Shown: positions 1 through 64,000 of the stretch, piece after piece | Position numbering within the stretch: the stretch's first letter is position 1 | Layout of the letters: the number at the start of each line of letters is the position of its first letter | Assembly: GCA_964399485.1 (NCBI GenBank) | Contig: CAYNQS010000006.1 | Location: 27,656-91,655 of the forward strand | Direction of reading: 5' to 3' | DNA length: 64,000 bases | Source: an uncultured Candidatus Bathyarchaeia archaeon | GTDB taxonomy: Archaea; Thermoproteota; Bathyarchaeia; Bathyarchaeales; Bathyarchaeaceae | Made by a program: the position numbers and the translations under genes | The notes under the pieces: model-generated | What the model was told of the DNA's origin: nothing | What the model saw: the letters and a program-made list of their open reading frames with translations, nothing else | Databases searched by the model: none

Positions 1-694
1 TTCTGCGCAATATGTCTATGGAATCATGAAAAACAGTCAACGCTTTTATCGCCGTTGCTCTTAGGCGATTAACATTCAAACGCCCTCTAGTGACAAAGGC
101 TACAAAACGCAGCAAAACGTCAATTAATCTCTGCGCCAACTTTTCTTTTAAGCTGAAAAGAAATACGAAGAACAGCGAAATGGTGGTACCAACAAATATG
201 AACAAAATTAGGCCTGAAACAAGAACAGGAACCTCGATTTTCAGGACGTAAAGCCAACCGAAACTGACTATCAAACTGACCGTAGCCGTCACCATAAGCA
301 GAATTCTGTGACTCACAACTGACGCCAAAACTTTCCCCCCATTTTCAGCCGACTCCTTGGTCATCAAGTAAGCCTTGGTTGCGTCTCCGCTGATAGACTC
401 CGCTGGCACCAGAAGGTCAACAAAGAAGCCTATCCACGTGAACAAGAAATTTTTTCGAAACGAGACTTTGATGGAGAGGGGGCGGAGAAGATACTGCCAA
501 GTCAGAGAGTTTATGGCCATGTTCAAGATGAGAACCGCGACTGCAAGACCGTAATAGAAGAGGTCCACACGCTGGATTATGGCAAGGATTTCAGGGATGC
601 CGACGAAGAAATGGAGATAGGCTACGAAAATCAAAACACCCAGCAGCAGAAAAGGAACCGCTTTCCTCAGTTTCAACCCGTTTTCGGTAACCAT
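1..694 (-). CDS. Partial multi-pass membrane protein, flippase-like / UPF0104 (LPG-synthase TM-domain-like) family; C-terminal end runs off the window
   Basis: Absent from the ORF track because there is no stop in the window. Manual minus-strand translation from the ATG at 694 gives MVTENGLKLRKAVPFLLLGVLIFVAYLHFF...VVSHRILLMVTATVSL... and stays open to position 1. Several hydrophobic helices. Confidence 0.5.
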   Translation of the reverse strand, partial: MVTENGLKLRKAVPFLLLGVLIFVAYLHFFVGIPEILAIIQRVDLFYYGLAVAVLILNMAINSLTWQYLLRPLSIKVSFRKNFLFTWIGFFVDLLVPAESISGDATKAYLMTKESAENGGKVLASVVSHRILLMVTATVSLIVSFGWLYVLKIEVPVLVSGLILFIFVGTTISLFFVFLFSLKEKLAQRLIDVLLRFVAFVTRGRLNVNRLRATAIKALTVFHDSIDILRR

Positions 695-840
695 CGGCTT
701 CCGCGTCCATCATGAATACGAGCAAGTAGCCGTTGCTGCATATTATCTTTTGCTTGGTTCCATTCAATCAAGAGAACACAAGTTGCGCTCAATTTCCAGC
801 CTGTCGGAAAGACAAAATTCAGTAATTATGTGCTCTATTC

Positions 841-2472
841 TTAGAATTCTGGTTTTGTTTTCCCCAGTTTCCTGTCCAAACACGCTTTGATGAAGCCGTA
901 ATATTCTGGTTCCGGTTTAGTGGGTCTGCTCTTGAATTCGCCGTGAAACTGGGAGGCAAAGAAGAAGAATCTGCTCGGAAGCTCCAGAATCTCCTTTCGT
1001 CTGCCGTCGGGACTGTTTCCCGAGAAAACCATCCCATTTTTCTCCAGAGTGCTCCAGTAGTCTGGGTTGACTTCCCATCGGTGACGGTGACGCTCAAAAA
1101 GTTTTTCAGCACCATAAAGCGTGTGCGCTATTGTGCCTTTATGTACCCGAACTTCGTGGGCACCTAAACGCATGGTGCCACCCTTATTGTCTATGTTCCT
1201 CTGTTCAGGCATCAAATCGATCACGGGGTGAGGCGTTTCCGGGTTTATTTCCGTGCTGTTGGATCCATCCAATCCGCAAACGTGGCGTGCGAACTCGACA
1301 ACCGCCAATTGGAATCCGTAGCAGACGCCCAGAAACGGAATGTTATTTTCGCGGGCAAACTGGATGCCCCTAATTTTTCCCTCGGTTCCGCGGGGACCAA
1401 AACCGTAAGGAATAAAGACGCCGTCATGCCCCTCAAGAAGCTTCAGTCCGTCTGAGTTGTTTTCGAGGTTCTCTGCCTCAATGTAGTTTATCAGAACTTT
1501 TGTCTGGCAGGCTGCGCCGGCGTGTCTGAAAGCCTCATTCATGCTCACGTAACTGTCAACTAAGCCTGCGTATTTGCCGATCAACGCTACTTTAACTTCA
1601 TGCTTGGGGTTTTCAAGGGAGTTCACAAATTTTTTCCATTCGCTCCACTTGGGAGTCTTTTTTGGTAGTCCCAGTCTTCTGCAAACGTAATCGCCCATGC
1701 CCTGTTCATCCAAGATCAGGGGAACTTTGTAGATGGATGGGACGTTATAGGAGCAGAACACCGCTTCTTCTGGGATGGTGCCAAAGAGCGCTACTTTCCG
1801 AAGGACCTCTTTGTTAATCATTTCTCTGCATCTAGCCACTATGGTGTCCGGTTGGATGCCTATTCTGCGCAATTCGTTGACGCTGTGCTGAAGGGGTTTG
1901 GTTTTCATTTCACCCGTGACATCCAAAATCGGAACAAGAGCAAGGTGAACGTAGAGGATGTTGTCGAAGCCTTCTTCTAGGCGCATCTGACGTACCGCCT
2001 CTAGGAAGGGCAGCCCTTCTATGTCTCCGACTGTTCCTCCCAGCTCTGTGAGGACAATGGCGCCCTTTGATTGTTCTGCAACCATGCGGATGCGCCGTTT
2101 AATCTCGTTTGTGACGTGAGGAATAATCTGGACGCATCTGCCCAGAAAGTCGCCTCGCCGTTCACTGTCGATGACTGTCTGATAGATTTGCCCAGTTGTT
2201 ATGTTGTTTTCTTTTGGCAGGTTAATGTTCAGAAATCTTTCGTACCCGCCAAGGTCCAGATCTGTTTCGCCCCCGTCCTCTGTGACGAAGACCTCCCCGT
2301 GGATGTAGGGGTTCATGGTTCCGGCGTCAACGTTCACGTAAGGGTCAACCTTTATGACTGTAACGTCAAAGCCTCGAACCTGAAGCATCTTACCTATTGA
2401 TGAGGTAACGATTCCTTTGCCCACCGAGGAGAGCACCCCACCAGTTACAAAAACATACTTAACCATCCGCAT
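841..2472 (-). CDS. pyrG: CTP synthase
   Basis: 543 aa. N-terminal KYVFVTGGVLSSVGKGI synthetase motif and C-terminal glutamine amidotransferase region (GVCYGFQ, HRHRWEVN). Confidence 0.95.
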   Translation of the reverse strand: MRMVKYVFVTGGVLSSVGKGIVTSSIGKMLQVRGFDVTVIKVDPYVNVDAGTMNPYIHGEVFVTEDGGETDLDLGGYERFLNINLPKENNITTGQIYQTVIDSERRGDFLGRCVQIIPHVTNEIKRRIRMVAEQSKGAIVLTELGGTVGDIEGLPFLEAVRQMRLEEGFDNILYVHLALVPILDVTGEMKTKPLQHSVNELRRIGIQPDTIVARCREMINKEVLRKVALFGTIPEEAVFCSYNVPSIYKVPLILDEQGMGDYVCRRLGLPKKTPKWSEWKKFVNSLENPKHEVKVALIGKYAGLVDSYVSMNEAFRHAGAACQTKVLINYIEAENLENNSDGLKLLEGHDGVFIPYGFGPRGTEGKIRGIQFARENNIPFLGVCYGFQLAVVEFARHVCGLDGSNSTEINPETPHPVIDLMPEQRNIDNKGGTMRLGAHEVRVHKGTIAHTLYGAEKLFERHRHRWEVNPDYWSTLEKNGMVFSGNSPDGRRKEILELPSRFFFFASQFHGEFKSRPTKPEPEYYGFIKACLDRKLGKTKPEF

Positions 2473-2558
2473 GACCTTCTCATAACAAACCCCTAAACTG
2501 TGTTTGCCGTTAAAAATTCTTTCTACAAGATAACGTCTCTTTACAATTGATTACACTG

Positions 2559-3155
2559 TTAGCCTCTGAAGTTTGCCAATTCTTTGCATCGCTTTAAGGT
2601 AGCCAAAGCCAGTTCGCCAGCCTCTTTCATTGTTCTCCCCAGAGAAATAAAACCGTGACTTTTTAGCACAATCAGTTTGCTGTCTCCCAGAACCCTCAGC
2701 GCCTCCTTTGCCAACGCTATTGTGCCGGGTTCATGCTCCCTTTCTGTGACAGGAAACCCCAGTTTCTCAGCGTTCATTATGATTGCATCATTGTGCCCAT
2801 GAAATACTGCATTCACTTCTTTGCATGTCTTGTAGATTAAATAGTGCATTACCGCTTCTGAGGATGGCTTCTTCCTTCCCTCAACATAGATGGTGTTATT
2901 CTTTTCGTCATAATTTTTAACGTAAACAAAACAGTCGTTGCTCAGGTTTTCTTTGCTTTTCAGCCCAGACGCCGTTATCACGAATCCTTTCTTGGACCTG
3001 AAGCTCAAGTTGCCGGTATAGTTTCCCTCAAACTCCGGAGTCAAACCGTTTCTTTGGAATCTTTCACTCCATTCCTTCAGCTCTTCAATTTTGGCGTCGC
3101 TGCGAACTTGGTCAGAAACAAAACTGATGTTGAATCTAATTTTTCCTTCTTTCAT
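2559..3155 (-). CDS. Class II aldolase/adducin-domain protein
   Basis: 198 aa. HGHNDAI and KSHGFISLG motifs are typical of the fuculose-phosphate aldolase-like fold. Confidence 0.7.
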   Translation of the reverse strand: MKEGKIRFNISFVSDQVRSDAKIEELKEWSERFQRNGLTPEFEGNYTGNLSFRSKKGFVITASGLKSKENLSNDCFVYVKNYDEKNNTIYVEGRKKPSSEAVMHYLIYKTCKEVNAVFHGHNDAIIMNAEKLGFPVTEREHEPGTIALAKEALRVLGDSKLIVLKSHGFISLGRTMKEAGELALATLKRCKELANFRG

Positions 3156-3184
3156 TTAATCACTTAACATTTGGTCGGACCTAT

Positions 3185-4162
3185 CTACAGCCATTTTTTC
3201 CTTCTGAAATAAATCATCATTACTGCACCAATGGCAAGCATGATCATGTAGACCATGGGGTAACCCCAAGGCGACTCAAGTTCAGGCATGTATTTGAAGT
3301 TCATTCCGTAGATGCCTGCTATGAGGGTCAATGGAATAAATATGGTCGCAATGATTGTTAGCACTTTCATGACTTCGTTCATTCTGTTGCTGACGCTTGA
3401 AAGGTAAATGTCCAGCATTCCGGAAAGCATGTCTCGGAAGGTTTCCAGTGCGTCGATAACCTGTATTGTGTGATCGTAGACGTCCCTCAGGTAAATGTCT
3501 ATGGATTTGTCGATTAGGGGCGATTCCCATCTTTCCAGCCTGCTTATGACTTCCCGTAGAGGCCAGACAGACTTGCGGAGAAAGATCAGTTCTCTTTTCA
3601 AACTGTGAATCATATGCAGGACTTCTGGGGTCGGATTCTTAACCAGATCATCTTCTATATCCTCGATTTTTTCTCCAATCTTTTCTAGGACCATGAAGTA
3701 GTTGTCGACAATGGCGTCTATCAGGGAGTAGGCTAGATAGTCGGCTCCCATCTTTCTGATTCGTCCGCGGTCGCTTCGGATTCTTTCTCTGATGGGGTCG
3801 AAAACGTCTCCCTCGTTCTCTTGGAATGAAAGAACAAACTTTGAGCTGAGGATTAAGCTGACCTGTTCAGTTCTGGTTTCATTTTTTTCCTCATCGTAGT
3901 GAAGCATTTTCAGGACTATGAAGAGGTAGTCGCCGAAATCCTCCATTTTTGGGCGTTGCCCTGTGTTCACGACGTCCTCCAGAACAAGCGGATGTATCTT
4001 GAAGTGTTTCCCAAGTTTTTCTATGATGTCTAGCTGATGAATGCCATCCAAGTTTATCCATGTTGCCGTGGATGTGTCACTGAATTGAAAAACTTCCTCA
4101 ATCGTCTCCACATGCTTTTCTTGGAAATAGTCCCCGTAATAGTCAATGCATGTAATCTTCAC
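3185..4162 (-). CDS. corA: CorA-family Mg2+/Co2+ transporter
   Basis: 325 aa. Signature YGMNF in GIYGMNFKYMPEL, followed by two C-terminal TM helices. Confidence 0.9.
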   Translation of the reverse strand: MKITCIDYYGDYFQEKHVETIEEVFQFSDTSTATWINLDGIHQLDIIEKLGKHFKIHPLVLEDVVNTGQRPKMEDFGDYLFIVLKMLHYDEEKNETRTEQVSLILSSKFVLSFQENEGDVFDPIRERIRSDRGRIRKMGADYLAYSLIDAIVDNYFMVLEKIGEKIEDIEDDLVKNPTPEVLHMIHSLKRELIFLRKSVWPLREVISRLERWESPLIDKSIDIYLRDVYDHTIQVIDALETFRDMLSGMLDIYLSSVSNRMNEVMKVLTIIATIFIPLTLIAGIYGMNFKYMPELESPWGYPMVYMIMLAIGAVMMIYFRRKKWL

Positions 4163-4305
4163 TTTGTCAACTTTCTTTTTTCCAATGTAGATCGGGGTTC
4201 CTGGCGGAAGACCAGACTTTTTTGACCACTTCTTAAAATGCCACGTTGCAATGCACCCAATGCTCGGTTTAACTATGGGCTATTTATAATTTTTCAAGGC
4301 TTTGA

Positions 4306-5337
4306 TTATTCGCTTCTGTTGGGTTCTATGATTACCTTCAGCGATTTTCCTGCTTCTGCTACCAGCCTGAAGCCTTCAGCAATCTCTCGGATGTCTAGTC
4401 TGTGGGTTATCATGTCCTCGACGTTTACCTGTTTTTGAGCCAGAATATGCAGGGCTTCCTTAAGGTCTCTTGGCGCTGCGCCATAGGAGGTTCGGATGGT
4501 TGTTTCGTTTCTCCAGAATTGGGTTATGGGTATCGGAATTTTGGTTGTGGGGTCTGGAACCGCGAAATAGAGGATTGTCCCTCCCCTGTCTACACAGTCT
4601 AGCGCGGTTAATGCTGCCTTCTCTGCGCCTGTGCACACTATCACCTTGTCCGCTGCTCTTCCATCGTTAAGTTCTTTCAGTTGCTGTGGCAAGTCTCCCC
4701 TAGCGTCTATCATCTGATCTGCCCCAAACTTTTCAGCCAGTTTCAGGCGGTCAGGGTTTATGTCGGCAGCAAAAATCTTCTGTGCTCCCTTCAGTTTAGC
4801 CAATTGTATGTGGAGTATTCCCGCCATTCCGCTCCCAATTATCAGAACTGTGTCGCCTTTGTTGATGTCCGCCAGCCTCTGTCCTCTGACGGCGCATGCT
4901 AACGGTTCAATGAATGTTCCCTCTTCATAGGACATGTTTGCTGGCAGCTTGTAGATTCCAGTTTCCACGTTTATTTTTGGCACCCGTATGTATTGGGAGA
5001 AGCCTCCGGGGTAGTAGTTTGTTGTGTGCAGGGTTTCGCAGGCTGTGTGTGCGTCCTTCAGGCAGTAGCGGCATTTGTTGCATGGCACGTGATGGGAGAC
5101 GAAGACGCGGTCTCCAACCTTGTATTTGGTTACGTTTTCTCCCACTTCATCTATGATTCCTGTGGCTTCGTGCCCCAGCACTCTCGGAGCCTTCGGAAGC
5201 CTGTACCATTCTACCACGTCGGTTCCGCATATTCCGCTTGCCATCACCTTCAGCAGTATCTCGTCTGGTCCAATCTCAGGTTTAGGCACTTCTTCAACTC
5301 GTACGTCTTTGTTGTTGTGGTAGACAGCTACAAGCAT
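4306..5337 (-). CDS. Zn-dependent medium-chain alcohol/threonine/sorbitol dehydrogenase family
   Basis: 343 aa. GICGTDV and GHEATGII zinc-ligand motifs, a structural-Zn Cys cluster (CNKCRYC) and a GSGMAG Rossmann motif. Confidence 0.85.
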   Translation of the reverse strand: MLVAVYHNNKDVRVEEVPKPEIGPDEILLKVMASGICGTDVVEWYRLPKAPRVLGHEATGIIDEVGENVTKYKVGDRVFVSHHVPCNKCRYCLKDAHTACETLHTTNYYPGGFSQYIRVPKINVETGIYKLPANMSYEEGTFIEPLACAVRGQRLADINKGDTVLIIGSGMAGILHIQLAKLKGAQKIFAADINPDRLKLAEKFGADQMIDARGDLPQQLKELNDGRAADKVIVCTGAEKAALTALDCVDRGGTILYFAVPDPTTKIPIPITQFWRNETTIRTSYGAAPRDLKEALHILAQKQVNVEDMITHRLDIREIAEGFRLVAEAGKSLKVIIEPNRSE

Positions 5338-5364
5338 TGGTTCACCAAAAAACGTGGAAATGGA

Positions 5365-6180
5365 TTATATCTTTCCAGCTTTCACTTGTTCGAATAGCTG
5401 TTGTGCTTCTTTGGGGTTGAGGTTTTCGTGGATTAGTCCTCGTATAGCCCGTATCATCGCCACTGGATACGGGTGCTGCCAGACGTTTCTGCCAAGATTC
5501 ACGCCTATGGATCCCTTCTGTAATCCGTCGTAAACAAACTCGAACACCTCTAATTCGGTGTCCACTTTGGGTCCGCCCGCCATTACCACCGGCACGGGAC
5601 AGCCTTCAACAACTTTGTCGAAGTCTTCTTCGCAGTAGTATGTTTTTACTACTCGGGCGCCCAGCTCAGCCGCTATTCTGCAGCATAGTGCGAGGTATCG
5701 GGCGGTGCGCTTTTCCAGTTCTCTGCCTACGGCGGTTACTGCCATGGTGGGTATGCCGTAGTCTTCGCATTGGTCAACGAGCCTTGCAAAGTTGGTTAAG
5801 GTTTGATGTTCATGTTTGCTGCCCACATACACGGACATGGAGACTGCGCTGGCGTTGAGGCGAAGAATCTCTGTGATCGATGTTATCTGTCCCTCGTTGG
5901 ACAGGTCCTCTCCCACCACGCTGTTGCCCCCAGAAACACGAAGAATTATCGGTTTTTCTATTGCTGGGTCTACGCAATTCCTGAGTACGCCTCGGGTCAT
6001 CATTATGGCGTCTGCATATGGAATCAGCGGCTTTATGGTTTCTCCGGGTTTCTCCAGTTTGCGGGTTGGACCCTGAAAGTATCCGTGGTCGACGGGCAGA
6101 AAGAGAGCTCTTCCGTCTTTCTGTATGAGCCTGCCTAATCTATTTCGTATTCCCCAATCCATCTTATTTTCCTCCCTCAT
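5365..6180 (-). CDS. Class I (DhnA/FbaB-type) aldolase: archaeal fructose-bisphosphate aldolase / ADH-synthase family
   Basis: 271 aa. DeoC/LacD-like TIM-barrel pattern (LFLPVDHG, VVKTYY with the candidate Schiff-base Lys, GVNLGRNVWQ). Confidence 0.75.
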   Translation of the reverse strand: MREENKMDWGIRNRLGRLIQKDGRALFLPVDHGYFQGPTRKLEKPGETIKPLIPYADAIMMTRGVLRNCVDPAIEKPIILRVSGGNSVVGEDLSNEGQITSITEILRLNASAVSMSVYVGSKHEHQTLTNFARLVDQCEDYGIPTMAVTAVGRELEKRTARYLALCCRIAAELGARVVKTYYCEEDFDKVVEGCPVPVVMAGGPKVDTELEVFEFVYDGLQKGSIGVNLGRNVWQHPYPVAMIRAIRGLIHENLNPKEAQQLFEQVKAGKI

Positions 6181-6388
6181 CCTTTGGTCTTACAATTAAA
6201 TAGCCTTTTTCTATGAGCCAATGATGAAACTGCCAAGTGGTGAACTTGCAGCCTGTCCTACACGTCTTTCTAATCTGCTCATACTCCTCTGACCCAGAAG
6301 CCAGCCTGTTCAATTCAACCTGCACAGGACACTCTACATCATTACAGAATTCTCTGCGCTTATAATCGATGAAACCGTCTATACTCAA
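6164..6388 (-). CDS. Small Cys-containing hypothetical protein
   Basis: 74-aa ORF overlapping the aldolase start by 17 nt (operon-like). CNDVECP...CRTGC cysteines. No family recognised. Confidence 0.35.
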   Translation of the reverse strand: MSIDGFIDYKRREFCNDVECPVQVELNRLASGSEEYEQIRKTCRTGCKFTTWQFHHWLIEKGYLIVRPKDEGGK

Positions 6389-6480
6389 ATTTATCCCTCT
6401 TGAATAGCTCTCAATTTCGTGTATTTAACCTAACTCTTAAAATTAACCTGTCCCAAGAACCATAATTTCCCATCAGCGTT

Positions 6481-6545
6481 CATATTAGGAGACTAATAAC
6501 AGAAGATTGTTGAAAACTAGCTTTTTCTGCAGAAACCAAGCAAGA
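6481..6545 (+). repeat. Copy C of a conserved ~65-nt intergenic element (candidate sRNA / upstream regulatory module)
   Basis: CATATTAGGAGACTAATAACAGAAGATTGTTGAAAACTAGCTTTTTCTGCAGAAACCAAGCAAGA. The first 37 nt are identical to the reverse complement of 12955-12991. Lies 99-163 nt upstream of the trxB ATG in sense orientation. Confidence 0.7.
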
Positions 6546-6643
6546 CAATATTGTGTTCTTTAGTGGCTGTTTCGAATAGTGAACATCACTTTGAGAGGTG
6601 AAAATATATCTCTGATTCGCCTATTCTATGATTCCGTTAGGAA

Positions 6644-7564
6644 GTGACGATGCTGTATGACGTGATAATTGTTGGTTCTGGACCCGCTGGCTTGACAGCC
6701 GCTATTTACACCAGTAGGTCGGGGCTGAAGACTGTTGTTGCCGCCGGAATGTTGTGGGGTGGTCAGCTTATGCTTACACAGGAAGTGGAGAATTTTCCGG
6801 GATTCGAAAACGGAATCCTTGGACCCAAACTTATGGAGAAGATGCGGAAGCAGGCTGAACGCTTCGGCGCAGAGCTAATCTTCGAAAACGCCACCTCTGC
6901 AGACCTCAAATCCAAACCCTTCAAAGTAACAGTAGGAAACAAAACCTACGAGGGAAAATCAGTCATCATAGCCACTGGGTCATCAGCCAAATGGTTGGGC
7001 TTAGAAAGCGAAACAAGGCTGAGGGGCAGAGGCGTTTCAGTCTGCGCCACATGTGATGCGCCCTTTTTCAGAGACAAGAAAGTTGTGGTTGTTGGGGGAG
7101 GGGACACAGCCATGGAAGAAGCATTATTCCTCTCCAAAGTTGTAAGCGAAGTCAAGGTTATCCACAGAAGGGACAAGTTGAGGGCTTGCAAGTTCCTTCA
7201 GGAAAAGGCTTTCGCGAACCCGAAGATAACGTTTGTCTGGAACAGCACAGTTCAAGAGATTTTGGGCAAGGACAGAGTAGAGGGGGTTAGGCTCAAAAAT
7301 GTTGTTGCCGGCGAAGACTCTGTTCTCTCCTGTGATGCTATTTTCTTGGCTATCGGTCACAAGCCTAATACAGATATCTTCAAAGACCAAATAGAACTGG
7401 ATCAAACAGGCTACGTGGTAGCCAGAGAGGACTCCCGAACCAACATAGAGGGAGTCTTTGTTGCAGGCGATGTTGCAGACAACCGTTACCGCCAAGCTAT
7501 CGCCGCTGCTGGTTCTGGATGCAAAGCCGCGCTGGATGCAGAGAAATATCTGATAGGAACCTGA
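6644..7564 (+). CDS. trxB: Thioredoxin-disulfide reductase
   Basis: 306 aa. GSGPAGLTAAIY FAD motif, redox-active CATCD, GGGDTAMEEA NADPH motif. Confidence 0.9.
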   Translation: MTMLYDVIIVGSGPAGLTAAIYTSRSGLKTVVAAGMLWGGQLMLTQEVENFPGFENGILGPKLMEKMRKQAERFGAELIFENATSADLKSKPFKVTVGNKTYEGKSVIIATGSSAKWLGLESETRLRGRGVSVCATCDAPFFRDKKVVVVGGGDTAMEEALFLSKVVSEVKVIHRRDKLRACKFLQEKAFANPKITFVWNSTVQEILGKDRVEGVRLKNVVAGEDSVLSCDAIFLAIGHKPNTDIFKDQIELDQTGYVVAREDSRTNIEGVFVAGDVADNRYRQAIAAAGSGCKAALDAEKYLIGT

Positions 7565-7662
7565 GGGGCACATTCAACAAAGCTTTTACACGTGATAAAA
7601 CAATAAAATGGGTTGAACGCCTCCGAAAATCGGGTAACGGAGAAACGGGAAATGAGTCAGCT

Positions 7663-8889
7663 ATGAGTGCACCATCTTACTCCAAAAAGCTGGGAATCGT
7701 CGGCAAACCAAACACTGGCAAATCCACATTTTTCTCGGCTGCAACCCTAATCCCAGTGGACATCGGAAACTACCCCTTCACCACAATCAAACCCAACCGA
7801 GGCATAGGATACCTGCGGACCCCCTGCGTCCACCCCGAATTCAAAGTTGAAGACAACCCCAAAAATTCCCTCTGTCTAGATGGAATCAGATTAATTCCAG
7901 TCGAGTTGATCGATGTGGCTGGACTGGTTCCCGGCGCTTGGAAGGGACGAGGACTAGGAAACCAATTCTTAGACGAAATCAGAAAAGCAGACGCCCTTCT
8001 CCACGTAGTCGACGCCTCAGGCTCAACAGACTGTGAAGGAAAAATCTGCAAAAAAGGGTCACATGACCCCCTAGAGGACGTTAAGTTTCTTGAGACCGAA
8101 ATAACCATGTGGATGAACCAGATACTGAAAAAGGACTGGTCTAAAATGGCTAGAACCGCCGAATCAGGTAAAGAAGACCTGATTTCGCTTCTTGAATCTC
8201 GCTTGAGTGGACTGGCTATCAAACGATTCCACATAGTTGAAAGCTTAAGAAAAACCGACCTCAACATGGATAAACCGGAACACTGGAGCGACAGTGACAT
8301 AATAAAATTTTTGGACATTCTGAGAAGCGTCTCCAAGCCAACTCTGATTGCAGCCAACAAGATCGATCTTCCAACAGCAGAAGAAAATGTTAAGCGCCTA
8401 AAAGAACGCGGATACGATGTGGTGCCTTGCAGTGCAGAAGCAGAGTTGGCCCTCAGAAGAGCAGGAGAAAAAGGTTTAATCGACTACAAGCCTGGAGACT
8501 GCAGGCTGAGAATAACAAAATCTGACAAACTTAACGAAGCCCAAAAAAGAGCACTGAACCTTATTCAGGAACAGATTCTGTATAAATTCGGGTCCACCGG
8601 CGTCCAAGAAGCCATCAACACCGCATTCTTTGAACTTCTGCAGATGGTTGCTGTCTATCCAGTAGAAGACAGTGAACACCTCAGCGACCACAAGGGCAGA
8701 GTGCTCCCCGACGTCTACCTCGTACCCTATGGCACCACTGCGCGTCAACTTGCCTACATTATCCACACCGAACTGGGAGACAGCTTCATCCACGCAATCG
8801 ACATTCGTGGGAAAAACAGAATCGGGGAAGACTATGTGCTGAAGGACAGAGACGTGGTTTCTATAGTCAGCGCCAAGAAAAGAGGGTAA
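7663..8889 (+). CDS. OBG/YchF/DRG-type GTPase with C-terminal TGS-like domain
   Basis: G1 GKPNTGKST, G3 DVAGLV, G4 ANKID. The start is moved from the ORF-track 7519 (which overlaps trxB) to the internal ATG at 7663, just before the G1 motif. Confidence 0.8.
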   Translation: MSAPSYSKKLGIVGKPNTGKSTFFSAATLIPVDIGNYPFTTIKPNRGIGYLRTPCVHPEFKVEDNPKNSLCLDGIRLIPVELIDVAGLVPGAWKGRGLGNQFLDEIRKADALLHVVDASGSTDCEGKICKKGSHDPLEDVKFLETEITMWMNQILKKDWSKMARTAESGKEDLISLLESRLSGLAIKRFHIVESLRKTDLNMDKPEHWSDSDIIKFLDILRSVSKPTLIAANKIDLPTAEENVKRLKERGYDVVPCSAEAELALRRAGEKGLIDYKPGDCRLRITKSDKLNEAQKRALNLIQEQILYKFGSTGVQEAINTAFFELLQMVAVYPVEDSEHLSDHKGRVLPDVYLVPYGTTARQLAYIIHTELGDSFIHAIDIRGKNRIGEDYVLKDRDVVSIVSAKKRG

Positions 8890-8898
8890 ACAAAAGGA

Positions 8899-9693
8899 TT
8901 ACTTGCCGAAACGGCGCTTTCGCCTCTGGTAGGTTCTAACCGCACGCAGAAGATCTATGAATCTGAAGTCTGGCCAGTTTACGTCCACAAAACATAGCTC
9001 GCTGTAGGCGGATTGCCACGACAGGAAACCGCTGAGTCTCTCTTCTCCTGAGGTTCGGATGATGAGGTCAGCGTCCTGCTTTGGCATGTGAGCTGTGTAC
9101 AGATATTTCTCGAAGAGCTTCTCGTTTATTTTCTCGGGTTTCAGTTCTCCGTTTTTTACTTTGTTAGCTATCTTTTTTGTTGCGTCAACGATTTCTGCTC
9201 TTCCACCGTAAGCTATAGCCACATTCAAGAATCGGTCATTGTACATTTTTGTTGTTTCTTCTACGCGCTGAATCACTTCTTGGGTCGATTTAGGTAAAAG
9301 GTCAACACGTCCTATGGCTTTAACTCTTATTTTGTTTTCGTGAATTCTCTCATTCTTAAGAATCGAATGTAGTTTTTCCTCAATCAACTTCATGATCTCC
9401 TCCACCTCTTTCTTGGAACGGCGAAAGTTTTCAGTTGAAAAAGCGTACAAGGTAATAAATTTTACATCCAGTTCAATGCACCAATCCATAAGGTCATCAA
9501 TCTTGTCGGCGCCGTGCTGATGCCCGATCCAAGGAATCAAAGCTTTATGGGCAGCCCATCTTCTGTTTCCGTCGAGGATGATGGCTATATGTTCCGGTTT
9601 TTTTTCCTCTTTAACTTGGAACCACAGCCACTTCTCATATAGCTTGTAGATTCCCAGAAGAGAGAGCAAACCTTCAAGCATAGTTTTTACCAC
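8899..9693 (-). CDS. uppS: Undecaprenyl/di-trans,poly-cis-prenyl diphosphate synthase (cis-prenyltransferase)
   Basis: 264 aa. HIAIILDGNRRWA, FSTENFRR and IRTSGEERLSGF motifs. Confidence 0.9.
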   Translation of the reverse strand: MVKTMLEGLLSLLGIYKLYEKWLWFQVKEEKKPEHIAIILDGNRRWAAHKALIPWIGHQHGADKIDDLMDWCIELDVKFITLYAFSTENFRRSKKEVEEIMKLIEEKLHSILKNERIHENKIRVKAIGRVDLLPKSTQEVIQRVEETTKMYNDRFLNVAIAYGGRAEIVDATKKIANKVKNGELKPEKINEKLFEKYLYTAHMPKQDADLIIRTSGEERLSGFLSWQSAYSELCFVDVNWPDFRFIDLLRAVRTYQRRKRRFGK

Positions 9694-9879
9694 AGAGACT
9701 TAATCGATTTCGGTATTACACTTTTTTGCCAAGTTATTTAGTTTTTCTAATGTATTTATGTAGATGCTGGCGGTTGTATAGACAGGATTTTCAGGTAATA
9801 AACCTTCCAATTTTCCGCAACTTTGTATGTAAACAGATCATAAACAGAAGCGCGTTAAGGCACCCAGCTTATCTGCCTG

Positions 9880-11079
9880 TCAGCTTTCCTCAAAGTCCTC
9901 CATCTCCTTCTCTGTCTCTTTGAAGTAGCCTCTGTGTCTTCTACGCAAAAATATCACAGTTAGGACTGTGAACACGATTACTGCTATCCCTCCAACGATG
10001 GCGATAAGCAAGTAGTTGTAATCGAGCGTCGGGTTGATGAGTATTTGTGAAGCCTGAACAAACATAACTGAAGAGGCGGCGACCCCAATTACTATAACAA
10101 TGGTACGCCACAACCGTAGGTCCCGCTCAAAAAACCAGCGAACCGCCCTACCTGACAATATAACGCACATACCGATAGCGATGAGATATGTCGATCCATA
10201 AAGGAACTCTCCGGAAAGTCTTGGAATATGTGAAAAGGGGTCAATCACTGTGGTGGTATTTGTAACGGGGTCAGTTACTGGCGTAACAAAATTTGCCACT
10301 GCAGTTCCTCCCAGATAGCCGCCCACAAGAATCAGCAAGATTCCTGCAAGCGCTGAAAAGCTTGCTATCTGCACAGTGAATGGAGGAGGAGAGTAGTCTC
10401 TTATCCATTTGATAACGTTATGAACTGCTTTGTCGACCCTGAACCCTCGCAGAACAAGGAAAGCACCAATGATTACGCCGAGGGCTGGTATGGCGTATGT
10501 TAATCCGCCAGGGATAAATGCTAGGGCACCTAAAACTATTAAGAGGATTCCTGGGAGACCTAGGAGCATTCGGGAGTAGCGGGGGTTCTCTACAAGAAGT
10601 TTCATGTATCGCGTAAAGAGGGCTGCTGTTTCTTCGATGGATTTGCTGTGCTGTATCACGATTCTTCGAACAGAAGTAACCGGCACTCTTGACTCAATAA
10701 GCGGCAACACCATCTCGTCTGTGTATCCGTCGGTAACGAGGATAACATCTGTCGCCGGAAACTCTTTCAGAACCTCAGTTAGTTCGGATACCAGTTGCCT
10801 GTCAGCCTCCACTCCCTCCAAATCGGAGCCTGCTATGGTTGCAACCTCATGTTCTTCTTTTCCCTTGGTGCTCTTCTTCAGGTTGTCGTAGATGCGGACA
10901 GCCTCAAACATGGCATTGGCGTCAGCTTCCTCAGGGTCTCGGAGAGCTAGACTCGCAGCAGCATTCACGTTCTCTTTTCTTCCAAGAACAGGCGTGTTTA
11001 TTCCCGCTTTCATGCCGAGGTCATCGTCCCTGTCGACGCATAAAACAAGAATGCGCTCCGGCTTAGCTGCTGTCGGCAT
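9880..11079 (-). CDS. DUF373-family archaeal membrane protein
   Basis: 399 aa. N-terminal soluble domain with ILVLCVDRDDDLG, followed by multiple TM helices. Confidence 0.6.
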   Translation of the reverse strand: MPTAAKPERILVLCVDRDDDLGMKAGINTPVLGRKENVNAAASLALRDPEEADANAMFEAVRIYDNLKKSTKGKEEHEVATIAGSDLEGVEADRQLVSELTEVLKEFPATDVILVTDGYTDEMVLPLIESRVPVTSVRRIVIQHSKSIEETAALFTRYMKLLVENPRYSRMLLGLPGILLIVLGALAFIPGGLTYAIPALGVIIGAFLVLRGFRVDKAVHNVIKWIRDYSPPPFTVQIASFSALAGILLILVGGYLGGTAVANFVTPVTDPVTNTTTVIDPFSHIPRLSGEFLYGSTYLIAIGMCVILSGRAVRWFFERDLRLWRTIVIVIGVAASSVMFVQASQILINPTLDYNYLLIAIVGGIAVIVFTVLTVIFLRRRHRGYFKETEKEMEDFEES

Positions 11080-11186
11080 GTTTGCTCTCCTACCTTATTC
11101 TTTTATTCGGAGGCACACTTTAATCTTATCTTTCTTTTTTCTATTCAAGAATCCGTGAAAAAGTTTTGCCTGTGAATGTGCCAAAA

Positions 11187-12059
11187 TTAGAGCAGCCCTT
11201 TCTCCGCCAGAATCTGAAATTCTTCCCACAACAGCTTCTCGCCGCGCTTCAGCTTCGCTAATGCCCTCTTCTCCAGCTCTTTCTGGATTTCACTCTGGCG
11301 TTCAGCCTGTTTTTTATCCGCTTTTTCCTTCAAGTCTCGTTCGATGGTTCTGATTTTTTCTGCAAGTTCGACGCATTTTTGATGTGGGTTCTGGGCTTGC
11401 TGCTTGCTTTCCACATATTTTTGGTGGGCATCATCAGCTTCAACTTGGAGTTTGCGGGCTTTGTCTAAGGTTTCAAGCATCTTTTCATGGAATTTTTGGC
11501 TCTGTTCAGCCAGTTCAGAAAGTTTTCCGTGAAGGGTTTCTGCTTCAACTCTAAAGTTTCTCTCTTCGGTTCGCAGCTCAACGAGTTTTTGTTTCAGTTT
11601 TTTTATTTGCTTCTGAACTACGAGTTGTGCTTCAAGTTGTCTCACCCTGTTAACGAGAGTCTGCTCTTCCTTTACTGGGAGGGATGTTGTTTGAATCTTC
11701 CAGTCAATCTCCTCAATCTCCCTCTCTACCTGCCGCAGATTTCCTTTCGGCTTCTCTTCATTCAACACCCGAATTTTCTCTTGTAACTCCAAAATCTGTT
11801 CACGCTTCTCCCCGCGTCTAACCTTCACCTGATCACGCAGGTTTTTCAGTTCCTGAACCTTCTCGTTTAAGGCGTCTCTCTCTTCTTTGATGCTGCTTGC
11901 CTCTTTTCGCAGATTTCTGATTTTTTCGTGGATGGCATTTCTCTTTTCAGCCCACTTTTCTGCTTCCCTGCTCAGTTTGTTTCGTTCTTCCTTAAGCGGG
12001 GCCAACTCTTGGTTCAGTTTTTCGATTTCGTGTGCAGGGGAATCAGACATTTCTTTCAC
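11187..12059 (-). CDS. Archaeal coiled-coil protein (COG1340-like)
   Basis: 290 aa, almost entirely heptad-like K/E/L/Q-rich sequence. Confidence 0.6.
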   Translation of the reverse strand: MKEMSDSPAHEIEKLNQELAPLKEERNKLSREAEKWAEKRNAIHEKIRNLRKEASSIKEERDALNEKVQELKNLRDQVKVRRGEKREQILELQEKIRVLNEEKPKGNLRQVEREIEEIDWKIQTTSLPVKEEQTLVNRVRQLEAQLVVQKQIKKLKQKLVELRTEERNFRVEAETLHGKLSELAEQSQKFHEKMLETLDKARKLQVEADDAHQKYVESKQQAQNPHQKCVELAEKIRTIERDLKEKADKKQAERQSEIQKELEKRALAKLKRGEKLLWEEFQILAEKGLL

Positions 12060-12123
12060 ATCCTACGCTGGGCTTCTGCGCTAATCTTCTTCCGAGATGA
12101 AAAAGACTTCGTGATTGTGATGG

Positions 12124-12840
12124 TTAAGGGTTTTGTTCCAGTATGATTCTCGCATCGACCGTTTTTGCTCCCTTCTCGTAAACCATTACAGGATTCAGGT
12201 CAAGTTCTTTTATGTCTTGGTGGTCCATCACCAGCCTCGATGTGTTCACTAGGATTTTTGCTATGGTGTCTATGTCGGCTGGTGGTTGACCGCGGTAGCC
12301 TCGGAGGATGGGGTAAGCCTTTATTTCTGTAATCATCTCTTGGGCGTCCTCTTCAGTTATTGGGGCAATTCTGAACGCCACGTCTTTCATCACTTCCACG
12401 AAGATTCCGCCGACGCCGAACATCAAAGTTGGACCAAACTGCTGGTCTTTGATTGCCCCTACTATAACTTCTGTTGATTGGGGAGCCATTTCCTGAACTA
12501 GTATGCCGTTGATTTTTGCGTCTGGTTTATGTTTCTTTACGTTTTCTATGATTTTGTTGTAGGCGTTTATTGCGTCCTCTCGACTGTTGACGTTAAGGAT
12601 TACCCCGCCAACATCAAATTTGTGGAGTACGTCCGGAGAAACGATTTTGAGAACTGTGGGGTACCCGATTTCCTCGGAGAACTTTGCTGCTTCCTCGGCA
12701 GTTTTCGCTATCTTCAATTTTGTAACTGGGATTCCATATTCGCTGCAAACAGTTTTGGCTTCATGCTCAAGGAGGAAGTTTCTTCCCTCAGCTCTAGCTT
12801 CCTCAAAGATTTCGGTAACTTTTCTCGACAACGTCAACAA
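12124..12840 (-). CDS. acdB: Acetyl-CoA synthetase (ADP-forming), beta (ATP-grasp) subunit
   Basis: 238 aa. ATP-grasp_5-like pattern (EHEAKTVCSEYGIPV, VLKIVSPDVLHKFDVGGV, ELDLNPV). TTG start. Confidence 0.8.
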   Translation of the reverse strand: MLTLSRKVTEIFEEARAEGRNFLLEHEAKTVCSEYGIPVTKLKIAKTAEEAAKFSEEIGYPTVLKIVSPDVLHKFDVGGVILNVNSREDAINAYNKIIENVKKHKPDAKINGILVQEMAPQSTEVIVGAIKDQQFGPTLMFGVGGIFVEVMKDVAFRIAPITEEDAQEMITEIKAYPILRGYRGQPPADIDTIAKILVNTSRLVMDHQDIKELDLNPVMVYEKGAKTVDARIILEQNP

Positions 12841-12926
12841 CCTTTTTTCTTGGCTGCAGAGAGGTAGGTAAGTTTTTCCCCTTTCTAACTCTTTCGCATG
12901 TCTTTTCCGTAAACCCTTTAATCTTT

Positions 12927-12991
12927 TGTTGCTTGGTTTTCCAGAAAAAAATTAGTTTTCAACAATCTTCTGTTATTAGTCTCCTAATATG
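12927..12991 (-). repeat. Copy B of the conserved ~65-nt intergenic element
   Basis: Minus-strand sense: CATATTAGGAGACTAATAACAGAAGATTGTTGAAAACTAATTTTTTTCTGGAAAACCAAGCAACA. Lies 87-151 nt upstream of the acdB start in sense orientation. Confidence 0.7.
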
Positions 12992-13018
12992 CTCGGGGAT
13001 GTGGACAGCAAATCATAT

Positions 13019-13083
13019 TCTTGCTTGGAAAAACAGAAAAAATACTGTTTTCAACAATGAACCTCTATTAGTCTCCTAATATG
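13019..13083 (-). repeat. Copy A (diverged) of the conserved ~65-nt intergenic element, in tandem with copy B (92-nt period)
   Basis: Minus-strand sense: CATATTAGGAGACTAATAGAGGTTCATTGTTGAAAACAGTATTTTTTCTGTTTTTCCAAGCAAGA. Seven adjacent substitutions sit inside otherwise conserved blocks. Confidence 0.65.
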
Positions 13084-13121
13084 ATTGCAGAAACGTGTTT
13101 TTAACCTCTCAAAACCTTCGA

Positions 13122-13239
13122 TGGTGCGGGGGACGGGATTCGAACCCGTGGAGGCCTGCGCCAGAGGATCTTAAGTCCTCCCCCTTCTCCTAGGGGATCT
13201 GTTTGACCCGCTACTTAGACCTGGCTCGGGTACCCCCGC
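13122..13239 (-). tRNA. tRNA-Leu(UAA), type II with long variable arm, encoded CCA, ~25-29-nt non-canonical intron between D-arm and anticodon stem
   Basis: Minus strand reads GCGGGGGTA...GAGGA-CTTAAGA-TCCTC-TGGCGCAGGCCTCC-ACGGG-TTCGAAT-CCCGT-CCCCCGC-A-CCA. Acceptor, anticodon and T arms pair perfectly. Extra sequence containing a CCCC-TAGGAGAA-GGGG hairpin lies 5' of the anticodon stem. Confidence 0.8.
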
Positions 13240-13366
13240 CACCAAATATTCACAACGCACCTTCGACATAAATGTTGCTTGATTAACGTGGTGGCGTGTG
13301 CTGTGTTTTGTGGCGTTACGGTTATAACAGTCAAAATGTAAAAGATGTTTTGGCGGGAAAAAATCT

Positions 13367-13512
13367 GGGCGGGTATAGAAAGCTTTGTCGGCTTTCTACC
13401 GAAGCCTAGCTTGGATAGGGCACGAACAGCAGAATATGCTGGTGTAAGCCTCCTATCAGGGAAACTGGGATAGAGCTCGGGGTCACGGGTTCAAGTCCCG
13501 TCCCGCCCGCCA
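13367..13512 (+). tRNA. tRNA-Arg(CCU) candidate interrupted by three introns (about 28, 22 and 18 nt), encoded CCA
   Basis: GGGCGGG...ACGGG-TTCAAGT-CCCGT-CCCGCCC-G-CCA spans 146 nt. Removing 13376-13403, 13426-13447 and 13456-13473 gives a 78-nt cloverleaf with anticodon stem CGAGC/GCTCG and loop CTCCTAA. Confidence 0.7.
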
Positions 13513-13594
13513 ACCACAGAAACCACAAAATTTCGAATCTTTGAATGTTAGAATTTGCAGTTCGACGGGAACTAATCAGAAAGCGGAAAAGAGA

Positions 13595-13987
13595 TTACCG
13601 CATTTTGGCGTGTAGCCAGCCTCTTCCGCCCTTCTTTTGTTGTTGATCCTTTTTTGGTGTTGGTTTGGGCGGAGCAAATCTTCTGGTTGGCTTTTTCTGT
13701 TTACGTATGTTGTTTCGGACGAATTTGCCCCATCCACCTATCGTCGAATTTGGAGGAACTGCTTTTTCTGCGTCAAACTTCAGATATTCTTGCACTATGT
13801 CGAAGAAGTCTAGAAGCTTGAAGTCTCTTGTTGCCATGATCACGGTTCCCCGCTCAACAAACAGCCTCGAATAATCTTTTTTAGCTATACCCTCTGCCCT
13901 CACCTTGTCATCTAACCGATTTCGCCACAGATGTCTCCAATCGGTCCTCAACTCGTCAACAAACTCTCTCATGTCACTTTTTTCCAT
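13595..13987 (-). CDS. Hypothetical protein with highly basic C-terminal tail
   Basis: 130-aa ORF. K/R/P-rich tail (RKQKKPTRRFAPPKPTPKKDQQQKKGGRG). No family recognised. Confidence 0.4.
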   Translation of the reverse strand: MEKSDMREFVDELRTDWRHLWRNRLDDKVRAEGIAKKDYSRLFVERGTVIMATRDFKLLDFFDIVQEYLKFDAEKAVPPNSTIGGWGKFVRNNIRKQKKPTRRFAPPKPTPKKDQQQKKGGRGWLHAKMR

Positions 13988-14250
13988 TGCATCTTTCCTC
14001 CCTGCACCTGCGGAGCCAGATTCTTTGGTTTTCTTGCGGTGCTTGGATTTGTTGACTGGACTTAGTTATCCATTAATATAAACCCCTAAGAAAGGAACTT
14101 CCCTACCAGTTTTCTGTAGTTATCTTCTATAACTAAAATCTAGAAAATGCGCATCACTCTTCTGTAAGATTTTGAGGAATAATATGAAAATCAGATTCAC
14201 AAGATATTTATGCGCTGCAACAAACTCTCACTCTCTCCAGAGGATAACAA

Positions 14251-14487
14251 ATGTCATCCATCGACGAAATTCTATGGTTTCTCAAGGACGGAAAGTGGCA
14301 TGAACTGGAAGAAATCACAGAAAAACTTGCGCTACCAAAAATTAAGGCAGAACTAGCTGTCAGCTTCTTAAGCGAATACGACTTCATTCAACTAAACAAA
14401 ACCAGTGGAAGAGCTAAACTTCAACCCTCAACACTTGAATTCGTGAAGGAAATTCAACATCTTGAAAAAGAGGCTTCAAGTCATTAG
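14251..14487 (+). CDS. Small winged-helix-like protein (paralog of 56758-56988)
   Basis: 78 aa. MSSIDEILWFLKDGKWHELEEITEKL aligns with MPAETILRLLENGKWHHLKDIEKEA of the 76-aa ORF at 56758-56988, and the two share a similar C-terminal ...FVKEIQHLE / ...FLKRLRQLE. Confidence 0.5.
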   Translation: MSSIDEILWFLKDGKWHELEEITEKLALPKIKAELAVSFLSEYDFIQLNKTSGRAKLQPSTLEFVKEIQHLEKEASSH

Positions 14488-14802
14488 GCTTTTAAGGGCG
14501 CCGTAGGCGTCAAGAAATTTGAATCCCTTTTGTGTAGTTTTGAAATAGTTCAGTTTTGCGCCCTCTTTCTTTGAGTAGGAAGCCAAGAATCCCATCTCAC
14601 GAAGGATTTGCAGGTAAACTTGTAATTGGTTGTGACTCAGGTTACACCCATACATTATGCGCGTCTTCTTTGTGCCCCTCTTAGCCGCACTCAAAATATT
14701 AGCCATAATGTCTATGTCGCTTCTTTTTCGAACCAAACGGTGAGGTTCTGAGCTAATTCGAATTTTGCTTGCCATCAAATAAACTCCAAAAAAGGCTTCC
14801 AT
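14476..14802 (-). CDS. Winged helix-turn-helix protein (archaeal HTH_45-like)
   Basis: 108 aa. IMANILSAAKRGTKKTRIMYGCNLSHNQLQVYLQILREMGFL pattern. Confidence 0.55.
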   Translation of the reverse strand: MEAFFGVYLMASKIRISSEPHRLVRKRSDIDIMANILSAAKRGTKKTRIMYGCNLSHNQLQVYLQILREMGFLASYSKKEGAKLNYFKTTQKGFKFLDAYGALKSLMT

Positions 14803-15143
14803 CTAAGATGGTGATAGGGTAAGATATCTCTGTATATTTAAAATTTGTGCACCATTTTCAACGTCAAGTTCCAAACATGAGCTATGACAAAAACTTCAGA
14901 GTCACCGAAGAACCACTAAACAAGGAGACCAACACTCGGACAGGAACCGAGCAGACCCCCATCAATTCAGGTTTTGTGCAAATTGCAATGGTTACTCATG
15001 TTCTCGGGAGCTCCTCCTTAAACTATGTTGCCATAAAACCATGAAAACGGCTTCGAACAGAGCCTCCACAGAAGATTGGTTAGAAGCTGCTTGAAATAAG
15101 TTAATTACACTTTAGCTGTTTAATATACGAGAGGAGTAGACAC

Positions 15144-16229
15144 ATGATTTCCGATGCTTTGAAACTGTTTGCTAAAATGTTTCTCGTCATTACAGTGCTC
15201 ATCACAGTTTTCTTATACATCCTCGCCATCGTCTTAGGACCAACATTATTCTATTTCACGCCTGAAGGATTGGTCGCCAGCACAGTTCACTGGTCACCTC
15301 TGAAAGTATGGGTCCTCAACCTACCCGTCTCTGTTCCCATAGGACTTGACGTAGGCATACTCTTCTTTGGTCTCTGGAGCATATTCGCTTTAAGCTTCGC
15401 TGCAGCTTGGAAATTCAGAGAAAATTTCCACCAAACAATCAAAGAAAGCGCTGTTCAATCCCCAAGAAAACTTTTCAGCAGCTGCCTATTCGCCATGCCC
15501 ATCCTAAACAGCATGACCCTAATCGCTGTCATGGCAATCAACAGCTTTCAGGAAGCAGGAGGGATTCCAACAGGGACGCCCCCTCTGCAGGGAGAGCCTT
15601 TCTTAGATTTTTTTGATTTCTCCTATTCTGCCGTGGTTGAAGAAGTGGGGTTCCGGTTGATTCCAATCGGCGCTTTCCTCGTCATCTACTTATTCACAAC
15701 GAAAAATGGAACAGTGACGTTTTCTTTGAGCCGAAAAATCAAGCTTTTCTTTACGGCATTTCTGTTTCCTGATAGCGCCAAGAGAATGGTTGGCGCGAAA
15801 ACAGTGAACGAATATGGAGTTAGGGGCGGAATCAGTTTAGGCGAGTGGGGCATGGTTATCTTTACTTCACTGGTTTTCGGTTTGTCTCACTTTGACCCGG
15901 GGGTCAGCTGGGAGATTGGAAAGGTCAGCTCTGCTGCGTTTGCAGGTCTAGTTTTAGGCTTAAGTTATCTTCTCTATGGCATTCAGGCATCCATAATTAT
16001 GCATTGGTTCTTCAACGCTTATACCAACAGTTTCCTTCTCCTTTCAGAATTGCAACCTGCCGCAGCATCGTTTGCCAATGCAACAGTCATCTTCAGTTTC
16101 ATTCTTGGAATTCTCGGATGGTCGGCAGCCGCAATTCTAGGGGTCCGTAAGCTGGTTAGAGGCGCTGAAAAAAGAGGTGAAAACAGGCAGAGCCAAGCTA
16201 CTTCAAGCCTGCAAATATCGCCTCAGTGA
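15144..16229 (+). CDS. CPBP (CAAX/Abi) family intramembrane glutamic endopeptidase
   Basis: 361 aa, multi-TM. Motif 1 EEVGFRL, motif 2 FGLSHF, motif 3 HWFFN. Confidence 0.8.
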   Translation: MISDALKLFAKMFLVITVLITVFLYILAIVLGPTLFYFTPEGLVASTVHWSPLKVWVLNLPVSVPIGLDVGILFFGLWSIFALSFAAAWKFRENFHQTIKESAVQSPRKLFSSCLFAMPILNSMTLIAVMAINSFQEAGGIPTGTPPLQGEPFLDFFDFSYSAVVEEVGFRLIPIGAFLVIYLFTTKNGTVTFSLSRKIKLFFTAFLFPDSAKRMVGAKTVNEYGVRGGISLGEWGMVIFTSLVFGLSHFDPGVSWEIGKVSSAAFAGLVLGLSYLLYGIQASIIMHWFFNAYTNSFLLLSELQPAAASFANATVIFSFILGILGWSAAAILGVRKLVRGAEKRGENRQSQATSSLQISPQ

Positions 16230-17490
16230 GACTGCTGATAGGAACCGTTGTCTGTTCGCTTTTGTTCATGTCCTTTAGAACCACTTTCTTTTCCTCTAGT
16301 TCTTTTGGACCAACAATCACAGCGTAGGCGACGCCTCTTCTGTCCGCATCCGCCAGAGCCCTGGAGACGGAGCGACCCATAACCGCGACTTCCACAGCCA
16401 ACCCCGACTTCCTCAACGCGTCTGACAGCTCCAGAGTCTTTCCCATTGACTCGTCTTTCACCGCGATGACCACGACACTTTTCTCCTTTCCAGTTTTTGG
16501 GGAGACCCTTTGTTTCTTGAGGGCTAGAACAATTCTGTCAATCCCTTGGGCAACCCCAACCGCCGGAATCGGTTCTCCTCCGAAGAGTTGAATCAGCTTG
16601 TCGTAGCGTCCTCCACCACCCAATGCAACGTCGAGTCTAGGAACATAGGACTCAAAAATCATTCCAGTGTAATATTCGAGACCCCTAGCGAAGCCCGCCT
16701 CCACCGTAACCTCAAGCCTCACTCCGCTGTCTTTCACCAGCTCAAGGATTTCCCAAAGATTTTCTGCAGCAGCAACAGCACCGTCGTAGCCCTGAACAGT
16801 TTCCTTCACGGTTTCGAGAACCTTAAAGGTGTCCTCACCCCTTGTTTCGAAGAGACTTTCCAGAGCCGCTAAACATTTCTGCGAAACATCTGCGCCGCGG
16901 GCTATTGCAAGAGCCTCTTCCCAGCTTTTCTTGTCCAGCAGCTGCCTGACACTGTTCTGCTCTGCTTCATCCACCCCCTCCTGCTCCAGTATCCCCCTGA
17001 GGATTCCTGTGTGCCCAATCTTGAAACGGTAGTTGTTTAGTCCCAGCCTCTTGAGGAGGTCGTTGGTCAGCATGAGGATTTCTGCGTCTGCTTCCGGTCG
17101 GGGGGTGCCAAAAAGCTCATAGTTTGACTGCCAAAACTCCCGGAACCTGCCATACTGCGGCTCATCGTAGCGGTACAGGCTGCCTACGCTGAAGAGCCTC
17201 ATGGGCTTCGGTTCGTTCCTCAGTTTAGATGCCACCAGCCGAGCAACAGAGGCTGTGAACTCTGGGCGCAAAGCCACTTTTCTGCCTCCCAAGTCCTTGA
17301 AGGTATACATTCTTTCACGGATTTCCTCGCTGGTCTTAGCTGCCAACAGGTCGTAGGATTCTAGGACGGGAGTGATGATTTCTTCGTAGCCGTAGAGTTT
17401 AGAAACTTCTCTGGAAACCTGCTCCACACGACGCATTTTCTCGGCGTCTATGGGCAGCAGGTCTCTCATTCCGCGAACAGTCTTGAACAT
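16198..17490 (-). CDS. hisS: Histidine--tRNA ligase
   Basis: 430 aa. N-terminal VRGMRDLLP, class II motifs (ALRPEFT, YRYDEPQYGRFREFWQ, GGGGRYD) and a C-terminal anticodon-binding domain. Confidence 0.9.
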   Translation of the reverse strand: MFKTVRGMRDLLPIDAEKMRRVEQVSREVSKLYGYEEIITPVLESYDLLAAKTSEEIRERMYTFKDLGGRKVALRPEFTASVARLVASKLRNEPKPMRLFSVGSLYRYDEPQYGRFREFWQSNYELFGTPRPEADAEILMLTNDLLKRLGLNNYRFKIGHTGILRGILEQEGVDEAEQNSVRQLLDKKSWEEALAIARGADVSQKCLAALESLFETRGEDTFKVLETVKETVQGYDGAVAAAENLWEILELVKDSGVRLEVTVEAGFARGLEYYTGMIFESYVPRLDVALGGGGRYDKLIQLFGGEPIPAVGVAQGIDRIVLALKKQRVSPKTGKEKSVVVIAVKDESMGKTLELSDALRKSGLAVEVAVMGRSVSRALADADRRGVAYAVIVGPKELEEKKVVLKDMNKSEQTTVPISSLTEAIFAGLK

Positions 17491-17507
17491 TCCATCTCAC
17501 CAACATT

Positions 17508-18092
17508 CTATTTTAGGTTAAGTTCTGAAAGAGAATAGTAAACGATTTCCCCTCTCCGGTTTATAACCGCAAGAACCAAGTTTTTCTTCAAGTTCTGAAC
17601 GTACCGCTGCGTTCTCGCCAGCTTTTCAACGGAAACGGGCTGCCCCTCCTGTATGCCAAATATGAGGTGCTTGGCTGTTCCTTTGCCGTAATCGCCTCGT
17701 TCGTAGACTCGGAAATCGATTCCCAACCCGAAGCCTTCTCGCGCCACGTAGCCGCGACCCCTCAGGTCCCGGTAAATGAGGTATCTGACCCAAGCGTTTT
17801 TGTCAACTTGCTGGAAACGTTTGAGCAAGTCCTGAAAAGCCATATTCTTTTTTGTTTCTTTATTTGTAACCGTTATTGCTCCTTTGCCTAACAGTAACAG
17901 GGCTTCATAGAGGGTGAGACGCAGCTTTCCGTCTTCATCTACGCCGTAGCCTTTAGACGAAAATTCTTCGATTCCCTCCGGTGAAGAGACGGTTACAACT
18001 GTTCCTTTCACGGAAGCCTTAACAGGCACCACAACAGCATCTTTGGGCTTCTCAGCCTCAACCTCCGATTTCTCCAACACCAAAACCTTCAA
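17508..18092 (-). CDS. endA: tRNA-splicing (intron) endonuclease, catalytic-type subunit
   Basis: 194 aa. YLIYRDLRGRGYVAREGFGLGIDFRVYERG...KHLIFG matches the EndA catalytic domain pattern (Y...H...K). Confidence 0.85.
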   Translation of the reverse strand: MKVLVLEKSEVEAEKPKDAVVVPVKASVKGTVVTVSSPEGIEEFSSKGYGVDEDGKLRLTLYEALLLLGKGAITVTNKETKKNMAFQDLLKRFQQVDKNAWVRYLIYRDLRGRGYVAREGFGLGIDFRVYERGDYGKGTAKHLIFGIQEGQPVSVEKLARTQRYVQNLKKNLVLAVINRRGEIVYYSLSELNLK

Positions 18093-18336
18093 TCATCTAC
18101 CTAACCAGCCTATCATAATGTCTTAAGATTTTAATCTTTAGCCAACTGATAGTTTGAAACCCATTTTTTAGGGGAAAAAAGATTCTTTTCAAAGAAACCC
18201 TTAATCTGGTCTAGATGAAGTTGCTGCCAAAAATGTCTCCCGAATAGTTTTCATTTTTAGAATTGTCTACATTTTAGACCGTAAATCCCCAAAGCACACA
18301 TCTTAAATACAATAACGGCTGTAACGTTGAAGACAA

Positions 18337-19431
18337 GTGGAGGAATGCCGCTTGTATACAAGTTTTCACTCTTATAGAAAATTTTTGGTGGTTAGTTTAA
18401 TTTCGCTGATTTTATTATCAACATTTAGTGTTCCAGTTTTCGGTCTCATTTCCGACCTTCCTGACCCTCCTGCAAGACCTAACACCGTAGGTGCAGTAAG
18501 TGGAGTAGGCAATACTTATGGTGGAGGCATCCTTGTAATTGCTGATCCACAACCCAACGTGATAGCTGACAGGAACAAGGAACTTGGCAGAATCGAGCAA
18601 ACAAATGAAAAGAAAACAGCAAATGTTAAAGAAAAATCAGATTGGGGGCTAAGCATGACTGGCCCAGTATCGAACAGTGAAATGGAGGGAATATTGGCTG
18701 CCATACGTGATCTAAGACCGGACCGCGAAATAACCCTAAAATATGAAATGCAAGGAAAAGATGATGAGAGAAGAAAATGGACTCAAACAGGTACCGTGTA
18801 TGAAATTGTTAACTATAAAATTTACATTGTTAGACAGGCTGTTCCTGCCCAAAATGAACTGGTCGGAATATTGGTCGTTGAAAAACCTGTTAGCCTTCAA
18901 GTGAAAATGGATTCGGAAGATTGCCCCGACCCCAAACCTGTAGTTGAGGTCCCACAAACGGATGGAGGATTCTTTGAGGCCATCAGTGACTTTTTCCACT
19001 GGCTTTGCGTAGATTTGCCAAGCGATTTGGGAATATATGTTTTTGGCACCGTCAAAGTCTATTCTGGAAGTGGCATCGCTGGAGTGATGCATCTTAGGTC
19101 TGGAGAGAGCAAAACGATTCGATTACCTCCAGGTTCGTATACTGCCAAGGCGGTAGTTCGGATTTTTGGGATATCTTTCGAATCTGATGTAGGCGAAGTT
19201 TCAGCAGATGTCCCAATATTATTGACAGTCACACTCACAACCATTGAATATGGAGCAATCATCCTCGTCATAGTCCTCATAATCATTGTGGTCATTGTCC
19301 TCTATCTGATCTTGAAAAGAATCTTTAGACGTTACCATGTCAGGGAAAGAATTTTCAGAAGAAAATCAGTTCCACAACCTGAATCTCCCGCCGGAGAGTC
19401 GCCTGGACCAGCTATGCCACCTAGTGAATAA
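18337..19431 (+). CDS. Secreted/membrane-anchored hypothetical protein
   Basis: 364 aa. N-terminal hydrophobic signal/anchor, a C-terminal TM helix (IILVIVLIIIVVIVLYLIL) and a basic, Pro-rich tail. Confidence 0.5.
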   Translation: MEECRLYTSFHSYRKFLVVSLISLILLSTFSVPVFGLISDLPDPPARPNTVGAVSGVGNTYGGGILVIADPQPNVIADRNKELGRIEQTNEKKTANVKEKSDWGLSMTGPVSNSEMEGILAAIRDLRPDREITLKYEMQGKDDERRKWTQTGTVYEIVNYKIYIVRQAVPAQNELVGILVVEKPVSLQVKMDSEDCPDPKPVVEVPQTDGGFFEAISDFFHWLCVDLPSDLGIYVFGTVKVYSGSGIAGVMHLRSGESKTIRLPPGSYTAKAVVRIFGISFESDVGEVSADVPILLTVTLTTIEYGAIILVIVLIIIVVIVLYLILKRIFRRYHVRERIFRRKSVPQPESPAGESPGPAMPPSE

Positions 19432-19734
19432 GTAGGAGCGAGTCCACAAACTTCCAAAACCAAACTTGGGAAAAATAGGCAGATAGAGTAGTTTTAAGGC
19501 TTTGAACGCTTAGGTTAATCCTAAAACTTTTTAAGATAGAATAGTGTTGGCCTGTTAGAGGTTGTGAAATTGAGGGATCGTTTCCTCTTCCGATAAAGCA
19601 GTTCATTCAGTTACTCCAAATTTTGTTAGCACAGCCTCTTGCGAAACAGTTTTCAGCTTACCAGAATATGAGACATCAGCCTACTGTATAGCGGATAGAT
19701 TTATATGGAAACCACAGATTGAAGGTGACCTACA

Positions 19735-21000
19735 ATGAACATAATCGAAAAAATCTTAGCAGACGCCTCAGGCAAACAACAAGTCTCCCCAGGGGAGATA
19801 GTAGAAGCAAACATCGACGCGGCTATGATCCATGATTTGACGGGTCCGTTAGCCATCAAGTCGTTCCGAGAGATCGGAGCCAAAAAGGTGTGGGACAACA
19901 ACAAAGTGATCGTTATCCTAGACCATCTGGTTCCAGCCAGCTCAATAATATCCGCCAACCTACACAGAATCGTGAGAAACTTCGCTGAAGAACAGAACAT
20001 CCGAAACTTCTACGACGTAGGCAGAGGCGGAGTCTGCCATCAAGTGATGCCCGAGAAGGGTCATGTCCGACCGGGAGAGGTGATTGTTGGCGCAGATTCG
20101 CACACGTGCACGTACGGAGCCTTCGGAGCCTTCGCAACCGGAATCGGGTCAACAGAGATGGCTGCCGTATTCGTAACTGGCAAGTTATGGTTCAGGGTGC
20201 CTGAGGTCATCAAAGTCAACGTGACAGGAGAATTACCGAAGATGGTGACAGCGAAAGACGTGACGCTGAACATAGTGGGCAGGATTGGAGCTGACGGAGC
20301 CATCTACAAGGGACTGGAGTTCGGCGGCTCCACGATAAGGGACATGAGCGTTGACGGCAGAATGGTTCTCTGTAACATGGCTGTGGAGATGGGAGCCAAA
20401 GCAGGCATAATAGAGCCTGACCAAAAAACCTTAGAATACGTCAAAGCCAGAACAGACAAGCCATTCAAGTCCATAAAAAGCGACCCAGACGCAGCATACA
20501 AACAGGTTGTTGACGTGGACGTTTCCGCTCTGGAGCCTCAGGTTGCTGTTCCCCACTCAGTCGACAACGTCAAACCAGTATCCGAAGTAGACGGTGTAGA
20601 GGTAGACCAGGCGTTCATAGGCTCCTGCACCAACGGTAGACTGGAAGACCTGCGATCCGCTGCCCAAATACTGAAGGGCAAGAAAATAGCGAGGGGAGTA
20701 CGATTGGTTGTGATTCCTGCATCCCAAGAAATATACTTGAACGCCCTAAAGGAGGGGCTGATAAAAACCTTCATGGATGCCGGCGCCACCATAGGCAACC
20801 CGAACTGTGGTCCCTGCTTAGGCGGGCACATGGGTATCTTGGCTGAGGGTGAGGTTTGCATAAGCTCTTCGAACAGAAACTTTGTTGGGAGAATGGGAAG
20901 CAGCAAATCTTTCGTGTATCTGGCTTCTCCAGCCACAGTTGCGGCTTCAGCCGTTAAAGGCAAAATCATAGACCCGAGAACAGTGAAGGAGGAGGCATAG
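19735..21000 (+). CDS. leuC: 3-isopropylmalate / homoaconitate dehydratase large subunit (aconitase family)
   Basis: 421 aa. Aconitase Fe-S ligand region (GSCTNGR, NCGPCLG). Substrate specificity (Leu pathway versus homoaconitase) cannot be decided from sequence alone. Confidence 0.9.
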   Translation: MNIIEKILADASGKQQVSPGEIVEANIDAAMIHDLTGPLAIKSFREIGAKKVWDNNKVIVILDHLVPASSIISANLHRIVRNFAEEQNIRNFYDVGRGGVCHQVMPEKGHVRPGEVIVGADSHTCTYGAFGAFATGIGSTEMAAVFVTGKLWFRVPEVIKVNVTGELPKMVTAKDVTLNIVGRIGADGAIYKGLEFGGSTIRDMSVDGRMVLCNMAVEMGAKAGIIEPDQKTLEYVKARTDKPFKSIKSDPDAAYKQVVDVDVSALEPQVAVPHSVDNVKPVSEVDGVEVDQAFIGSCTNGRLEDLRSAAQILKGKKIARGVRLVVIPASQEIYLNALKEGLIKTFMDAGATIGNPNCGPCLGGHMGILAEGEVCISSSNRNFVGRMGSSKSFVYLASPATVAASAVKGKIIDPRTVKEEA

Positions 21001-21003
21001 GAG

Positions 21004-21504
21004 TTGACGATTAAAGGTAAGGCTGTAAAGTTTGGGGACAACGTAGACACCGACGTGATTCTGCCGGGACCATACCTAGTCCACACTGACCCCAACGAAC
21101 TGGCAAAACACGCCATGGAGGGCTTGGACCCAAAATTCCCGGAAAAGGCAGCAGATGGAGTGATTGTTGTTGGGGGCAAAAATTTTGGTTGCGGCTCCAG
21201 CAGAGAACAGGCGCCCATCGCACTGAAGTATTCGGGAGTCAAATGTGTGCTGGCTGAGTCCTTTGCGCGTATATTCTACAGGAACTCCATAACCATCGGC
21301 TTGCCTGTTCTGGCATGCCCGGGAGTTTCAGGCAAGGTGGAAGAAGGAGACATGATGGTTGTTGATCTGCAGAGCGGCAAAGTTGAGGATAAAACAAACG
21401 GTTCTGTGTTGGAGGCAACACGGCTTCCAGAGTTCATTATGGAGATTCTTGATGATGGAGGATTAATAGAACATCTGAAAAGGAGAATTGAAACAAATGA
21501 GTGA
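21004..21504 (+). CDS. leuD: 3-isopropylmalate / homoaconitate dehydratase small subunit
   Basis: 166 aa. Swivel-domain pattern (GDNVDTDVILPG, GKNFGCGSSREQAP). Immediately follows leuC. Confidence 0.85.
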   Translation: MTIKGKAVKFGDNVDTDVILPGPYLVHTDPNELAKHAMEGLDPKFPEKAADGVIVVGGKNFGCGSSREQAPIALKYSGVKCVLAESFARIFYRNSITIGLPVLACPGVSGKVEEGDMMVVDLQSGKVEDKTNGSVLEATRLPEFIMEILDDGGLIEHLKRRIETNE

Positions 21505-22525
21505 ATACAAAATATCTCTGATCCCCGGCGACGGGATAGGACCCGAACTGACAGAGGCAACCTTGAAGATTTTGGACGCTGTTCAGCAGAGGTTCAACAT
21601 AGGCTTGAACATAACCCAAGTTGAGGCTGGTGACGCATGCTTCGAAAAGAGGGGAGTAGCTCTTCCAGAAGAAACCATCGAAACTATCAGAAACTCTCAC
21701 GCGTGCATGAAGGGACCAGTAGGAGAAACAGCCGCTGACGTCATAGTCAAATTAAGAATCATGTTCGACCTTTACGCCAACATCCGCCCCATCAAAGCAT
21801 ACCCTCCGATTCCCAGCTTGAAACCCGACATAGACATGATTTTCGTTCGGGAAAACACCGAAGACGTTTACAGAGGCATAGAATTCGAAATGGAAGACAC
21901 AGCCATCTGTATAAGGGTCATAACCAAGAAAAACAGCGAAAGGATAGCCAAGAAAGCCTTTGAGACAGCCAGAAGAAGAAACAAAAAGAAGCAGGTTACA
22001 GCCATCCACAAAGCAAACGTTATGAAAAAGACCTGCGGACTCTTCGCGAGAACCTGCCGAGAAGTAGCCAAGCAGTATCCGGATATTGCCTTTAACGAGC
22101 TGTATGTTGACGCTGCGTCCATGCGGCTGATCAAGGAGCCGGAAACGTTTGATGTTTTTGTTACCCCAAACATGTTCGGCGACATACTGTCTGATGAGGC
22201 AGCGCAGCTTATCGGAGGTTTGGGGATGGCTCCGGGGGCAAACATTGGAGACGACTTTGCGTTGTTTGAGCCTATTCACGGTTCAGCGCCTAACAGGGCG
22301 GGAAAGCAGACAGCCAATCCTTGTTCCATGATATTGTCTGCGAAGATGATGTTTGATTGGCTGGGCGAACAGCATAACGACCCAGAATGTTTGAGGGCAG
22401 CCCAAGCCATCGAAGATGCTGTTTCTGAAACGTTGCGTAAGGGGATAACTATTCCCGATTTTGGCGGAGATGCCAAGACCATAGTGATGGCGGAAGCCAT
22501 GGCTAAGGAGATTATTGAAGGTTAG
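21488..22525 (+). CDS. leuB: 3-isopropylmalate / homoisocitrate dehydrogenase family
   Basis: 345 aa. IPGDGIGPE, RENTEDVY, NMFGDILSDEAA, HGSAP motifs. Overlaps leuD by 17 nt. Confidence 0.85.
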   Translation: MKQMSEYKISLIPGDGIGPELTEATLKILDAVQQRFNIGLNITQVEAGDACFEKRGVALPEETIETIRNSHACMKGPVGETAADVIVKLRIMFDLYANIRPIKAYPPIPSLKPDIDMIFVRENTEDVYRGIEFEMEDTAICIRVITKKNSERIAKKAFETARRRNKKKQVTAIHKANVMKKTCGLFARTCREVAKQYPDIAFNELYVDAASMRLIKEPETFDVFVTPNMFGDILSDEAAQLIGGLGMAPGANIGDDFALFEPIHGSAPNRAGKQTANPCSMILSAKMMFDWLGEQHNDPECLRAAQAIEDAVSETLRKGITIPDFGGDAKTIVMAEAMAKEIIEG

Positions 22526-24056
22526 GAAGGAAGAAAACATGAGAAAAGAAAACGTCGATTATGTGCGCATCTTGGATACCACGTTGAGAGATGGGGAGCA
22601 GACTCCAGGAGTCTCTTTAACCACTGAAGAGAAGCTGGAGATAGCACGGCAACTTGACAAGCTGGGCGTAGACACTATAGAGGCGGGTACTCCCATAAGT
22701 TCGGAGGGAGAAAAGAGAGCGGTTAAGGAGATAGCGACGGCGGGATTAAATGCTGAGGTTTGCGGTTTAGCCCGCACCACAAGAAAGGATATTGATGTTG
22801 CAATCGGCTGTGATGTGGATGCGGTTCACACTTTCATTTCCACTTCAGATGTTCAGATGAAGTATGCGGTGAACATGACTCCGGAGCAGGTTCTAGCGAG
22901 TTCCATAGATTCGATAGAGTACATCAAAAGTCACGGTTTAGTCTGCGAGTATTCTCCCATGGACGCCTCGAGAACGGACAGGGAGTTTCTGAAGCGGATA
23001 TGCAAGGCGGCTGAGGAGGCGGGAGCAGACCGAATAAACATTCCTGACACCGTTGGGATTATGATTCCCACAACCATGCAGCAGTTGATCAGAGACGTCA
23101 CGAGCGTGGTTAAGGTTCCAATAAGCGTACATTGCCACAACGATTTCGGGATGGCTGTCGCCAACTCTTTGGCTGGAGTTGAGGCTGGGGCTTCTCAGAT
23201 TCATGTTGCGGTTAACGGTTTGGGGGAGAGGGCAGGAAACGCGGCGCTTGAGGAAGTCGCTGTTGCCCTAGATTTGATTTACAAAAAGAAGACGGGAATA
23301 AATCATCAGCATCTTTACGAAACCTCAAGGCTGGTGGCAAAACTGACTGGGATGATGATACAGGCAAACAAAGCCATTGTAGGCGAGAACGCTTTCTCTC
23401 ACGAGTCAGGCATACATACGCGGGGAGTTACGGTGGCGCCCTCAACATTTGAGCCTATTAAACCCGAGTTTGTTGGAAGAAAACGGAAGCTGGTTGCTGG
23501 AAAACTGGCTGGCACCAGCGGAATCAGGGCGGAGCTGGAAGAGTCTGGTTTGTATCCCACCAACGGGCAGCTTGCAGAGATCGTTAAAACAGTTAAGGAG
23601 CTGGGGGACAAGGGCAAGAAAGTGACTGACGCTGACTTGTTTGCTATTGCCCGCGCGGTTATGGGGAAGGTCGTCAAGGAAAAGCGGATTGTTGACCTCG
23701 CTGGCTTTTCAGTTGTAACTGGAATTGGAGTTATCCCCACAGCCTCGGTTCGGCTTGTGCTAGACGGCAAAGAGTATGTGGCTTCAGAGACGGGTTTTGG
23801 TCCCGTGGACGCCGCAATCAAGGCTGTTCAGAAACTGACAGCGCCCCTAGTGAATGTCCGCCTGAAAGAATACCGCATAGAAGCTGCGACTGGAGGCTCA
23901 GACGCCATGGGAGAAGTCATCATAAAAGTCGAAGACAAAGACGGAAACGTGGTCTCCTCACGGGCAGTCAACGAGGACATAGTTATGGCAAGCGTAGAAG
24001 CCATGATAGACAGCATCAACAAAAGTCTACTGAAAAGCAGAAATAGAAAAAAGTAG
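22515..24056 (+). CDS. leuA: 2-isopropylmalate / (R)-citramalate synthase
   Basis: 513 aa. ILDTTLRDGEQ, HCHNDFGMAVANSLA and a C-terminal LeuA dimerisation/regulatory domain. The real start may be the ATG at 22539. Confidence 0.85.
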   Translation: MKVRKEENMRKENVDYVRILDTTLRDGEQTPGVSLTTEEKLEIARQLDKLGVDTIEAGTPISSEGEKRAVKEIATAGLNAEVCGLARTTRKDIDVAIGCDVDAVHTFISTSDVQMKYAVNMTPEQVLASSIDSIEYIKSHGLVCEYSPMDASRTDREFLKRICKAAEEAGADRINIPDTVGIMIPTTMQQLIRDVTSVVKVPISVHCHNDFGMAVANSLAGVEAGASQIHVAVNGLGERAGNAALEEVAVALDLIYKKKTGINHQHLYETSRLVAKLTGMMIQANKAIVGENAFSHESGIHTRGVTVAPSTFEPIKPEFVGRKRKLVAGKLAGTSGIRAELEESGLYPTNGQLAEIVKTVKELGDKGKKVTDADLFAIARAVMGKVVKEKRIVDLAGFSVVTGIGVIPTASVRLVLDGKEYVASETGFGPVDAAIKAVQKLTAPLVNVRLKEYRIEAATGGSDAMGEVIIKVEDKDGNVVSSRAVNEDIVMASVEAMIDSINKSLLKSRNRKK

Positions 24057-24346
24057 CCGCGGATTGCTCCATTAACCATTTTTAGGTGTTCAATTTCCTC
24101 CGCAGCTGGACGCCTTCAACAAAAAAGAGAACCATAGCCACCGCAGTCATTCCTGTCAGAAAGAGGAAGCTTGTTTCGATAACCAGCCATGGAACCAGCC
24201 AGCTCAGCAGAATGATTGCGATTTCTGCTCCGAATGCACCGATAAAAAAGAAGGAATAAAACAACAGTTAATTGCCAAAATTTCATGTTTTGCTTAACCA
24301 CAACAACAAATAATACTGAGCCAACATGTAGTAGAAGCAGGAAGAG

Positions 24347-25609
24347 ATGCCAATGACAGAATTCAAAGTTAAAGATCGGAATTTGGCTCCACAGGGAGCA
24401 CTGCTCGTTGAATGGGCAACAAAACGCATGCCCGTGCTAGCCCAAATCAGAAGCCGGTTCGAAAAAGAACAACCCCTAAAAAACGTCACTGTAGGTGCGT
24501 GCCTTCACGTCACCAAGGAGACAGCTGTTCTTGCAGAGACACTCAAGGCTGGAGGAGCAAAAGTTGCCCTGTGCGGCTCCAACCCGCTTTCTACCCAAGA
24601 TGAAGTGGCAGCGTACCTCGCCACTAAGGGAATACACGTTTTTGCTTGGCGCGACCAAAAAACCGACGAGTACTTCTGGTGCATAAACCGGGTACTCGAC
24701 TATAAGCCCCAAGCTACGTTAGATGATGGCGCTGACTTGGTGGGCACCCTACACAAGGAAAGAACAGAACTGCTAAAAAATGTAACCGGGGGAACAGAAG
24801 AAACCACCACAGGCGTCATCCGTTTGAGGGCTATGGAAAAGGATGGGGCACTAAAGTATCCAATCATAGCCGTGAACGATGCATACACAAAATACCTGTT
24901 TGATAACCGATACGGCACCGGACAGAGCACAATAGACGGGATTCTCCGCTCCACCAGTCTTTTGCTGGCGGGAAAAAACTTTGTTGTAGCCGGTTATGGA
25001 TGGTGCGGCAGAGGCTTAGCCATGCGAGCCAAGGGCATGGGCGCCCAAGTAATAGTTACAGAAGTTGACCCAACAAAGGCTCTTGAAGCCATTATGGACG
25101 GTTTCCGTGTGATGCCCATGAATGAAGCAGCAAAGATCGGAGATGTTTTCGTAACCCTCACCGGAGATGTCAACGTTATCCGGAAGGAGCACATGCAAAA
25201 AATGAAGGATGGCGCCGTAATCGCCAACAGTGGCCACTTCAACGTTGAAATCAACATACCCGACCTGCAGAGTATATCTGATTCAAGGAGAGCTGTGCGA
25301 CCAAATATGGAAGAGTATAGTCTGAAGGATGGAAGAAAACTCTACTTGTTGGCTGAGGGGAGGCTGGTGAACCTTGCCGCTGCGGAGGGTCATCCGTCAG
25401 AGGTTATGGATATGTCATTCTCGAACCAAGCTTTGTCTGTTGAGTATCTGGTGAAGAATAAAGGGCTAGAAACTAGAGTCTACGGCGTGCCGAAAGAGAT
25501 AGATGAGTTTGTGGCGAGCCTGAAACTGAAGGCTTTAGATGTAGAGATTGATGAGCTCACTGAAGAACAGAAAAAGTATTTATCTACTTGGGAAGAGGGA
25601 ACTATCTGA
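24347..25609 (+). CDS. ahcY: Adenosylhomocysteinase
   Basis: 420 aa. [38 protein letters not shown] motif. Confidence 0.95.
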
Positions 25610-25671
25610 TTTGACAATAAAGCTTATAATAGGGTTTTAGATAGAATTGGCTACATTGTGGTGAATAAGAG

Positions 25672-25950
25672 ATGGTTAGTAAAGATCAAGCTATCGGATG
25701 GTTAATCTTTATTGTCTGTGCAGTAGTCATCGTGGGATACATCGTTGCGCTCTTCGGCTATGAACAAGTAATTCAACCAATTGTTGATTTGGGACCGGCA
25801 GACGCTATTCAATTCTGGCTGGTTGCAGTTCCAGTACTGGTAGCTTTTGTCGCAGTCTTGGCGATAGGAGCTTGGATTGGCTGGACAATGGGCACTACTC
25901 CACCTCCGAGACCAATCGAAGAGATTGAATCCGAGAGCACAACAGAATAG
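25672..25950 (+). CDS. Small two-TM membrane protein
   Basis: 92-aa ORF with two clear hydrophobic helices. No family recognised. Confidence 0.4.
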   Translation: MVSKDQAIGWLIFIVCAVVIVGYIVALFGYEQVIQPIVDLGPADAIQFWLVAVPVLVAFVAVLAIGAWIGWTMGTTPPPRPIEEIESESTTE

Positions 25951-26002
25951 AAAAATAAAACCCATTTTCTCCCTTTTCCTTTATATTTTGGTAGTGTTTA
26001 GA

Positions 26003-26755
26003 ATGAGTGAAGTCAAAGGAATAGTTCTTTGTGGCGGAAAAGGCACTCGACTTCGACCTCTTACCCATTATATTCAAAAAACGATGGTTCCTGTTGGAGT
26101 GAAACAGAAGCCGCTTCTAGAGTATGTGGTTCAACTATTCAAGTTTCATGGAATCAAAGACTTGGTTTTTCTGGTTAACTATAAGGCAGAGCAGATTGTG
26201 AATTACTTTGAGGATGGCTCCAGATTTGATGTGAACATCTCCTACGTGGAGGATGACCCCTCCTCAAAGGGGACTGGCGGCGCCGTTTTAACTGCCTACA
26301 ATAAGGGTGCAGTGAGCAGCGAGGACACTTTGTTCGTGTATTATGGAGACATAATAACAAACATGAACCTCACAGACCTGTTAAGTTATCACAGAGCCAA
26401 AAAGGCGTGGGGAACTGTTGCCTTGTCCTCTGGCTTCAAAGTTAGGGTTGGTCTGGCAAATCTGGACAGCGAAGGAAAGATTATTGGATTTGAGGAGAAG
26501 CCTACATTGGAGAAGCCGGTGAGTGTAGGGATTTCTGTTTTGAGAGGAGAGACACTTGAGTATATGAAAGGTTTGAAGGGAGAGAAGCAGGAATTAGATC
26601 TGATGGGAGAGGTTTTTCCTCATCTCCTAAAAGTTGGAAAGCCAGTTTACGGCTATGTTTCCAAGGCTTTCTGGTATGATGTTCTCAGCACCGAAGCCCT
26701 CGAGAAACTGGATCCAAAACTTGTCGACGACGTGTTTAGGGAAATTTTGGGCTAA
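26003..26755 (+). CDS. Sugar-phosphate nucleotidyltransferase (glucose-1-P thymidylyl/uridylyltransferase-like)
   Basis: The start is moved to the ATG at 26003, giving MSEVKGIVLCGGKGTRLRPLT (the G-x-G-T-R-x signature at the N-terminus). The ORF-track start at 25877 overlaps the upstream gene. Confidence 0.8.
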   Translation: MSEVKGIVLCGGKGTRLRPLTHYIQKTMVPVGVKQKPLLEYVVQLFKFHGIKDLVFLVNYKAEQIVNYFEDGSRFDVNISYVEDDPSSKGTGGAVLTAYNKGAVSSEDTLFVYYGDIITNMNLTDLLSYHRAKKAWGTVALSSGFKVRVGLANLDSEGKIIGFEEKPTLEKPVSVGISVLRGETLEYMKGLKGEKQELDLMGEVFPHLLKVGKPVYGYVSKAFWYDVLSTEALEKLDPKLVDDVFREILG

Positions 26756-26866
26756 GTTACCCCATTTCATGTCCCTTTACATTCTTCTATAGGTTAAAGT
26801 GTCCGGGCGGGCGGTTCTTTTTATTGTTTGCTCATAACTTTTATAAACCGTGGCTATTGTTAGTAG

Positions 26867-27127
26867 TTGGTTGCTGGTGATTCGTTGGAGCCAAGTAGAA
26901 AACCTTTGAATGCTTTAACAAAACAGCTGAACAGCTACGTCGCCATTGTCCTGAAAAACGGAGTTGAATACAGAGGCACCATGGTTCGCTGCGACAGCCA
27001 CATGAACGTGCTGCTTGAAAAGGCTACCGAACGGGTTAATGACCGATTGACCGCCAACTACGGAAGCATCCTCCTGAGAGGAAACAACATCCTGTACATC
27101 TGCGTGGATGTGCCTCACGAAAAATAA
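26867..27127 (+). CDS. Sm-like (LSm/SmAP) RNA-binding protein
   Basis: Sm1/Sm2 pattern: VAIVLKNGVEYRGTMVRCDSHMNVLL...ILLRGNNILYI. Confidence 0.8.
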   Translation: MVAGDSLEPSRKPLNALTKQLNSYVAIVLKNGVEYRGTMVRCDSHMNVLLEKATERVNDRLTANYGSILLRGNNILYICVDVPHEK

Positions 27128-27167
27128 ACTAAGCATTCAACTTTCCAGTTCAGTATCTTGCGTCAAC

Positions 27168-28073
27168 CTAGTTTTTGGAATTCTCTCGGACGTAGATTAA
27201 GGCGTCTTTCAGTCTGCTTTTTAATCCGTATTTGCGTTTGAAAAAGGTTAGAACGTTTCGCAGGTCTCTTTCCAGAAGTTGCTCTGCGTTTGGGTGTTTT
27301 GTGGACACGTTTTGTGGCCAGTCTATCATGAGGATGTGCTGGTTTGGCTGGAGGATGATGTTGAAGGGGCTGAGGTCCCCGTGGATAATGTGGGCGTCTC
27401 TGTAAGCTCTTTTTACGTTAACCAGTATCTCGTCATATACAGCTTGGACGTCTGGCAGTTCTGGGTAGTGATAAAGCTCTGCGCCTTCTATCATGCCCAT
27501 AACTAACACGTGGCGGGTCTGTTTGATGGGCTCTGGAACTGCTACGCCTTTGGGATGGAGGAGTTTCAGGGCTTTGTATTCTTTTTTGGCTGCGATTCTG
27601 GATTGGTGGTGCCAGTTGGGCGTGTAGCTGTATTTGATTGTGTAGCCTCGTTTGCGTTTGGTTTTTTTGAAGCTGGTTCTGCCTAGGCGATGAAACTTCA
27701 GTGCCACTCGCTGTTCATCTGGTGTGAGAGCGTCGTAAACGTCTGATTCCTTTCCTACCCCTAAGGATTTGCCGAAAGCCTCGATTATGTTCTCTTTTAC
27801 GAGTGCATTTATGGCTAAGGTGTCATATCCTGCTGTTGTGAGGCTGTAGCCGGTGTATTGTCCTCGCCAGCCCTGCAACAACCCCTTCTTTATGAGAATT
27901 GGCAGCCGATACTCTATCTCTTGGGGTGGAAGCTCTGCCTGATTGCTGATTGCGTCTGCTGGTGAATACTCATAATTTTTCATCTGCTGCTCGATGGCTT
28001 GCAGTATCTTGAGGTCTTCAGGTTCAAGTTCGCGAAACTCGCGCACAGCAATATCAACGGCTGACATAAGCAA
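27168..28073 (-). CDS. rio2: RIO-type serine/threonine kinase (Rio2-like: N-terminal wHTH plus RIO domain)
   Basis: 301 aa. wHTH N-terminus, VALKFHRLGRTSF, IIHGDLSPFNIIL catalytic loop, MIDWPQ. Confidence 0.8.
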   Translation of the reverse strand: MLMSAVDIAVREFRELEPEDLKILQAIEQQMKNYEYSPADAISNQAELPPQEIEYRLPILIKKGLLQGWRGQYTGYSLTTAGYDTLAINALVKENIIEAFGKSLGVGKESDVYDALTPDEQRVALKFHRLGRTSFKKTKRKRGYTIKYSYTPNWHHQSRIAAKKEYKALKLLHPKGVAVPEPIKQTRHVLVMGMIEGAELYHYPELPDVQAVYDEILVNVKRAYRDAHIIHGDLSPFNIILQPNQHILMIDWPQNVSTKHPNAEQLLERDLRNVLTFFKRKYGLKSRLKDALIYVRENSKN

Positions 28074-28119
28074 ACAACTAATAGCGAAAGAATACTTAAA
28101 GCAGTTTACCGCCTTGTGG

Positions 28120-28668
28120 TCATAGAAAAAGCGCCATTCTGTACTCGTCTCTGTATTTGCCGTTGATGTAGCTTTCTTTGCAAAGTTTTCCCTCTATCTT
28201 AAAGCCTACCTTTTTGTACAGGTTGATGGCTCGGTCATTAGCCGTGCTAACTTGGAGGTAAATTTTGTTCAGTTTTTTCATCCTCGCAATGCTGATCAAG
28301 TGCTTTAGTAATGCTGTGCCTATGCCCATGTTCTGATAGTTGTCATGCACTGTGATTCCCAGTTCCGCCTTATGCTTGAGCGCCTCCTGCTGGTGGAACT
28401 TCAGTGATGCTGACCCAATGATTCGCTGCTCGCTTTTTTCCTCTACCACAGCAACAATTGCCAACACTTCATCGTAGTTTATGTTGCGGGTCCAGCTTTC
28501 CACCCGTTCTCTGGTGAAGGGAGGAATCAGGTTTGACGCGCTCTCTTCTGACAGTGTCGAAAACATTTCCCACAGCATTTCCGTGTCGCCAGACTGTTCT
28601 GGACGAAAAAACACTTTCTCGCCATTTTTAGCCGTGAACACAGTTTCCCATTCGCTGGGGTAATCCAC
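28120..28668 (-). CDS. GNAT-family N-acetyltransferase
   Basis: 182 aa. QNMGIGTALLKHLI acetyl-CoA binding motif (Q/R-x-x-G-x-G/A). Confidence 0.8.
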   Translation of the reverse strand: MDYPSEWETVFTAKNGEKVFFRPEQSGDTEMLWEMFSTLSEESASNLIPPFTRERVESWTRNINYDEVLAIVAVVEEKSEQRIIGSASLKFHQQEALKHKAELGITVHDNYQNMGIGTALLKHLISIARMKKLNKIYLQVSTANDRAINLYKKVGFKIEGKLCKESYINGKYRDEYRMALFL

Positions 28669-28953
28669 CCTTGTTCCTCCAAATGTTATCTGCGCTAAAC
28701 ATGTCTAACTGTTCTCTGGATAAAACTTTACATTGCTGACCAAAATTCAAGGTTCAACTTCTCTCTACAAACTCTATTTAAATAAGTCAATTTTGGTTGC
28801 TTGCTGTTGCGGATGTGATGTAGCGTTTTCGAAGAATGTCTATAGTCTATATAGATTACTGGGTATATGTCTATATTATCCGCTCAGTTATTGAACCCCA
28901 TGCAGGAAGATAACAACAGAAGGTTAGACAAGACAGTTGGAGGTGAGCGTGGA

Positions 28954-29076
28954 ATGAGATGCCCTAACTGTAACTCGGAAATGGAAATAGACAAAGAATC
29001 AGGTTACATGAAACAATACAGATGCGATGTCTGCAGAAGAGTGGAAACATTGTGGACCGTCTGCGTAACCGCATAA
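28954..29076 (+). CDS. Small Zn-ribbon protein
   Basis: 40 aa from the ATG at 28954, preceded by the SD-like GGAGGTGA (28939-28946). CPNC...CDVC pairs. The ORF-track start at 28867 is probably too far upstream. Confidence 0.45.
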   Translation: MRCPNCNSEMEIDKESGYMKQYRCDVCRRVETLWTVCVTA

Positions 29077-29128
29077 ACTCCCAAATAGAAAACAGTTTTT
29101 ATTAACATACAAACCATATTCCTCCACA

Positions 29129-29524
29129 GTGCTTTTCTGTGTAGAACAACCGATGTGTATTAATGAGATGGGTGAAAGTATGGTGAACAAAAATTTGGCA
29201 GCGGTGTGCGGGCTATTCTGTGGAACCTGTGAACATTTAGGTGAAAAATGCGGGGGATGTGGACAACAGAAAGGAAAGCCATTCTGGACAGCTATGATGA
29301 ACGTTGAATCTTGCCCATTATACAACTGCTGCGTTAACACGAAACAGCTAGAACATTGCGGTTTGTGCAGTGAACTTCCATGCGAAACATTCTTGGCGTT
29401 ACGTGACCCAGCTTTAAGCGACGAAGAGGCAGAGAAAGCTCTTATTGCAAGACAAAACGACCTCATCAAAAGAAAGGAAATCGGAACAGAACAATGGCTT
29501 AAAGAAAAAGAGGCGACAGCTTAA
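29129..29524 (+). CDS. DUF3795-like Cys-rich protein
   Basis: CGLFCGTCEHLGEKCGGCG...CPLYNCC...CGLCSELPCE pattern. The likely true start is the ATG at 29168 or 29180 (GGTGA just upstream). Confidence 0.55.
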   Translation: MLFCVEQPMCINEMGESMVNKNLAAVCGLFCGTCEHLGEKCGGCGQQKGKPFWTAMMNVESCPLYNCCVNTKQLEHCGLCSELPCETFLALRDPALSDEEAEKALIARQNDLIKRKEIGTEQWLKEKEATA

Positions 29525-29526
29525 TT

Positions 29527-30720
29527 CTATAGTTCAAAGATTTTGATGGACTCCAGCGACCTTTCAACCATCGCTTCTATGTCAAGTTTCTCCTCAGCCT
29601 TAATCACGTCCTCTAGCTTTGCCTTCGTGGACGGCTGGTAAGGAACAGCGCCGCAAGCTGCCGCCTTAGTGCTTGAAACTTCGTAGGTTCCAATCTTTCT
29701 TGCTAAGGCCTCAGTTTCTGCCTTGTCAAAACCCAGCAGAGGTCTATGGACAGGATACTCTTTGACCGCAGCACTGAGCACCCGCAGGTTGGTTAAGGTT
29801 TGGCTAGCCTGCTCGCCGATAGCTTCTCCAGTGACGATTCCCTCAGCCCTAAACTGTTCTGCCAGCCGCTCAGCAACACGATACATCATACGTTTACACA
29901 GCAGACACGAGTATTTCCTGTGGGTTTCCATGATTTGCTTCAGGTTTTCGCCGTGCTGAACCACGTAAACCTTTCTGGGGAACCCGATTGCCCAACTGAA
30001 CAGCACCTCAGCAACCTTCAAGGCTCGCTCTGTTGTTTTTTTATCCGCGAAAGGCAAAATATCAAAATAAACTGGCACAATCGGGCTGCCCCGCTTCATA
30101 ACCAGCCACAACCCCACCGGCGAATCGATTCCTCCACTAAACAAGCCAACAAGCTTCGCTTGAGTGCCAAGAGGCATGCCACCAACACCATCAATCACCT
30201 GCGAGTAAACGAAGGCTTGGTCATTCCTGACTTCAACGCCCAAAGTCACGTTGGGGTCACCCAAATCAACGCTTAAGCCAAGCTTCTCACCGAACTCATC
30301 GAGAACCCTCTGACCCAGCAACTTGCGGACATCAGAGCTTGAGTAGTCTTGTTTGCCAACGCGTTTACATTTAACAGCGAAACTGTCGCCATTCTTTAGC
30401 ACTGTGCCCGCCAAGAACAGGCTCTTGCCGATTACGTCGTCAAGTTTGGAGGAGGTTTCAATTGCAGGCGAGACCGACGAGATTCCGAAGACCCTTGCCA
30501 GCTTATGCGCCGCATCCACAGCTGAACTGGTTTTCAGGTAGAATCTGGCGTGTTTGCGAACAAGTTCTGTGTAGGAGACTTCGTAATGTTTCAAAGTTTT
30601 TTTCAGGTTTCTGGCCAACTGGCGCTCATACCGTTTTCTGGTCCAATGTTTTTTGAGTCCCAGCTCTCCGCTGAATCGGATAATAACAGAGTCGTAGACA
30701 TTGTTTAGGGCAGTTTCCAC
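29527..30720 (-). CDS. thiI: tRNA 4-thiouridine synthase ThiI (THUMP plus PP-loop)
   Basis: 397 aa. PP-loop LFSGGIDSPV with an N-terminal ferredoxin-like/THUMP region. Confidence 0.85.
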   Translation of the reverse strand: METALNNVYDSVIIRFSGELGLKKHWTRKRYERQLARNLKKTLKHYEVSYTELVRKHARFYLKTSSAVDAAHKLARVFGISSVSPAIETSSKLDDVIGKSLFLAGTVLKNGDSFAVKCKRVGKQDYSSSDVRKLLGQRVLDEFGEKLGLSVDLGDPNVTLGVEVRNDQAFVYSQVIDGVGGMPLGTQAKLVGLFSGGIDSPVGLWLVMKRGSPIVPVYFDILPFADKKTTERALKVAEVLFSWAIGFPRKVYVVQHGENLKQIMETHRKYSCLLCKRMMYRVAERLAEQFRAEGIVTGEAIGEQASQTLTNLRVLSAAVKEYPVHRPLLGFDKAETEALARKIGTYEVSSTKAAACGAVPYQPSTKAKLEDVIKAEEKLDIEAMVERSLESIKIFEL

Positions 30721-32180
30721 TTGGGTCCCTCAGCGGTGTCCTCTATAACCAAACCTAACTTCTTCATTTTTGCTCTGATTTCATCCGACAAGTCGTATTC
30801 TCCTTTCTTGCGCAGCTCCTCTCTCACAGCAAACAGAAGCTGCACCAAATCATCCACTATCTTCTCGCCGATCTGCCTAGTTTTCTCTTTCTGGAAGAGA
30901 CCCAAAGCCTTTCCTAGCTCCGAAAAGTAGGCATAAACCTTCTCCAGAAGCTCACCGCTCACCTCTTTCTGTTCGTCCAGAAACCTGTTAATCTCCTTCG
31001 ACATGTCAAAGAGGGCAGCCAAAGCTCGTGGAGTGTTAAAATCTTCATCCATAGCCTCTATGAATTTACCTCTAAGCTTCTCTACATTTTTACTGAGCCT
31101 CTGTTCTACCTCATTCAGTTCTCGTTTCTCTGAAACTTTCTTGGCATCCTCCAAAGACTCCAAGGTGTTATAGAGTCTTCTCAAGCTGGCTTCAGCGCCC
31201 TTGAGCTTCTTGTCAGTGAAATCTATCTCGCTGCGGTAATGGGTGGACAAGACGAAGAGTCTGATAGCCTCAGCATCATACTTCTTCAACGCCTCCCGGA
31301 CAGTGATGTAATTCCCTAACGATTTAGACATCTTCTCTCCGTTAATGGAAAGAAAACCTGTGTGCAGCCAATACTTGACAAAGGGCTTCTTTCCAGTCAT
31401 AGCCTCGCTCTGGGCAATCTCGTTTTCGTGATGGGGAAAAATCAGGTCGCGAGCCCCGCCGTGGATTTCAAACTGGCTTCCCAGATACTTCAAACCCATG
31501 ATTGCACATTCGATGTGCCAGCCCGGGAAACCGGTGCCCCATGGGCTCCACCACTTCAGAACCGTGTCCGGCTCAGCCCGTTTCCAAAGCGCAAAGTCTC
31601 TGGGGTTCCTCTTGTCTGGGTGAACCTCGAATCTGGAGCCCTCAAGCATTTCGTCAAGCTTGATTTTGGAGAGTTTCCCGTAATCGTCCAGTTTGGACAC
31701 GTCAAAGAACACGTTTCCGTTAACCTCGTAGGCGTACCCCTTCTTTATCAGAGTCTGGATTGCCTCAATCATTTCGATGAGGTGCCCTGTGGCTCTGGGA
31801 GAAACGTCGGGGCGTTTAACCCCCAACGAGTCAAGGTCTCTGAAGTATTCGCGCATAAAAAATTCAACCAGCTGCATGGGCTCAACTTTCCTCTCTTTCG
31901 CCCGTTTCCCAATCTTGTCCTCAGCCGTGTCCGGCGTCAGATGACCCACATCCGTGATGTTCTGGACGTAGAAGACCGAGTAGCCCTTAAACTCCAGCCA
32001 CCGAACGATAACGTCAAAGGCGATGTAGGTTCTGGCATGACCCAGATGAGCCCAATCATAAACTGTGGGTCCACAAACATATACTCCAACATGCTTATCC
32101 CTCCATGGCTTAAACTCCTCCATCTGTCCGCTCATCGTGTTGAAAACCCGTAAAACCATCCCATTTTCACCCATAAACAA
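30705..32180 (-). CDS. cysS: Cysteine--tRNA ligase
   Basis: 491 aa. HLGHARTY (HIGH) and KMSKSLGN (KMSKS). 16-nt overlap with thiI. Confidence 0.95.
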   Translation of the reverse strand: MFMGENGMVLRVFNTMSGQMEEFKPWRDKHVGVYVCGPTVYDWAHLGHARTYIAFDVIVRWLEFKGYSVFYVQNITDVGHLTPDTAEDKIGKRAKERKVEPMQLVEFFMREYFRDLDSLGVKRPDVSPRATGHLIEMIEAIQTLIKKGYAYEVNGNVFFDVSKLDDYGKLSKIKLDEMLEGSRFEVHPDKRNPRDFALWKRAEPDTVLKWWSPWGTGFPGWHIECAIMGLKYLGSQFEIHGGARDLIFPHHENEIAQSEAMTGKKPFVKYWLHTGFLSINGEKMSKSLGNYITVREALKKYDAEAIRLFVLSTHYRSEIDFTDKKLKGAEASLRRLYNTLESLEDAKKVSEKRELNEVEQRLSKNVEKLRGKFIEAMDEDFNTPRALAALFDMSKEINRFLDEQKEVSGELLEKVYAYFSELGKALGLFQKEKTRQIGEKIVDDLVQLLFAVREELRKKGEYDLSDEIRAKMKKLGLVIEDTAEGPKWKLP

Positions 32181-32414
32181 ACATTTTCAGTTCTGACTGA
32201 TGACCAAGCCCTCAAACACAAACTAGAGGATACCCATGATTTAAAGTTAATCAGAGATTAGCATGTTTCTTATGGTTAGAGTTAATGTTGGGCATGGGGA
32301 AAATCCTGTTTGTGTCATGTGAAAATAAGCCTTGAAAACGGCTTTAAAACAGAAAAGAATGAATTCTACGAGAGATTGTGTGTCTAGATTTCGGATTCAT
32401 TAAACCTATATACC

Positions 32415-33056
32415 GTGAACAGAGGAAATGATATCAAAGAAAGCCGAGATGCAGCAAGATTGTCGGAAGAATCCATAGTTGTTATTTGTCCAAACCCAAA
32501 ATGCCGAAGAGAAATCGATGAGCCCATCCTCTTGACCGTACGGTCTGAAACGCCGACAAAAGAGTACGAAGCTTGCCCCTACTGCTTCACCAAACTGGAG
32601 CCAGAACCCCCAATGGAACAAGAGGAGGTTCCGGAGCCCGCGGTTGAACAGGAAGAAGTTATGGAGGAGGAAGGTGAATCCAGCCGAGCCAGCGACTCGG
32701 TTTTAGAAAAAGTTAAGACTGGTCCTCGATTCTTGCAGCGATTCAAAGCTTTAATTCCCCGTTCTGACGAGTCTCAAAAGGAGAAAATAGAGAAACCTGA
32801 GGAGCCTCAAGCCGAACCTGCTATCAAAGAAGAGGAAAAACTAGCACAAGAGGAACCTGAAACCGAACCCGTTGCCAAAGAAGAACCAAAAGAAGAGCCT
32901 CAGATTGAGCCGTCTGCTCAAAAAGAAAGTGAGTCGTCAGGTTGCCCTGAACATTTCGGGTATCTGGCTAACCGACCCCCAGACACGCCCATCCCTTCAC
33001 AGTGCTTGGTCTGCCCAAAAATGGTTGACTGCATGCTAAGCCCAAGAGAAAGCTAA
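32415..33056 (+). CDS. Acidic Glu/Pro-rich protein with terminal Cys motifs
   Basis: 213 aa. N-terminal CPNPKC...CPYC Zn-ribbon, long low-complexity E/P/K middle region, C-terminal CPEHFGYL...CLVCPKMVDC. Confidence 0.45.
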   Translation: MNRGNDIKESRDAARLSEESIVVICPNPKCRREIDEPILLTVRSETPTKEYEACPYCFTKLEPEPPMEQEEVPEPAVEQEEVMEEEGESSRASDSVLEKVKTGPRFLQRFKALIPRSDESQKEKIEKPEEPQAEPAIKEEEKLAQEEPETEPVAKEEPKEEPQIEPSAQKESESSGCPEHFGYLANRPPDTPIPSQCLVCPKMVDCMLSPRES

Positions 33057-33210
33057 ACAGACTAAATTTCTGGCAATCCACGTTTTTGTTAACAAAAAGG
33101 CAAAGAACAGTCTATAGAAACGGAAAAATGGCAGATTTAGGCAGGAACATTTCAAGAACTGTTTAATAGCTTCTACAGGAAACAGTTTCAGTTAATATGA
33201 GAAACTGAAC

Positions 33211-34230
33211 TTGTGGGAGGCATCGCGCATAAAGTCAAAGGCTGATGTAACAAAGTCTGGTGCAGTTCTTTTGGGGAATCACGTTGCATGCGACGCCTAC
33301 GATGACTCCCGTCCAATAAGAGTGGTTACTCACGCCCACGCTGACCACATGATCGGGTTGGGAAAGAGCCTGAAGAACTGTGAAGTAACTGTGATGACTC
33401 CGGCTACACGGGACATGATAGACGCGCTGAAGGGGCCCCACTTTCTGTCAAAAGGAACAGTGAAAACTCTCGATTACGGCGAAGCCTTCACGCATGGGGA
33501 TGAAACCTTGACTTTGCATTATGCGGATCACATCTTGGGAACGGCTCAGGCTCTGGTGGAGGATAAGGAGCAAACGCGGATACTATACACCAGCGACTTC
33601 AGATATTCTCGAACTCCCTTGGTTGAAGCGGACATACTGGTTATGGAGGCTACCTACGGGGACCCGGTTCGGGTTAGGCCCTTCGGGATGATGGCTGAGG
33701 GCATACTCGTTTCTCTGGTGGAGCAGGGTTTGAAACGGGGACCTGTCTACGTTTTTGGGTATCACGGCAAGCTTCAGAAGATGATGCGGATACTGTACGA
33801 GGCAAAAATAAAGACGCCATTTATTGTCCCAGAAAGGATTCATCGGGTTTCAAAGGTTTGCGAACAGCACGGAATGAAGCTGGGCAAACAGCTCCTCCCA
33901 TTTGACGGCGAAGAGGCTCAATCAATACTGACACAAAATGAGCCTTGCATTGTCTTCTATCACTCCTATTCACGGAAGAAAGTTGAGGGTGAAGCCTTGC
34001 GTATTTGCGCGAGTGGCTGGCAGTTTGGGAAGCCATACCGAAGAATGCAAGAAAACGAGTATGTGGTTGCTTTAAGTGACCACTCTGACTTTAACGAATT
34101 GCTTCAGTATGTGGAAAGATGCAATCCAAGAATGGTTATAACCGATAGGTACAGGTCTGAGGCTGCCAGAATCTTCGCTAGAGAAATCGAAAAACGACTG
34201 AAAATACCCGCGAAAGCAGCCCCAACATAA
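33211..34230 (+). CDS. Metallo-beta-lactamase-fold hydrolase (RNA-processing exonuclease-like)
   Basis: 339 aa. VTHAHADHMIG (HxHxDH) motif. Non-ATG start in the ORF track. Confidence 0.6.
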   Translation: MWEASRIKSKADVTKSGAVLLGNHVACDAYDDSRPIRVVTHAHADHMIGLGKSLKNCEVTVMTPATRDMIDALKGPHFLSKGTVKTLDYGEAFTHGDETLTLHYADHILGTAQALVEDKEQTRILYTSDFRYSRTPLVEADILVMEATYGDPVRVRPFGMMAEGILVSLVEQGLKRGPVYVFGYHGKLQKMMRILYEAKIKTPFIVPERIHRVSKVCEQHGMKLGKQLLPFDGEEAQSILTQNEPCIVFYHSYSRKKVEGEALRICASGWQFGKPYRRMQENEYVVALSDHSDFNELLQYVERCNPRMVITDRYRSEAARIFAREIEKRLKIPAKAAPT

Positions 34231-34353
34231 AAAACATTAACAATTTCATGTATTTGCTTTCAAATTCTTTAATTGATTGCAGAATCAACCATAAATTAGG
34301 GAAGAAGGCTTATACCCAAATTCTTATTATCTTGTCTAACTAGAATCTGGTTT

Positions 34354-34731
34354 GTGGAAGTATTAGCTATGGAAGGTCCAACGATTAAGGGTGAATCCTT
34401 CAAAGAAATCGTTATACTGGAGCATACTCGCTTCAAAACTGTCGATGATCTGGCACGCTTCGCAAACATTGCAGTGGGAGGAAAAACAACCGGGGTCTAC
34501 TGGGCAAAGGGGGTCGTCTTTATCTACTACCCATTACCCACCTCAACCGAGGTTGCCGCAAAGGCTCTCATCGAAGAAAAGAAAGTTTACTGGGCATTCG
34601 TAAGTTACGCGCTCATGCCCCAATACAAGCCAATAATAGAAACAAAAGAGCGAATCATGGTACCAGTTATTGACATGTCCACCAGCAAACTGTTTAACAA
34701 GGTCGCTGAATGGCTAAAGCAACAGCCTTAA
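34354..34731 (+). CDS. Hypothetical protein
   Basis: 125-aa ORF in a gap between flanking genes. No family recognised. Confidence 0.4.
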   Translation: MEVLAMEGPTIKGESFKEIVILEHTRFKTVDDLARFANIAVGGKTTGVYWAKGVVFIYYPLPTSTEVAAKALIEEKKVYWAFVSYALMPQYKPIIETKERIMVPVIDMSTSKLFNKVAEWLKQQP

Positions 34732-34767
34732 ACCCTTTTTTCAGCCCACTTTTTGTTCACAACAGGG

Positions 34768-36273
34768 CTATTCAGAGAATCGATTGTTTGATCTTTCCAT
34801 GAACGACTGCAAGTACTGATCGAACTTCCCGCACTTCTTCAAGTAGAGACCATAGTCTACAAGGGCAGCCATGCCACGAGCAGCATCCTCAGGCGAGAAA
34901 TAGGCGGGAATGCCCAGCTTATCAAATCTTGAACGGATATGAAGAGCCATCTCAGTTTCTCCCACATCACAAGCAACAACAGGTTTGACGCAATTTTTTG
35001 TCAGCTCTGCCACCCGGTCAACAAAGTCCTCCTGCAGGGCTGGAAGGTGATGAAGACCCAAAACTATTAGACCATCGACTTCAGGGTCTTCGAGAAGAAT
35101 TCGGGTGCCACGCTCAAACATTTCAGAAGTCACCGATCCGGTTAGATCCACAGGATTGAAGTTAGTTGCGAAACGGGGAATCTTTCCCTCTCTTTTAAGG
35201 GCCTCAAACTTCCCGATTGTCTCATCAGAAAGCCTCTTCACGTTCAGCCCCTGAGCCACACACTCGTCAACAGCCATGATTCCCGGTCCGCCAGCATCAG
35301 TTATTATCGCAACATTGTTCCCAGCAACCGGAGGCTGAAAAGCCAAAGCTTTGCCCATATCAAAAAACTCCTCAAAATCACCTGCCCTTAGAACCCCAAC
35401 CTGCTTGAAGGCGCTAGCGTAAATGTTGTCAGAACCGGCAATGGCTCCTGTGTGGGATGCAGCCGCACGGGCTCCCGCCTCTGACCGTCCCACCTTCAAG
35501 GCAACAATAGGCTTCTTGCAGGTAACTTTCCTCGCAACTTTCATGAATTCTCTTCCATTGTCGATGCTCTCAGAGTAGAAGAGAATAACCTGCGTTTGGG
35601 AGTCATGCAGAAGGTAATTAAGCATCTCCGATGCGGTGACATCCGCCTTGTTTCCGAAGCTTACAAACTTGCTTATGCCCATCTGTTTGCCCGTCAGATA
35701 GTCCAAGGCTGCAGCGCCGAAGGCACCGCTCTGGGTCACTATGGCTGTGGGACCCGCCATGGGACGGGGTGTGGCAACCACCTCATCTCCCGTAGATAGA
35801 GTTTTGGTTTCGGGAAGAAACAGCATGTCCACGCCAGTTTCCGAGTCGAAGACGCCTAGACAGTTTGGACCGAGAACCCGGATTCCCGCATTTTTAGCGA
35901 TTTCGGTTACTTCATCCTCCAGTTCGTGGTTTCCAACTTCGCTGAATCCGGCGGTGATTATTACAGCTGCTTTCACTCCCCTTTCTGCGCATTCCCGCAT
36001 AACTTGAGGCACCACCTTGGCGGGAACAACTATGACCGCCAAATCAACATCGTCTTCTATGTCCAGAACTGAGGGGTAACAGGGGAAGCCTAGGATGGTT
36101 TTTTCGCCGGGGTTAACTGGATACAGTTTTGCCTTGAACAGGTTTCTTTGCTTGTTGATAACAAAGTTTTTGAAAATAACGTGCCCTGCCTTCATGGTTC
36201 TGCGGGAGGCGCCTATCACTGCAACTCCTCGTGGCTCAAAGAAGGTACGCATCTGCTCTGCTGTCGATTCCAT
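34768..36273 (-). CDS. acdA: Acetyl-CoA synthetase (ADP-forming), alpha subunit (CoA-binding plus ligase-CoA domains)
   Basis: 501 aa. FFEPRGVAVIGASRR CoA-binding N-terminus and ASHTGAIAG phospho-His loop. The partner beta subunit is at 12124-12840. Confidence 0.85.
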   Translation of the reverse strand: MESTAEQMRTFFEPRGVAVIGASRRTMKAGHVIFKNFVINKQRNLFKAKLYPVNPGEKTILGFPCYPSVLDIEDDVDLAVIVVPAKVVPQVMRECAERGVKAAVIITAGFSEVGNHELEDEVTEIAKNAGIRVLGPNCLGVFDSETGVDMLFLPETKTLSTGDEVVATPRPMAGPTAIVTQSGAFGAAALDYLTGKQMGISKFVSFGNKADVTASEMLNYLLHDSQTQVILFYSESIDNGREFMKVARKVTCKKPIVALKVGRSEAGARAAASHTGAIAGSDNIYASAFKQVGVLRAGDFEEFFDMGKALAFQPPVAGNNVAIITDAGGPGIMAVDECVAQGLNVKRLSDETIGKFEALKREGKIPRFATNFNPVDLTGSVTSEMFERGTRILLEDPEVDGLIVLGLHHLPALQEDFVDRVAELTKNCVKPVVACDVGETEMALHIRSRFDKLGIPAYFSPEDAARGMAALVDYGLYLKKCGKFDQYLQSFMERSNNRFSE

Positions 36274-36305
36274 TTTTCTCTTCTCCCTAACAAGTAAATT
36301 TCAGG

Positions 36306-37163
36306 TTACTGTTTCATTTGCGTTTTGGGTCTTATAATTACTATGGGGCAATGCTTCACGCTGCTGAGCATTTCCCAAGTTACGTCATTTAATCCAACTT
36401 TGAAGTTTTGGGTCATGTCCCAGACTGTTTTGCCTGCGCCGCTTCCCCGTGTTCGGTTAGCTAATTTGGCGATTTCGATGGCTTCTTCGGCTGATATCTG
36501 GGGTCCAGCAACCGCCAAGGGAGTGGCTCTTTTCTTTAATTTGAGAGATCTGCCAGCCACGTAGGCTAAGACGCCTCCGAGAGAATGGATTCCTCTGAGA
36601 GGTTTGGGGCGAGGAGTGAAATGGAATCCCTTAAGGGAGTAAGTTTTGTCGGTGTCCACGATAACAATTGTCACGTTTTTTTGAAGTTCAGATCTGATTC
36701 TCTCCCTCAGTTCCTGAGCAACCGCTTGGGCGTTTTCTAATGGAAGGCTCACGTAGGAGTAGGGGAGGTTGCTTCCGTCGATGGCGCCCTCTGAGCCGTG
36801 CATCAGGGCTTGCAGAAAACCGCTCTGCTCTAGGGCTAGCTGCTTGTGATGGCTCCCCTCCTCAGCGGGGTACGACCTGAGAAACTCTATGGTTTTCGGT
36901 CTAAGGTGACATACTGGTCCTAGAATGTATGGCCAGACAATCCGCATCCAGTATTTGGCTATAAAACGTGCAAGCCTGCTGGGTTCCACATTTTTTTCGT
37001 CAATCAGGTTGCCCAGCGCTGTGGAGACCGCTTTTTCGGAGACGGTTACGAAGTCTCCGTCAGCCACTCTATTTTTTGTGGCTTCAATTATGCCTTTGAT
37101 GTAATTGTCTCCCGGCTTCCAGTATCTGGATTCAACCGCAAGAGCGTTGTATCTGCCAGCCAC
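36306..37163 (-). CDS. CofE-like (F420-0:gamma-glutamyl ligase family) protein
   Basis: 285 aa. GDFVTVSEKAVSTALGN and VTIVIVDTDKTY resemble CofE motifs. Assignment is tentative. Confidence 0.45.
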   Translation of the reverse strand: MAGRYNALAVESRYWKPGDNYIKGIIEATKNRVADGDFVTVSEKAVSTALGNLIDEKNVEPSRLARFIAKYWMRIVWPYILGPVCHLRPKTIEFLRSYPAEEGSHHKQLALEQSGFLQALMHGSEGAIDGSNLPYSYVSLPLENAQAVAQELRERIRSELQKNVTIVIVDTDKTYSLKGFHFTPRPKPLRGIHSLGGVLAYVAGRSLKLKKRATPLAVAGPQISAEEAIEIAKLANRTRGSGAGKTVWDMTQNFKVGLNDVTWEMLSSVKHCPIVIIRPKTQMKQ

Positions 37164-37641
37164 TTTACATCACGGCTAATGTCGTGTTCTGTTTTCTATG
37201 GGGTTACCCGAAATAAATAGGTGATAGGCTGGTTAACGTCTTTATTTACATTCATTGCGTAATTGTTTGATAGTAGTTTCTGTCGTCACCGAACGCATAG
37301 AAGTGCCCGTTACTGAAACTAACATCCACTCCGCCACAGTCTACACCATCAAGCGTGTACCTCCAATCAAGGCAGGACGAAAACGAGTTAACAGACACCG
37401 TAAACTTCAGGTTACCCACCGTTTTTGTAGAATCTTCCGTAACATCAACCACATCTAACAGGCTCCCCATTGTCTCCAACTCTGAATCTCCAGAGTATGC
37501 CTGATATCTTTGAAGAAAACCGCTTATCTGCGCGGATTAACAGCTCTTGTCCTCGGTCAAATTTTCTTTGTTACTAAACAAAGTTTTATTTCTTAATTCC
37601 CCAGTTCTCTAGTTACCATCCAGTTAAATCTATTTGGAGTA

Positions 37642-39012
37642 GTGACCGTTATGGAGCCTGCACAATTTTCGGGTAAACTGAATCTGCTATACTTGAAAAT
37701 TGTTTTGCGGAACAATCTGCCTTTGCTTGGGATTCTGTTCGGTTTCATCTTGATGTCGGTGGCTACAGGACAATTCAGCAACTACGATTCACAGTTGGAA
37801 TACACTGCCGCGTTGGGTGTGAACGAGTGGGGTTTGCCTTACATCGAGTTCGGTCACTTCATAAATCAGCCGCCGCTGGGTTTCTACATTGGAGCACTGT
37901 TTCTCAGATTGTTCGGTTCATCCTACAGTATAGCTGTAGTCGTGCCGACGTTGTTTGGTGCCGGATGCATATTCCTGCTTTACGAGATTGGCAAAGTCCT
38001 TTATGGAAAGCAGACAGGCTTGTTCGCGGCAGCAATTTTCGCATCTACTCCGTGGCACATTGTGCTCTCCAGAAGCTTCCTCATCGATGCGCAGTGTCTT
38101 TTCTTCAGTTTGCTCTACCTGCTGGTGGGCATCTACGCAACAAAAAAGAATTCAGCGAAGTTCATTTTGTTGTCAGGGGTATTTTTCGGTGTTGCCTTTC
38201 TGACTAAAGCGTTTGCCGTTTTTATGCTGGTTCCGCTCGCGATATACTACTTTTATGCTGGACCAAAAAATCTCTGGCGCACATTTATGGGGGTAATGTT
38301 TTTTGTGCCCGCATTAATCTTCACCTACTTGTGGTATGAAATCATATCGACTAGAGGATTCTTCGCTGCCTTCACCCATGACGACTTCAACTTCTTCATT
38401 ACTGGCGCTGCCCCCTCACCCTTTTTTGTTGTCAACTATCTTCTAGGCGCGTTGGGGATATTCGTCTTGGCTGCAGGCGCCGTGTCTCTGCTGATCTCTT
38501 TTGCGCGCAAAAAAGCTCTTGGAAAACTTTTCGTTTCTGACATGATCTGCTTGGTAACCGTTGCAGCAGTTTTAGGCGTGAACATGTTCTTGGTGATCGG
38601 AAAGAATCTGATAACCCCTTACAACAATCCCATCAAGTATGAGTACCAGTTTCTGCCGCTGTTCTGCCTACTTGCCGCTTCGCTGCTAAACAAACTCTAT
38701 TCACTCGACTTAGCCGATTTAAGGGGCAAACAGAGCAAACTGGTTTTTCTTGTCACGCTTTTTGGGTTGGTTTTGATAGTTCTGTCGATGATCCAAAACG
38801 TTTATGTTCTGAACGGCTACGTCACGCAAACTGGAATCCGATTTAATGTGGAGGGAGAAATGGGCTACTCCTTTGATCATGCCGCGCTTATTGGGGCACC
38901 TTACATTTCTTGGGCGTTTCAGTGGTTAGGCTTCGCTATTGTGGCTTTAAGTCTTCTTTGGGCAAACAGAGACAGGCTGAAAACGTTAGGTGCCACGTTT
39001 CGACAATTGTGA
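37642..39012 (+). CDS. Multi-TM glycosyltransferase, GT39/ArnT-like (lipid-carrier-dependent)
   Basis: 456 aa with more than 10 predicted TM helices. The N-terminal loop and helix arrangement is typical of ArnT/PMT-like enzymes. Confidence 0.55.
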   Translation: MTVMEPAQFSGKLNLLYLKIVLRNNLPLLGILFGFILMSVATGQFSNYDSQLEYTAALGVNEWGLPYIEFGHFINQPPLGFYIGALFLRLFGSSYSIAVVVPTLFGAGCIFLLYEIGKVLYGKQTGLFAAAIFASTPWHIVLSRSFLIDAQCLFFSLLYLLVGIYATKKNSAKFILLSGVFFGVAFLTKAFAVFMLVPLAIYYFYAGPKNLWRTFMGVMFFVPALIFTYLWYEIISTRGFFAAFTHDDFNFFITGAAPSPFFVVNYLLGALGIFVLAAGAVSLLISFARKKALGKLFVSDMICLVTVAAVLGVNMFLVIGKNLITPYNNPIKYEYQFLPLFCLLAASLLNKLYSLDLADLRGKQSKLVFLVTLFGLVLIVLSMIQNVYVLNGYVTQTGIRFNVEGEMGYSFDHAALIGAPYISWAFQWLGFAIVALSLLWANRDRLKTLGATFRQL

Positions 39013-39030
39013 CCAGTCAATATTTAGTCA

Positions 39031-39699
39031 TCAAAGAACGGATTGAAGTTTCCTTTTTTCTTCACCCGCTGTTATGTGGGCTCTTCGAATGGGTTCAGGC
39101 AGCCGATATTTTCCCGTACATTCTAATACGATTTCTGCGGCTCTCTTCAACGAAACTCTGTGACCAACGCTGACGTAAACAGGCTTCGTTCCCTGTTTCG
39201 TGACAACCTCAGCGCCTATAACCTTCCCCTTGTACTTAAGCGGCGCCCACCCCCCCTCAGCACTCTGTTCCACGCTGCCGCACAGCAGACTCTTCGCCAC
39301 CCCAACAGTCGGCTTATCCAGAATCAAGCCCAGATGCGAAGCAAACCCCAGACCATATGGATGAGCGAACCCTTGACCATCAACCATGAAAACGTCCGGT
39401 TTACTGTGAAGCTTCTTTATCGCCGAGTAAGCGGGCGGGATTTCTCTGAAGGACAGGAGGGTGGGAATGTAAGGAAAACAGGTTTTAACGTGGGCAACCT
39501 GAACTTCAACCTGAGACAGAGTGCTAGCATCAAGGACAGCCACTGCAGCAACAGATGTTCCCCCCAGATATGCAACGTCCACCCCAGCCACATAATCAAC
39601 AGTTTCAGGCAACGTATCCTCGAAGAGGAGCCTCTTGGACATGCGCAGCTGCATTTCATGGGCTTTTTTGACAGAAAACTTTGGATTAAGCCTCGGCAA
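39031..39699 (-). CDS. nfi: Endonuclease V
   Basis: 222 aa. VAGVDVAY, FMVDGQGFAHPYGLGFASHLG motifs. Confidence 0.85.
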   Translation of the reverse strand: MPRLNPKFSVKKAHEMQLRMSKRLLFEDTLPETVDYVAGVDVAYLGGTSVAAVAVLDASTLSQVEVQVAHVKTCFPYIPTLLSFREIPPAYSAIKKLHSKPDVFMVDGQGFAHPYGLGFASHLGLILDKPTVGVAKSLLCGSVEQSAEGGWAPLKYKGKVIGAEVVTKQGTKPVYVSVGHRVSLKRAAEIVLECTGKYRLPEPIRRAHITAGEEKRKLQSVL

Positions 39700-39741
39700 C
39701 TCTCACTTGAACCCTCAAACTGCTAAAGGTTTCAGGCTTTT

Positions 39742-40404
39742 TCAGTCTCGACTTTCCTTTTCAATTGTCTTCTCTAGCTTTGAGATGGAGCGTTCTAGGG
39801 CACTTCTTCGAACCTCGATAGTGATGTCGCCTCTGGTGATTTCGATGAGGTGCCGGGCAACGTCGCCTTTTCTTCTCAGACCCTTAATGATTATGTAGGC
39901 GTCATCCAGAGCCGTCAATTCAGAATAGATGTGCTCCATCCTTTCCAGAGTCTTCTCAGCTGCCTCCACGTTTCCCCTCCGAATCAAATCGAGTGCTCTA
40001 CGTCTGAGCTCCCCAATGACGTCCCCTAAAGACAGCACATAAGGAGTCACGGGAACATCAATTTCTTTAGGACTTACAAATCGGTCTTCCTGAATCAACG
40101 TAAGCAATATGCGGGCTTCAGCATGCTCCTCAAAAGCGGCTCCAACAGAACCGCTGTAAAGCAGGTAGGGGTGATCTTTTGCTGTCTCCTGAAGCTTGGC
40201 GAAGAGGTTCTTCGCTTCTTTCAGCATGGCTTTAGCGTCATCAAATCTTTCTTGGTGAGCAAGCTGTATTGCCTGTTTAGAGAGACGCGATGCCTTTCGC
40301 ATGTCCCTCTGAACCTCTTCCCGAACTGTCTCTCTTCCATTCAGCTTTTCCTGAATCTTTTCCAGAATCTCCTTCAACGACATAAAGTTCACAGCCGGAA
40401 ACAC
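39742..40404 (-). CDS. Translin-family predicted RNA-binding protein (COG2178-like)
   Basis: 220 aa, all-helical. LSLGDVIGELRRRALD pattern. Confidence 0.6.
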   Translation of the reverse strand: MFPAVNFMSLKEILEKIQEKLNGRETVREEVQRDMRKASRLSKQAIQLAHQERFDDAKAMLKEAKNLFAKLQETAKDHPYLLYSGSVGAAFEEHAEARILLTLIQEDRFVSPKEIDVPVTPYVLSLGDVIGELRRRALDLIRRGNVEAAEKTLERMEHIYSELTALDDAYIIIKGLRRKGDVARHLIEITRGDITIEVRRSALERSISKLEKTIEKESRD

Positions 40405-40417
40405 TTCAAAAAGAAGC

Positions 40418-41374
40418 TTAGGCTAACTTAATAGGCTTTTCTAAGCGGCTAAGCAGAACCACCCTGCTATCCGCTGACTCATCCAGTGTATTGTAGCCCA
40501 TTTCATCAGCTAGCTGAGATGCGAACTCTCTGATTTCCCTGTGAGAGGGCATGTTGCTGCCGTCCAATCTTAGCCTCGAAAAGCCCACATGCATGTACGC
40601 TTTCGGCTCCACGTAGGTAGGGTTAGCCTTTCTGATTAGCTGAGCGTAAACTTCGGGGTTTTCCAGATTCACGTGCCGCGCCAGAGTCAACCTGATTACC
40701 GTGGGGCACTTGAAGCTAGGAAGCAACTCTAAGGTTTCGTTAAGTTTATTCCACGCGTCGGGAACATGGGGACGGCACACCTGAGTGAACGTTTTCTTGT
40801 CAAAGGCTGAAACCGAGATGTACAGTTGGGTGGGTTCCTCGCTTAAACTGGAGAGAGTCTCTGGAACGGTTCCGTTGGAGACCAAGAAGGTGGTGAAGCC
40901 TCGTCTGTGAAAGCCTTTGATTAAACCGTCCAGATTTGGGTAGAGGGTGGGTTCCCCTGCCAAGCTGATGGCTGCATGTTTGGGCGTGGCTGCCTCTAAG
41001 CGTTTAGTTTGGTCCGCGTTGGGGGTTGCTTTGTATCCTGTTAATATCCGTTTCTGCTCTCGGATGCACCCCTCGATTATGTCCTCAGGGTCATCCCATT
41101 CTGGCAGCCGGGTTTCGTCCCATCGTAAGTTGTGGTCTCCGCTCTGGGCGCGCCAACAAAAAACGCAGCTTAGGGTACAATGAAAAACTGATGGCGTCAT
41201 CTGGAGGCACTGGTGACTCTTTATTCCATAAAACTTCTGTTTGTAGCAGCTTCTGTCCTGAACTATGCTGTTGTAGAGCCACCTGCACCGTTTCACAGCC
41301 GAGTGATTACCCACCAGATGATACTTCTGCCGCCGTAGCATGGCAATTATCTCGTCAGGAACCAAAGATTGCAA
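40418..41374 (-). CDS. taw1: 4-demethylwyosine synthase (radical SAM, TYW1/Taw1)
   Basis: 318 aa. YHLVGNHSAVKRCRWL, FYGIKSHQCLQMTP, CVFCWR cluster. Confidence 0.8.
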   Translation of the reverse strand: MQSLVPDEIIAMLRRQKYHLVGNHSAVKRCRWLYNSIVQDRSCYKQKFYGIKSHQCLQMTPSVFHCTLSCVFCWRAQSGDHNLRWDETRLPEWDDPEDIIEGCIREQKRILTGYKATPNADQTKRLEAATPKHAAISLAGEPTLYPNLDGLIKGFHRRGFTTFLVSNGTVPETLSSLSEEPTQLYISVSAFDKKTFTQVCRPHVPDAWNKLNETLELLPSFKCPTVIRLTLARHVNLENPEVYAQLIRKANPTYVEPKAYMHVGFSRLRLDGSNMPSHREIREFASQLADEMGYNTLDESADSRVVLLSRLEKPIKLA

Positions 41375-41459
41375 CGTTTTCAGCCAGCCAATCTGTTAGA
41401 AGGATAAAGATTAAATCGTGGTAATAAAATCTACGTGGTGCTGAAAGAGGTGTAAAGGC

Positions 41460-41747
41460 GTGAGTTACAAGAAAATTGTTAAAATGATTCCCGTTGAAAA
41501 ACGAGAACAACTTTCAGACAAACTCCTGAACTATCTGCTAAAAACCAAAAATGAAAAAAATATGCCCAGCAGCATGGCAAACTGTTTCCTCAGCCAATGG
41601 CAAACAGGCACATTCGAAGACGAAACTGGTCTTTCAGTCCTCCTTGAGGCAACTGCGCTGGTTGAACTTGAAAAAACCACAGCGTTTCTGGAGCAGGAAC
41701 TGCAGTTGGCTGACGTAGCCAAAGCTGTTAAAGAGGCTGCAACATAA
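41460..41747 (+). CDS. Hypothetical protein
   Basis: 95-aa ORF (GTG start) in the gap before the LLM oxidoreductase. No family recognised. Confidence 0.35.
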   Translation: MSYKKIVKMIPVEKREQLSDKLLNYLLKTKNEKNMPSSMANCFLSQWQTGTFEDETGLSVLLEATALVELEKTTAFLEQELQLADVAKAVKEAAT

Positions 41748-41761
41748 GGAGTTGTTTTAAT

Positions 41762-42757
41762 ATGGTAAAGTTTGGAATAGAATTTGTTCCCAAAGAAGCT
41801 TACTGGAAAACAGTCTATTACGCTATCCAGTCTGAGAAGAGAGGCTTCGACAACCTATGGATAACAGACCACTACAACAACCGCAACGTATACACTACTT
41901 TGGCGGCAACGGCAATATACACCAAAAAAATCGTGTTTGGTCCAGGAGTAACCAACCCCTTCCTTGTCAACCCACTCATGACTACCCAGTCTCTAGCTTC
42001 GCTGGATGAAATGGCTCCGGGACGAGTGGTGTTAGGCATGGGCGCAGGAGACAAAACCACCCTCGCATCCACAGGAATAGAAGCAAAGAAGCAACTGTCA
42101 GCAGTTGTGGACGCCATCGCAATCTTCAAGGCGATGCTGGAAGGAAAAAGCGTCACCTACGAAGGCAACGTTTTTCAAGTGAAGGGCACCAGATTCAACT
42201 TTAAACCCAGAGGACAGATTCCAGTTTACATCGGAGCGCAGGGACCCAAGATGCTTGCGACCGCTGGTAAAATCGGCGACGGCGTATTGATAAACGCTTC
42301 CCACCCCAAGGACATAGATTACGCTGTTGGGCAGATAAAAATGGGAGTCAAGGAAGCGGGAAAGAAGATATCCGACGTAGATGTCACAGCCTACACGTCT
42401 TTCTCGGTGGACAAGAAGCCTGAGAAAGCGATGCAGGCGGCTTCTCCAGTGGTTGCATTCATAGTTGCTGGCAGCCCAAACGTGATTCTTGAGAGGCATG
42501 GAATAGACTTGGCTAAGGCAGACAAGATTCGGTCAGCCCTGGCGAAAGGAGACTTCGGCGGAGCTTTCGGTTCAGTTTCTCCAAAGATGATGGAAGCCTT
42601 TTGTATAGCCGGCACCCCTGACATGTGCAACGAAAAGATCAATAGACTGCTTAAGGCAGGAATAACCCAGTTCGTTGTAGGGTCACCAGTAGGTCCAAAC
42701 GTGCGAAAATCAATTGACCTCATAAGCGAACAGGTAATACCCCACTTCAAAGAGTAA
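41762..42757 (+). CDS. Luciferase-like (LLM) F420-dependent oxidoreductase, Mer-like
   Basis: 331 aa. MVKFGIEFVP N-terminus, LWITDHYN and GAGD patterns of the LLM class. Confidence 0.7.
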   Translation: MVKFGIEFVPKEAYWKTVYYAIQSEKRGFDNLWITDHYNNRNVYTTLAATAIYTKKIVFGPGVTNPFLVNPLMTTQSLASLDEMAPGRVVLGMGAGDKTTLASTGIEAKKQLSAVVDAIAIFKAMLEGKSVTYEGNVFQVKGTRFNFKPRGQIPVYIGAQGPKMLATAGKIGDGVLINASHPKDIDYAVGQIKMGVKEAGKKISDVDVTAYTSFSVDKKPEKAMQAASPVVAFIVAGSPNVILERHGIDLAKADKIRSALAKGDFGGAFGSVSPKMMEAFCIAGTPDMCNEKINRLLKAGITQFVVGSPVGPNVRKSIDLISEQVIPHFKE

Positions 42758-42978
42758 ACAATACCAAAACATGAATCCGACTAGGCAACCCAAAGGTTAG
42801 CCCTTGTAGAAGAGGCGCTAACTTCACCTACTTCGTTCCTATGTGCTTGCCAAAATAATCCTGAGTTTAAAGGTGAAGCGGAAAAGCAAAAAATTTATAA
42901 CTTTCATTGGTTGAAGCATAGTTTGCTGATGGCTTTAACTTCAAAGAATTTTTGCTTATGTGAAGGACGTGGCACATA

Positions 42979-43266
42979 TTGGCTGAAACAAAATATTGTT
43001 CTCCCAAATGTCGTTTATTTAGATGCGTAAAAAGAGCAGTCATCTACCAAGGAAACAAAGTGTGGTGCAGATGGACCGATGAAGAATGCAACATAGCAAA
43101 CTGCAGCTACGCCACATGCGCAAGGAGACAGCTGCTGCCCGGCGGGGTATGCGGCGAATCCGTGAAACGCAAAACAGTTGAGAGGACACTTGAAGAAGAC
43201 CTGATTCCATCTGTGAAACTCAGAGGCAAAGCGTTACGAAAACTAGGAGAAAAAGAAATCTTCTAG
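42979..43266 (+). CDS. Small Cys-rich hypothetical protein
   Basis: 95-aa ORF with about eight Cys (CSPKCRLFRC...CNIANCSYATC). Non-ATG start. Confidence 0.35.
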   Translation: MAETKYCSPKCRLFRCVKRAVIYQGNKVWCRWTDEECNIANCSYATCARRQLLPGGVCGESVKRKTVERTLEEDLIPSVKLRGKALRKLGEKEIF

Positions 43267-43292
43267 GGTTTTAGTTGCTTGCCTGAAAACCG

Positions 43293-43844
43293 TTAAGGCA
43301 CAAAAACCGCTGCTGCCAGAACCGTTGTCCACTGACCAGTTTTTTCTCCCTTCGCTGACTGCGTTATGTTACTGGTTTTGATGATCATTCCGCTGGTTTT
43401 GAAGATCTGCTTCTTCTCGTCCCAAGCTTTGTCAGAATCAAAGGGAATCCCCATTGTTGTCGCCAGCATCGTTGCCGCCAAATCCTCTGCATAGTCTCCC
43501 GCTGCTTCGGCTGATTGACCGCAGGAATGATGCTCAGAGAGATACCCGTAACTGTCCTTGTTTGACGGAATCGCAACTCCGATAGAAGCTGCGATTAACC
43601 GTTGGGGCTCCTTAACAGAGTTTTTGGATAAAACCGCAAAAGTTATTTCTCCAGGTTTCAGCCGCTTCAAGCCTTGCTCTTTCGGGATCAGTTTGCATCC
43701 TGGCGGTATTATGCTTGAAACAGTCACTATGTTGCATCTGTGGATTCCTGCGCTTCGCAAGGCTAACTCAAAGGATGCCAAACACTCCTTATGGCTGCCC
43801 ACGCCCTTGGTTAGGAACATGTATTTTGGAATCATAAAGGTCAC
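43293..43844 (-). CDS. pdaD: Pyruvoyl-dependent arginine decarboxylase
   Basis: 183 aa. [11 protein letters not shown] and VTVSSIIPP (Ser-Ser self-cleavage site) pattern. Confidence 0.8.
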
Positions 43845-43895
43845 TACTCTGAAGAGAGTTTATTTAGGCTTTCTTTGTTTAGCCAAAAACCCAAG

Positions 43896-44066
43896 TTATC
43901 CTGTAGAGACCCGCTTCACTACTGGCGGTCTCTTCTTCTTGAGAACATGGTAACCGCAAAAGGTGCATTTTATTCCCCCACCGCGCAACTCAAGCTCTTC
44001 TGTTCTAACTTTGGCGCCGCATTTCACGCATTCATAAGTTAGTCCACGTGAAGCCTTCTTTGACAT
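43896..44066 (-). CDS. rpoP: DNA-directed RNA polymerase subunit P (Rpo12)
   Basis: From the internal ATG at 44066: MSKKASRGLTYECVKCGAKV...IKCTFCGYHVLKKKRPP, a Zn-ribbon with a basic tail. The 86-aa ORF-track version has an implausible N-terminal extension. Confidence 0.6.
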   Translation of the reverse strand: MSKKASRGLTYECVKCGAKVRTEELELRGGGIKCTFCGYHVLKKKRPPVVKRVSTG

Positions 44067-44180
44067 TACATATGCCTCTAAACTGGGTAACCATGTTTCA
44101 CAGGATTTAAATGTTTTCCATTTCGAAAACACAGCAACACCAAATAAAAGAAACAAGTCATCAAACGCGTAGCTGTTTTC

Positions 44181-45140
44181 TCAGAGATTTAAAATCATCT
44201 CCGCTAAGACTTTTGCGCCGTCTTTCAACGCTGGAATTTTGTTGTTCTTCGCCTCTTCTATGGCATCTACCAAACTTTCCACAGTAACGTCTGAAAGAAA
44301 TGTGGCGCCCACTTTTTTGGCGAAAATTTCAGAGTCTCTTCTTGGAAAAGTGCGTTTCAGCTCTGGGTTTGGCACTATGACTGAGGGCTTCTTGTAGACA
44401 ACAGCTTCCAACGGGGTGGAGCCTTGATGGGTTACAACAACCTCTGCGCCTGCAATAAGCTCATGAAAGTTTAAGGAAAAATCTAGGACCTTCCATTCCG
44501 GATGGCGCTTCCTGTAGGGTTCAGGGTCGACTTCTCCTGTCTGCAAAACCACATTCTTCAGGTCACTTTCGTTTAATACATCAAACAGGCGCTTGTGTCC
44601 CAGGGTTCCTCCAGTCACCAAAACGTAGCCTCCATTCCAAGGCTCGATTTCGGGTTTCGCAAAAATAGGACCAACCACAGTGCCTTTCAGGAAGTTTTTC
44701 TGTTCAGTCCACTGTAAGGCTGTGATTGCTGAGAGGGGCTGCAGAATGCGGGCTGTCTTGGATGCTCCAATGAAACGAGCCTCTCCCTCGATGTTCACTA
44801 TGGGAATTCCCTTCAAAAAGGCGACCAAGGCTGGGGGGATACAGAAGTTGCTGCCGGTGCTTACAACAGCGTCAAAGTTTCCCTTGACTTTCTTCATTGA
44901 ATTCGCGAGTGCTCTGGCTAGATTATAGGTGAACTTGTTTGTTGGAGTTTTGGCTCCCCGCGACTTCAGAAGGTAGTCCACATTGCCGAACTTGCCTAAT
45001 CTTTTGTGGCTTAATGTGTCTCCTTCTGGAATCAAAAAAAGCATGAATGCCTTATCTTCCAGCCTCTGGGCTAACGCATAAGCGAAGCCGGTGTGTCCTC
45101 CACCACCTGCCAGTATCAAGACGCGTTTCTCTTTTTCCAA
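44181..45140 (-). CDS. GT28/MurG-like (Alg14/Alg13-like) glycosyltransferase
   Basis: 319 aa. ILAGGGGHTGFAYALAQRL N-terminus and C-terminal VVTHQGSTPLEA motif. Confidence 0.5.
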   Translation of the reverse strand: MEKEKRVLILAGGGGHTGFAYALAQRLEDKAFMLFLIPEGDTLSHKRLGKFGNVDYLLKSRGAKTPTNKFTYNLARALANSMKKVKGNFDAVVSTGSNFCIPPALVAFLKGIPIVNIEGEARFIGASKTARILQPLSAITALQWTEQKNFLKGTVVGPIFAKPEIEPWNGGYVLVTGGTLGHKRLFDVLNESDLKNVVLQTGEVDPEPYRKRHPEWKVLDFSLNFHELIAGAEVVVTHQGSTPLEAVVYKKPSVIVPNPELKRTFPRRDSEIFAKKVGATFLSDVTVESLVDAIEEAKNNKIPALKDGAKVLAEMILNL

Positions 45141-45287
45141 GAACGCTCAGCCAAGCGAGTTTTTGACTCCAACAGAATATAAAGTTGTGCATGCCTCATC
45201 AAGCTTGAATTGTTGCGTTTAGGGGGAGACAAGTGCTAAATATCTGAGGGGAACATACATTTTTCCACGTTTGGAGTTGTTTTATGT

Positions 45288-45839
45288 ATGGCAAGGCGTC
45301 GAAGACCGTCCATCCCGCTTATAATCCTCTTCATTGTACTCTTGTTACTGTTTCTGTTTGCAGGTGCACTAGTTGAATTCATGAGTAAGTGGGCAGCTCA
45401 AGGAACGTTTACATTTAGCTATACGACAGGGAAAGATCCAATAGTGTCCATCGATTACACGTTGCCCCGAGATTTAGCTGACGCAATTGCTCCACAACAA
45501 GTAGAAGGATGGACTGTCAACTTAGAGGATAACATTCTCAGCTTGACGGATGGAACCTTGAATGTAGGAGAATCAGTTACGGTTGGTTATCGGCTGACGC
45601 GGTATATAAAAGGAGGCACAAGGGTTATCACAGCAACTGCCACGACAGCAAATGACGCCACATCAACTACCGAAAATTCCTTGGATGTGCCTGAAGTGTT
45701 TCTTTTAGCCCTTGCAGAGATGCTGTATCAAAATGCAATCTGGCTGCTGATACTTGCCATAATAGTGCTCGTGATCATAATTGTCCTATTCATTAGAGGC
45801 GAGAAGAAGGACGAAGAGCAGGAACAAAAAGAAGAATAA
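45288..45839 (+). CDS. Membrane-anchored hypothetical surface protein
   Basis: 183 aa. N-terminal and C-terminal TM helices, acidic/basic tail (KKDEEQEQKEE). Confidence 0.4.
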   Translation: MARRRRPSIPLIILFIVLLLLFLFAGALVEFMSKWAAQGTFTFSYTTGKDPIVSIDYTLPRDLADAIAPQQVEGWTVNLEDNILSLTDGTLNVGESVTVGYRLTRYIKGGTRVITATATTANDATSTTENSLDVPEVFLLALAEMLYQNAIWLLILAIIVLVIIIVLFIRGEKKDEEQEQKEE

Positions 45840-45979
45840 CGAGTATAATAAGCTCTCAAAAGCCAATGTGGATACAAACAGGAACATCTGCAACTCCCAT
45901 TTTTTGATTTTTATGTATAAAGAGAATGCCATAAAGGATGCAGAGGCAGTACAAACAGGCAAGAGTGTAAAATAAGGCA

Positions 45980-47524
45980 CTAGCTAATAGGAAATTTTTG
46001 CCTTTTTTTAAAGACTAAAAATCCGATAACCAGCATCAAGGCGACTATACCCAGCGCTGCTAAAAGGGGATAGAGAATAGAAGCTGTCTCTTTTGCGATA
46101 GACCATATTCTCAAATCAGGATCGCATAAACCGGACATGCCCATGCAGCCAACAGTCACTATTTCAACGGTGCCATCTTCATCCACATCACCGGTAGCGA
46201 CGTTCCAGGCGACAACGCCATCGCCGATTGTCCAATCTTTGTTTTGTTTCAATGTTAAAGTCTCGCCGTTCCAGTTCCAGACCCTAAGCTGAGCCGCATT
46301 TGGAGTAGCCTCAGTGTTGTTGAAGCTTCCGTAAACTGAGGTTAACCCGCTGGTCACGATGTCTACATGCTCATCGTCGTCAACATCATCTATTGCTATG
46401 GCTTTGATTTCCGTAATGTCTTCCGTAATCCACTCGTGGCTTTTCTCCAAAATCAAGGTGTGCCCATTCCAATTCCAGATTCTGAGTTGTGCATTAATTT
46501 TTTCGCCGTCATACGTCCATCCGCCTGTGACTATCTCTGGGGTGTCATCGTCGTCAATGTCGCCTACTTTCAAATTGTTAACCATAGTGTTTCCCATAGG
46601 GCTTCCACTAATTGTCACTCCACAAACACCCTCAACCATGCGCCACTCCTCATTCGCTTCCAAGATCAGCTCTGTTCCATTCCAATGCCAGATACGCAGT
46701 TGACCGCTACTATTCGTCAGGTCGTTATCGTAGCCTCCTGTGATGATTTCAGTTTCGCCATCATTATCCAAATCGTAGGCGTTCACTGAATACGCATATG
46801 CTTCATTCATGGTGCACCATTCTACGCTCTTCTTTAAATCGAGCCTATTGCCATCCCACTGCCATATGCATAGTTGCGCAGAAGATTTGAGTTCGCCATG
46901 TGCTATGCCAGCTGTGAGTATTTCTGGTGCACCGTCTTGGTCCACATCGTTGATGAATATTGAACTAAACGATACATCTTCACATTCGTAGCTGCCTTTC
47001 AAGACTAAGACTTCGCCGTCGTAGCTCCATACTCTAAGCGAGATGTAAATACCAGTACTGTTGGTAACGTGTCCTGCAGTGACTATTTCGTTTGATTCGT
47101 CGCCATCCAAGTCAGCAACATAAATTGAGTGAATTGAGCCTATCCAATTGTGGCTTTTTTCACACGTAATTTTTTCTCCATTCCAGTTCCAGATTCTAAG
47201 CGGAGCCTCCACGCTTATTCTTGTATCGTTTTCCACGTAATACATGATACCGCCAGTAACCATTTCTATAACTCCATCACTGTCAACGTCGCCTACGAAA
47301 AAGTTGTGTGTATTAAAATTGCAGGTGCCGCCCACGCCATAGGTTTCCCAATGTTGTTCCCACTCCAGAACTAGCCCACCAGGCTCGGCTCTCACGTTAC
47401 AATTTAGGGAAAAAACGAAAACAAGAAGCAGTAAGGTGAATACAACGTAATTGCGGGGACGATACATCATATGGTTTTTTGCTTCAAAGAGACTTATTAG
47501 ATTACCGCGCAAAAACGGGTACAA
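45980..47524 (-). CDS. FG-GAP/VCBS-type seven-repeat beta-propeller surface protein with C-terminal TM anchor
   Basis: 514 aa. Seven DxDxDG-like Ca-binding motifs (DVDSDGVIEMVTGG, DLDGDESNEIVTAG, DVDQDGAPEILTAG, ...), each followed by LR[IV]W(N/S/H)W(N/D)G. C-terminal hydrophobic helix. Confidence 0.75.
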   Translation of the reverse strand: MYPFLRGNLISLFEAKNHMMYRPRNYVVFTLLLLVFVFSLNCNVRAEPGGLVLEWEQHWETYGVGGTCNFNTHNFFVGDVDSDGVIEMVTGGIMYYVENDTRISVEAPLRIWNWNGEKITCEKSHNWIGSIHSIYVADLDGDESNEIVTAGHVTNSTGIYISLRVWSYDGEVLVLKGSYECEDVSFSSIFINDVDQDGAPEILTAGIAHGELKSSAQLCIWQWDGNRLDLKKSVEWCTMNEAYAYSVNAYDLDNDGETEIITGGYDNDLTNSSGQLRIWHWNGTELILEANEEWRMVEGVCGVTISGSPMGNTMVNNLKVGDIDDDDTPEIVTGGWTYDGEKINAQLRIWNWNGHTLILEKSHEWITEDITEIKAIAIDDVDDDEHVDIVTSGLTSVYGSFNNTEATPNAAQLRVWNWNGETLTLKQNKDWTIGDGVVAWNVATGDVDEDGTVEIVTVGCMGMSGLCDPDLRIWSIAKETASILYPLLAALGIVALMLVIGFLVFKKRQKFPIS

Positions 47525-47613
47525 AGGTGCAATGGTAGCGCAAAAGAGTGAGATTTCAACTCATGATATAGGAATATTTCTTCCGCAACTCCCAAGTTTT
47601 TAAATGAAAACAG

Positions 47614-48048
47614 TTATGCTGTGTCGTCGGTTACGAAGTTGTTTCCTCTGGCTGAAAGGAAGTTGAATTGATATTTGCATCCCGAAATCCAGCCAACATC
47701 GTTGAGCGTTACTGTTTGGCTTTCTCCAGCCCTAATGGTGACATCCAAATTGTCAACTAGTTGATCAACGTTGTTGCCAGTCACTTTTACTGCACGAATT
47801 GTGACAGCATAACTTCCAGGGTTCGCTATAGTTAATACTATTTGGTTGTCTGAAGCACCTGACGTTCCTTGATAGAAGATGTCGGAAACCCACAAAGCTT
47901 CTGTTTCCATAGAGTTAGCAGACAATATGGTGATCCAACCGCTTACTGCTAAGCCTAAAGCAACGGTAACAGACAGCAAAATCACGGAGGCAATTGCCAC
48001 GCTCATTCCTTTACTATCCAATTTTTTTTCTTTTTGTTTAGAGGGCAA
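47614..48048 (-). CDS. Archaeal type IV pilin-like protein (class III signal peptide)
   Basis: 144 aa. Basic N-terminus then KG|MSVAIASVILLSVTVALGLAV hydrophobic stretch, typical of prepilin peptidase substrates. Confidence 0.6.
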   Translation of the reverse strand: MPSKQKEKKLDSKGMSVAIASVILLSVTVALGLAVSGWITILSANSMETEALWVSDIFYQGTSGASDNQIVLTIANPGSYAVTIRAVKVTGNNVDQLVDNLDVTIRAGESQTVTLNDVGWISGCKYQFNFLSARGNNFVTDDTA

Positions 48049-48226
48049 GGTAATTACCTTCCATCATAAGACCGAATTCATATAATATATCGTGATATAT
48101 AATATATCATAAACCGATATAAAAAACTAATTGTGAATTTCACCCCTAGAGACCTCTACGCACGTCTCCACTTGCGAAGATAACTGTTATTTATTCCGTC
48201 ACTTGGTGACGGTTCTAAAATCCCTC

Positions 48227-48256
48227 TTTTTTAAGGTTAAATTTTAACCAAAAAAA
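48227..48256. repeat. PAL element copy 1 (A/T-flanked variant)
   Basis: TTTTTTAAGGTTAAATTTTAACCAAAAAAA. The core GGTTAAATTTTAACC (48235-48249) is a perfect dyad around a central T. Confidence 0.6.
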
Positions 48257-48386
48257 TGAGTGCGTGTGGAAGTGGACTGGATGAAAGTGTTGAGAACTGC
48301 TACACTCAGGAATGGCGTGTCCTGAATTTTGTGGGGTGTCCTGCTACGCAGTATCAAGTCTGAGGTCAGGAGTGGATACTTGGGCT

Positions 48387-48419
48387 GGTTGGGTTAAATT
48401 TTAGCCCCCAAACCCAAAC
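48387..48419. repeat. PAL element copy 2
   Basis: GGTTGGGTTAAATTTTAGCCCCCAAACCCAAAC. Lies 84 nt downstream of the stop of the 48503-49666 ORF. Confidence 0.85.
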
Positions 48420-48502
48420 TTTCCTTGTGTGCACAATTGCCACGTTGGTTTCATAAAGCGTCGTAGCAGAACTAGCCAAGAGTCCAACTTTTCAATTGGG
48501 GA

Positions 48503-49666
48503 TTAAGATTCTGACCTTTCTCGCTTAATTATTAACTCTCCCTTTAAATATTGTTGGTTATACATTTTCTTGATCCTTAGAATATTCTTGGCCCTCTCTT
48601 CAGTTTCTTTCTCATAGATTTCAATTTCCCCATCAAAAAGACCTAATATGGCTTGTACTTGATCCGGAGAATGCATAAGCGGATTAATCAGAGCAAGAAT
48701 GGTGAATCCTTTTGATTTCAACTCAGAAACAAGTCTTCTTACCCATTTTCTAGTTATTATAGAGCCATGCTGAAGTAAAACGTCCGAAATGATATCTATA
48801 CAAATACGCTTAGCTACACTAGACGTTGATTCCAGCCTTCGAAGGGATTTGGTCAACGCAATATCAATATTTGATAGATTATTAACTCCTTCTAGATTGA
48901 ATACATTGGGTAAGCTCGTATTAGATTTATTTGCACATGGATTGGAAAGAAAAAGATAAAAATTTCCAGGATGTTCTTCGGCTAAAGACCTCCCATTTTC
49001 TGAGTCTAGAGAAAGGTAAAACGTCACTTCGCCTACATTAATTCCTGCTCTCAAAAAATTCTTAATTAGAATTTCCCGTTCATCATTGGAAGGTGAAGTT
49101 ATTATAACGGCGTATCTTTCAGGTAAGCCTCCGAACAAAAAATTGTCTAAATCTTTGTATCCAGTTGAAATACGTTTTGGAGAAATAAATTCATTTTCGT
49201 ATCGAGCTAGGTTTACTTTAATTTGGTTTTTTTCAGAAGGTTCTTCATTTTCAGTAGGTGGGATAAAGGCTGATCCGAAAATGTTAGCTTTTTTAGAAGA
49301 AATTTTACCTACAAGCTTACTCTTTAACTGTTCTATCTCATTCTCAAAAATTTCCCTGTCTCCAGAAGTGGATTCTCTTCCTAAACTATCAATAAGATAA
49401 TCGAAATGAACAGTAATCAATCTATTAGAATACGATTGTGAATTTTCCAAAGGATTAAATGAAATCTTAAGATTAATATCATAATCTTTAAACTCGGTTG
49501 AAGAGTCGTTCTGAAGGCTCATCCGTTTTTTAAATATAAGGAGTCTAGGTTTAATCGAGTCTTTTTGAGCATACTTAAGATTTAAAAAAAAATCCCTCGA
49601 AATATTATATGCTCTTGTTACATGCATGCATGCAGAGTCAATTATAAAGGAGTCAGATATTTTCAC
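48503..49666 (-). CDS. KaiC/RecA-fold ATPase-like protein with degenerate Walker A and unknown N-terminal domain
   Basis: 387 aa. RISTGYKDLDNFLFGGLPERYAVIITSPSNDERE aligns with the KaiC-type TG(I)xxLDxxLGGGxxxGxxxLIxGxxGxGKT, but GxxGxGKT is replaced by SPSNDERE. Visibly AT-rich. Confidence 0.55.
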   Translation of the reverse strand: MKISDSFIIDSACMHVTRAYNISRDFFLNLKYAQKDSIKPRLLIFKKRMSLQNDSSTEFKDYDINLKISFNPLENSQSYSNRLITVHFDYLIDSLGRESTSGDREIFENEIEQLKSKLVGKISSKKANIFGSAFIPPTENEEPSEKNQIKVNLARYENEFISPKRISTGYKDLDNFLFGGLPERYAVIITSPSNDEREILIKNFLRAGINVGEVTFYLSLDSENGRSLAEEHPGNFYLFLSNPCANKSNTSLPNVFNLEGVNNLSNIDIALTKSLRRLESTSSVAKRICIDIISDVLLQHGSIITRKWVRRLVSELKSKGFTILALINPLMHSPDQVQAILGLFDGEIEIYEKETEERAKNILRIKKMYNQQYLKGELIIKRERSES

Positions 49667-49735
49667 TGGGAATCCAACATCCTAAATTTTTAGGAACAAT
49701 AGAATATAAAACTTGTTAGAATTAGATGATTCTTT

Positions 49736-49861
49736 GTGTGCGAGTGCGCGTTTTTTTCTTTGTGGGTGAGAGAGCGGGCGAGCAAGCGGGTGGTCGGTAA
49801 AGCACACACGTACGCGTACGTACACGGATACACGTATACACGCATCCGTGTGAACACGCAT
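49736..49861 (+). repeat. PAL-associated upstream module (copy 1) with alternating purine-pyrimidine tracts
   Basis: Shares the ordered blocks GAGAGAGC, GGT..AAA.GCAC, CACA.TACG..GTACG and ACG...GGGTTTGGG with 62627-62716. Perfect R/Y alternation at 49802-49826 (25 nt) and 49828-49845 (18 nt). Confidence 0.7.
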
Positions 49862-49890
49862 GGGTTTGGGGGTTAAATTTTAGCCCCAAA
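49862..49890. repeat. PAL element copy 3
   Basis: GGGTTTGGGGGTTAAATTTTAGCCCCAAA, between the divergent starts at 49666 (-) and 50037 (+). Confidence 0.9.
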
Positions 49891-50036
49891 TTCACACCCT
49901 TATATATGACAAGCGTATTATGTTAACAAGTAGAATTCTCTTAGTGAATGTTGACAAAAAGCCTATTGCGTTTTGTCGCTTATTTCGGGTATTCTATTAG
50001 AAAAAATATGTAAAAAGAAGGAGGGGGAGTTAGAAT

Positions 50037-50237
50037 ATGTCTATGTCTGGAATTCAATATAAAATGGAGCAAAAGCTTATTCGAAAATTTATGCAAGCAG
50101 GAGCCACTTCTAAGGAGAAAGCTGTAACATTGGAAGAGGCTAGACTTGATATGGAAGAGTATTGTTGGTTAGACTATTTTGCTGGAACTTTTCTTGGCAG
50201 CATAAAGAAGACTAGAGACCATCGATATTACCTCTAG
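50037..50237 (+). CDS. Small hypothetical protein
   Basis: 66-aa ORF preceded by a strong SD-like AAGGAGGGGGAG. No family recognised. Confidence 0.4.
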   Translation: MSMSGIQYKMEQKLIRKFMQAGATSKEKAVTLEEARLDMEEYCWLDYFAGTFLGSIKKTRDHRYYL

Positions 50238-50637
50238 GAGTGCACACATTATACAAAATATTTCAGGGCTTTTGCCGTTTAAGATAGGAAACCGTAAATA
50301 ACATTCCAGTTTCTAGGCGAATATTCTGCACACCTACTAATTCCCACCCTTACTCCCCTAACGTGTTTAATTCTTTTTGGACTTTTTCTATTGTTGGATT
50401 TTTCTCTCTATCATGTCTGCTTAAATGAACCTTTGTCTTAAGTGGAAGCACTTTGTATTCCCATTTTACCAAATTAGAGTAACATCCCCAAACACTAGTA
50501 ATGTTCAATGAAACAGTAAATATCTTTGCTTACTAAATATTTCTCTTTGTGAATGTTTTCAACTATCGCTTATGCTTTCCATTTTAATGTTCTAAATTGC
50601 AGAAGAGTGAAAAGTGAACTTGATAAAACATTGGCGA

Positions 50638-50668
50638 GGCGGGGTTAAATTTTAACCCCAACCCAACC
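50638..50668. repeat. PAL element copy 4
   Basis: GGCGGGGTTAAATTTTAACCCCAACCCAACC. The core 50641-50659 is a perfect 9+1+9 dyad. Flanked by direct repeats GAAGAGTGAAAAGTG (50602-50616) and GAAGAGTGAAAGTG (50685-50698). Confidence 0.9.
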
Positions 50669-50742
50669 ACTGATAGTTGACGCTGAAGAGTGAAAGTGGA
50701 GAATGGCGTCAGCGGCTTACCAACGAAGAGAGGTAAGAAGAC

Positions 50743-51021
50743 TCAAACTTCTGCAGATTTTAGCAATTTTTTCGATAACCCAAGCTCTTTAAATGTTTTG
50801 GTGGTCAATTGTCTAATTCTCTTTTTTAAAGCTTCATTCTCAGGATGAGGATAATATTCTACCTTCTCATTATCTATTAAAATTGCAACTGCAGTAGATT
50901 CACAGTTTCTACACATCCAAAAGCTGGTTCTGTAAGTAATCTCAGAAACCCATTCCATCATTTTGCCACAGTTTTTACATTTCAATAATCTCAGTACCTT
51001 CTCTAATTCTCTATAATCCAT
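50743..51021 (-). CDS. Small Zn-ribbon protein
   Basis: 92 aa. CKNCG...CRNCES Cys pairs. Confidence 0.45.
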   Translation of the reverse strand: MDYRELEKVLRLLKCKNCGKMMEWVSEITYRTSFWMCRNCESTAVAILIDNEKVEYYPHPENEALKKRIRQLTTKTFKELGLSKKLLKSAEV

Positions 51022-51096
51022 TTTCTTTGCCTCACTATGCGCGCACGCAACTATCCATATTTGGTCTTTTCTTAATAATGTTTTATAACGGTTATC

Positions 51097-51121
51097 TTCG
51101 TCGTCGTTCGTCGTCGTTTCG
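51097..51121. repeat. Short tandem repeat (TTCGTCGTCGT x2)
   Basis: TTCGTCGTCGTTCGTCGTCGTTTCG, 9 nt to the left of PAL copy 5. Confidence 0.6.
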
Positions 51122-51127
51122 TTTTTT

Positions 51128-51156
51128 CGTGGGGTTAAATTTTAACCTCAAGCCAA
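51128..51156. repeat. PAL element copy 5
   Basis: CGTGGGGTTAAATTTTAACCTCAAGCCAA, between the start of 50743-51021 (-) and the stop of 51243-51539 (-). Confidence 0.85.
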
Positions 51157-51242
51157 TTTTTTCATTTGAAGGTAGTGTAGGACCTGTGTTCGGGGCATAA
51201 ATACGAAATATAATGGATTGTTAAGACTCTTCAAAAAGTATC

Positions 51243-51539
51243 CTAGGTAGTTTCTAGGGCAGAAAATCCGGTAAGCAGAATTTTGTTTGAGCAATTGTTG
51301 CATCGAATCAATAGACTCTCTAATATATTGTTTCTGACTTTTGGCTCTAAAATAGAGTAAACATCTTCTGTTTCATCGTTAGGCGAAATCTTTGCCCCAC
51401 AGCAAGGACATAAAAAATCACCCTTCCCTTCTAGATCTATTAAACTAATTTTATGCACCAATACCTGCTTCACTTTTCGATCCCCTAGATATGCACCGCT
51501 AATGCCTTCGATAATTAACAAAAAAAGGTTTTTTGTCAA
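51243..51539 (-). CDS. Small Zn-ribbon protein
   Basis: 98 aa. CPCCG...CNNCS Cys pairs. Confidence 0.45.
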   Translation of the reverse strand: MTKNLFLLIIEGISGAYLGDRKVKQVLVHKISLIDLEGKGDFLCPCCGAKISPNDETEDVYSILEPKVRNNILESLLIRCNNCSNKILLTGFSALETT

Positions 51540-51561
51540 GAAAGTTTGACCAAAACTATCG

Positions 51562-51593
51562 TTTGGCTAGTCAAGAAAAATTGACTAAGCAAA
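51562..51593. promoter_or_regulatory. Imperfect inverted repeat (candidate operator) upstream of the 98-aa Zn-ribbon gene
   Basis: TTTGGCTAGTCAA-gaaaaa-TTGACTAAGCAAA (11 of 13 positions complementary), 23-54 nt upstream of the start at 51539. Confidence 0.3.
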
Positions 51594-51755
51594 ATAACAT
51601 TAACAAAATCGAATTTTGGTTAGTTAAATAATTATTTAGCTTTCTTACTGTGGGGGAAAGAAGGGCAGTTTCCTTGTCTTCTGCTCTAGGTTTATTACTT
51701 GCTGGACAAACATAAACTGTTATTTACTTGCTAGGTCAGTATGAAATGAGGGAGT

Positions 51756-52352
51756 TTGGTGAGCAAGGTTATTGTTCCTCCTACATCGGTTGTCCACAAA
51801 ACGGCGGTCATCGGAGAGGGAACACGCGTCTGGAACTTTGTACACGTTAGAGAAAACGCTGAAATAGGCAAGCAATGTGTCCTCGCCGACTACGTTTATG
51901 TGGGCAAAGGAGCAAAAATCGGAAACAACGTAAAGCTTGAGAACCGAGCAACAGTCTATCAGGGAGTAACAATCCAAGACAAAGTTTTTGTTGGTCCTCA
52001 CGTCACCTTCACAAACGACCCTTATCCAAGAAGCTTCAGCACAGACTGGAAAATCCTGCAGACACTCGTGAAAGATGGAGTCTCAATCGGCGCTGGAACA
52101 GTAATACGTTGCGGCGTCACCATAGGAGAATACGCTTTGATAGGCGCAGGCAGCGTAGTAACAGAGGACATACCGCCCCACGCTTTAGCTTACGGAAACC
52201 CAGCTAGAATCAGAGGATTCGTTTGCAGATGCAGCAGAAAACTTGAGACCGAAGAAAAAAGGGAAACCTGCGTTCTGATGAAGTGCCAGTTCTGTAACAA
52301 AGAATACAAGATAGCAGCGGAAGATTATGCCAGACAAAAAAAGGGGGAGTGA
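51756..52352 (+). CDS. Left-handed beta-helix (hexapeptide) sugar N-acetyltransferase, WbpD/WlbB-like, with C-terminal Cys motif
   Basis: 198 aa. Repeated hexapeptide pattern (IGEGTRVWNFVHV, IGKQCVLADYVYV, IGNNVKLENRATV). C-terminal CRCS...CQFC. Confidence 0.8.
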   Translation: MVSKVIVPPTSVVHKTAVIGEGTRVWNFVHVRENAEIGKQCVLADYVYVGKGAKIGNNVKLENRATVYQGVTIQDKVFVGPHVTFTNDPYPRSFSTDWKILQTLVKDGVSIGAGTVIRCGVTIGEYALIGAGSVVTEDIPPHALAYGNPARIRGFVCRCSRKLETEEKRETCVLMKCQFCNKEYKIAAEDYARQKKGE

Positions 52353-53463
52353 AAGACTGCTGAACCGGAAGATTCCGATTGCAAAACCGAACTTTGGAAA
52401 AGAAGAAGAAACTGCAGTGAAGGAGGTTCTGGAATCAGGTATCCTAGCCTCAGGACCGCGAACAAAACAGTTTGAAAAAGAGTTTGCGGAATACATCGGA
52501 GTAAAACACGCTGTTGCCGTGGCTAACGGAACCATAGCCTTAGATGTGGCGCTCAAGTCTCTTAAGTTAGGTCCCGGCGACGAGGTGATAACCTCAGCCT
52601 TTTCTTTCATATCCTCCGGCAACTGCATACTGTTTCAGAACGCAAAGCCTGTCTTCGCCGACATAGACCCCAGAACCTTCAACCTTGACCCCGCAGATGC
52701 TGCCGAGAAGATAACAGCAAAAACCAAGGCAGTAATTCCCATTCACATGTTCGGTCAACCTGCTAACATGGATGCCCTCAAGGAAATCACCGAAGACAAA
52801 GAAATCGCTTTGGTGGAGGATGCTGCCCAAGCCCACGGAACCGAATACAAGGGACAGAAAGCTGGAAGCATAGGAGAAATGGGTTGCTTCAGTTTCTACG
52901 CCACAAAGAACATGACAGCGGGCGAGGGAGGAATGATCACCACGAGCGACGCGGAACTGGCGAGGAAGGCTCGATTACTCATAAATCATGGGCAAAGCCA
53001 GAAGTATCACCATGACACCTTAGGCTACAACTACCGCATAACCGAATTATGCGCTGCCATCGGATCAGTCCAACTCAAGAAACTTGACAAATACAACACT
53101 AAAAGAAGAGAGAACGCGAAGCTTTTGACGCAGGGAATCCGCAAGTTCACGGGTTTAACTGTGCCCTACATAGATAAGGATGTGAAACCTGTCTTCCACC
53201 AGTATGTGGTAAGAGTGGAAGAGAACTACTCCAGAGACAGGGACGAGCTTGCCGATTCTCTAACTGAGAAGGGTGTCGGAGTTGCTGTTCACTACCCCAT
53301 CCCCATTTATAGGCAGCCGCTCTATCTGAAGTTAGGATACAAAGGGACAAAGTGCTCCAATACTGAGGAAGCCTGCAGACGGGTCTTAAGTCTGCCTGTT
53401 CACCCTCTAGTTGACAAAGGAGACATTGAATACATCTTGGCTGTTCTGGAAGAAATTTCTTAG
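52327..53463 (+). CDS. DegT/DnrJ/EryC1/StrS-family PLP-dependent sugar aminotransferase
   Basis: 378 aa. FSFYATKNMTAGEGGMITT (PLP-Lys region) and GDEVITSAFSF. Overlaps the acetyltransferase by 26 nt. Confidence 0.9.
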   Translation: MPDKKRGSERLLNRKIPIAKPNFGKEEETAVKEVLESGILASGPRTKQFEKEFAEYIGVKHAVAVANGTIALDVALKSLKLGPGDEVITSAFSFISSGNCILFQNAKPVFADIDPRTFNLDPADAAEKITAKTKAVIPIHMFGQPANMDALKEITEDKEIALVEDAAQAHGTEYKGQKAGSIGEMGCFSFYATKNMTAGEGGMITTSDAELARKARLLINHGQSQKYHHDTLGYNYRITELCAAIGSVQLKKLDKYNTKRRENAKLLTQGIRKFTGLTVPYIDKDVKPVFHQYVVRVEENYSRDRDELADSLTEKGVGVAVHYPIPIYRQPLYLKLGYKGTKCSNTEEACRRVLSLPVHPLVDKGDIEYILAVLEEIS

Positions 53464-53668
53464 CGACTTCAAATCTTAAAAGCTGCGCACATTTCACCGA
53501 GCAATGCGCTTGAGTAATTGTTGATCTTCTGTGAAAACTGACACTTACTGAAAACTACACGCAAATTGCATCCTTCAAGTCGCTGCTTGAAATGGTGTCT
53601 GTCTCTAAACGTTTGGTAGTAGATGCTATGTTCTATTCGTTGCTCATGTCACTATATCAGACGTCAGT

Positions 53669-54391
53669 TTAGGTCCCAACTCGATTAACGGTTTCGCTTA
53701 ACCATCCCGCCAGAAACTCCACATTGGTTCTGGTCAGATATGTTAGTGTGGTTAAACTTGTGTTAGTTAATGCAGCGTAAGGAATGAAAAGTATCTTAGA
53801 GATAAATCTTCTGAGAATCTGGTACAGGGAATAGTGACCGTAACGATTGTAAGACATTCCTAATTGGAAATGGTTTATTGGGGTACCCAAATGGACTGTT
53901 CCAATGCTGGGTATAATTTTCCAAACGTAACCAGAATCTTCAACATGCTTTTTGAGCAAGTGGTCTTCACCGAAAAAAAGTGGTGGAGGATTATGGTTTA
54001 TCAGCAGTTGTCGTTTAATCAGAACATTGTTGATGAATGGGTTCGTGTCAACTTTGTGGAGTCCAACCAAGGTTTTAACAGCCTTCTCATAAGCTGCTAT
54101 GTGCCTGTTATTTTGGACAGCTACTGTAGCTATTGCCCCAACATTAGGTTCAATATGAGAAAGGACCGTAGGTAACCAATCTTTGGGAATAGAGACATCA
54201 TCGTCAAACATTGCAACATATTCTGTAGATGCCTTCAAGCCTCCATCGACTCTAGCCTTTGAAAGAGGTTTACTATCGATTAGGAAGACTTGACCTATAT
54301 TCTCTTGAGCCTTTATTGACTCGATCAGTTTAGGTGAAACTGTTTTAGGGTCAAGAGTTAGGACAATAGCATCAACCTTCATCTTATTCAC
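53669..54391 (-). CDS. GT2-like glycosyltransferase
   Basis: 240 aa. VDAIVLTLD N-terminus and YVAMFDDDV (DxD) motif. Confidence 0.55.
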   Translation of the reverse strand: MNKMKVDAIVLTLDPKTVSPKLIESIKAQENIGQVFLIDSKPLSKARVDGGLKASTEYVAMFDDDVSIPKDWLPTVLSHIEPNVGAIATVAVQNNRHIAAYEKAVKTLVGLHKVDTNPFINNVLIKRQLLINHNPPPLFFGEDHLLKKHVEDSGYVWKIIPSIGTVHLGTPINHFQLGMSYNRYGHYSLYQILRRFISKILFIPYAALTNTSLTTLTYLTRTNVEFLAGWLSETVNRVGT

Positions 54392-54862
54392 CTTAATGTT
54401 GTTTCATGGCGATGTAATGTTTTTCTTCCACTTTACCTGTTTCTGGCATTCTGCATATGTTTCTACTACACTAGTAAATTTATCTCCAAGTATAATATTG
54501 CTCCGCTTGGTAGGGAAAAGTATGCCACAACAAAACAGTCTAAAGATTCGCTTCGTTTTCCAGCCGCAGAATTATCTTAAGGAGTCGTTCGTTAGCGACA
54601 GGTTTCACTCTTTTTGTTTTGCATAGATCACCCGTCTCCCAAAGTCTGGAACTTCAGAAGTTAAGCCTCTCTGTTACACGAGGTTCAATCTTCAAGAATT
54701 TACATGATTTTCCTATATTAACGATGCTTTTGACAAATAAATCTGAACAAAAAACAATGTAAAATCATATTTAATCCTTGACAAATGCATAATAAATGGC
54801 TAAAAAGTTGAAAGAAAAACAATTAATAGTCTGAGTGTGTTTATAAGCAGGTTGACCTAACA

Positions 54863-55663
54863 ATGAAAAAACTGATATTGGGTCTAGATGGAATGGATTT
54901 TGATATTGCTCTAGATCTAAATCTAACGAACATTCTTCAGATTCAGTTCGGAAGAATTGAAGTTCCTATAAATGAGGTGTTGGGGCAACCTACTTCTCCA
55001 GAAGTGTGGGCTTCTTTTCTTTGTGGAGAACATGTAAAAAAGATGTTCAAGGGTAGAAAGAGAGAGCGGTTGATGAAGTATCTCGTAAAATTGAAAAGAA
55101 TGTTTCCATTCATATCTATGGGGATTGGCAGAAAAATCTGCGGTCAAATAGTTAGTTTTCCAACATTGGATAGGAAAACTTGGGTAGATCTTCCAAATGT
55201 GAAAGAATTCAATTCGCCGTATTACAGTTACACAAACGAGGTTTTTGAATACACCCAGCAGTTTGGCAAAGACAAAGACTTGGACGCGTATAAAAAGAAT
55301 ATTTTAGACCTTTATGAAAGGGATTCTAAAAGAATTATTTCAGAAGTGAATTTGGAAGTGACGCATCCAAGCTGCGACATTCTCTTCTGTTATCTTCATT
55401 TTCCTGACATGTTCAATCATCTCTGGTTCCAAGAGGTGGATGCGCTCTATTCACATTACCGAAAAATGGATGCTTTCGTTAAAGGAATTCTGGATTCGGT
55501 GGGCGATACACACGTGATAATCGTATCGGATCACGGTTTCGATATGTCAAAAGGAGATCACAGCGATTTTGGCTTCATAAGCAGTAACAAGTTCATGAAT
55601 TTTCCAAAAGATATTATGGGCTTAGGTAAGTTGATGTATGAATATGCGGATGTCAACAAATGA
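54863..55663 (+). CDS. Alkaline-phosphatase-superfamily (type I phosphodiesterase/nucleotide pyrophosphatase-like) protein
   Basis: 266 aa. LILGLDGMDFD N-terminus and IIVSDHGFDMSKGDH metal-site-like motif. Confidence 0.5.
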   Translation: MKKLILGLDGMDFDIALDLNLTNILQIQFGRIEVPINEVLGQPTSPEVWASFLCGEHVKKMFKGRKRERLMKYLVKLKRMFPFISMGIGRKICGQIVSFPTLDRKTWVDLPNVKEFNSPYYSYTNEVFEYTQQFGKDKDLDAYKKNILDLYERDSKRIISEVNLEVTHPSCDILFCYLHFPDMFNHLWFQEVDALYSHYRKMDAFVKGILDSVGDTHVIIVSDHGFDMSKGDHSDFGFISSNKFMNFPKDIMGLGKLMYEYADVNK

Positions 55664-56460
55664 ATACTGAAGAATTGGTTTCGAAATCGGTTTACATGCT
55701 GCGAGAAGCAAAAGCGCACTTCAAAAATCCAGTGCTGCTTTGGTCAACGGGGAAGGATTCTACTTTATCTCTAAGTTTGTGTAGGGAAGCATTTGATGGA
55801 AAGGTCCCGTTCCCAGTTCTGTACATCGACACTGGGTTGCAATTTGAGCAAATGTATAACTTCAGAGACAAGATCGCGAAGGATTGGAATCTGGACCTAA
55901 TAGTAGAAAAAAGTGACAAGGCAGGAAAAATTAGTCCCTCGCAAGAAACTCCTAATCAAGTATGTTGTCAAACTTTGAAAACAGATACTGTGAGAGATAC
56001 TATTGAACAGCATGGGTTCGATGCGATGATTATATCAATCTGTAGGGATAAACAGCCAATTGGAAATACAGAAAGAATTTGGAAGCAAAAAAAGAAAACG
56101 GGTACACCATCTGAGAGCCTTCAGGTTGATCCTGTATTTAATCTTCAGACAGATTTTGGTGCCGATTCTAGTTGCACACGTATCAATCCGATTCTGCATT
56201 GGGATGAAATCGCCATTTGGGAGTATACCCAAAAAATGGAGATACCTGTCAACCCGATATATTTTGCCAAAGACGGAGTCAGATATCGATCTCTTGGCTG
56301 TCACCCTTGCACTAACCCTATCGAATCTTCTGCAAAGAACATCGCCGAGATTATTGAAGAACTAAAGGTCGCTAAAGGTCCAGAAAAGTCTGGAAAATCA
56401 CAGGAAGCTAAAGACAAAGAAGAAATTATGAAGAAGCTCAAGGCTATGGGGTATATGTGA
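55660..56460 (+). CDS. cysD: Sulfate adenylyltransferase subunit 2-like (CysD / PAPS-reductase fold)
   Basis: 266 aa. NPVLLWSTGKDSTLSL PP-loop, VPFPVLYIDTG, RYRSLGCHPCT, C-terminal ...KLKAMGYM. 4-nt overlap with the upstream gene. Confidence 0.7.
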   Translation: MNTEELVSKSVYMLREAKAHFKNPVLLWSTGKDSTLSLSLCREAFDGKVPFPVLYIDTGLQFEQMYNFRDKIAKDWNLDLIVEKSDKAGKISPSQETPNQVCCQTLKTDTVRDTIEQHGFDAMIISICRDKQPIGNTERIWKQKKKTGTPSESLQVDPVFNLQTDFGADSSCTRINPILHWDEIAIWEYTQKMEIPVNPIYFAKDGVRYRSLGCHPCTNPIESSAKNIAEIIEELKVAKGPEKSGKSQEAKDKEEIMKKLKAMGYM

Positions 56461-56757
56461 TTTGATTCATTTCTTGTCTCATAATTGTAAGCTTGGTTTG
56501 TGGAGCAATAGCCAAATCACTGGGCATAAGATATGGTGTATTTAGCACAAGCATATTGCTTTCGTTTGGGTTTGCTCTAGCCATTTTAAGTGCAAGTATT
56601 CATGTTGCTGAAGTTTTGTGGATATCATAAGTGGGGTTAGTCATTGGAAATTCGAAGATATAGACAAAGGTATGATTTTGATGAAATCACAAAGGAAAGA
56701 AAAACTTCGAAATAAAAGATTGCAAGAGAATCCAGAAAAACATGAGCAACGGAAGAG

Positions 56758-56988
56758 TTATTTGTTCTCCTCATTTTCCAGTTGCCGAAGTCTCTTGAGG
56801 AACCTGTTCGTGGGAGGATCAAGTTTTACTTTCTGTCTTGTTTCATCCAGTTCGATGAAGTTATAGCTTGCCAGAAATTTTGTGACATTCTCAACATTGA
56901 TGCTGTCTAGTTGAGCTTCCTTTTCTATATCCTTTAGATGATGCCATTTTCCGTTCTCCAGTAACCGCAGAATAGTCTCAGCAGGCAC
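56758..56988 (-). CDS. Small winged-helix-like protein (paralog of 14251-14487)
   Basis: 76 aa. ILRLLENGKWHHLKDIEKEA aligns with ILWFLKDGKWHELEEITEKL of the 78-aa ORF at 14251-14487. Confidence 0.5.
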   Translation of the reverse strand: MPAETILRLLENGKWHHLKDIEKEAQLDSINVENVTKFLASYNFIELDETRQKVKLDPPTNRFLKRLRQLENEENK

Positions 56989-57118
56989 TATGAATCCTCC
57001 TTCAGTTTCATCAGTTAGGTATGAAGCGCTTAAATGGCTTCTGAAGTTATTTTCCAGAAAAAAACTCTAGAAAATTGAATCTCAACTATCACAATCGAGA
57101 GAAAACTGTTATTGGCAT

Positions 57119-57137
57119 GGTTTGGGGTTGAATACTA
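57119..57137. repeat. PAL element, degenerate copy (left arm only)
   Basis: GGTTTGGGGTTGAATAC. The first 11 nt are identical to the left arm of the consensus. Overlaps the stop of the 57135-57356 ORF. Confidence 0.5.
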
Positions 57138-57356
57138 GGTCTGGTTTTCTGTTTTCTCGTGGTCTGCGTAGTAGCTGAGTCCCGCCGTTACTCCGGTGGA
57201 TACCGCGAACCACAGAATCATGGCTGTAACGTTTCCCTGAGTGACGATGTATGATAGGGCAATGGAGGCGCCGTGGACAACCGCGAGAATGGCAGAGAGT
57301 TTTGGTTTAAATTCTAATCCCATGACATCACTTCCAGTCACGGTTTGTTTTCCCAC
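57135..57356 (-). CDS. Small two-TM membrane protein (holin-like topology)
   Basis: 73 aa with two hydrophobic helices. Start overlaps the 3' end of the portal-like gene by 19 nt. Confidence 0.4.
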   Translation of the reverse strand: MGKQTVTGSDVMGLEFKPKLSAILAVVHGASIALSYIVTQGNVTAMILWFAVSTGVTAGLSYYADHEKTENQT

Positions 57357-58540
57357 AACTCGAAACCGGCTTTCATCAGGTTTTTCCGCACCTCTTCCGG
57401 TCTCACATATGGGGTTTCGGATGTGGCGCTTATCTCGGCTAGTCTGATTAGGTCTTCTAGTTTGACTTCAGGTTTTTCTGTGCCCCAGTTTAGTCTGCAG
57501 TTTGCCTTCGCTGGGTTGAGGCTTGCCTGCCGTATTAGGGGATTGAAGATTTCTCGTTCGCAGGTTCTTTTTATGAATCGTTGTAGTGCCATTACTTTTC
57601 TTTCCGCGATTTCCAGGGCTGCTCTGGCTGATGCTTCTGTGAAGCCTGGGGTGGTGAACAGTTTTGGCAGTGGGGTTTGTCCGCCCAGGTAGACTTGGTT
57701 GAGGATGTGGTCGATGTAGGCTTCGTAGCGGGCTTTGGGGTCTACGGTGACGGTTTTGATGTCTGCTTCTGGTTTGTTATACACGAATCTTGCGCCTGCT
57801 TTGGGTTTGCTTTTTATGAGTTTCTGGTATTCGGCGAGTTTTTCGTCGCTGGCGCCTGCGAAAATCCACAGTTCGTCTGGTCCAGCGTATTTTTCGAAGA
57901 TTTCGGGCATGATTTTTTCTATGCGGGCTTTCATTTCGAGAAAGCTGATTCTTGTTTCTCCGTTGAAGCTGAGTTCGGTGAGTAGTACTTGAAGGACTCC
58001 TGTTCCGTATGCTGAAAAGTTAACTGGGTTCCAGCGGAAGTGGACGATTTTTTCGGGTTTGAAGGCTGTTTTCGCGTCTCCGTAGCTGTAGTTGTAGCCT
58101 GTGACCTGACCGTACTGGTTTCGTTTTATTGCTGTTGGGTTGTCGAAGCCTGTGAGGGGCAGTATCTTCAGGTTCTGCAGGTGTTCAGGTTCTGTTTTCA
58201 GCCAGAAGCTGTTGCCTGATGCCACGATTTCTCTGGCTGCGATCTGCAGTAGCTCGTCTAGGTTGACTGTTTCGTTGAAGCTGTCTATGATCTGTTTTGC
58301 TTCTTCGGCGCGTGCGTATTCTTCGTTGATTGTGGTGTAGAATCCAGCGCCTACGGCTTGGTCTGCTAGAAAGTCGACGAAGGCTTTGCAGCTGGGGTCT
58401 CTGGTGTAGGCGGTTATTATGTCGTTGAAGGTGACTGTTCGGGTTTCTCCGTAGATTTGTCTCCATGCGGGCAGCAGGACGCCGTTGGTTTGTTGGAGTT
58501 TTCCGTAGAATTCTTTGAGTTTGTTTACGACTACGCTCAA
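57338..58540 (-). CDS. Head-tailed-virus portal-like protein (HK97/Phage_portal-like)
   Basis: 400 aa. IAAREIVASGNSFWL, EKIVHFRWNP..SAYGTGVL and LNQVYLGGQTPLPKLF resemble conserved portal blocks. Judged from recalled motifs only. Confidence 0.5.
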   Translation of the reverse strand: MSVVVNKLKEFYGKLQQTNGVLLPAWRQIYGETRTVTFNDIITAYTRDPSCKAFVDFLADQAVGAGFYTTINEEYARAEEAKQIIDSFNETVNLDELLQIAAREIVASGNSFWLKTEPEHLQNLKILPLTGFDNPTAIKRNQYGQVTGYNYSYGDAKTAFKPEKIVHFRWNPVNFSAYGTGVLQVLLTELSFNGETRISFLEMKARIEKIMPEIFEKYAGPDELWIFAGASDEKLAEYQKLIKSKPKAGARFVYNKPEADIKTVTVDPKARYEAYIDHILNQVYLGGQTPLPKLFTTPGFTEASARAALEIAERKVMALQRFIKRTCEREIFNPLIRQASLNPAKANCRLNWGTEKPEVKLEDLIRLAEISATSETPYVRPEEVRKNLMKAGFELWENKP

Positions 58541-58596
58541 GGTTGTTACGTCCAGCAGTTTTTTGGTGATTTTTGGTCTTAAGTTGGAATGAGCTT

Positions 58597-58962
58597 CTAT
58601 GCTGAGTGCTGTTTAGGTGCCAAATTTTTCTTAGATGGATCGTTGAAGAGGGCTATGATGGCTTGTCCCCTGTCTGTGAGTTTGTAGTATTTTGCGGGGA
58701 GGAACTTGTCTTCTTCGATGTGGTCGACTTCTAGGAGATTTGCTTTGAGGCAGTATCTGAGGTAGCGGTAGATTTTTTTGCTGTCGAAGTGGAGGCTGCT
58801 GTGATAAAGCTGATACACGTTGTTGGCGTTCTTTCTGAACATGTTGAGAAACTTCAGGGTCTCCAGCAAATCGCAGAATTTGGAGCCTTTTTTGGGTCCA
58901 CGCTGCAACAACAGCACCAACCAAAAAGAGGGTGGGTAGAAGGGTATCAGATTTTTTGACAT
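58597..58962 (-). CDS. Winged-helix (PadR/MarR-like) DNA-binding protein
   Basis: 121 aa. KIYRYLRYCLKANLLEVDHIEEDKFLPAKYYKLTDRGQ has a recognition-helix-plus-wing pattern. An alternative overlapping frame (58631-58975) was judged less protein-like. Confidence 0.45.
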   Translation of the reverse strand: MSKNLIPFYPPSFWLVLLLQRGPKKGSKFCDLLETLKFLNMFRKNANNVYQLYHSSLHFDSKKIYRYLRYCLKANLLEVDHIEEDKFLPAKYYKLTDRGQAIIALFNDPSKKNLAPKQHSA

Positions 58963-59156
58963 TTTCGGTCTTCACGAGGCTGCGGCAAAACGGTTATTCT
59001 GCAAGAAACGCCCTATAGGGAAACTGCTTCTTCGGGCAGATATATGACGTGGGCAGGCATGTTTATGTCAAATTTGCTGTTGGATTTGGCTTTTTGGTGT
59101 TGTTTTATTGGGGCTGAAACCGCGTTTTTCTTGGGGAAGAACTGTTTCCATGGGGG

Positions 59157-60038
59157 TTATGGGCGCTTTTTGTGCCAATCTTCGCATACTGTGCCTGAGC
59201 AGTAATCTTTGCGTTCCAGCTCGATTGTTGAGTGTTCGATGTGATGTTTCAGGAGTTTTTCTTTGATTGTCTGTTTTGTTGGTTCAGGACTTTTGAGTGT
59301 CTCATCATCCAGCACCACATGTGCCGTGAATATGTCGGTTTCTCCCTCCAGTGACCAGATGTGTATGTCGTGGACGTCAATTACCCCCTTGATTGAGGTC
59401 AGATCTTTTTTGACGGCTTCGAGGTTGATGTGCTCTGGGACGCCTTGGAGGAGGATGTTGATTGCTTCTCTGAGGTTTTTGGTTACATTGTAGAGGATGA
59501 ACGCTGTTAAACCGATGGTCATCAGTGGGTCGAGGAGATAAACTTTCCAGAAGTAGATGATTACGCCTCCAACCAGAATGCCCCCCCAGCCCAGCACGTC
59601 CTCTAGGAGGTGCCATGAGAGCACTTTCTCGTTTAGGCTCTCACCTTTTTTCAGCAGAAAGAAGCCCAAGCCGTTGAATAGGATGCCGATGACGGCTATG
59701 CCCACCATTCCAAACGCATTTACAGTTTCTGGATTGAAGAGTCTGGGTATGGCTTGGAAGATGATTACGATTGAGCCTCCGATTAGGATAGAGGCTGAGA
59801 AGAGTGCAGAAAAGAGGGAAAGCCTCTGGTAACCGAATGTTCGGCTGGTGTCTGGAGATTTGCGTGCTCCCCGTTCGAAGAGCCATGAGACCAGTAAGGC
59901 GACGCTGTCGCCGAAATCATGCAATGCATCAGAGAGGATTGCTAAACTGTTGGTCCAGAAGCCGCCGACAAGCTCTATGACTGTGAAGGCGACATTCAAG
60001 AACGCGGCGAAACGCACCCTTTTTTCTCGCTCTGGCAT
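59157..60038 (-). CDS. Cation diffusion facilitator (CzcD/ZitB-type) metal efflux transporter
   Basis: 293 aa. Six TM helices, SDALHDFGD (TM2 HD/DD site), HLLEDVLGW (TM5) and a C-terminal cytoplasmic domain. Confidence 0.9.
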   Translation of the reverse strand: MPEREKRVRFAAFLNVAFTVIELVGGFWTNSLAILSDALHDFGDSVALLVSWLFERGARKSPDTSRTFGYQRLSLFSALFSASILIGGSIVIIFQAIPRLFNPETVNAFGMVGIAVIGILFNGLGFFLLKKGESLNEKVLSWHLLEDVLGWGGILVGGVIIYFWKVYLLDPLMTIGLTAFILYNVTKNLREAINILLQGVPEHINLEAVKKDLTSIKGVIDVHDIHIWSLEGETDIFTAHVVLDDETLKSPEPTKQTIKEKLLKHHIEHSTIELERKDYCSGTVCEDWHKKRP

Positions 60039-60114
60039 GGTTTAAGGTAAGTTCTCGACTTGATAAAAACCTATCCAAAAACAGAGAAATGGGGAAATAC
60101 GTTTAGAACTAAAT

Positions 60115-60138
60115 GGGTTTGGGGCTAAATTTTGATTC
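60115..60138. repeat. PAL element copy 6 (right arm degenerate)
   Basis: GGGTTTGGGGCTAAATTTTGATTC. Overlaps the last codons and stop of the MFS gene. Lies 77 nt upstream of the CDF start. Confidence 0.8.
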
Positions 60139-61324
60139 TGTTTCTCAGGAAGAGTATAAGGGATGAGAAGAACAGTGCTGATAGTAACGGCAGTGTTTGC
60201 GACGGTAAGTATTGGATTATGAATCCTCCTGCGATTGGTGTGATGATTTGAGCTATGCTCTGCAGTGAGTTGTTGACGCCCAGTACGGTTGCGGTTTCCT
60301 TTTGTGTGACGCTGTTTGTCAGTTTGCTGGTTAAAATGGGTCTGCTGACTCCTGTGCCGTAGGCGAGGAAGATTAGGGGGATGAAAACGAACATGTAATC
60401 TGTGGAAAGTGCAAGAGTCACCATTGAAATTACCATGGCTACTATCCCCGTTCTCAGCATGCTGCCTTCACCCAAGGCTCGGAGGATGCGGGCAATCAAG
60501 AATGTTTGAATAGTGACTCGCAGTATGCCGATCCATGCCATGTAGAAGCCGACTTGGTCAGCGCCAACGTGGAATTGTGCTTCTGCCAGTAAACTGAAGT
60601 TGGAAATGAACAGGAAGAATCCGGCGTTGAAGATGAAGAACATGATTAAGCTGTTTCTGACGTTGTGGGTTTTCACGAAGCGTTTAGCGTCGTTGACGGG
60701 GATTACTTCGTTGAAGCGAAGAGATAGTTTTTCGGGTTTTTCTGTGATGGTTTCGGGGAGGAAGAGAAGAACTAGGACGATTGAGACTAGGGTTACGGCT
60801 GCGGCGAAGAACATCGGAACTGAGTAGTCGATTCTGGAGAGCACTCCGCCGATGAAGGGACCGAATATCATTCCGGCGCCGAATACGCCGCTGGAGTAGC
60901 CGTAGACTCTGGTTCGGTGGCGGGGTTCGGTGATGTCGCTGATGTATGCTTGGCTGACGGTCATGTTGCTTCCCAGCAATCCGTCGATTAACCGTGCCAC
61001 AACTAACAGGATTGGGGTGGTGGCGAAGCCGAGGAGCAGAAAGCCTGCGAATGTGCTGAGCTGGCTTAGGATGAGGAGGGGTTTTCTTCCGAAGCGGTCG
61101 CTCAGTTTGCCTGTTATTGGGCTGGCGAATAGTTGGCAGAAGCTGAACACGCTGACGATGAGGCCTATTTGTATGGGGGCTAATCCAAGCGATAAGCCTA
61201 GAAACGGTATTAGCGGCATTACCATAATGAAGCCCAGCACTTCCGTGAAGATTATCAGAAATATCACGTAGAGGCGCTTGTCAAATTTGAAGTCGTCTGC
61301 TTCGTGTGCTTCGTTGGTTTTCAA
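60125..61324 (-). CDS. MFS transporter (drug/H+ antiporter, TetA-like 12-TM)
   Basis: 399 aa. GKLSDRFGRKPLL (MFS motif A) and 12 hydrophobic segments. Confidence 0.9.
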   Translation of the reverse strand: MKTNEAHEADDFKFDKRLYVIFLIIFTEVLGFIMVMPLIPFLGLSLGLAPIQIGLIVSVFSFCQLFASPITGKLSDRFGRKPLLILSQLSTFAGFLLLGFATTPILLVVARLIDGLLGSNMTVSQAYISDITEPRHRTRVYGYSSGVFGAGMIFGPFIGGVLSRIDYSVPMFFAAAVTLVSIVLVLLFLPETITEKPEKLSLRFNEVIPVNDAKRFVKTHNVRNSLIMFFIFNAGFFLFISNFSLLAEAQFHVGADQVGFYMAWIGILRVTIQTFLIARILRALGEGSMLRTGIVAMVISMVTLALSTDYMFVFIPLIFLAYGTGVSRPILTSKLTNSVTQKETATVLGVNNSLQSIAQIITPIAGGFIIQYLPSQTLPLLSALFFSSLILFLRNRIKI

Positions 61325-61405
61325 AAAGTTCGACCTCTACATCTATTAGGTGGTTAACTCGTCAAGATTCTGTTCCACTCTCTAAGAGGCGTAAAAACGT
61401 TTCTA

Positions 61406-61419
61406 TTAACTAGTTAACC
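61406..61419. promoter_or_regulatory. Perfect palindrome TTAACTAGTTAA(CC) upstream of the MFS gene (candidate operator)
   Basis: TTAACTAGTTAACC at 61406-61419 and GGTTAAC at 61352-61358. Both share the GGTTAA/TTAACC half-site with the PAL core. Confidence 0.3.
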
Positions 61420-61598
61420 AACAAACTGGAGAATCAATGAAGAATCTCTTTTGTTGGCTAAATTTCTGAGAAATGAACGTAAAGAGTGGATTCCTCGCAT
61501 CGTAATTAAAGAATAAAAGTCATAAGTCATCATTCTCCCATGACCAGATGTTTTATAACCAATTAGTTTTAAGATGTTTTTGAGGTGAGTAAAGGCAA

Positions 61599-61760
61599 AT
61601 GCCCATGCTTTATCTTAAATGCAAAACTTGTGGAATAAAATTCGCATCAGGAATTTCAGTAGATAGAACTAGCTTCAAAACGCTAAGCTTGATTAATAAT
61701 TCGCATACCTGCCCAAAAGGACATACACACGCTTATAACAAGCAAGATTATTCCTTTTAA
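61599..61760 (+). CDS. Small Zn-ribbon protein (53 aa, below the ORF-track cutoff)
   Basis: Manual translation: MPMLYLKCKTCGIKFASGISVDRTSFKTLSLINNSHTCPKGHTHAYNKQDYSF. Preceded by SD-like GAGGTGA (61582-61588). Confidence 0.45.
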   Translation: MPMLYLKCKTCGIKFASGISVDRTSFKTLSLINNSHTCPKGHTHAYNKQDYSF

Positions 61761-61796
61761 TATCGCGACTACTCAGTATTAAAGAGGTGAAGATTT

Positions 61797-62579
61797 ATTC
61801 CTGAGCCTTCTCTAAAAACTCGGAAAGTAGTTTATGAAAGATGGAGAGGTAAATGCGCTTTCTGTGGTATTGACCTACCCTTCGAACAACACCATATTAT
61901 CGCCAAAAATGACTCCCCAGAGTTGATTGATGACCCTGATAATTTGATTTTGTTATGTGCAAATCATCATGGTTTGACACTTAAGAAAAAACCAGATGAA
62001 CGCCCAGCAATTGCAATTGAAGATATTGACGACCTGCAAAAATCTGGTTTTGCCAAAGCAGAAAAAAGAGGTTTTTATTTTTCCATTCCTCAAAATTTTT
62101 CGCTTTCTTTAGGTAGTAATCTTTGCATAGGATGTCCCTATATTCTTATTGTTAATGATAAACCGTTGATTGAGATGTGGCCTCAGAGGACTGCCTTTTA
62201 TGTTGAAGAACCCAAGGTTTACCTTTACATGCGATTCTTTGATGACGAGAATAATTTTATAGGAGGAATGTTTGCGAATCATTGGGCTTCCGTTGTTAAT
62301 GAGGAATGGAAGTTGGATATTCTGGAAAATGAAATCATTGCTAGACACGTAAAGAGACCGATTTTCGTCAAATTTGAGCGCGATAAAAACTTGGTTCGAA
62401 TAACAGGACGGTTCTATTTTGATGGAATAGAAATAACTGCCAAATATGATAGCCTTCTACTAATGACAAATGTGTTCTCAGGAAATATGGCAAGAAATTG
62501 CGAAGTAGCTTTTATTGTGAAAGGAAATCGTGAATCAGCCTCATTAGGATTCTGTGGTCGATTATCTACGAAATTTTAA
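61797..62579 (+). CDS. HNH endonuclease-domain protein with ~200-aa uncharacterised C-terminal domain
   Basis: The frame is open from 61791. Upstream of the ORF-track start it encodes ...WRGKCAFCGIDLPFEQHHIIAKNDSPELIDDPDNLILLCANHHG (C-x2-C...HH...N...H HNH motif). The only plausible initiator behind SD-like GAGGTGA (61784-61790) is an in-frame ATT at 61797. The start is uncertain. Confidence 0.6.
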   Translation: MPEPSLKTRKVVYERWRGKCAFCGIDLPFEQHHIIAKNDSPELIDDPDNLILLCANHHGLTLKKKPDERPAIAIEDIDDLQKSGFAKAEKRGFYFSIPQNFSLSLGSNLCIGCPYILIVNDKPLIEMWPQRTAFYVEEPKVYLYMRFFDDENNFIGGMFANHWASVVNEEWKLDILENEIIARHVKRPIFVKFERDKNLVRITGRFYFDGIEITAKYDSLLLMTNVFSGNMARNCEVAFIVKGNRESASLGFCGRLSTKF

Positions 62580-62626
62580 TGCTCTAATTTTGAACTATGT
62601 GTTTTCTATAATTTGTGTTTTTTCTA

Positions 62627-62716
62627 CATGTGTATTGGGGAGAGAGCAGGTGGGAGCGCGGTGTAAACGCACGGGCACACATACGTACGTGTACGGGCGT
62701 ATGGACACGAGTACGT
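62627..62716 (+). repeat. PAL-associated upstream module (copy 2) with alternating purine-pyrimidine tract
   Basis: Homologous to 49761-49861 (blocks GAGAGAGC, GGTGTAAACGCAC, CACACATACGTACGTGTACGG, ACG..GGGTTTGGG). Perfect R/Y alternation at 62675-62695 (21 nt). Confidence 0.7.
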
Positions 62717-62738
62717 GGGTTTGGGTTTAATTTTAATC
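62717..62738. repeat. PAL element copy 7 (degenerate right arm)
   Basis: GGGTTTGGGTTTAATTTTAATC, between the convergent 3' ends of the HNH gene and the Shedu-like gene. Confidence 0.75.
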
Positions 62739-62788
62739 TCTCTGGCATCGCTCAATACTAAGAATTAAAGCCGTAAATCTCAAGCAAC

Positions 62789-63892
62789 TTATTTTTGCTT
62801 TGAAATAGCATCCAAATATTCTTGATACCGTGATTTGCATTGATTTACTACAGAAAAATAAGACTTGAATTCAATTGAGGGAATCAAGTTGATTGCCTTC
62901 TTTAGATGGGGAGTAATGTTCTTTGCTATTAGGAATCCCTGTTTTTCATCATATTCCGCAAATTCATCAACAAGAACCAAGTAATCCATTAGTTGAGTTA
63001 TGTGTTCCTGTTTAACTTGCATTGAAGGCCTTTTAATCTCAACTACGACCAGTCTTTTTTCGAAATCAGCACAAATAAAGTCAGGACGTCTTTTCCTATA
63101 TTTTTTCCTGTATTCTTTTCCAAGAAAATTTGAAAGTGTTTTGTTAGAACGGAGAAGCCAATACTTATCGTCAAGAATCCAAAGCGCACCTGCAAGTTGG
63201 TTATGTACAGAGTTTTTCCCTTTAATCTCATAGGCATTTTCATTTTGAATGGATGCATCAAAAATTGTTAACTTCCGTAATCTACTGCCAATAATGCTTG
63301 CAACAGAAGTAATTTCCGGCAGAGTGTATTGCTGCATTAGTTGGTGTAGTTTTTTCATTCCTTCAGGCGATTTTTCTTTTCCTAGCTCATTAATCAGTTC
63401 TTTCAAAGTGTTAGCCATTATGTCTTGTTTACCCAATAGAGACCTAAAAGCTGTCTCTACAAAATCGCTAAGAACATCAAAATCTTCAATTTCGACTTCG
63501 CCACGATAAACTTGGTCAAAAGCTTTCAAAATGCTGATTGCCGCTTTAGGGTATTGTTCAACAATCTTCTTTACTTGTGGGTCAATTGCTTCTTCTTTTC
63601 TCAATTGTTTTTCTAAAGCTTTTAGAAGAGGTGGTAATTTTTCCCATTTCAGTTTATTTGCTAAGTAATCTAACACTGGTTTGACTTTTGCTAGTTCCTC
63701 AGGGGTTTTTATTCTAACGGATTGATAATAAAATGGGCTTTGACGGGGTCCAGTAGGGCCTCTAGTCAACCTGTATAATTGTAAAGCTCCTCTGGGATTA
63801 AAAATATCCTTATAAGCTCTCATGTAAAATTTCTGTTTGATGATTGTTTGTCTATCGATTATAGTTTTTTGAGTTGCACCTTGATTTGACAT
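62789..63892 (-). CDS. Shedu-like protein: variable N-terminal region plus C-terminal PD-(D/E)xK nuclease (DUF4263-type)
   Basis: 367 aa. C-terminal ...HNQLAGALWILDDKYWLL...RRPDFICADFEKRLVVVEIKRPSMQV...QLMDY fits the D...(E/V)xK restriction-endonuclease-fold core and the DUF4263 pattern as I recall it. AT-rich. Confidence 0.5.
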   Translation of the reverse strand: MSNQGATQKTIIDRQTIIKQKFYMRAYKDIFNPRGALQLYRLTRGPTGPRQSPFYYQSVRIKTPEELAKVKPVLDYLANKLKWEKLPPLLKALEKQLRKEEAIDPQVKKIVEQYPKAAISILKAFDQVYRGEVEIEDFDVLSDFVETAFRSLLGKQDIMANTLKELINELGKEKSPEGMKKLHQLMQQYTLPEITSVASIIGSRLRKLTIFDASIQNENAYEIKGKNSVHNQLAGALWILDDKYWLLRSNKTLSNFLGKEYRKKYRKRRPDFICADFEKRLVVVEIKRPSMQVKQEHITQLMDYLVLVDEFAEYDEKQGFLIAKNITPHLKKAINLIPSIEFKSYFSVVNQCKSRYQEYLDAISKQK

Positions 63893-63944
63893 AAATAATA
63901 GAATTGTCCGATATACTATATTTGATTTCGTATGAAATTAATTT

Positions 63945-63968
63945 GGGTTTGGGGTTAAAATTTGACCC
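63945..63968. repeat. PAL element copy 8
   Basis: GGGTTTGGGGTTAAAATTTGACCC, 53 nt upstream of the Shedu-like gene start. Confidence 0.85.
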
Positions 63969-64000
63969 TTTCCGTCACTGAACAAATTTTCATTCTTATT

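Follow-up and report, generated by a model that had tools for sequence, protein, structure and literature searches.

How is a nuclease translated when its catalytic motif is encoded ahead of every canonical start codon in its frame? The question is raised by a two-gene locus in the stretch of Bathyarchaeia DNA analysed here (64,000 nucleotides in full; hereafter the window), in which a small Zn-ribbon gene is followed by the gene for an HNH-type endonuclease. A preliminary description of the window had left two alternatives, namely initiation at a rare AUU codon or 5′ truncation of the gene, and had seen in the pair a plausible defence module. To our knowledge, AUG, GUG and UUG are the only start codons established in Archaea. 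In Haloferax, ribosome profiling assigned ~30% of the putative alternative start sites to near-cognate codons, which were seen but not validated (PMC7261190). Our literature search found no report on the Zn-ribbon/HNH-β family.

Organization of the locus

The features of the locus are as follows (window coordinates).

61551–61558, + strand: TATA-like box TTTTATAA, ~25 nt 5′ of the first Shine–Dalgarno (SD) motif and within the conserved block CA[CT]ATGTTTTATA
61582–61588, + strand: SD-like GAGGTGA of the Zn-ribbon gene, 10 nt 5′ of its ATG and conserved in the close clade
61599–61760, + strand: Zn-ribbon gene, 53 aa, a listed ORF with the pattern CxxC ... H-x-CPKGH
61784–61790, + strand: SD-like GAGGTGA of the HNH gene, whose last three bases are the in-frame TGA (61788–61790) that closes the frame upstream
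61797–61799, + strand: ATT, the proposed non-canonical start of the nuclease (ATT in 9/11 variants)
61797–62579, + strand: nuclease gene in full, 260 codons counted from the ATT, with an N-terminal HNH and a C-terminal all-β domain
61854–61973, + strand: HNH (ββα-metal) core with C22, C25, H34, H35, N51, C56, H59 and H60 (residues counted from 61791)
61923–61925, + strand: TTG, codon 45, the earliest canonical start and the one chosen by the ORF track and in database gene calls
62064–62558, + strand: C-terminal all-β domain in the predicted structure, residues ~92–256, some 16 strands
62618–62623, + strand: T6 run, 39 nt 3′ of the stop codon and close to where DNA homology with other loci ends on the 3′ side

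The block containing the TATA-like box is kept in the alignment in 8/8 close-clade loci that hold this upstream sequence, and the close-clade alignment contains no comparable conserved box between the two genes. The TATA-like box is therefore likely to be the single archaeal promoter of the cassette, and the T6 run is a possible archaeal oligo-T terminator. The order of the cassette would be one promoter, an SD and ATG, the 53-aa Zn-ribbon gene, ~36 nt, an SD and AUU, the 260-aa nuclease gene and a T-rich stop.

The preliminary description had treated the two genes as a unit and had proposed that their co-occurrence elsewhere be examined. The unit holds in this wider comparison: wherever a close-clade locus includes upstream sequence, the Zn-ribbon gene lies 5′ of the HNH gene, also at one locus whose Zn ribbon is only 49% identical. 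Read-through or fusion between the two genes was rejected. They share a frame in the window, yet two stop codons lie between them, and their relative frame varies among loci: it agrees in the window, L001 and L007 but not in L006 and L009.

Homologs of the Zn-ribbon protein form 11 clusters with an invariant Cys/His pattern (C8, C11, C38 and H42). Its AlphaFold2 (AF2) model (pLDDT 78) is generic and Zn-ribbon-like, with two β-hairpins and one helix, and the fold search returned no specific PDB match, only generic rubredoxin or Zn-ribbon noise.

An HNH core hidden from gene calls

The ORF listed by the ORF track starts at a TTG and spans 61923–62579. The frame to which it belongs is open from 61791 to 62579, following the in-frame TGA, and reads RFIPEPSLKTRKVVYERWRGKCAFCGIDLPFEQHHIIAKNDSPELIDDPDNLILLCANHH...; the part opening at 61791 encodes a full CxxC..HH..N..CxxHH motif. 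The earlier reading of this frame, with a complete HNH motif before the first ATG, GTG or TTG, is borne out by Pfam, in which HNH_2 (E = 2e-8; 34.4 bits, cutoff 21) and HNH (E = 4e-5; 24.0 bits, cutoff 21.4) both match residues 22–61. Most of this match lies 5′ of codon 45, and the TTG at 61923 comes only after the motif's first CxxC and its HH. PHROG HNH families match the nuclease down to E = 7e-8. In the alignment, C22, C25, H34/H35, N51, C56, H59 and H60 are conserved in all full-length homologs.

The AF2 model of the nuclease (pLDDT 86.6, pTM 0.83) agrees with these assignments. Foldseek aligned its HNH part with the HNH domain of Cap5 and the Gme HNH nicking endonuclease (probability 0.93–0.98), with Cas9 HNH-containing chains (0.80–0.94) and with phage HNH proteins (0.97–1.0). 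Profile models, residues and predicted fold all match those of the HNH (ββα-metal) endonuclease superfamily, in which we place the nuclease. Among its close homologs in the protein database, 16/16 are called as proteins of 195–234 aa without a Pfam domain. Since the nuclease appears to be translated from a rare ATT, gene finders would cut off its catalytic motif.

The C-terminal domain, previously described as an unrecognised region of ~200 aa, proves to be an all-β domain of ~165 aa in the model, where it is well defined (pLDDT 87). It has no Pfam family, no PDB sequence relative, no fold match in PDB or BFVD by Foldseek and no internal repeat. The domain is rare, with 13 cluster representatives among 1.84 billion and ~50 clusters among 5.8 billion; in other proteins it is joined either to other HNH variants or to an N-terminal hydrophobic stretch resembling a membrane anchor. 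Alignment over both domains was obtained with a single library family, phrog_6544 (phage proteins of unknown function), and the similarity is weak (residues 21–250 against positions 28–246 of 248; E = 4e-7).

Purifying selection ahead of the first canonical start

Two sequence patterns bear on whether the region ahead of the TTG is translated. The first is the substitution pattern. Across 10 variants, dN/dS is 0.15 in codons 3–44, the 42 codons ahead of the earliest canonical start, and 0.20 in codons 45–262; codons 3–44 contain no stops in any of the 10 despite a high synonymous divergence (pS 0.46). The second is the integrity of the frame, which spans 261–267 codons in nine close-clade variants, the window included. 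Judged by these patterns, the nuclease gene is intact rather than a 5′-truncated pseudogene, and purifying selection acts on the 5′ part that encodes the HNH.

The reading that the gene is decaying or 5′-truncated can nevertheless draw on several observations. In such a gene, the HNH part would remain untranslated, with either no product at all or only an N-terminally shortened protein made from TTG 61923 or a similar codon, whose β domain would act without nuclease activity. No close relative has a canonical start before the motif; three relatives with stops or frameshifts look decayed, namely L009 (stop at W173 and C22Y) and L002 and L026, whose frameshifts are possibly assembly errors; one lineage lacks even the ATT; and some distant proteins have the β domain without the HNH. 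We nevertheless consider this reading improbable, because an untranslated stretch would hardly show the low dN/dS and the absence of stops just described, nor keep all Cys, His and Asn residues of the HNH core. Furthermore, the position of the first canonical start, from which a shorter product would be made, is not conserved, in contrast to the SD and the distance from it to the ATT.

A conserved ATT behind a Shine–Dalgarno motif

The preliminary description had placed the SD-like GAGGTGA at 61784–61790 before an in-frame ATT at 61797, and these positions are confirmed: the ATT follows after exactly 6 nt. The same layout, an SD with an in-frame stop, 6 nt and then ATT or GTY, recurs in 11 distinct sequence variants from Bathyarchaeia genomes and unassigned metagenome contigs. 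The codon is ATT in nine of these (the window, L025, L021, L006, L007/8, L024, L027, L009 and L026); the other two, which belong to one sublineage, have GTT (L001/11/12) and GTC (L022/23). The SD of the HNH gene is GAGGTGA in 8/11 variants, with AAGGTGA, GAGCTGA and GAGGTAA making up the remaining three, and its gap to the ATT or GTY is invariantly 6 nt in 11/11 despite indels further upstream in the intergenic DNA.

None of the variants has a canonical start 5′ of the HNH motif. In the ten variants counted, ATG, GTG and TTG are absent before codon 29–52, the first of them shifting between codons 29, 37, 45 and 52; for L026, with its frameshift, the count is not meaningful. The window sequence alone is not significant in this respect, because 44 sense codons without ATG, GTG or TTG are expected by chance at ~11% [(58/61)^44]. 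The missing start acquires its significance because the arrangement is conserved in 11 sequence variants.

Homologous N-termini were aligned, as had been proposed, and no longer N-terminus emerged that would be disrupted in the window. Distant homologs (at most 67% identity), which have no Zn-ribbon gene, carry ATG or GTG at the homologous start position, and their proteins begin with M, then 2–4 residues, then the EPSL-T motif. In L013 (67% identity), TTG GTG GTG stands at the position homologous to ATT 61797. The Zn-ribbon gene always accompanies the non-canonical start, and the homologs without it have canonical starts.

The dN/dS of 0.15, the ATT at a fixed SD spacing in 9/11 variants and the ATG or GTG at the homologous position in distant relatives speak for the rare AUU start rather than for 5′ truncation. 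Translation of the nuclease thus appears to begin at ATT 61797, a rare start codon conserved in most variants.

Several observations count against this view or qualify it. The first concerns the SD. The 7-mer GAGGTGA has only five occurrences in the 64-kb window, both strands counted, and two of them precede the Zn-ribbon and HNH genes; as had been described, it lies before the Zn-ribbon ATG, and GGAGGTGA is found near 28939, ahead of a different Zn-ribbon ORF of 41 codons. The motif stands ahead of only a few genes in the window, which counts against an AUU start. Because no other convincing SD-plus-ATT gene was found in the window, there is no sign of general ATT starts in the genome. Secondly, the three codons that follow the stop vary conservatively across variants (R/K, F/L/V and I/V), so that they could themselves be translated, which also counts against an AUU start. 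The third concerns the L001/L022 sublineage, in which many contigs keep the frame intact with GTT or GTC, a synonymous Val change, in place of the ATT. As far as we know, GUU and GUC are very poor start codons. In this sublineage, either initiation is extremely weak or a mechanism other than plain AUU recognition operates, and as judged from these codons a simple AUU-start model leaves the sublineage unexplained.

Programmed +1 frameshifting would cover the GTT/GTC lineage, which lies beyond the reach of AUU initiation. Ribosomes would start at GTG 61787 within GAGGTGA, read the mini-ORF GTG AAG ATT TAT TCC TGA and shift at UCC_UGA to give MKIYS-EPSLKT.... UCC UGA is the shift site of antizyme, and a GTG with a YYC-TGA/TAA stop five codons on is present in the window, L025, L021, L006, L024, L027, L001 and L022. 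Moreover, L006 keeps the stop (TGA to TAA) through a Glu-to-Lys change in the HNH frame, and L009, which has lost it (TGG), is a pseudogene. This explanation was demoted because of L026 and L007/8: L026 has the ATT but GAGGTAA, and thus neither the GTG nor a stop at the shift position, and L007/8 has CTG for GTG with its frame nonetheless intact. A frameshift gene of the RF2 or antizyme type was rejected on the same grounds, since start, shift site and stop are not kept in all functional orthologs. Other findings weigh against it as well. The GTG is not preceded by a separate SD; the mini-ORF acquires its TGA as a by-product of the conserved Pro/Ser-Glu codons (NCT GAN); and changes in the stretch from the SD to the shift site are conservative when read in the HNH frame yet radical in the mini-ORF frame (I/T/S and Y/H/R). 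No conserved stimulatory RNA structure accompanies the site, and two rare events would be required. We therefore regard frameshifting as very improbable.

The RNA around the start showed no stable or conserved structure (RNAalifold −5.8 kcal/mol with a single compensatory pair), its single-sequence fold was unremarkable (z = +1.1), and Rfam gave no match. A riboswitch, a frameshift stimulator and a sequestered SD at the start were ruled out on the basis of the missing conserved structure and Rfam match.

Mobility of the two-gene unit

DNA homology between the window and other loci is confined to ~61460–62625, with its 3′ end at 62573–62625. The cassette is intergenic and found in at least four unrelated contexts, one of which is an element with a Rep gene and an integrase; five neighbouring genes of the window, compared by tblastn with L001–L027, do not recur. 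Because the flanking genes differ between loci, we infer that the ~1.1-kb two-gene unit is mobile between genomic sites in Bathyarchaeia. No tRNA genes, as integration sites, were found in the window. Between L001 and L022, the 5′ part is almost unchanged but the 3′ part strongly diverged, a pattern that is evidence of recombination between cassette alleles.

A mobile nuclease gene could be a selfish, free-standing homing endonuclease that cuts cassette-free alleles, with weak translation limiting harm to the host and the Zn-ribbon protein as an accessory. The sharp homology borders of the unit, its occurrence in several unrelated contexts and the recombination between alleles are what such an element would leave, and homing endonucleases commonly combine an N-terminal HNH with a binding domain at the C-terminus. 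For a phage homing element, an HNH gene concealed in an alternative frame and read from a GTG has also been described (PMC11855218). The cassette, however, lies outside any intron, intein or conserved target gene, and its insertion sites share no recognizable target. Its relatives are found inside a restriction–modification (R-M) operon and beside a Shedu gene, and the Zn-ribbon family accompanies other defence effectors. Homing genes abound in viral and phage collections, yet no relatives of either protein were found in IMG/VR, and tblastn of the phage and plasmid collections found none of the nuclease. An origin of the cassette from a virus, phage or plasmid was set aside on the same results. 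On this evidence, a homing endonuclease is unlikely.

Association with defence genes

Relatives of both genes occur in defence contexts. In L015, an HNH-β gene is embedded in a type III-like Mod/Res operon, where an N6_N4 methyltransferase and a ResIII helicase flank it at gene spacings of 4 nt, and in L017 a homolog adjoins a true SduA (SduA_C, E = 4e-23). Among the five contexts of Zn-ribbon homologs that were examined, homologs lie 5′ of an ApeA-like gene (PDC-S58, E = 1e-61) and 5′ of an NmeDI_C-type restriction-like nuclease that has SIR2 and type I R-M genes on its flanks.

These contexts lend circumstantial support to the defence module suggested earlier, whereas PADLOC-DB 2.0 does not: no system model matches beyond the HNH core (residues ~17–73; E = 2.6e-5 or weaker), and none matches the Zn-ribbon protein. 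No methyltransferase was found near the pair among the window genes at 57–64 kb (the window ends at 64000) or in L028 and L030–33, and no immunity gene was seen next to it. In the window, the neighbours of the pair are an MFS transporter and a PD-(D/E)XK protein. The latter, encoded at 62789–63892, had been described as Shedu-like, but neither a Shedu identity nor membership of the unit is supported. It has no SduA match at E ≤ 0.1 and is absent beside the pair in every other locus; its matches are weak, namely NucS_C (E = 8.7e-4) and other PD-(D/E)XK families below their cutoffs, and NucS (E = 7e-6) far below its cutoff. BLASTP against the SduA of L017 gave E = 0.1 around the D..EIK motif. 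A defence role of the cassette is plausible but circumstantial, as it draws on guilt by association across a few loci.

Proposed function and comparison with known systems

On balance, we lean towards a mobile bicistronic cassette with a weakly AUU-started nuclease, which would most likely serve as a restriction-like, abortive-infection or addiction module. Ribosomes recruited by the SD would initiate at AUU 61797 with low efficiency, and this weak start would hold a potentially self-toxic nuclease well below its ATG-started Zn-ribbon partner. The nuclease would cleave DNA through its HNH core, the novel β domain may recognize a target or ligand, and the Zn-ribbon protein may act as a modular regulator, inhibitor or adaptor. 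The role of the cassette would most probably be restriction-like or abortive-infection defence, or else addiction. The logic of such a throttle is that of the weak infC start and of the controlled expression of restriction enzymes and toxins. In a further-reaching version, which is conceivable but doubtful, the Zn ribbon would be an unrecognized modular component of archaeal defence islands with interchangeable effectors, namely the HNH-β nuclease here and, elsewhere, an ApeA-like HEPN protein and an NmeDI_C-type restriction-like nuclease; an obligate AUU start would always keep the HNH-β nuclease sub-stoichiometric to the Zn ribbon, and the pair would form a new two-gene immune or addiction system.

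Three known systems resemble the cassette in part. Cap5 of CBASS (HNH plus SAVED) likewise joins an N-terminal HNH core to a larger, non-catalytic C-terminal domain, and it is the best solved-structure match of the HNH part (Foldseek 0.98; PADLOC HNH-effector models, E = 2.6e-5). The C-terminal domain of the cassette is, in contrast, all-β without a SAVED match, and the neighbour of its nuclease gene encodes the 53-aa Zn-ribbon protein, with no cyclase or other signal-generating gene adjacent. R-M operons with C proteins have, as is proposed for the cassette, a small gene of regulatory size co-transcribed just 5′ of a held-down nuclease gene, and a homolog of our nuclease is embedded in the type III-like Mod/Res operon. 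In the cassette, however, the small protein is a Zn ribbon with a putative regulator role rather than a helix-turn-helix C protein, no methyltransferase accompanies the pair in the window or in other close-clade loci, and the proposed throttle acts on translation (AUU) instead of transcription. The conserved AUU starts of bacterial infC and pcnB would be comparable in that an ATT is kept at the start position across orthologs (9/11 variants of the cassette) behind a good SD, and the weak start would limit expression; the cassette differs in being archaeal, in having GTT or GTC in one sublineage and in implying no IF3-like feedback factor.

Because the internal-start calls of close homologs lack the HNH domain, this group of archaeal nucleases is invisible to domain-based surveys and defence finders. 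A start other than AUG, GUG or UUG, conserved next to a strong SD, would offer a clear natural case in which to test near-cognate initiation in Archaea and its use as a dosage limit on a toxic enzyme. Bathyarchaeia are an abundant sediment lineage, and the combination of an HNH core, a well-folded but unclassified β domain and a tiny Zn ribbon, whose relatives accompany other defence nucleases, points to an uncatalogued modular defence component in them. Should the further-reaching version given above hold, the pair would be a new immune system of Archaea, or an addiction system, with a safety catch at the level of translation, and AUU initiation would have a naturally conserved example in this domain.

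HNH reading frame and start region

The nuclease gene forms a pair with a short upstream gene:

61599-61760 (+), Zn-ribbon gene, 53 aa
61797-62579 (+), HNH-beta nuclease gene, 260 codons from ATT (N-terminal HNH nuclease domain and C-terminal all-beta domain; residues numbered from 61791)

The ORF listed for the nuclease, 61923-62579, begins with TTG. By direct translation, its frame is open from 61791, right behind an in-frame TGA (61788-61790) that is the end of an SD-like GAGGTGA (61784-61790). The 44 codons ahead of the TTG encode RFIPEPSLKTRKVVYERWRGKCAFCGIDLPFEQHHIIAKNDSPE, and the HNH motif is complete once the downstream LIDDPDNLILLCANHH is added; residues 22-61 match Pfam HNH_2 (E = 2e-8) as well as HNH (E = 4e-5), in each case above the curated cutoff. 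An in-frame ATT (61797) lies 6 nt past the GAGGTGA, and a further GAGGTGA stands ahead of the Zn-ribbon ORF (53 codons) and its ATG. The preliminary description had stated as much about the frame, SD and ATT, and the window sequence, ORF list and translation bear it out. It had also placed this SD ahead of a second small gene, at 28939, where we find GGAGGTGA:

28939-29078 (+), tiny 41-codon Zn-ribbon ORF (CxxC...CxxC) near 28955, behind a perfect GGAGGTGA; sequence unrelated to the 53-aa Zn-ribbon protein

The small Zn-ribbon genes of this genome seem to be marked by strong SD motifs. A run of 44 codons without ATG, GTG or TTG is not rare by chance (∼0.11 by our own arithmetic), so the case for a non-canonical start rests on comparative data.

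Conservation of the start region

A protein search with the nuclease returned 27 clusters. All 16 at 69-91% identity are called at 195-234 aa from various internal start codons and without a Pfam domain, and those at or below 67% identity are mostly 254-267 aa long with HNH_2. Because the initiator Met of the latter aligns 1-3 residues from RFI of the window, a longer homologous N-terminus that is disrupted here, which the preliminary description had considered, is ruled out. Three distant family members (P0032, P0034 and P0036) are also called from starts within or after the HNH motif (e.g. MVALCPTCH..., MVVLCANCH...); this family may thus hold more cases of a hidden N-terminus or a non-canonical start.

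DNA of the close clade, the near relatives of the window nuclease, was taken from genome, metagenome and assembly collections and gave 11 distinct variants. The nearest genome matches are Bathyarchaeia MAGs; contigs from metagenomes come without a taxonomic label.

Start regions of the window and of homologous close-clade loci (L numbers)
Window, L025: gaggTGA AGA TTT ATT
L021: gaggTGA AGA TTC ATT
L006: gaggTGA AAA CTC ATT
L007/8: gagcTGA AGA TTT ATT
L024: aaggTGA AGA CTC ATT
L027: gaggTGA AGA GTC ATT
L009: gaggTGA AAA GTC ATT
L026: gaggTAA AAT AAC ATT
L001/11/12: gaggTGA AAA CTC GTT
L022/23: gaggTGA AAA CTC GTC

In the ten variants counted (all but the frameshifted L026), the first canonical start comes no earlier than codon 29-52, at a place that varies from variant to variant. 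The intergenic DNA just upstream of the SD has several indels, yet the spacing from SD to ATT (GTT/GTC) is exactly 6 nt in 11/11. At the homologous place, the more distant L013 (67% identity) reads TGA AAG TTG GTG GTG CCG, with canonical starts.

Across ten variants (Nei-Gojobori), codons 3-44 gave pS = 0.46, pN = 0.10 and dN/dS = 0.15, and the remainder of the gene gave a dN/dS of 0.20. Given this low ratio and the retention of Cys, His and Asn within the motif, the HNH-encoding segment is under protein-level purifying selection, which makes 5′ truncation, one of two alternatives offered previously, appear unlikely. Frames of 261-267 codons are intact in nine variants, the window included. 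The L009 gene has decayed, with C22Y and with W173 turned into a stop, and those of L002 and L026 are frameshifted, the latter by a 1-nt loss within an A7 run that may be an assembly error. L001 and L022 are near-identical in the putative promoter, in the Zn-ribbon gene and in the 5′ 42 codons of the HNH gene (three substitutions), whereas the remaining 218 codons differ by ∼170 substitutions; the comparison thus gives a clear signature of within-gene recombination between cassette lineages, by which the 5′ segment has spread.

Mode of initiation

SD-directed initiation at AUU is the simplest reading, and the recurrence of SD, 6 nt and ATT in nine of the 11 variants favours a conserved non-canonical start, most likely AUU, the other alternative offered previously. 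No stable or conserved RNA structure was detected around the start site, nor any Rfam match. In Haloferax ribosome profiling, near-cognate codons were reported at ∼30% of putative alternative start sites, without validation (PMC7261190). The GTT/GTC sublineage (L001/11/12 and L022/23) is not accounted for by AUU initiation; it may represent an allele that was silenced recently or is expressed very weakly.

A +1 frameshift would instead have the GTG within GAGGTGA open a mini-ORF (GTG AAG ATT TAT TCC TGA), followed by a shift at UCC_UGA, the antizyme shift site. Eight variants carry such a mini-ORF, the GTT/GTC lineage among them; however, L026 has the ATT but neither the GTG (its SD is GAGGTAA) nor the stop, L007/8 carries CTG in place of GTG, and the TGA is an automatic by-product of conserved Pro/Ser-Glu codons. 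We regard frameshifting as highly improbable.

The two-gene unit

The two-gene unit proposed earlier proved genuine. By tblastn and DNA alignment, the Zn-ribbon gene lies directly upstream of the nuclease in all close-clade loci holding that sequence, its stop 36-40 nt from the ATT, and no distant locus with a canonical start has it. L026 has a divergent Zn ribbon at the same place (49% identity, with CPNCG replacing CPKGH). C8, C11, C38 and H42 of the protein are invariant, and its predicted structure is a generic Zn-ribbon arrangement. A fusion of the two ORFs was rejected, since their frames relative to each other differ among variants. A conserved block, CA[CT]ATGTTTTATA, precedes the first SD by ∼25 nt and no comparable block was found between the genes, which suggests a single promoter and a bicistronic mRNA. 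The canonical start was lost where the Zn-ribbon gene was gained, probably in a single evolutionary event; this coincidence fits a design that would allow production of the nuclease only alongside its partner and at a lower level.

Predicted structure of the nuclease

The AlphaFold2 model (alignment A1) is confident (pLDDT 86.6, pTM 0.83):

Residues ∼8-64, HNH domain
Residues 76-84, helix
Residues 92-256, all-beta domain

Foldseek matched the HNH part alone (Cap5, Gme HNH enzyme, Cas9 HNH and phage HNH proteins) and returned nothing for the all-beta domain, in agreement with its earlier description as unrecognized. The latter is rare (13 representatives in 1.84 billion; ∼50 clusters in 5.8 billion) and elsewhere follows other HNH variants or a hydrophobic N-terminal stretch resembling a membrane anchor. 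Phrog_6544 (function unknown) aligns weakly across both domains. The 386-aa protein P0030 is a chimeric call, joining a tyrosine-recombinase-like N-terminal part to the last ∼70 residues of an HNH-beta domain, which suggests an integrase-bearing element inserted into, or ending inside, an HNH-beta gene copy.

Mobility and genomic surroundings

DNA homology to other loci is restricted to ∼61460/61548 through 62573-62625, and by tblastn against L001-L027 none of the window neighbours (PD-(D/E)XK, MFS transporter, cation-efflux, PadR-like and portal-like) recurs beside the pair. The L028 pair, within a housekeeping region, has a rolling-circle Rep gene on one side and a tyrosine integrase on the other; in L030-33 the flanking genes are Cbf5/TruB and a peptidase gene. 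The pair is a genuine, mobile and conserved Bathyarchaeia cassette. L028 is an 82-kb Bathyarchaeia-like contig whose ∼6-kb island (6071-11756; Rep of the REP_ORF2-G2P type), flanked by TBP and MFS/tRNA-synthetase genes, probably represents an integrated plasmid or virus of small size. The mobility also fits a selfish homing endonuclease, a serious rival reading of fairly low probability.

Other features near the cassette are:

57338-58540 (-), 400-aa protein, weak portal matches (phrog_2662, 2.5e-6; Pfam portal families, E ∼0.05-0.09)
58597-58962 (-), PadR-like small protein adjoining the 400-aa protein
62639-62743, GC-rich patch (49% GC versus ∼34% around) between two convergent genes, with an inverted repeat at its borders (GGGGAGAGAG / CTCTCTCTGG)
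62789-63892 (-), 367-aa protein, C-terminal PD-(D/E)XK/NucS-like nuclease core (D..EIKRP)

The first two may be a provirus remnant. The patch folds better as RNA than its shuffles on the minus strand (z = -3.0, 2/200) and not on the plus strand (z = -0.7); it has no Rfam match and no second copy in the window or fetched loci. The 367-aa protein matches phrog_6203 (unknown function, E = 4.5e-20). Its former label, Shedu-like, is not established, because no SduA domain was detected and BLASTP against true Shedu gave E = 0.1; not conserved beside the cassette, the gene lies outside the unit.

Functional contexts

A defence module had been proposed. Relatives of both genes do occur in defence contexts, small in number; no PADLOC system model matches past the HNH core, and no immunity gene was found beside the pair. 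L015 (1290-6037) is a type III-like R-M operon with an extra HNH-beta gene (263 aa, ATG start) between an N6_N4 methyltransferase (564 aa) and a ResIII helicase (750 aa), with 4-nt gene spacings and RadC upstream. In L016/17 the HNH-beta gene adjoins a bona fide SduA. Zn-ribbon homologs with 62-66% identity precede two kinds of gene. One, 150-165 nt downstream, is ApeA-like and encodes a HEPN protein (PDC-S58, E = 1e-61); the other encodes a restriction-like nuclease that has an NmeDI_C domain and a possibly EVE/PUA-like N-terminal part (by eye), with SIR2 and type I R-M genes as its neighbours. A further Zn-ribbon homolog is 1.5 kb from a SacI-like R-M pair, and those of L037-39 have no recognisable partner. 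These contexts make a circumstantial case for defence, and a defence or addiction role is plausible.

The cassette is a module of the HNH-effector kind that stands out by a feature of its translation, and its close homologs, called from internal starts and devoid of a Pfam domain, constitute a systematic annotation blind spot.

What the first reader, a model, noticed from the sequence alone, without database searches (positions are those of the whole stretch)
62789..63892. Shedu-like (DUF4263-type PD-(D/E)xK) nuclease as a stand-alone unit flanked by directly oriented PAL copies 7 and 8
The C-terminal RPDFICADFEKRLVVVEIKRP core matches the restriction-endonuclease-fold D...ExK signature and the context I recall for DUF4263, the Shedu anti-phage nuclease domain. 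The ~250-aa N-terminal part is helical and unassigned (Shedu N-termini are known to be variable sensors). The gene is AT-rich and convergent with the HNH gene. It is bounded by two PAL copies in the same orientation (GGGTTTGGG on the left in both), the geometry that would allow excision by site-specific recombination.
Basis: partly seen in the sequence, partly recalled or inferred. Interest (0 to 1): 0.6.

Follow-up and report, generated by a model that had tools for sequence, protein, structure and literature searches.

The report
Solitary restriction-like nuclease in variable slot
An AT-rich, horizontally acquired gene in a Bathyarchaeia chromosome encodes a stand-alone DNA-cutting enzyme that is built like the Shedu anti-virus nuclease but belongs to a different, unnamed family, and it sits in a genome slot that holds different genes in each related genome.

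Summary
A 367-aa ORF lies at 62789-63892 (-). It is AT-rich, convergent with an HNH gene, carries RPDF...VVEIKRP, and is flanked by two same-orientation PAL copies.

- **Nuclease:** It is a PD-(D/E)xK enzyme. E222, D271, K287 and Q300 are invariant and E285 nearly so in 77 homologues. The layout is Shedu-like: small beta-rich N-domain, helical linker, C-terminal nuclease.
- **Not Shedu:** The protein has no PF14082 hit and relatives score only below threshold. The strongest sequence relatives are the C-terminal module of 590-670-aa proteins, read as BbrUII/HgiDII-type restriction enzymes, and phrog_6203. NucS/EndoMS is the best structural match.
- **Family:** It is an unnamed family of mostly 370-420 aa, spread across bacteria and archaea. 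In about a quarter of 47 loci it lies near Type I, Type IIG or m5C restriction-modification genes.
- **Unit:** Related Bathyarchaeia genomes show the variable unit is a 2.45-kb AT-rich block (61495-63941) that also holds the HNH gene. One breakpoint is the outer edge of PAL8, the other abuts a degenerate PAL half-site, and PAL7 is internal.
- **PAL:** It is an intergenic dyad element found in more than 120 metagenome contigs.

Most likely this is accessory cargo encoding a regulated defence nuclease. Excision at PAL sites is not shown.

The parts
62789..63892 (-). Gene for a 367-aa solitary PD-(D/E)xK endonuclease (includes stop codon)
   Evidence: ORF list. 54 homologues at E down to 1e-138. 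1734 cluster representatives at E<=1e-3 in the exhaustive search.
63638..63892 (-). N-terminal domain, residues 1-85: four beta strands followed by a helix (b-b-b-b-a)
   Evidence: AF2 model m2a4a48ea5fb5, pLDDT 74-88 over residues 11-80. The sPC4/Whirly-like topology is inferred from the order of elements only. The sole fold hit is weak (PURA, E 1.5).
63248..63637 (-). Helical linker region, residues 86-215. Its last ~50 residues are conserved together with the nuclease domain.
   Evidence: AF2 models. phrog_6203 and NF050001 matches start at about residue 162-166.
62789..63247 (-). PD-(D/E)xK nuclease core, residues 216-367, with motif I E222, motif II D271, motif III E285/K287 and motif IV Q300xxxY304
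   Evidence: Invariant columns. Domain model pLDDT 86. Best Foldseek matches are NucS/EndoMS with prob 1.0.
63032..63082 (-). Codons for D271 through K287 (the PD...ExK catalytic signature)
   Evidence: Translation and conservation.
63911..63924 (-). TATA-like box AAATATAGTATATC, centred about 26 nt upstream of the ATG. Candidate promoter for a leaderless mRNA.
   Evidence: Read directly from the sequence. Inference only.
63944..63969 (+). PAL8: GGGTTTGGGGTTAAAATTTGACCCTT. It is conserved in related genome L190, and its outer edge is the left breakpoint of the variable block.
62640..62740 (+). PAL7 module: GAGAGAGC / purine-pyrimidine tract followed by a degenerate palindrome (core 62716-62740). 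It lies inside the variable block, between the convergent genes.
   Evidence: Its resemblance to the PAL3 module is shown.
61495..63941 (.). AT-rich variable block of 2.45 kb: 53-aa Zn-ribbon ORF, HNH gene, PAL7 and the nuclease gene
   Evidence: blastn breakpoints against L190 and L192. GC profile. L190, L189 and L192 carry other cargo at the same slot.
61454..61471 (+). Degenerate PAL half-site TTGGCTAAATTTCTGAGA, in the same orientation as PAL6-8, 6-23 nt from the right breakpoint. Conserved in L190 and L192.
61791..62579 (+). HNH nuclease ORF, convergent neighbour in the same AT-rich block. Not a conserved partner of the family.

Best explanation
The gene encodes a stand-alone, metal-dependent PD-(D/E)xK DNA endonuclease from an uncharacterised family of mostly 370-420-aa proteins. 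Its linker-plus-nuclease module is homologous to the C-terminal module of 590-670-aa proteins, read here as BbrUII/HgiDII-type restriction enzymes. In those long proteins the module follows a GHKL-type ATPase; here it follows a small beta-rich N-terminal domain and a long helical linker. This is the layout of type I Shedu. No methyltransferase accompanies the gene, so I infer that the N-terminal part restrains or targets the nuclease, making it a single-gene innate-immunity nuclease that acts on foreign DNA. It is accessory cargo. It lies with an unrelated HNH nuclease gene in a 2.45-kb AT-rich block that fills a hypervariable slot next to a conserved MFS transporter gene in a Bathyarchaeia chromosome. 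Shown: the fold, the motifs, the homologies, the foreign composition and the variable slot with its breakpoints. Inferred: the DNA substrate, the regulation by the N-domain, the defence role and the means of insertion.
For: Catalysis: E222, D271, K287, Q300 and Y304 are invariant and E285 nearly invariant over 77 sequences.

Fold: the domain model has pLDDT 86. NucS/EndoMS are the top matches (prob 1.0, E 1.5e-3). The B. cereus Shedu nuclease 8ti9_A gives the most complete overlay in the list (TM 0.47/0.49 over 220 columns). Viral-library hits are Mrr-type or other restriction endonucleases.

Homology:
- NF050001 BbrUII/HgiDII matches 58 of 77 members through profile positions ~423-649 of 659 (best E 3.5e-15).
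- phrog_6203 matches the window protein at 4.5e-20.
- The exhaustive search finds 590-670-aa proteins matching through their C-terminal part at E down to 1e-42.
- Two such long proteins have GHKL-like N-termini.
- The two long-form GTDB loci checked sit next to m5C methyltransferases.

Context of the short forms: Type I R subunits in 5-6 loci, S subunits in 3, and Type IIG-like proteins in 3 of 47 loci.

Context of close homologues: next to IS240 transposases, or between a Rep gene and an integrase.

Solitary gene: no NPPY or PCQ+ENV motifs and no RM homologues among window ORFs.

Foreign DNA: GC3 is 28% against 57-61% in core genes.

Variable slot: the same flanks, at 82-90% identity, hold an ABC transporter (L190), a 171-aa ORF (L192) or MarR plus unknown ORFs (L189).
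Against: - No family model reaches its curated cutoff. The window protein itself does not hit NF050001 at E<=1, and all Foldseek E-values exceed 1e-3.
- The defence role rests on context in distant bacterial relatives. Only about a quarter of those loci have RM neighbours.
- Around the window gene the only other candidate defence gene is the HNH gene.
- The N-domain fold assignment has no significant structural match.
- There is no experimental evidence for any member of the family.
Confidence: 0.55

Rival explanations
1. It is a genuine but highly divergent Shedu (SduA) protein: a homotetrameric, autoinhibited nuclease whose N-terminal domains sense DNA ends or single-stranded nucleic acid.
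For: - Same order of parts and same size as type I Shedu, whose mean is 386 aa (10.1101/2023.08.10.552762). The b-b-b-b-a N-domain resembles the sPC4/Whirly N-domain of type 1A Shedu (10.1101/2023.08.10.552793).
- Motifs I-IV are present.
- 34 of 48 relatives give sub-threshold PF14082 hits, best 8.6e-5.
- 8ti9_A overlays at TM 0.47-0.49.
Against: - The query has no PF14082 hit at E<=10, and the three relatives' scores that were shown are 14.5-16 bits against a cutoff of 27.
- PADLOC SduA models hit only 5 of 77 members, best 8e-4.
- HSDR_N, NucS and BbrUII models score better.
- The profile search of PDB sequences finds NucS but no Shedu chain at E<=10.
- The K-to-Q spacing is 13 residues, as in NucS (11), against 29 in B. 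cereus Shedu.
Confidence: 0.15
2. It is an orphan restriction endonuclease. Either it is a modification-dependent (Type IV-like) enzyme that needs no methyltransferase, or it is a Type II-like enzyme whose methyltransferase lies elsewhere or has been lost.
For: - The catalytic module is shared with BbrUII/HgiDII-type restriction enzymes.
- The two long forms checked are paired with m5C methyltransferases.
- Fold hits include MspJI, AspBHI and Mrr-like enzymes.
- The short forms often sit inside RM operons.
Against: - No modified-base reader domain (SRA, YTH, EVE) was detected.
- Most of the 47 short-form loci have no methyltransferase among the neighbours that were screened.
- The N-domain is small and varies between clades: a Zn ribbon in bacteria, a beta domain here.
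Confidence: 0.2
3. It is a selfish or element-maintenance nuclease belonging to the mobile block (homing- or addiction-type), and it promotes the spread or retention of the block rather than host defence.
For: - It travels in AT-rich foreign DNA beside an HNH nuclease.
- Close homologues lie next to IS240 transposases and integrase/Rep genes.
- Serine recombinases are neighbours in 4 loci.
Against: - No conserved partner gene or target-site signature was found.
- The contexts are heterogeneous.
- The family is embedded in Type I RM operons in several bacteria, which fits defence better.
Confidence: 0.07
4. It is a housekeeping DNA-repair nuclease of the NucS/EndoMS type.
For: NucS is the best structural match and the best PDB-sequence match. 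NCBIfam NucS gives 7.4e-6.
Against: - The score is 25 bits against a cutoff of 216, and only the nuclease core matches. No NucS N-domain was detected.
- The composition is foreign, the position is variable, and the taxonomic distribution is patchy.
Confidence: 0.03

Closest known systems
BbrUII/HgiDII family restriction enzymes (NCBIfam NF050001) and phage family phrog_6203
   Same: The roughly 200-aa helical-linker-plus-PD-(D/E)xK module is homologous. E reaches 3.5e-15 per member, 4.5e-20 to the PHROG profile, and 1e-42 in the profile search.
   Different: Those proteins are 590-670 aa. In two long forms examined, a GHKL/HATPase_c_3-like ATPase fills the N-terminal ~400 residues, and the two GTDB long-form loci are paired with m5C methyltransferases. 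The window protein has a ~85-aa beta domain instead, has no methyltransferase, and scores 30-40 bits against a cutoff of 550.
Shedu / SduA (PF14082, DUF4263)
   Same: Single gene, about 370-400 aa, with a variable N-domain, a helical linker and a C-terminal PD-(D/E)xK domain carrying motifs E, D, ExK and Q. The nuclease is of the NucS-like subtype. The global overlay on 8ti9_A has TM about 0.48 (papers 10.1101/2023.08.10.552793 and 10.1101/2023.08.10.552762).
   Different: It fails the PF14082 and PADLOC SduA models. Motif IV lies 13 rather than 29 residues after the lysine. Oligomeric state and sensing are unknown.
NucS/EndoMS C-terminal domain
   Same: Best structural and PDB-sequence match for the catalytic core. 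It shares the D..ExK..QxxxY spacing.
   Different: There is no NucS N-terminal domain. The gene is not a core gene: it is AT-rich and variably placed.
Integron gene cassettes (attC/IntI), including those reported in Archaea (recalled, not checked here)
   Same: Short palindromic sites stand between single genes. One breakpoint of the variable block falls exactly at a site. The slot holds different cargo in different genomes.
   Different: PAL is a 17-19-bp perfect dyad with G-tract flanks, not a 60-120-bp attC. Site orientation is mixed elsewhere in the window. No integrase was seen. A neighbouring PAL-rich block is bounded by a 12-bp direct repeat instead.

Membership tests
Shedu / SduA (PF14082) | Significant match to the DUF4263/SduA_C profile | tested here: not met
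   No hit for the window protein at E<=10. 34 of 48 relatives hit only below threshold (best 8.6e-5; the three scores shown are 14.5-16 bits against a cutoff of 27). PADLOC SduA models hit 5 of 77, best 8e-4.
Shedu / SduA (PF14082) | PD-(D/E)xK motifs I-IV (E, D, ExK, Q) | tested here: met
   E222, D271, E285/K287 and Q300 are invariant or nearly so. Compare E204, D249, E264/K266 and Q295 in B. cereus Shedu.
Shedu / SduA (PF14082) | Type I layout: N-terminal regulatory domain, helical linker, C-terminal nuclease, about 386 aa | tested here: met
   AF2 model: strands 10-58 and helix 64-80, helices to residue 215, nuclease 216-367. Family lengths are mostly 370-420 aa.
Shedu / SduA (PF14082) | Structural similarity of the nuclease domain to solved SduA | tested here: inconclusive
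Shedu / SduA (PF14082) | Homotetramer through the nuclease domain; N-domain autoinhibition; anti-phage activity | not testable with these tools
   Needs multimer modelling and experiments.
BbrUII/HgiDII restriction enzymes (NF050001) | Full-length equivalog match (cutoff 550 bits) | tested here: not met
   30-40 bits, C-terminal positions ~423-649 only. The window protein is not listed at E<=1.
BbrUII/HgiDII restriction enzymes (NF050001) | Homologous catalytic module | tested here: met
   58 of 77 members hit, best 3.5e-15. 590-670-aa proteins match at E down to 1e-42.
BbrUII/HgiDII restriction enzymes (NF050001) | Adjacent cognate m5C methyltransferase | tested here: not met
   No PCQ+ENV or xPPY motif in any window ORF of 120 aa or more (a crude motif test). 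The long forms L053 and L055 do have one.
NucS/EndoMS | Full-length match including the N-terminal domain; core-gene status | tested here: not met
   NF003270 gives 25 bits against a cutoff of 216, covering residues 271-344 only. The composition is foreign and the slot variable.
Integron-like cassette | Recombination sites at both cassette boundaries | tested here: inconclusive
   The left breakpoint is at the edge of PAL8. The right breakpoint is 6-23 nt from a degenerate half-site. PAL7 is internal.
Integron-like cassette | Integrase next to the array | tested here: not met
   No integrase or recombinase hit among the ORFs of 46-64 kb that were scanned. Small ORFs were not all tested.
Integron-like cassette | Empty site or circular junction for this cassette | not testable with these tools
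   The exact protein occurs on one other contig only. No read-level search was possible.

The most novel reading that the evidence does not exclude
PAL elements ((GGGTTT)n-GGGG-TTAAAWTTTAA-CC-(AACC)n dyads) are the crossover sites of an undescribed cassette-exchange system in Bathyarchaeia. The slot beside the MFS gene would then be an array in which single genes, here two nucleases, are swapped between genomes. The 367-aa protein would be the founding archaeal example of a new single-gene defence nuclease family with a Shedu-like build.
Probability: 0.15. Interest if true: 0.8.

Novelty: new variant of a known kind. Interest (0 to 1): 0.4.

Why it matters
The gene adds an unannotated, widely scattered family to the set of candidate single-gene immune nucleases. 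The exhaustive search found 1734 cluster representatives, 589 of them at E<=1e-10. The family also links these short nucleases to the catalytic module of GHKL-ATPase-containing restriction enzymes. That link suggests how one nuclease core is re-used under different regulators.

For archaea, where few defence systems beyond CRISPR and restriction-modification have been tested, it gives a concrete candidate. It also gives a concrete hypervariable slot, with conserved flanks in several Bathyarchaeia genomes, in which gene turnover can be followed. The nuclease itself is not surprising. The PAL element at the breakpoints is the more unusual feature.

Tried and rejected
- **Family libraries:** Pfam, PADLOC, NCBIfam and PHROGs scans of the protein and of its whole family. 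No family passed its cutoff.
- **PDB by sequence:** single-sequence and profile searches found only NucS, weakly.
- **Phages and plasmids:** tblastn against both collections gave no match.
- **HNH as a partner gene:** rejected. No HNH homologue lies next to any family member.
- **PAL travelling with the gene:** rejected. No PAL occurs in any locus of close or distant homologues.
- **PAL as a bacterial terminator or sigma-70 promoter:** nothing above background was found, and the host is an archaeon.
- **Viral contigs:** scans for PAL and for MFS orthologues gave only scattered single hits or none.
- **Strain variants or an empty site:** exact-protein look-ups returned only one contig.
- **Exact direct repeats at the ends of the 2.45-kb block:** none of 8 nt or longer.
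- **Homologues of the cargo genes in PAL-bearing metagenome contigs:** none.
- **SduA sequences for a profile-profile comparison:** the paper supplements were not held.
Full report
**1. Observation**

The ORF 62789..63892 (minus strand, ATG start, 367 aa) is real. Residues 269-289 read RPDFICADFEKRLVVVEIKRP.

- The gene has 34.9% GC (GC3 28%). The first 46 kb of the window have 46.7%, and core genes have GC3 57-61%.
- It converges on an HNH ORF that ends at 62579.
- Two copies of the palindromic element called PAL flank it, at 62716-62740 and 63944-63969. Both have GGGTTTGGG on the low-coordinate side.
- The element is far above chance. GGGTTTGGG occurs 5 times against 0.56 expected. The 19-mer GGGGTTAAATTTTAACCCC with up to 3 mismatches occurs at 5 sites against 0.01 expected.
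- With a looser threshold there are nine copies, all between 48.2 and 64 kb and none in the first 48 kb.
- PAL7 is degenerate.

**2. Host and setting**

The first 46 kb carry housekeeping genes: CTP synthase, HisRS, CysRS, LeuA, aconitase-family protein, AdoHcy hydrolase, an archaeal/eukaryotic-type YGR210-like GTPase and DUF373. The neighbouring MFS transporter has orthologues at 78-92% identity, several of them named Candidatus Bathyarchaeum or Bathyarchaeota. The window is therefore part of a Bathyarchaeia chromosome.

**3. The protein**

*Family scans.* No curated family is reached.

| Library | Result for the window protein | Result across relatives |
|---|---|---|
| Pfam | Sub-threshold NucS_C (8.7e-4), HSDR_N, HSDR_N_2 and PDDEXK_3; no PF14082 even at E<=10 | Of 48: HSDR_N_2 in 46, HSDR_N in 43 (best 1.8e-8), NucS_C in 38 (9.3e-7), SduA_C in 34 (8.6e-5), all below the curated cutoffs |
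| PADLOC | Weak Cas4 and candidate-system hits only | SduA models hit 5 of 77 |
| NCBIfam | NucS NF003270 at 7.4e-6 | NF050001, BbrUII/HgiDII family restriction enzyme, matches 58 of 77 members (best 3.5e-15), always through profile positions ~423-649 of 659, at 30-40 bits against a cutoff of 550 |
| PHROGs | phrog_6203 (644-position profile, unknown function) matches residues 162-366 at 4.5e-20 | not scanned |

*Homologues.*
- A first search found 54 homologues. About 43 are at 45-62% identity and the rest at 24-37%.
- A scan of one genome per species found 55 loci at 35% identity or less. They come from Proteobacteria, Bacteroidota, Actinomycetota, Planctomycetota, CPR bacteria, Chloroflexota, Methanoperedens and DPANN archaea. 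The proteins are mostly 370-420 aa.
- In a 77-sequence alignment the invariant residues are R204, E222, S228, W238, P270, D271, K287, P289, Q300, Y304 and Y356. E285 is nearly invariant. This is the E...PD...ExK...QxxxY pattern of RecB/NucS-like PD-(D/E)xK nucleases.

*Exhaustive profile search*. It found 1734 cluster representatives at E<=1e-3, 589 at E<=1e-10 and 90 at E<=1e-30. Two architectures appear:
- 360-440-aa proteins like this one;
- 590-670-aa proteins that match through their C-terminal part, at E down to 1e-42.

Two of the long proteins, compared pairwise with two GTDB long forms (L053, L055), have N-termini with GHKL-ATPase motifs. A further relative carries PF13589. L053 and L055 each lie next to an m5C methyltransferase. 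I infer that these long proteins are the BbrUII/HgiDII family, from their length and from the matched region. No family search was left to confirm this.

*Structure.*
- The full-length AF2 model (pLDDT 72) has four strands (residues 10-58) and a helix (64-80). A less confident helical region runs to residue 215, followed by an alpha/beta domain.
- A model of residues 160-367 alone is confident (pLDDT 86, pTM 0.78).
- Foldseek against PDB puts NucS/EndoMS first (prob 1.0, E 1.5e-3, TM 0.40 over ~123 columns). Restriction enzymes follow: Nt.BspD6I, MspJI, Kpn2I and EcoO109I.
- The B. cereus Shedu nuclease domain 8ti9_A ranks 22 (E 0.094). It has the most complete overlay in the list, TM 0.47/0.49 over 220 columns.
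- No Foldseek E-value is below 1e-3.
- Profile searches of PDB sequences find only NucS (E 0.07-0.14) and no Shedu chain. 8TI9 is present in the structure copy searched by Foldseek.
- The viral structure library returns Mrr-like and other restriction endonucleases.

*Comparison with Shedu.* Gu et al. (10.1101/2023.08.10.552793) describe B. cereus Shedu as follows:
- an sPC4/Whirly b-b-b-b-a N-domain (residues 1-117), a helical linker (118-170) and the nuclease;
- motifs E204, D249, E264/K266 and Q295;
- EndoMS as the closest structure.

Loeff et al. (10.1101/2023.08.10.552762) give a mean length of 386 aa for type I SduA.

The window protein has the same order of parts, a similar size and the same NucS-like core. 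It fails the defining profile, and its motif IV lies 13 residues after the lysine (NucS 11, Shedu 29). It is therefore built like a Shedu protein but is not a member of PF14082 by the tests available.

**4. Context of the family**

Among 47 GTDB loci, the genes within two positions of the family gene include:
- Type I R subunits in 5-6 loci;
- specificity subunits in 3 loci;
- Type IIG/MmeI-like fusion proteins with N6-methyltransferase motifs in 3 loci, tightly coupled to the family gene;
- large serine recombinases in 4 loci.

In several loci the gene sits between hsdS and hsdR (L001, L003, L019).

Close archaeal homologues lie in varied contexts:
- next to an IS240 transposase in two different contexts;
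- between a Rep gene and an integrase;
- among metal-homeostasis genes.

The HNH neighbour is not conserved with the family. The window has no recognisable DNA methyltransferase (motif test only).

This patchy, mobile, RM-associated pattern fits an accessory defence gene, but the support is indirect.

**5. The PAL-bounded unit**

MFS orthologues at 85-90% identity gave five related loci. blastn gives these correspondences:
- window 64871-63942 matches L190 4677-5609 (88% identity);
- window 61494-60141 matches L190 7793-9184;
- homology with L192 resumes at window 61477.

The window-specific segment is therefore 61495-63941, or 2.45 kb. It holds a 53-aa Zn-ribbon ORF, the HNH gene, PAL7 and the nuclease gene. 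It coincides with the low-GC stretch at about 61.35-64.15 kb.

The same slot holds different cargo in each relative:

| Locus | Content of the slot |
|---|---|
| Window | 53-aa Zn-ribbon ORF, HNH gene, PAL7, nuclease gene |
| L190 | ABC transporter (2.2 kb) |
| L192 | one 171-aa ORF; the contig starts at a PAL |
| L189 | MarR plus unknown ORFs; no PAL |
| L193, L194 | the whole segment out to the OMP decarboxylase gene is absent |

The breakpoints relate to PAL as follows:
- The left breakpoint falls exactly at the outer (CCCAAA) edge of PAL8, and PAL8 is itself conserved in L190.
- The right breakpoint lies 6-23 nt from a degenerate half-PAL at 61454-61471. This half-site has the same orientation and is conserved in L190 and L192.
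- PAL7 is internal to the block, between the convergent genes.
- No exact direct repeat of 8 nt or longer bounds the block.

However, the unit that varies between genomes is larger than PAL7-PAL8. No empty site, circle or recombinase was found for it.

**6. What PAL is**

- The part of the element not fixed by the search pattern is conserved. The consensus is (GGGTTT)n GGGG(A)TTAAAWTTTAA(T)CC (AACC)n.
- Dyad symmetry is kept by paired changes. At position +/-6 there are 42 G-C and 24 A-T pairs, so 67 of 86 are complementary against 39.8 expected.
- 82 of 92 copies are intergenic. Gene ends can abut them, but gene starts are never closer than about 34 nt.
- Orientation relative to genes, and within arrays, is mixed.
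- Some contigs show copies about 1 kb apart with single genes between them, for example L105.
- PAL is absent from every locus of the nuclease's relatives. The gene therefore does not carry PAL with it.

A TATA-like box centred about 26 nt upstream of the ATG lies inside the cargo (63911-63924), so PAL8 is not needed as a promoter. This is an inference.

The neighbouring 3.5-kb PAL-rich block (48194-51726) is an insertion relative to L191. It is bounded by the only two copies of TAAATAACAGTT in the window. In that block the PAL copies are passengers, not boundaries. On the other hand, PAL6 sits exactly where the VIT1 gene of four related loci (L189-L192) is missing.

The evidence therefore leaves two readings open. 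PAL may be an intergenic regulatory or structural element of accessory DNA at which breakpoints happen to fall. Or PAL may itself be a recombination hotspot.

**7. Verdict**

The gene encodes a solitary PD-(D/E)xK endonuclease of an unnamed family. It is Shedu-like in build but is not a DUF4263 member. By sequence it is closest to the catalytic module of BbrUII/HgiDII-type restriction enzymes, and by fold to NucS.

It is horizontally acquired cargo in a hypervariable slot. A defence role with N-domain control is the most likely mechanism (0.55), but it is inferred. Excision at PAL sites is possible and unproven.

Noticed in passing
window 48182-51726: A 3.5-kb AT-rich block holds a KaiC-like ATPase gene (48503-49666), small Zn-finger ORFs and PAL copies 1-5. 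It is an insertion relative to related locus L191, where the two flanks are contiguous. It is bounded by the only two copies of the 12-mer TAAATAACAGTT in the window (48182-48193 and 51715-51726). No integrase lies inside it.
   Followed up: partly
window 60082-60140 (PAL6): Four related loci (L189-L192) have a VIT1/rubrerythrin-like gene between the MFS and cation-efflux genes. The window lacks it and has 59 bp containing PAL6 in its place.
   Followed up: partly
window 48233-63969; loci L069-L148: PAL belongs to a widespread intergenic element: (GGGTTT)n GGGG(A)TTAAAWTTTAA(T)CC (AACC)n. Its dyad is maintained by compensatory changes. It is often flanked by GA, GT/CA, ACG or purine-pyrimidine simple tracts, and it occurs in more than 120 sediment-type metagenome contigs. 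No paper in the library contains the sequence in this context.
   Followed up: partly
window 57338-58540 and beyond the window end (about 64305 onward, from L056); L190 2583-5171: Virus-like genes with host-like GC bracket the metal-transporter genes. On one side is a portal-like gene (phrog_2662, 2.5e-6). On the other is an ORF that looks by eye like an HK97-type prohead protease (no PHROG hit); its homologous region in L190 (398-aa gene) is followed by Phage_cement_2 and Phage_capsid_4 genes. Both sets are missing in L193 and L194.
   Followed up: partly
window 61791-62579: The HNH ORF has a complete HNH motif in frame, but it lies upstream of the first ATG/GTG/TTG (the TTG at 61923). The gene either uses an unusual start codon (an ATT follows a GGTGA) or has lost its start.
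   Followed up: no
proteins P0060, P0117, P0168; loci L053, L055: Long-form relatives of 600-690 aa combine a GHKL/HATPase_c_3-like ATPase with the same linker-nuclease module. L053 and L055 lie next to m5C methyltransferases.
   Followed up: partly
L105 10027-13792: A metagenome contig has four PAL copies about 0.9 kb apart, each interval holding one gene. Two of these genes show D...ExK-like motifs by eye.
   Followed up: no
window 49800-49860 and 62650-62716: Alternating purine-pyrimidine tracts (ACGTACGTGTAC...), preceded by GAGAGAGC, lie directly upstream of PAL3 and PAL7. The two modules align at about 70% over roughly 110 nt.
   Followed up: partly
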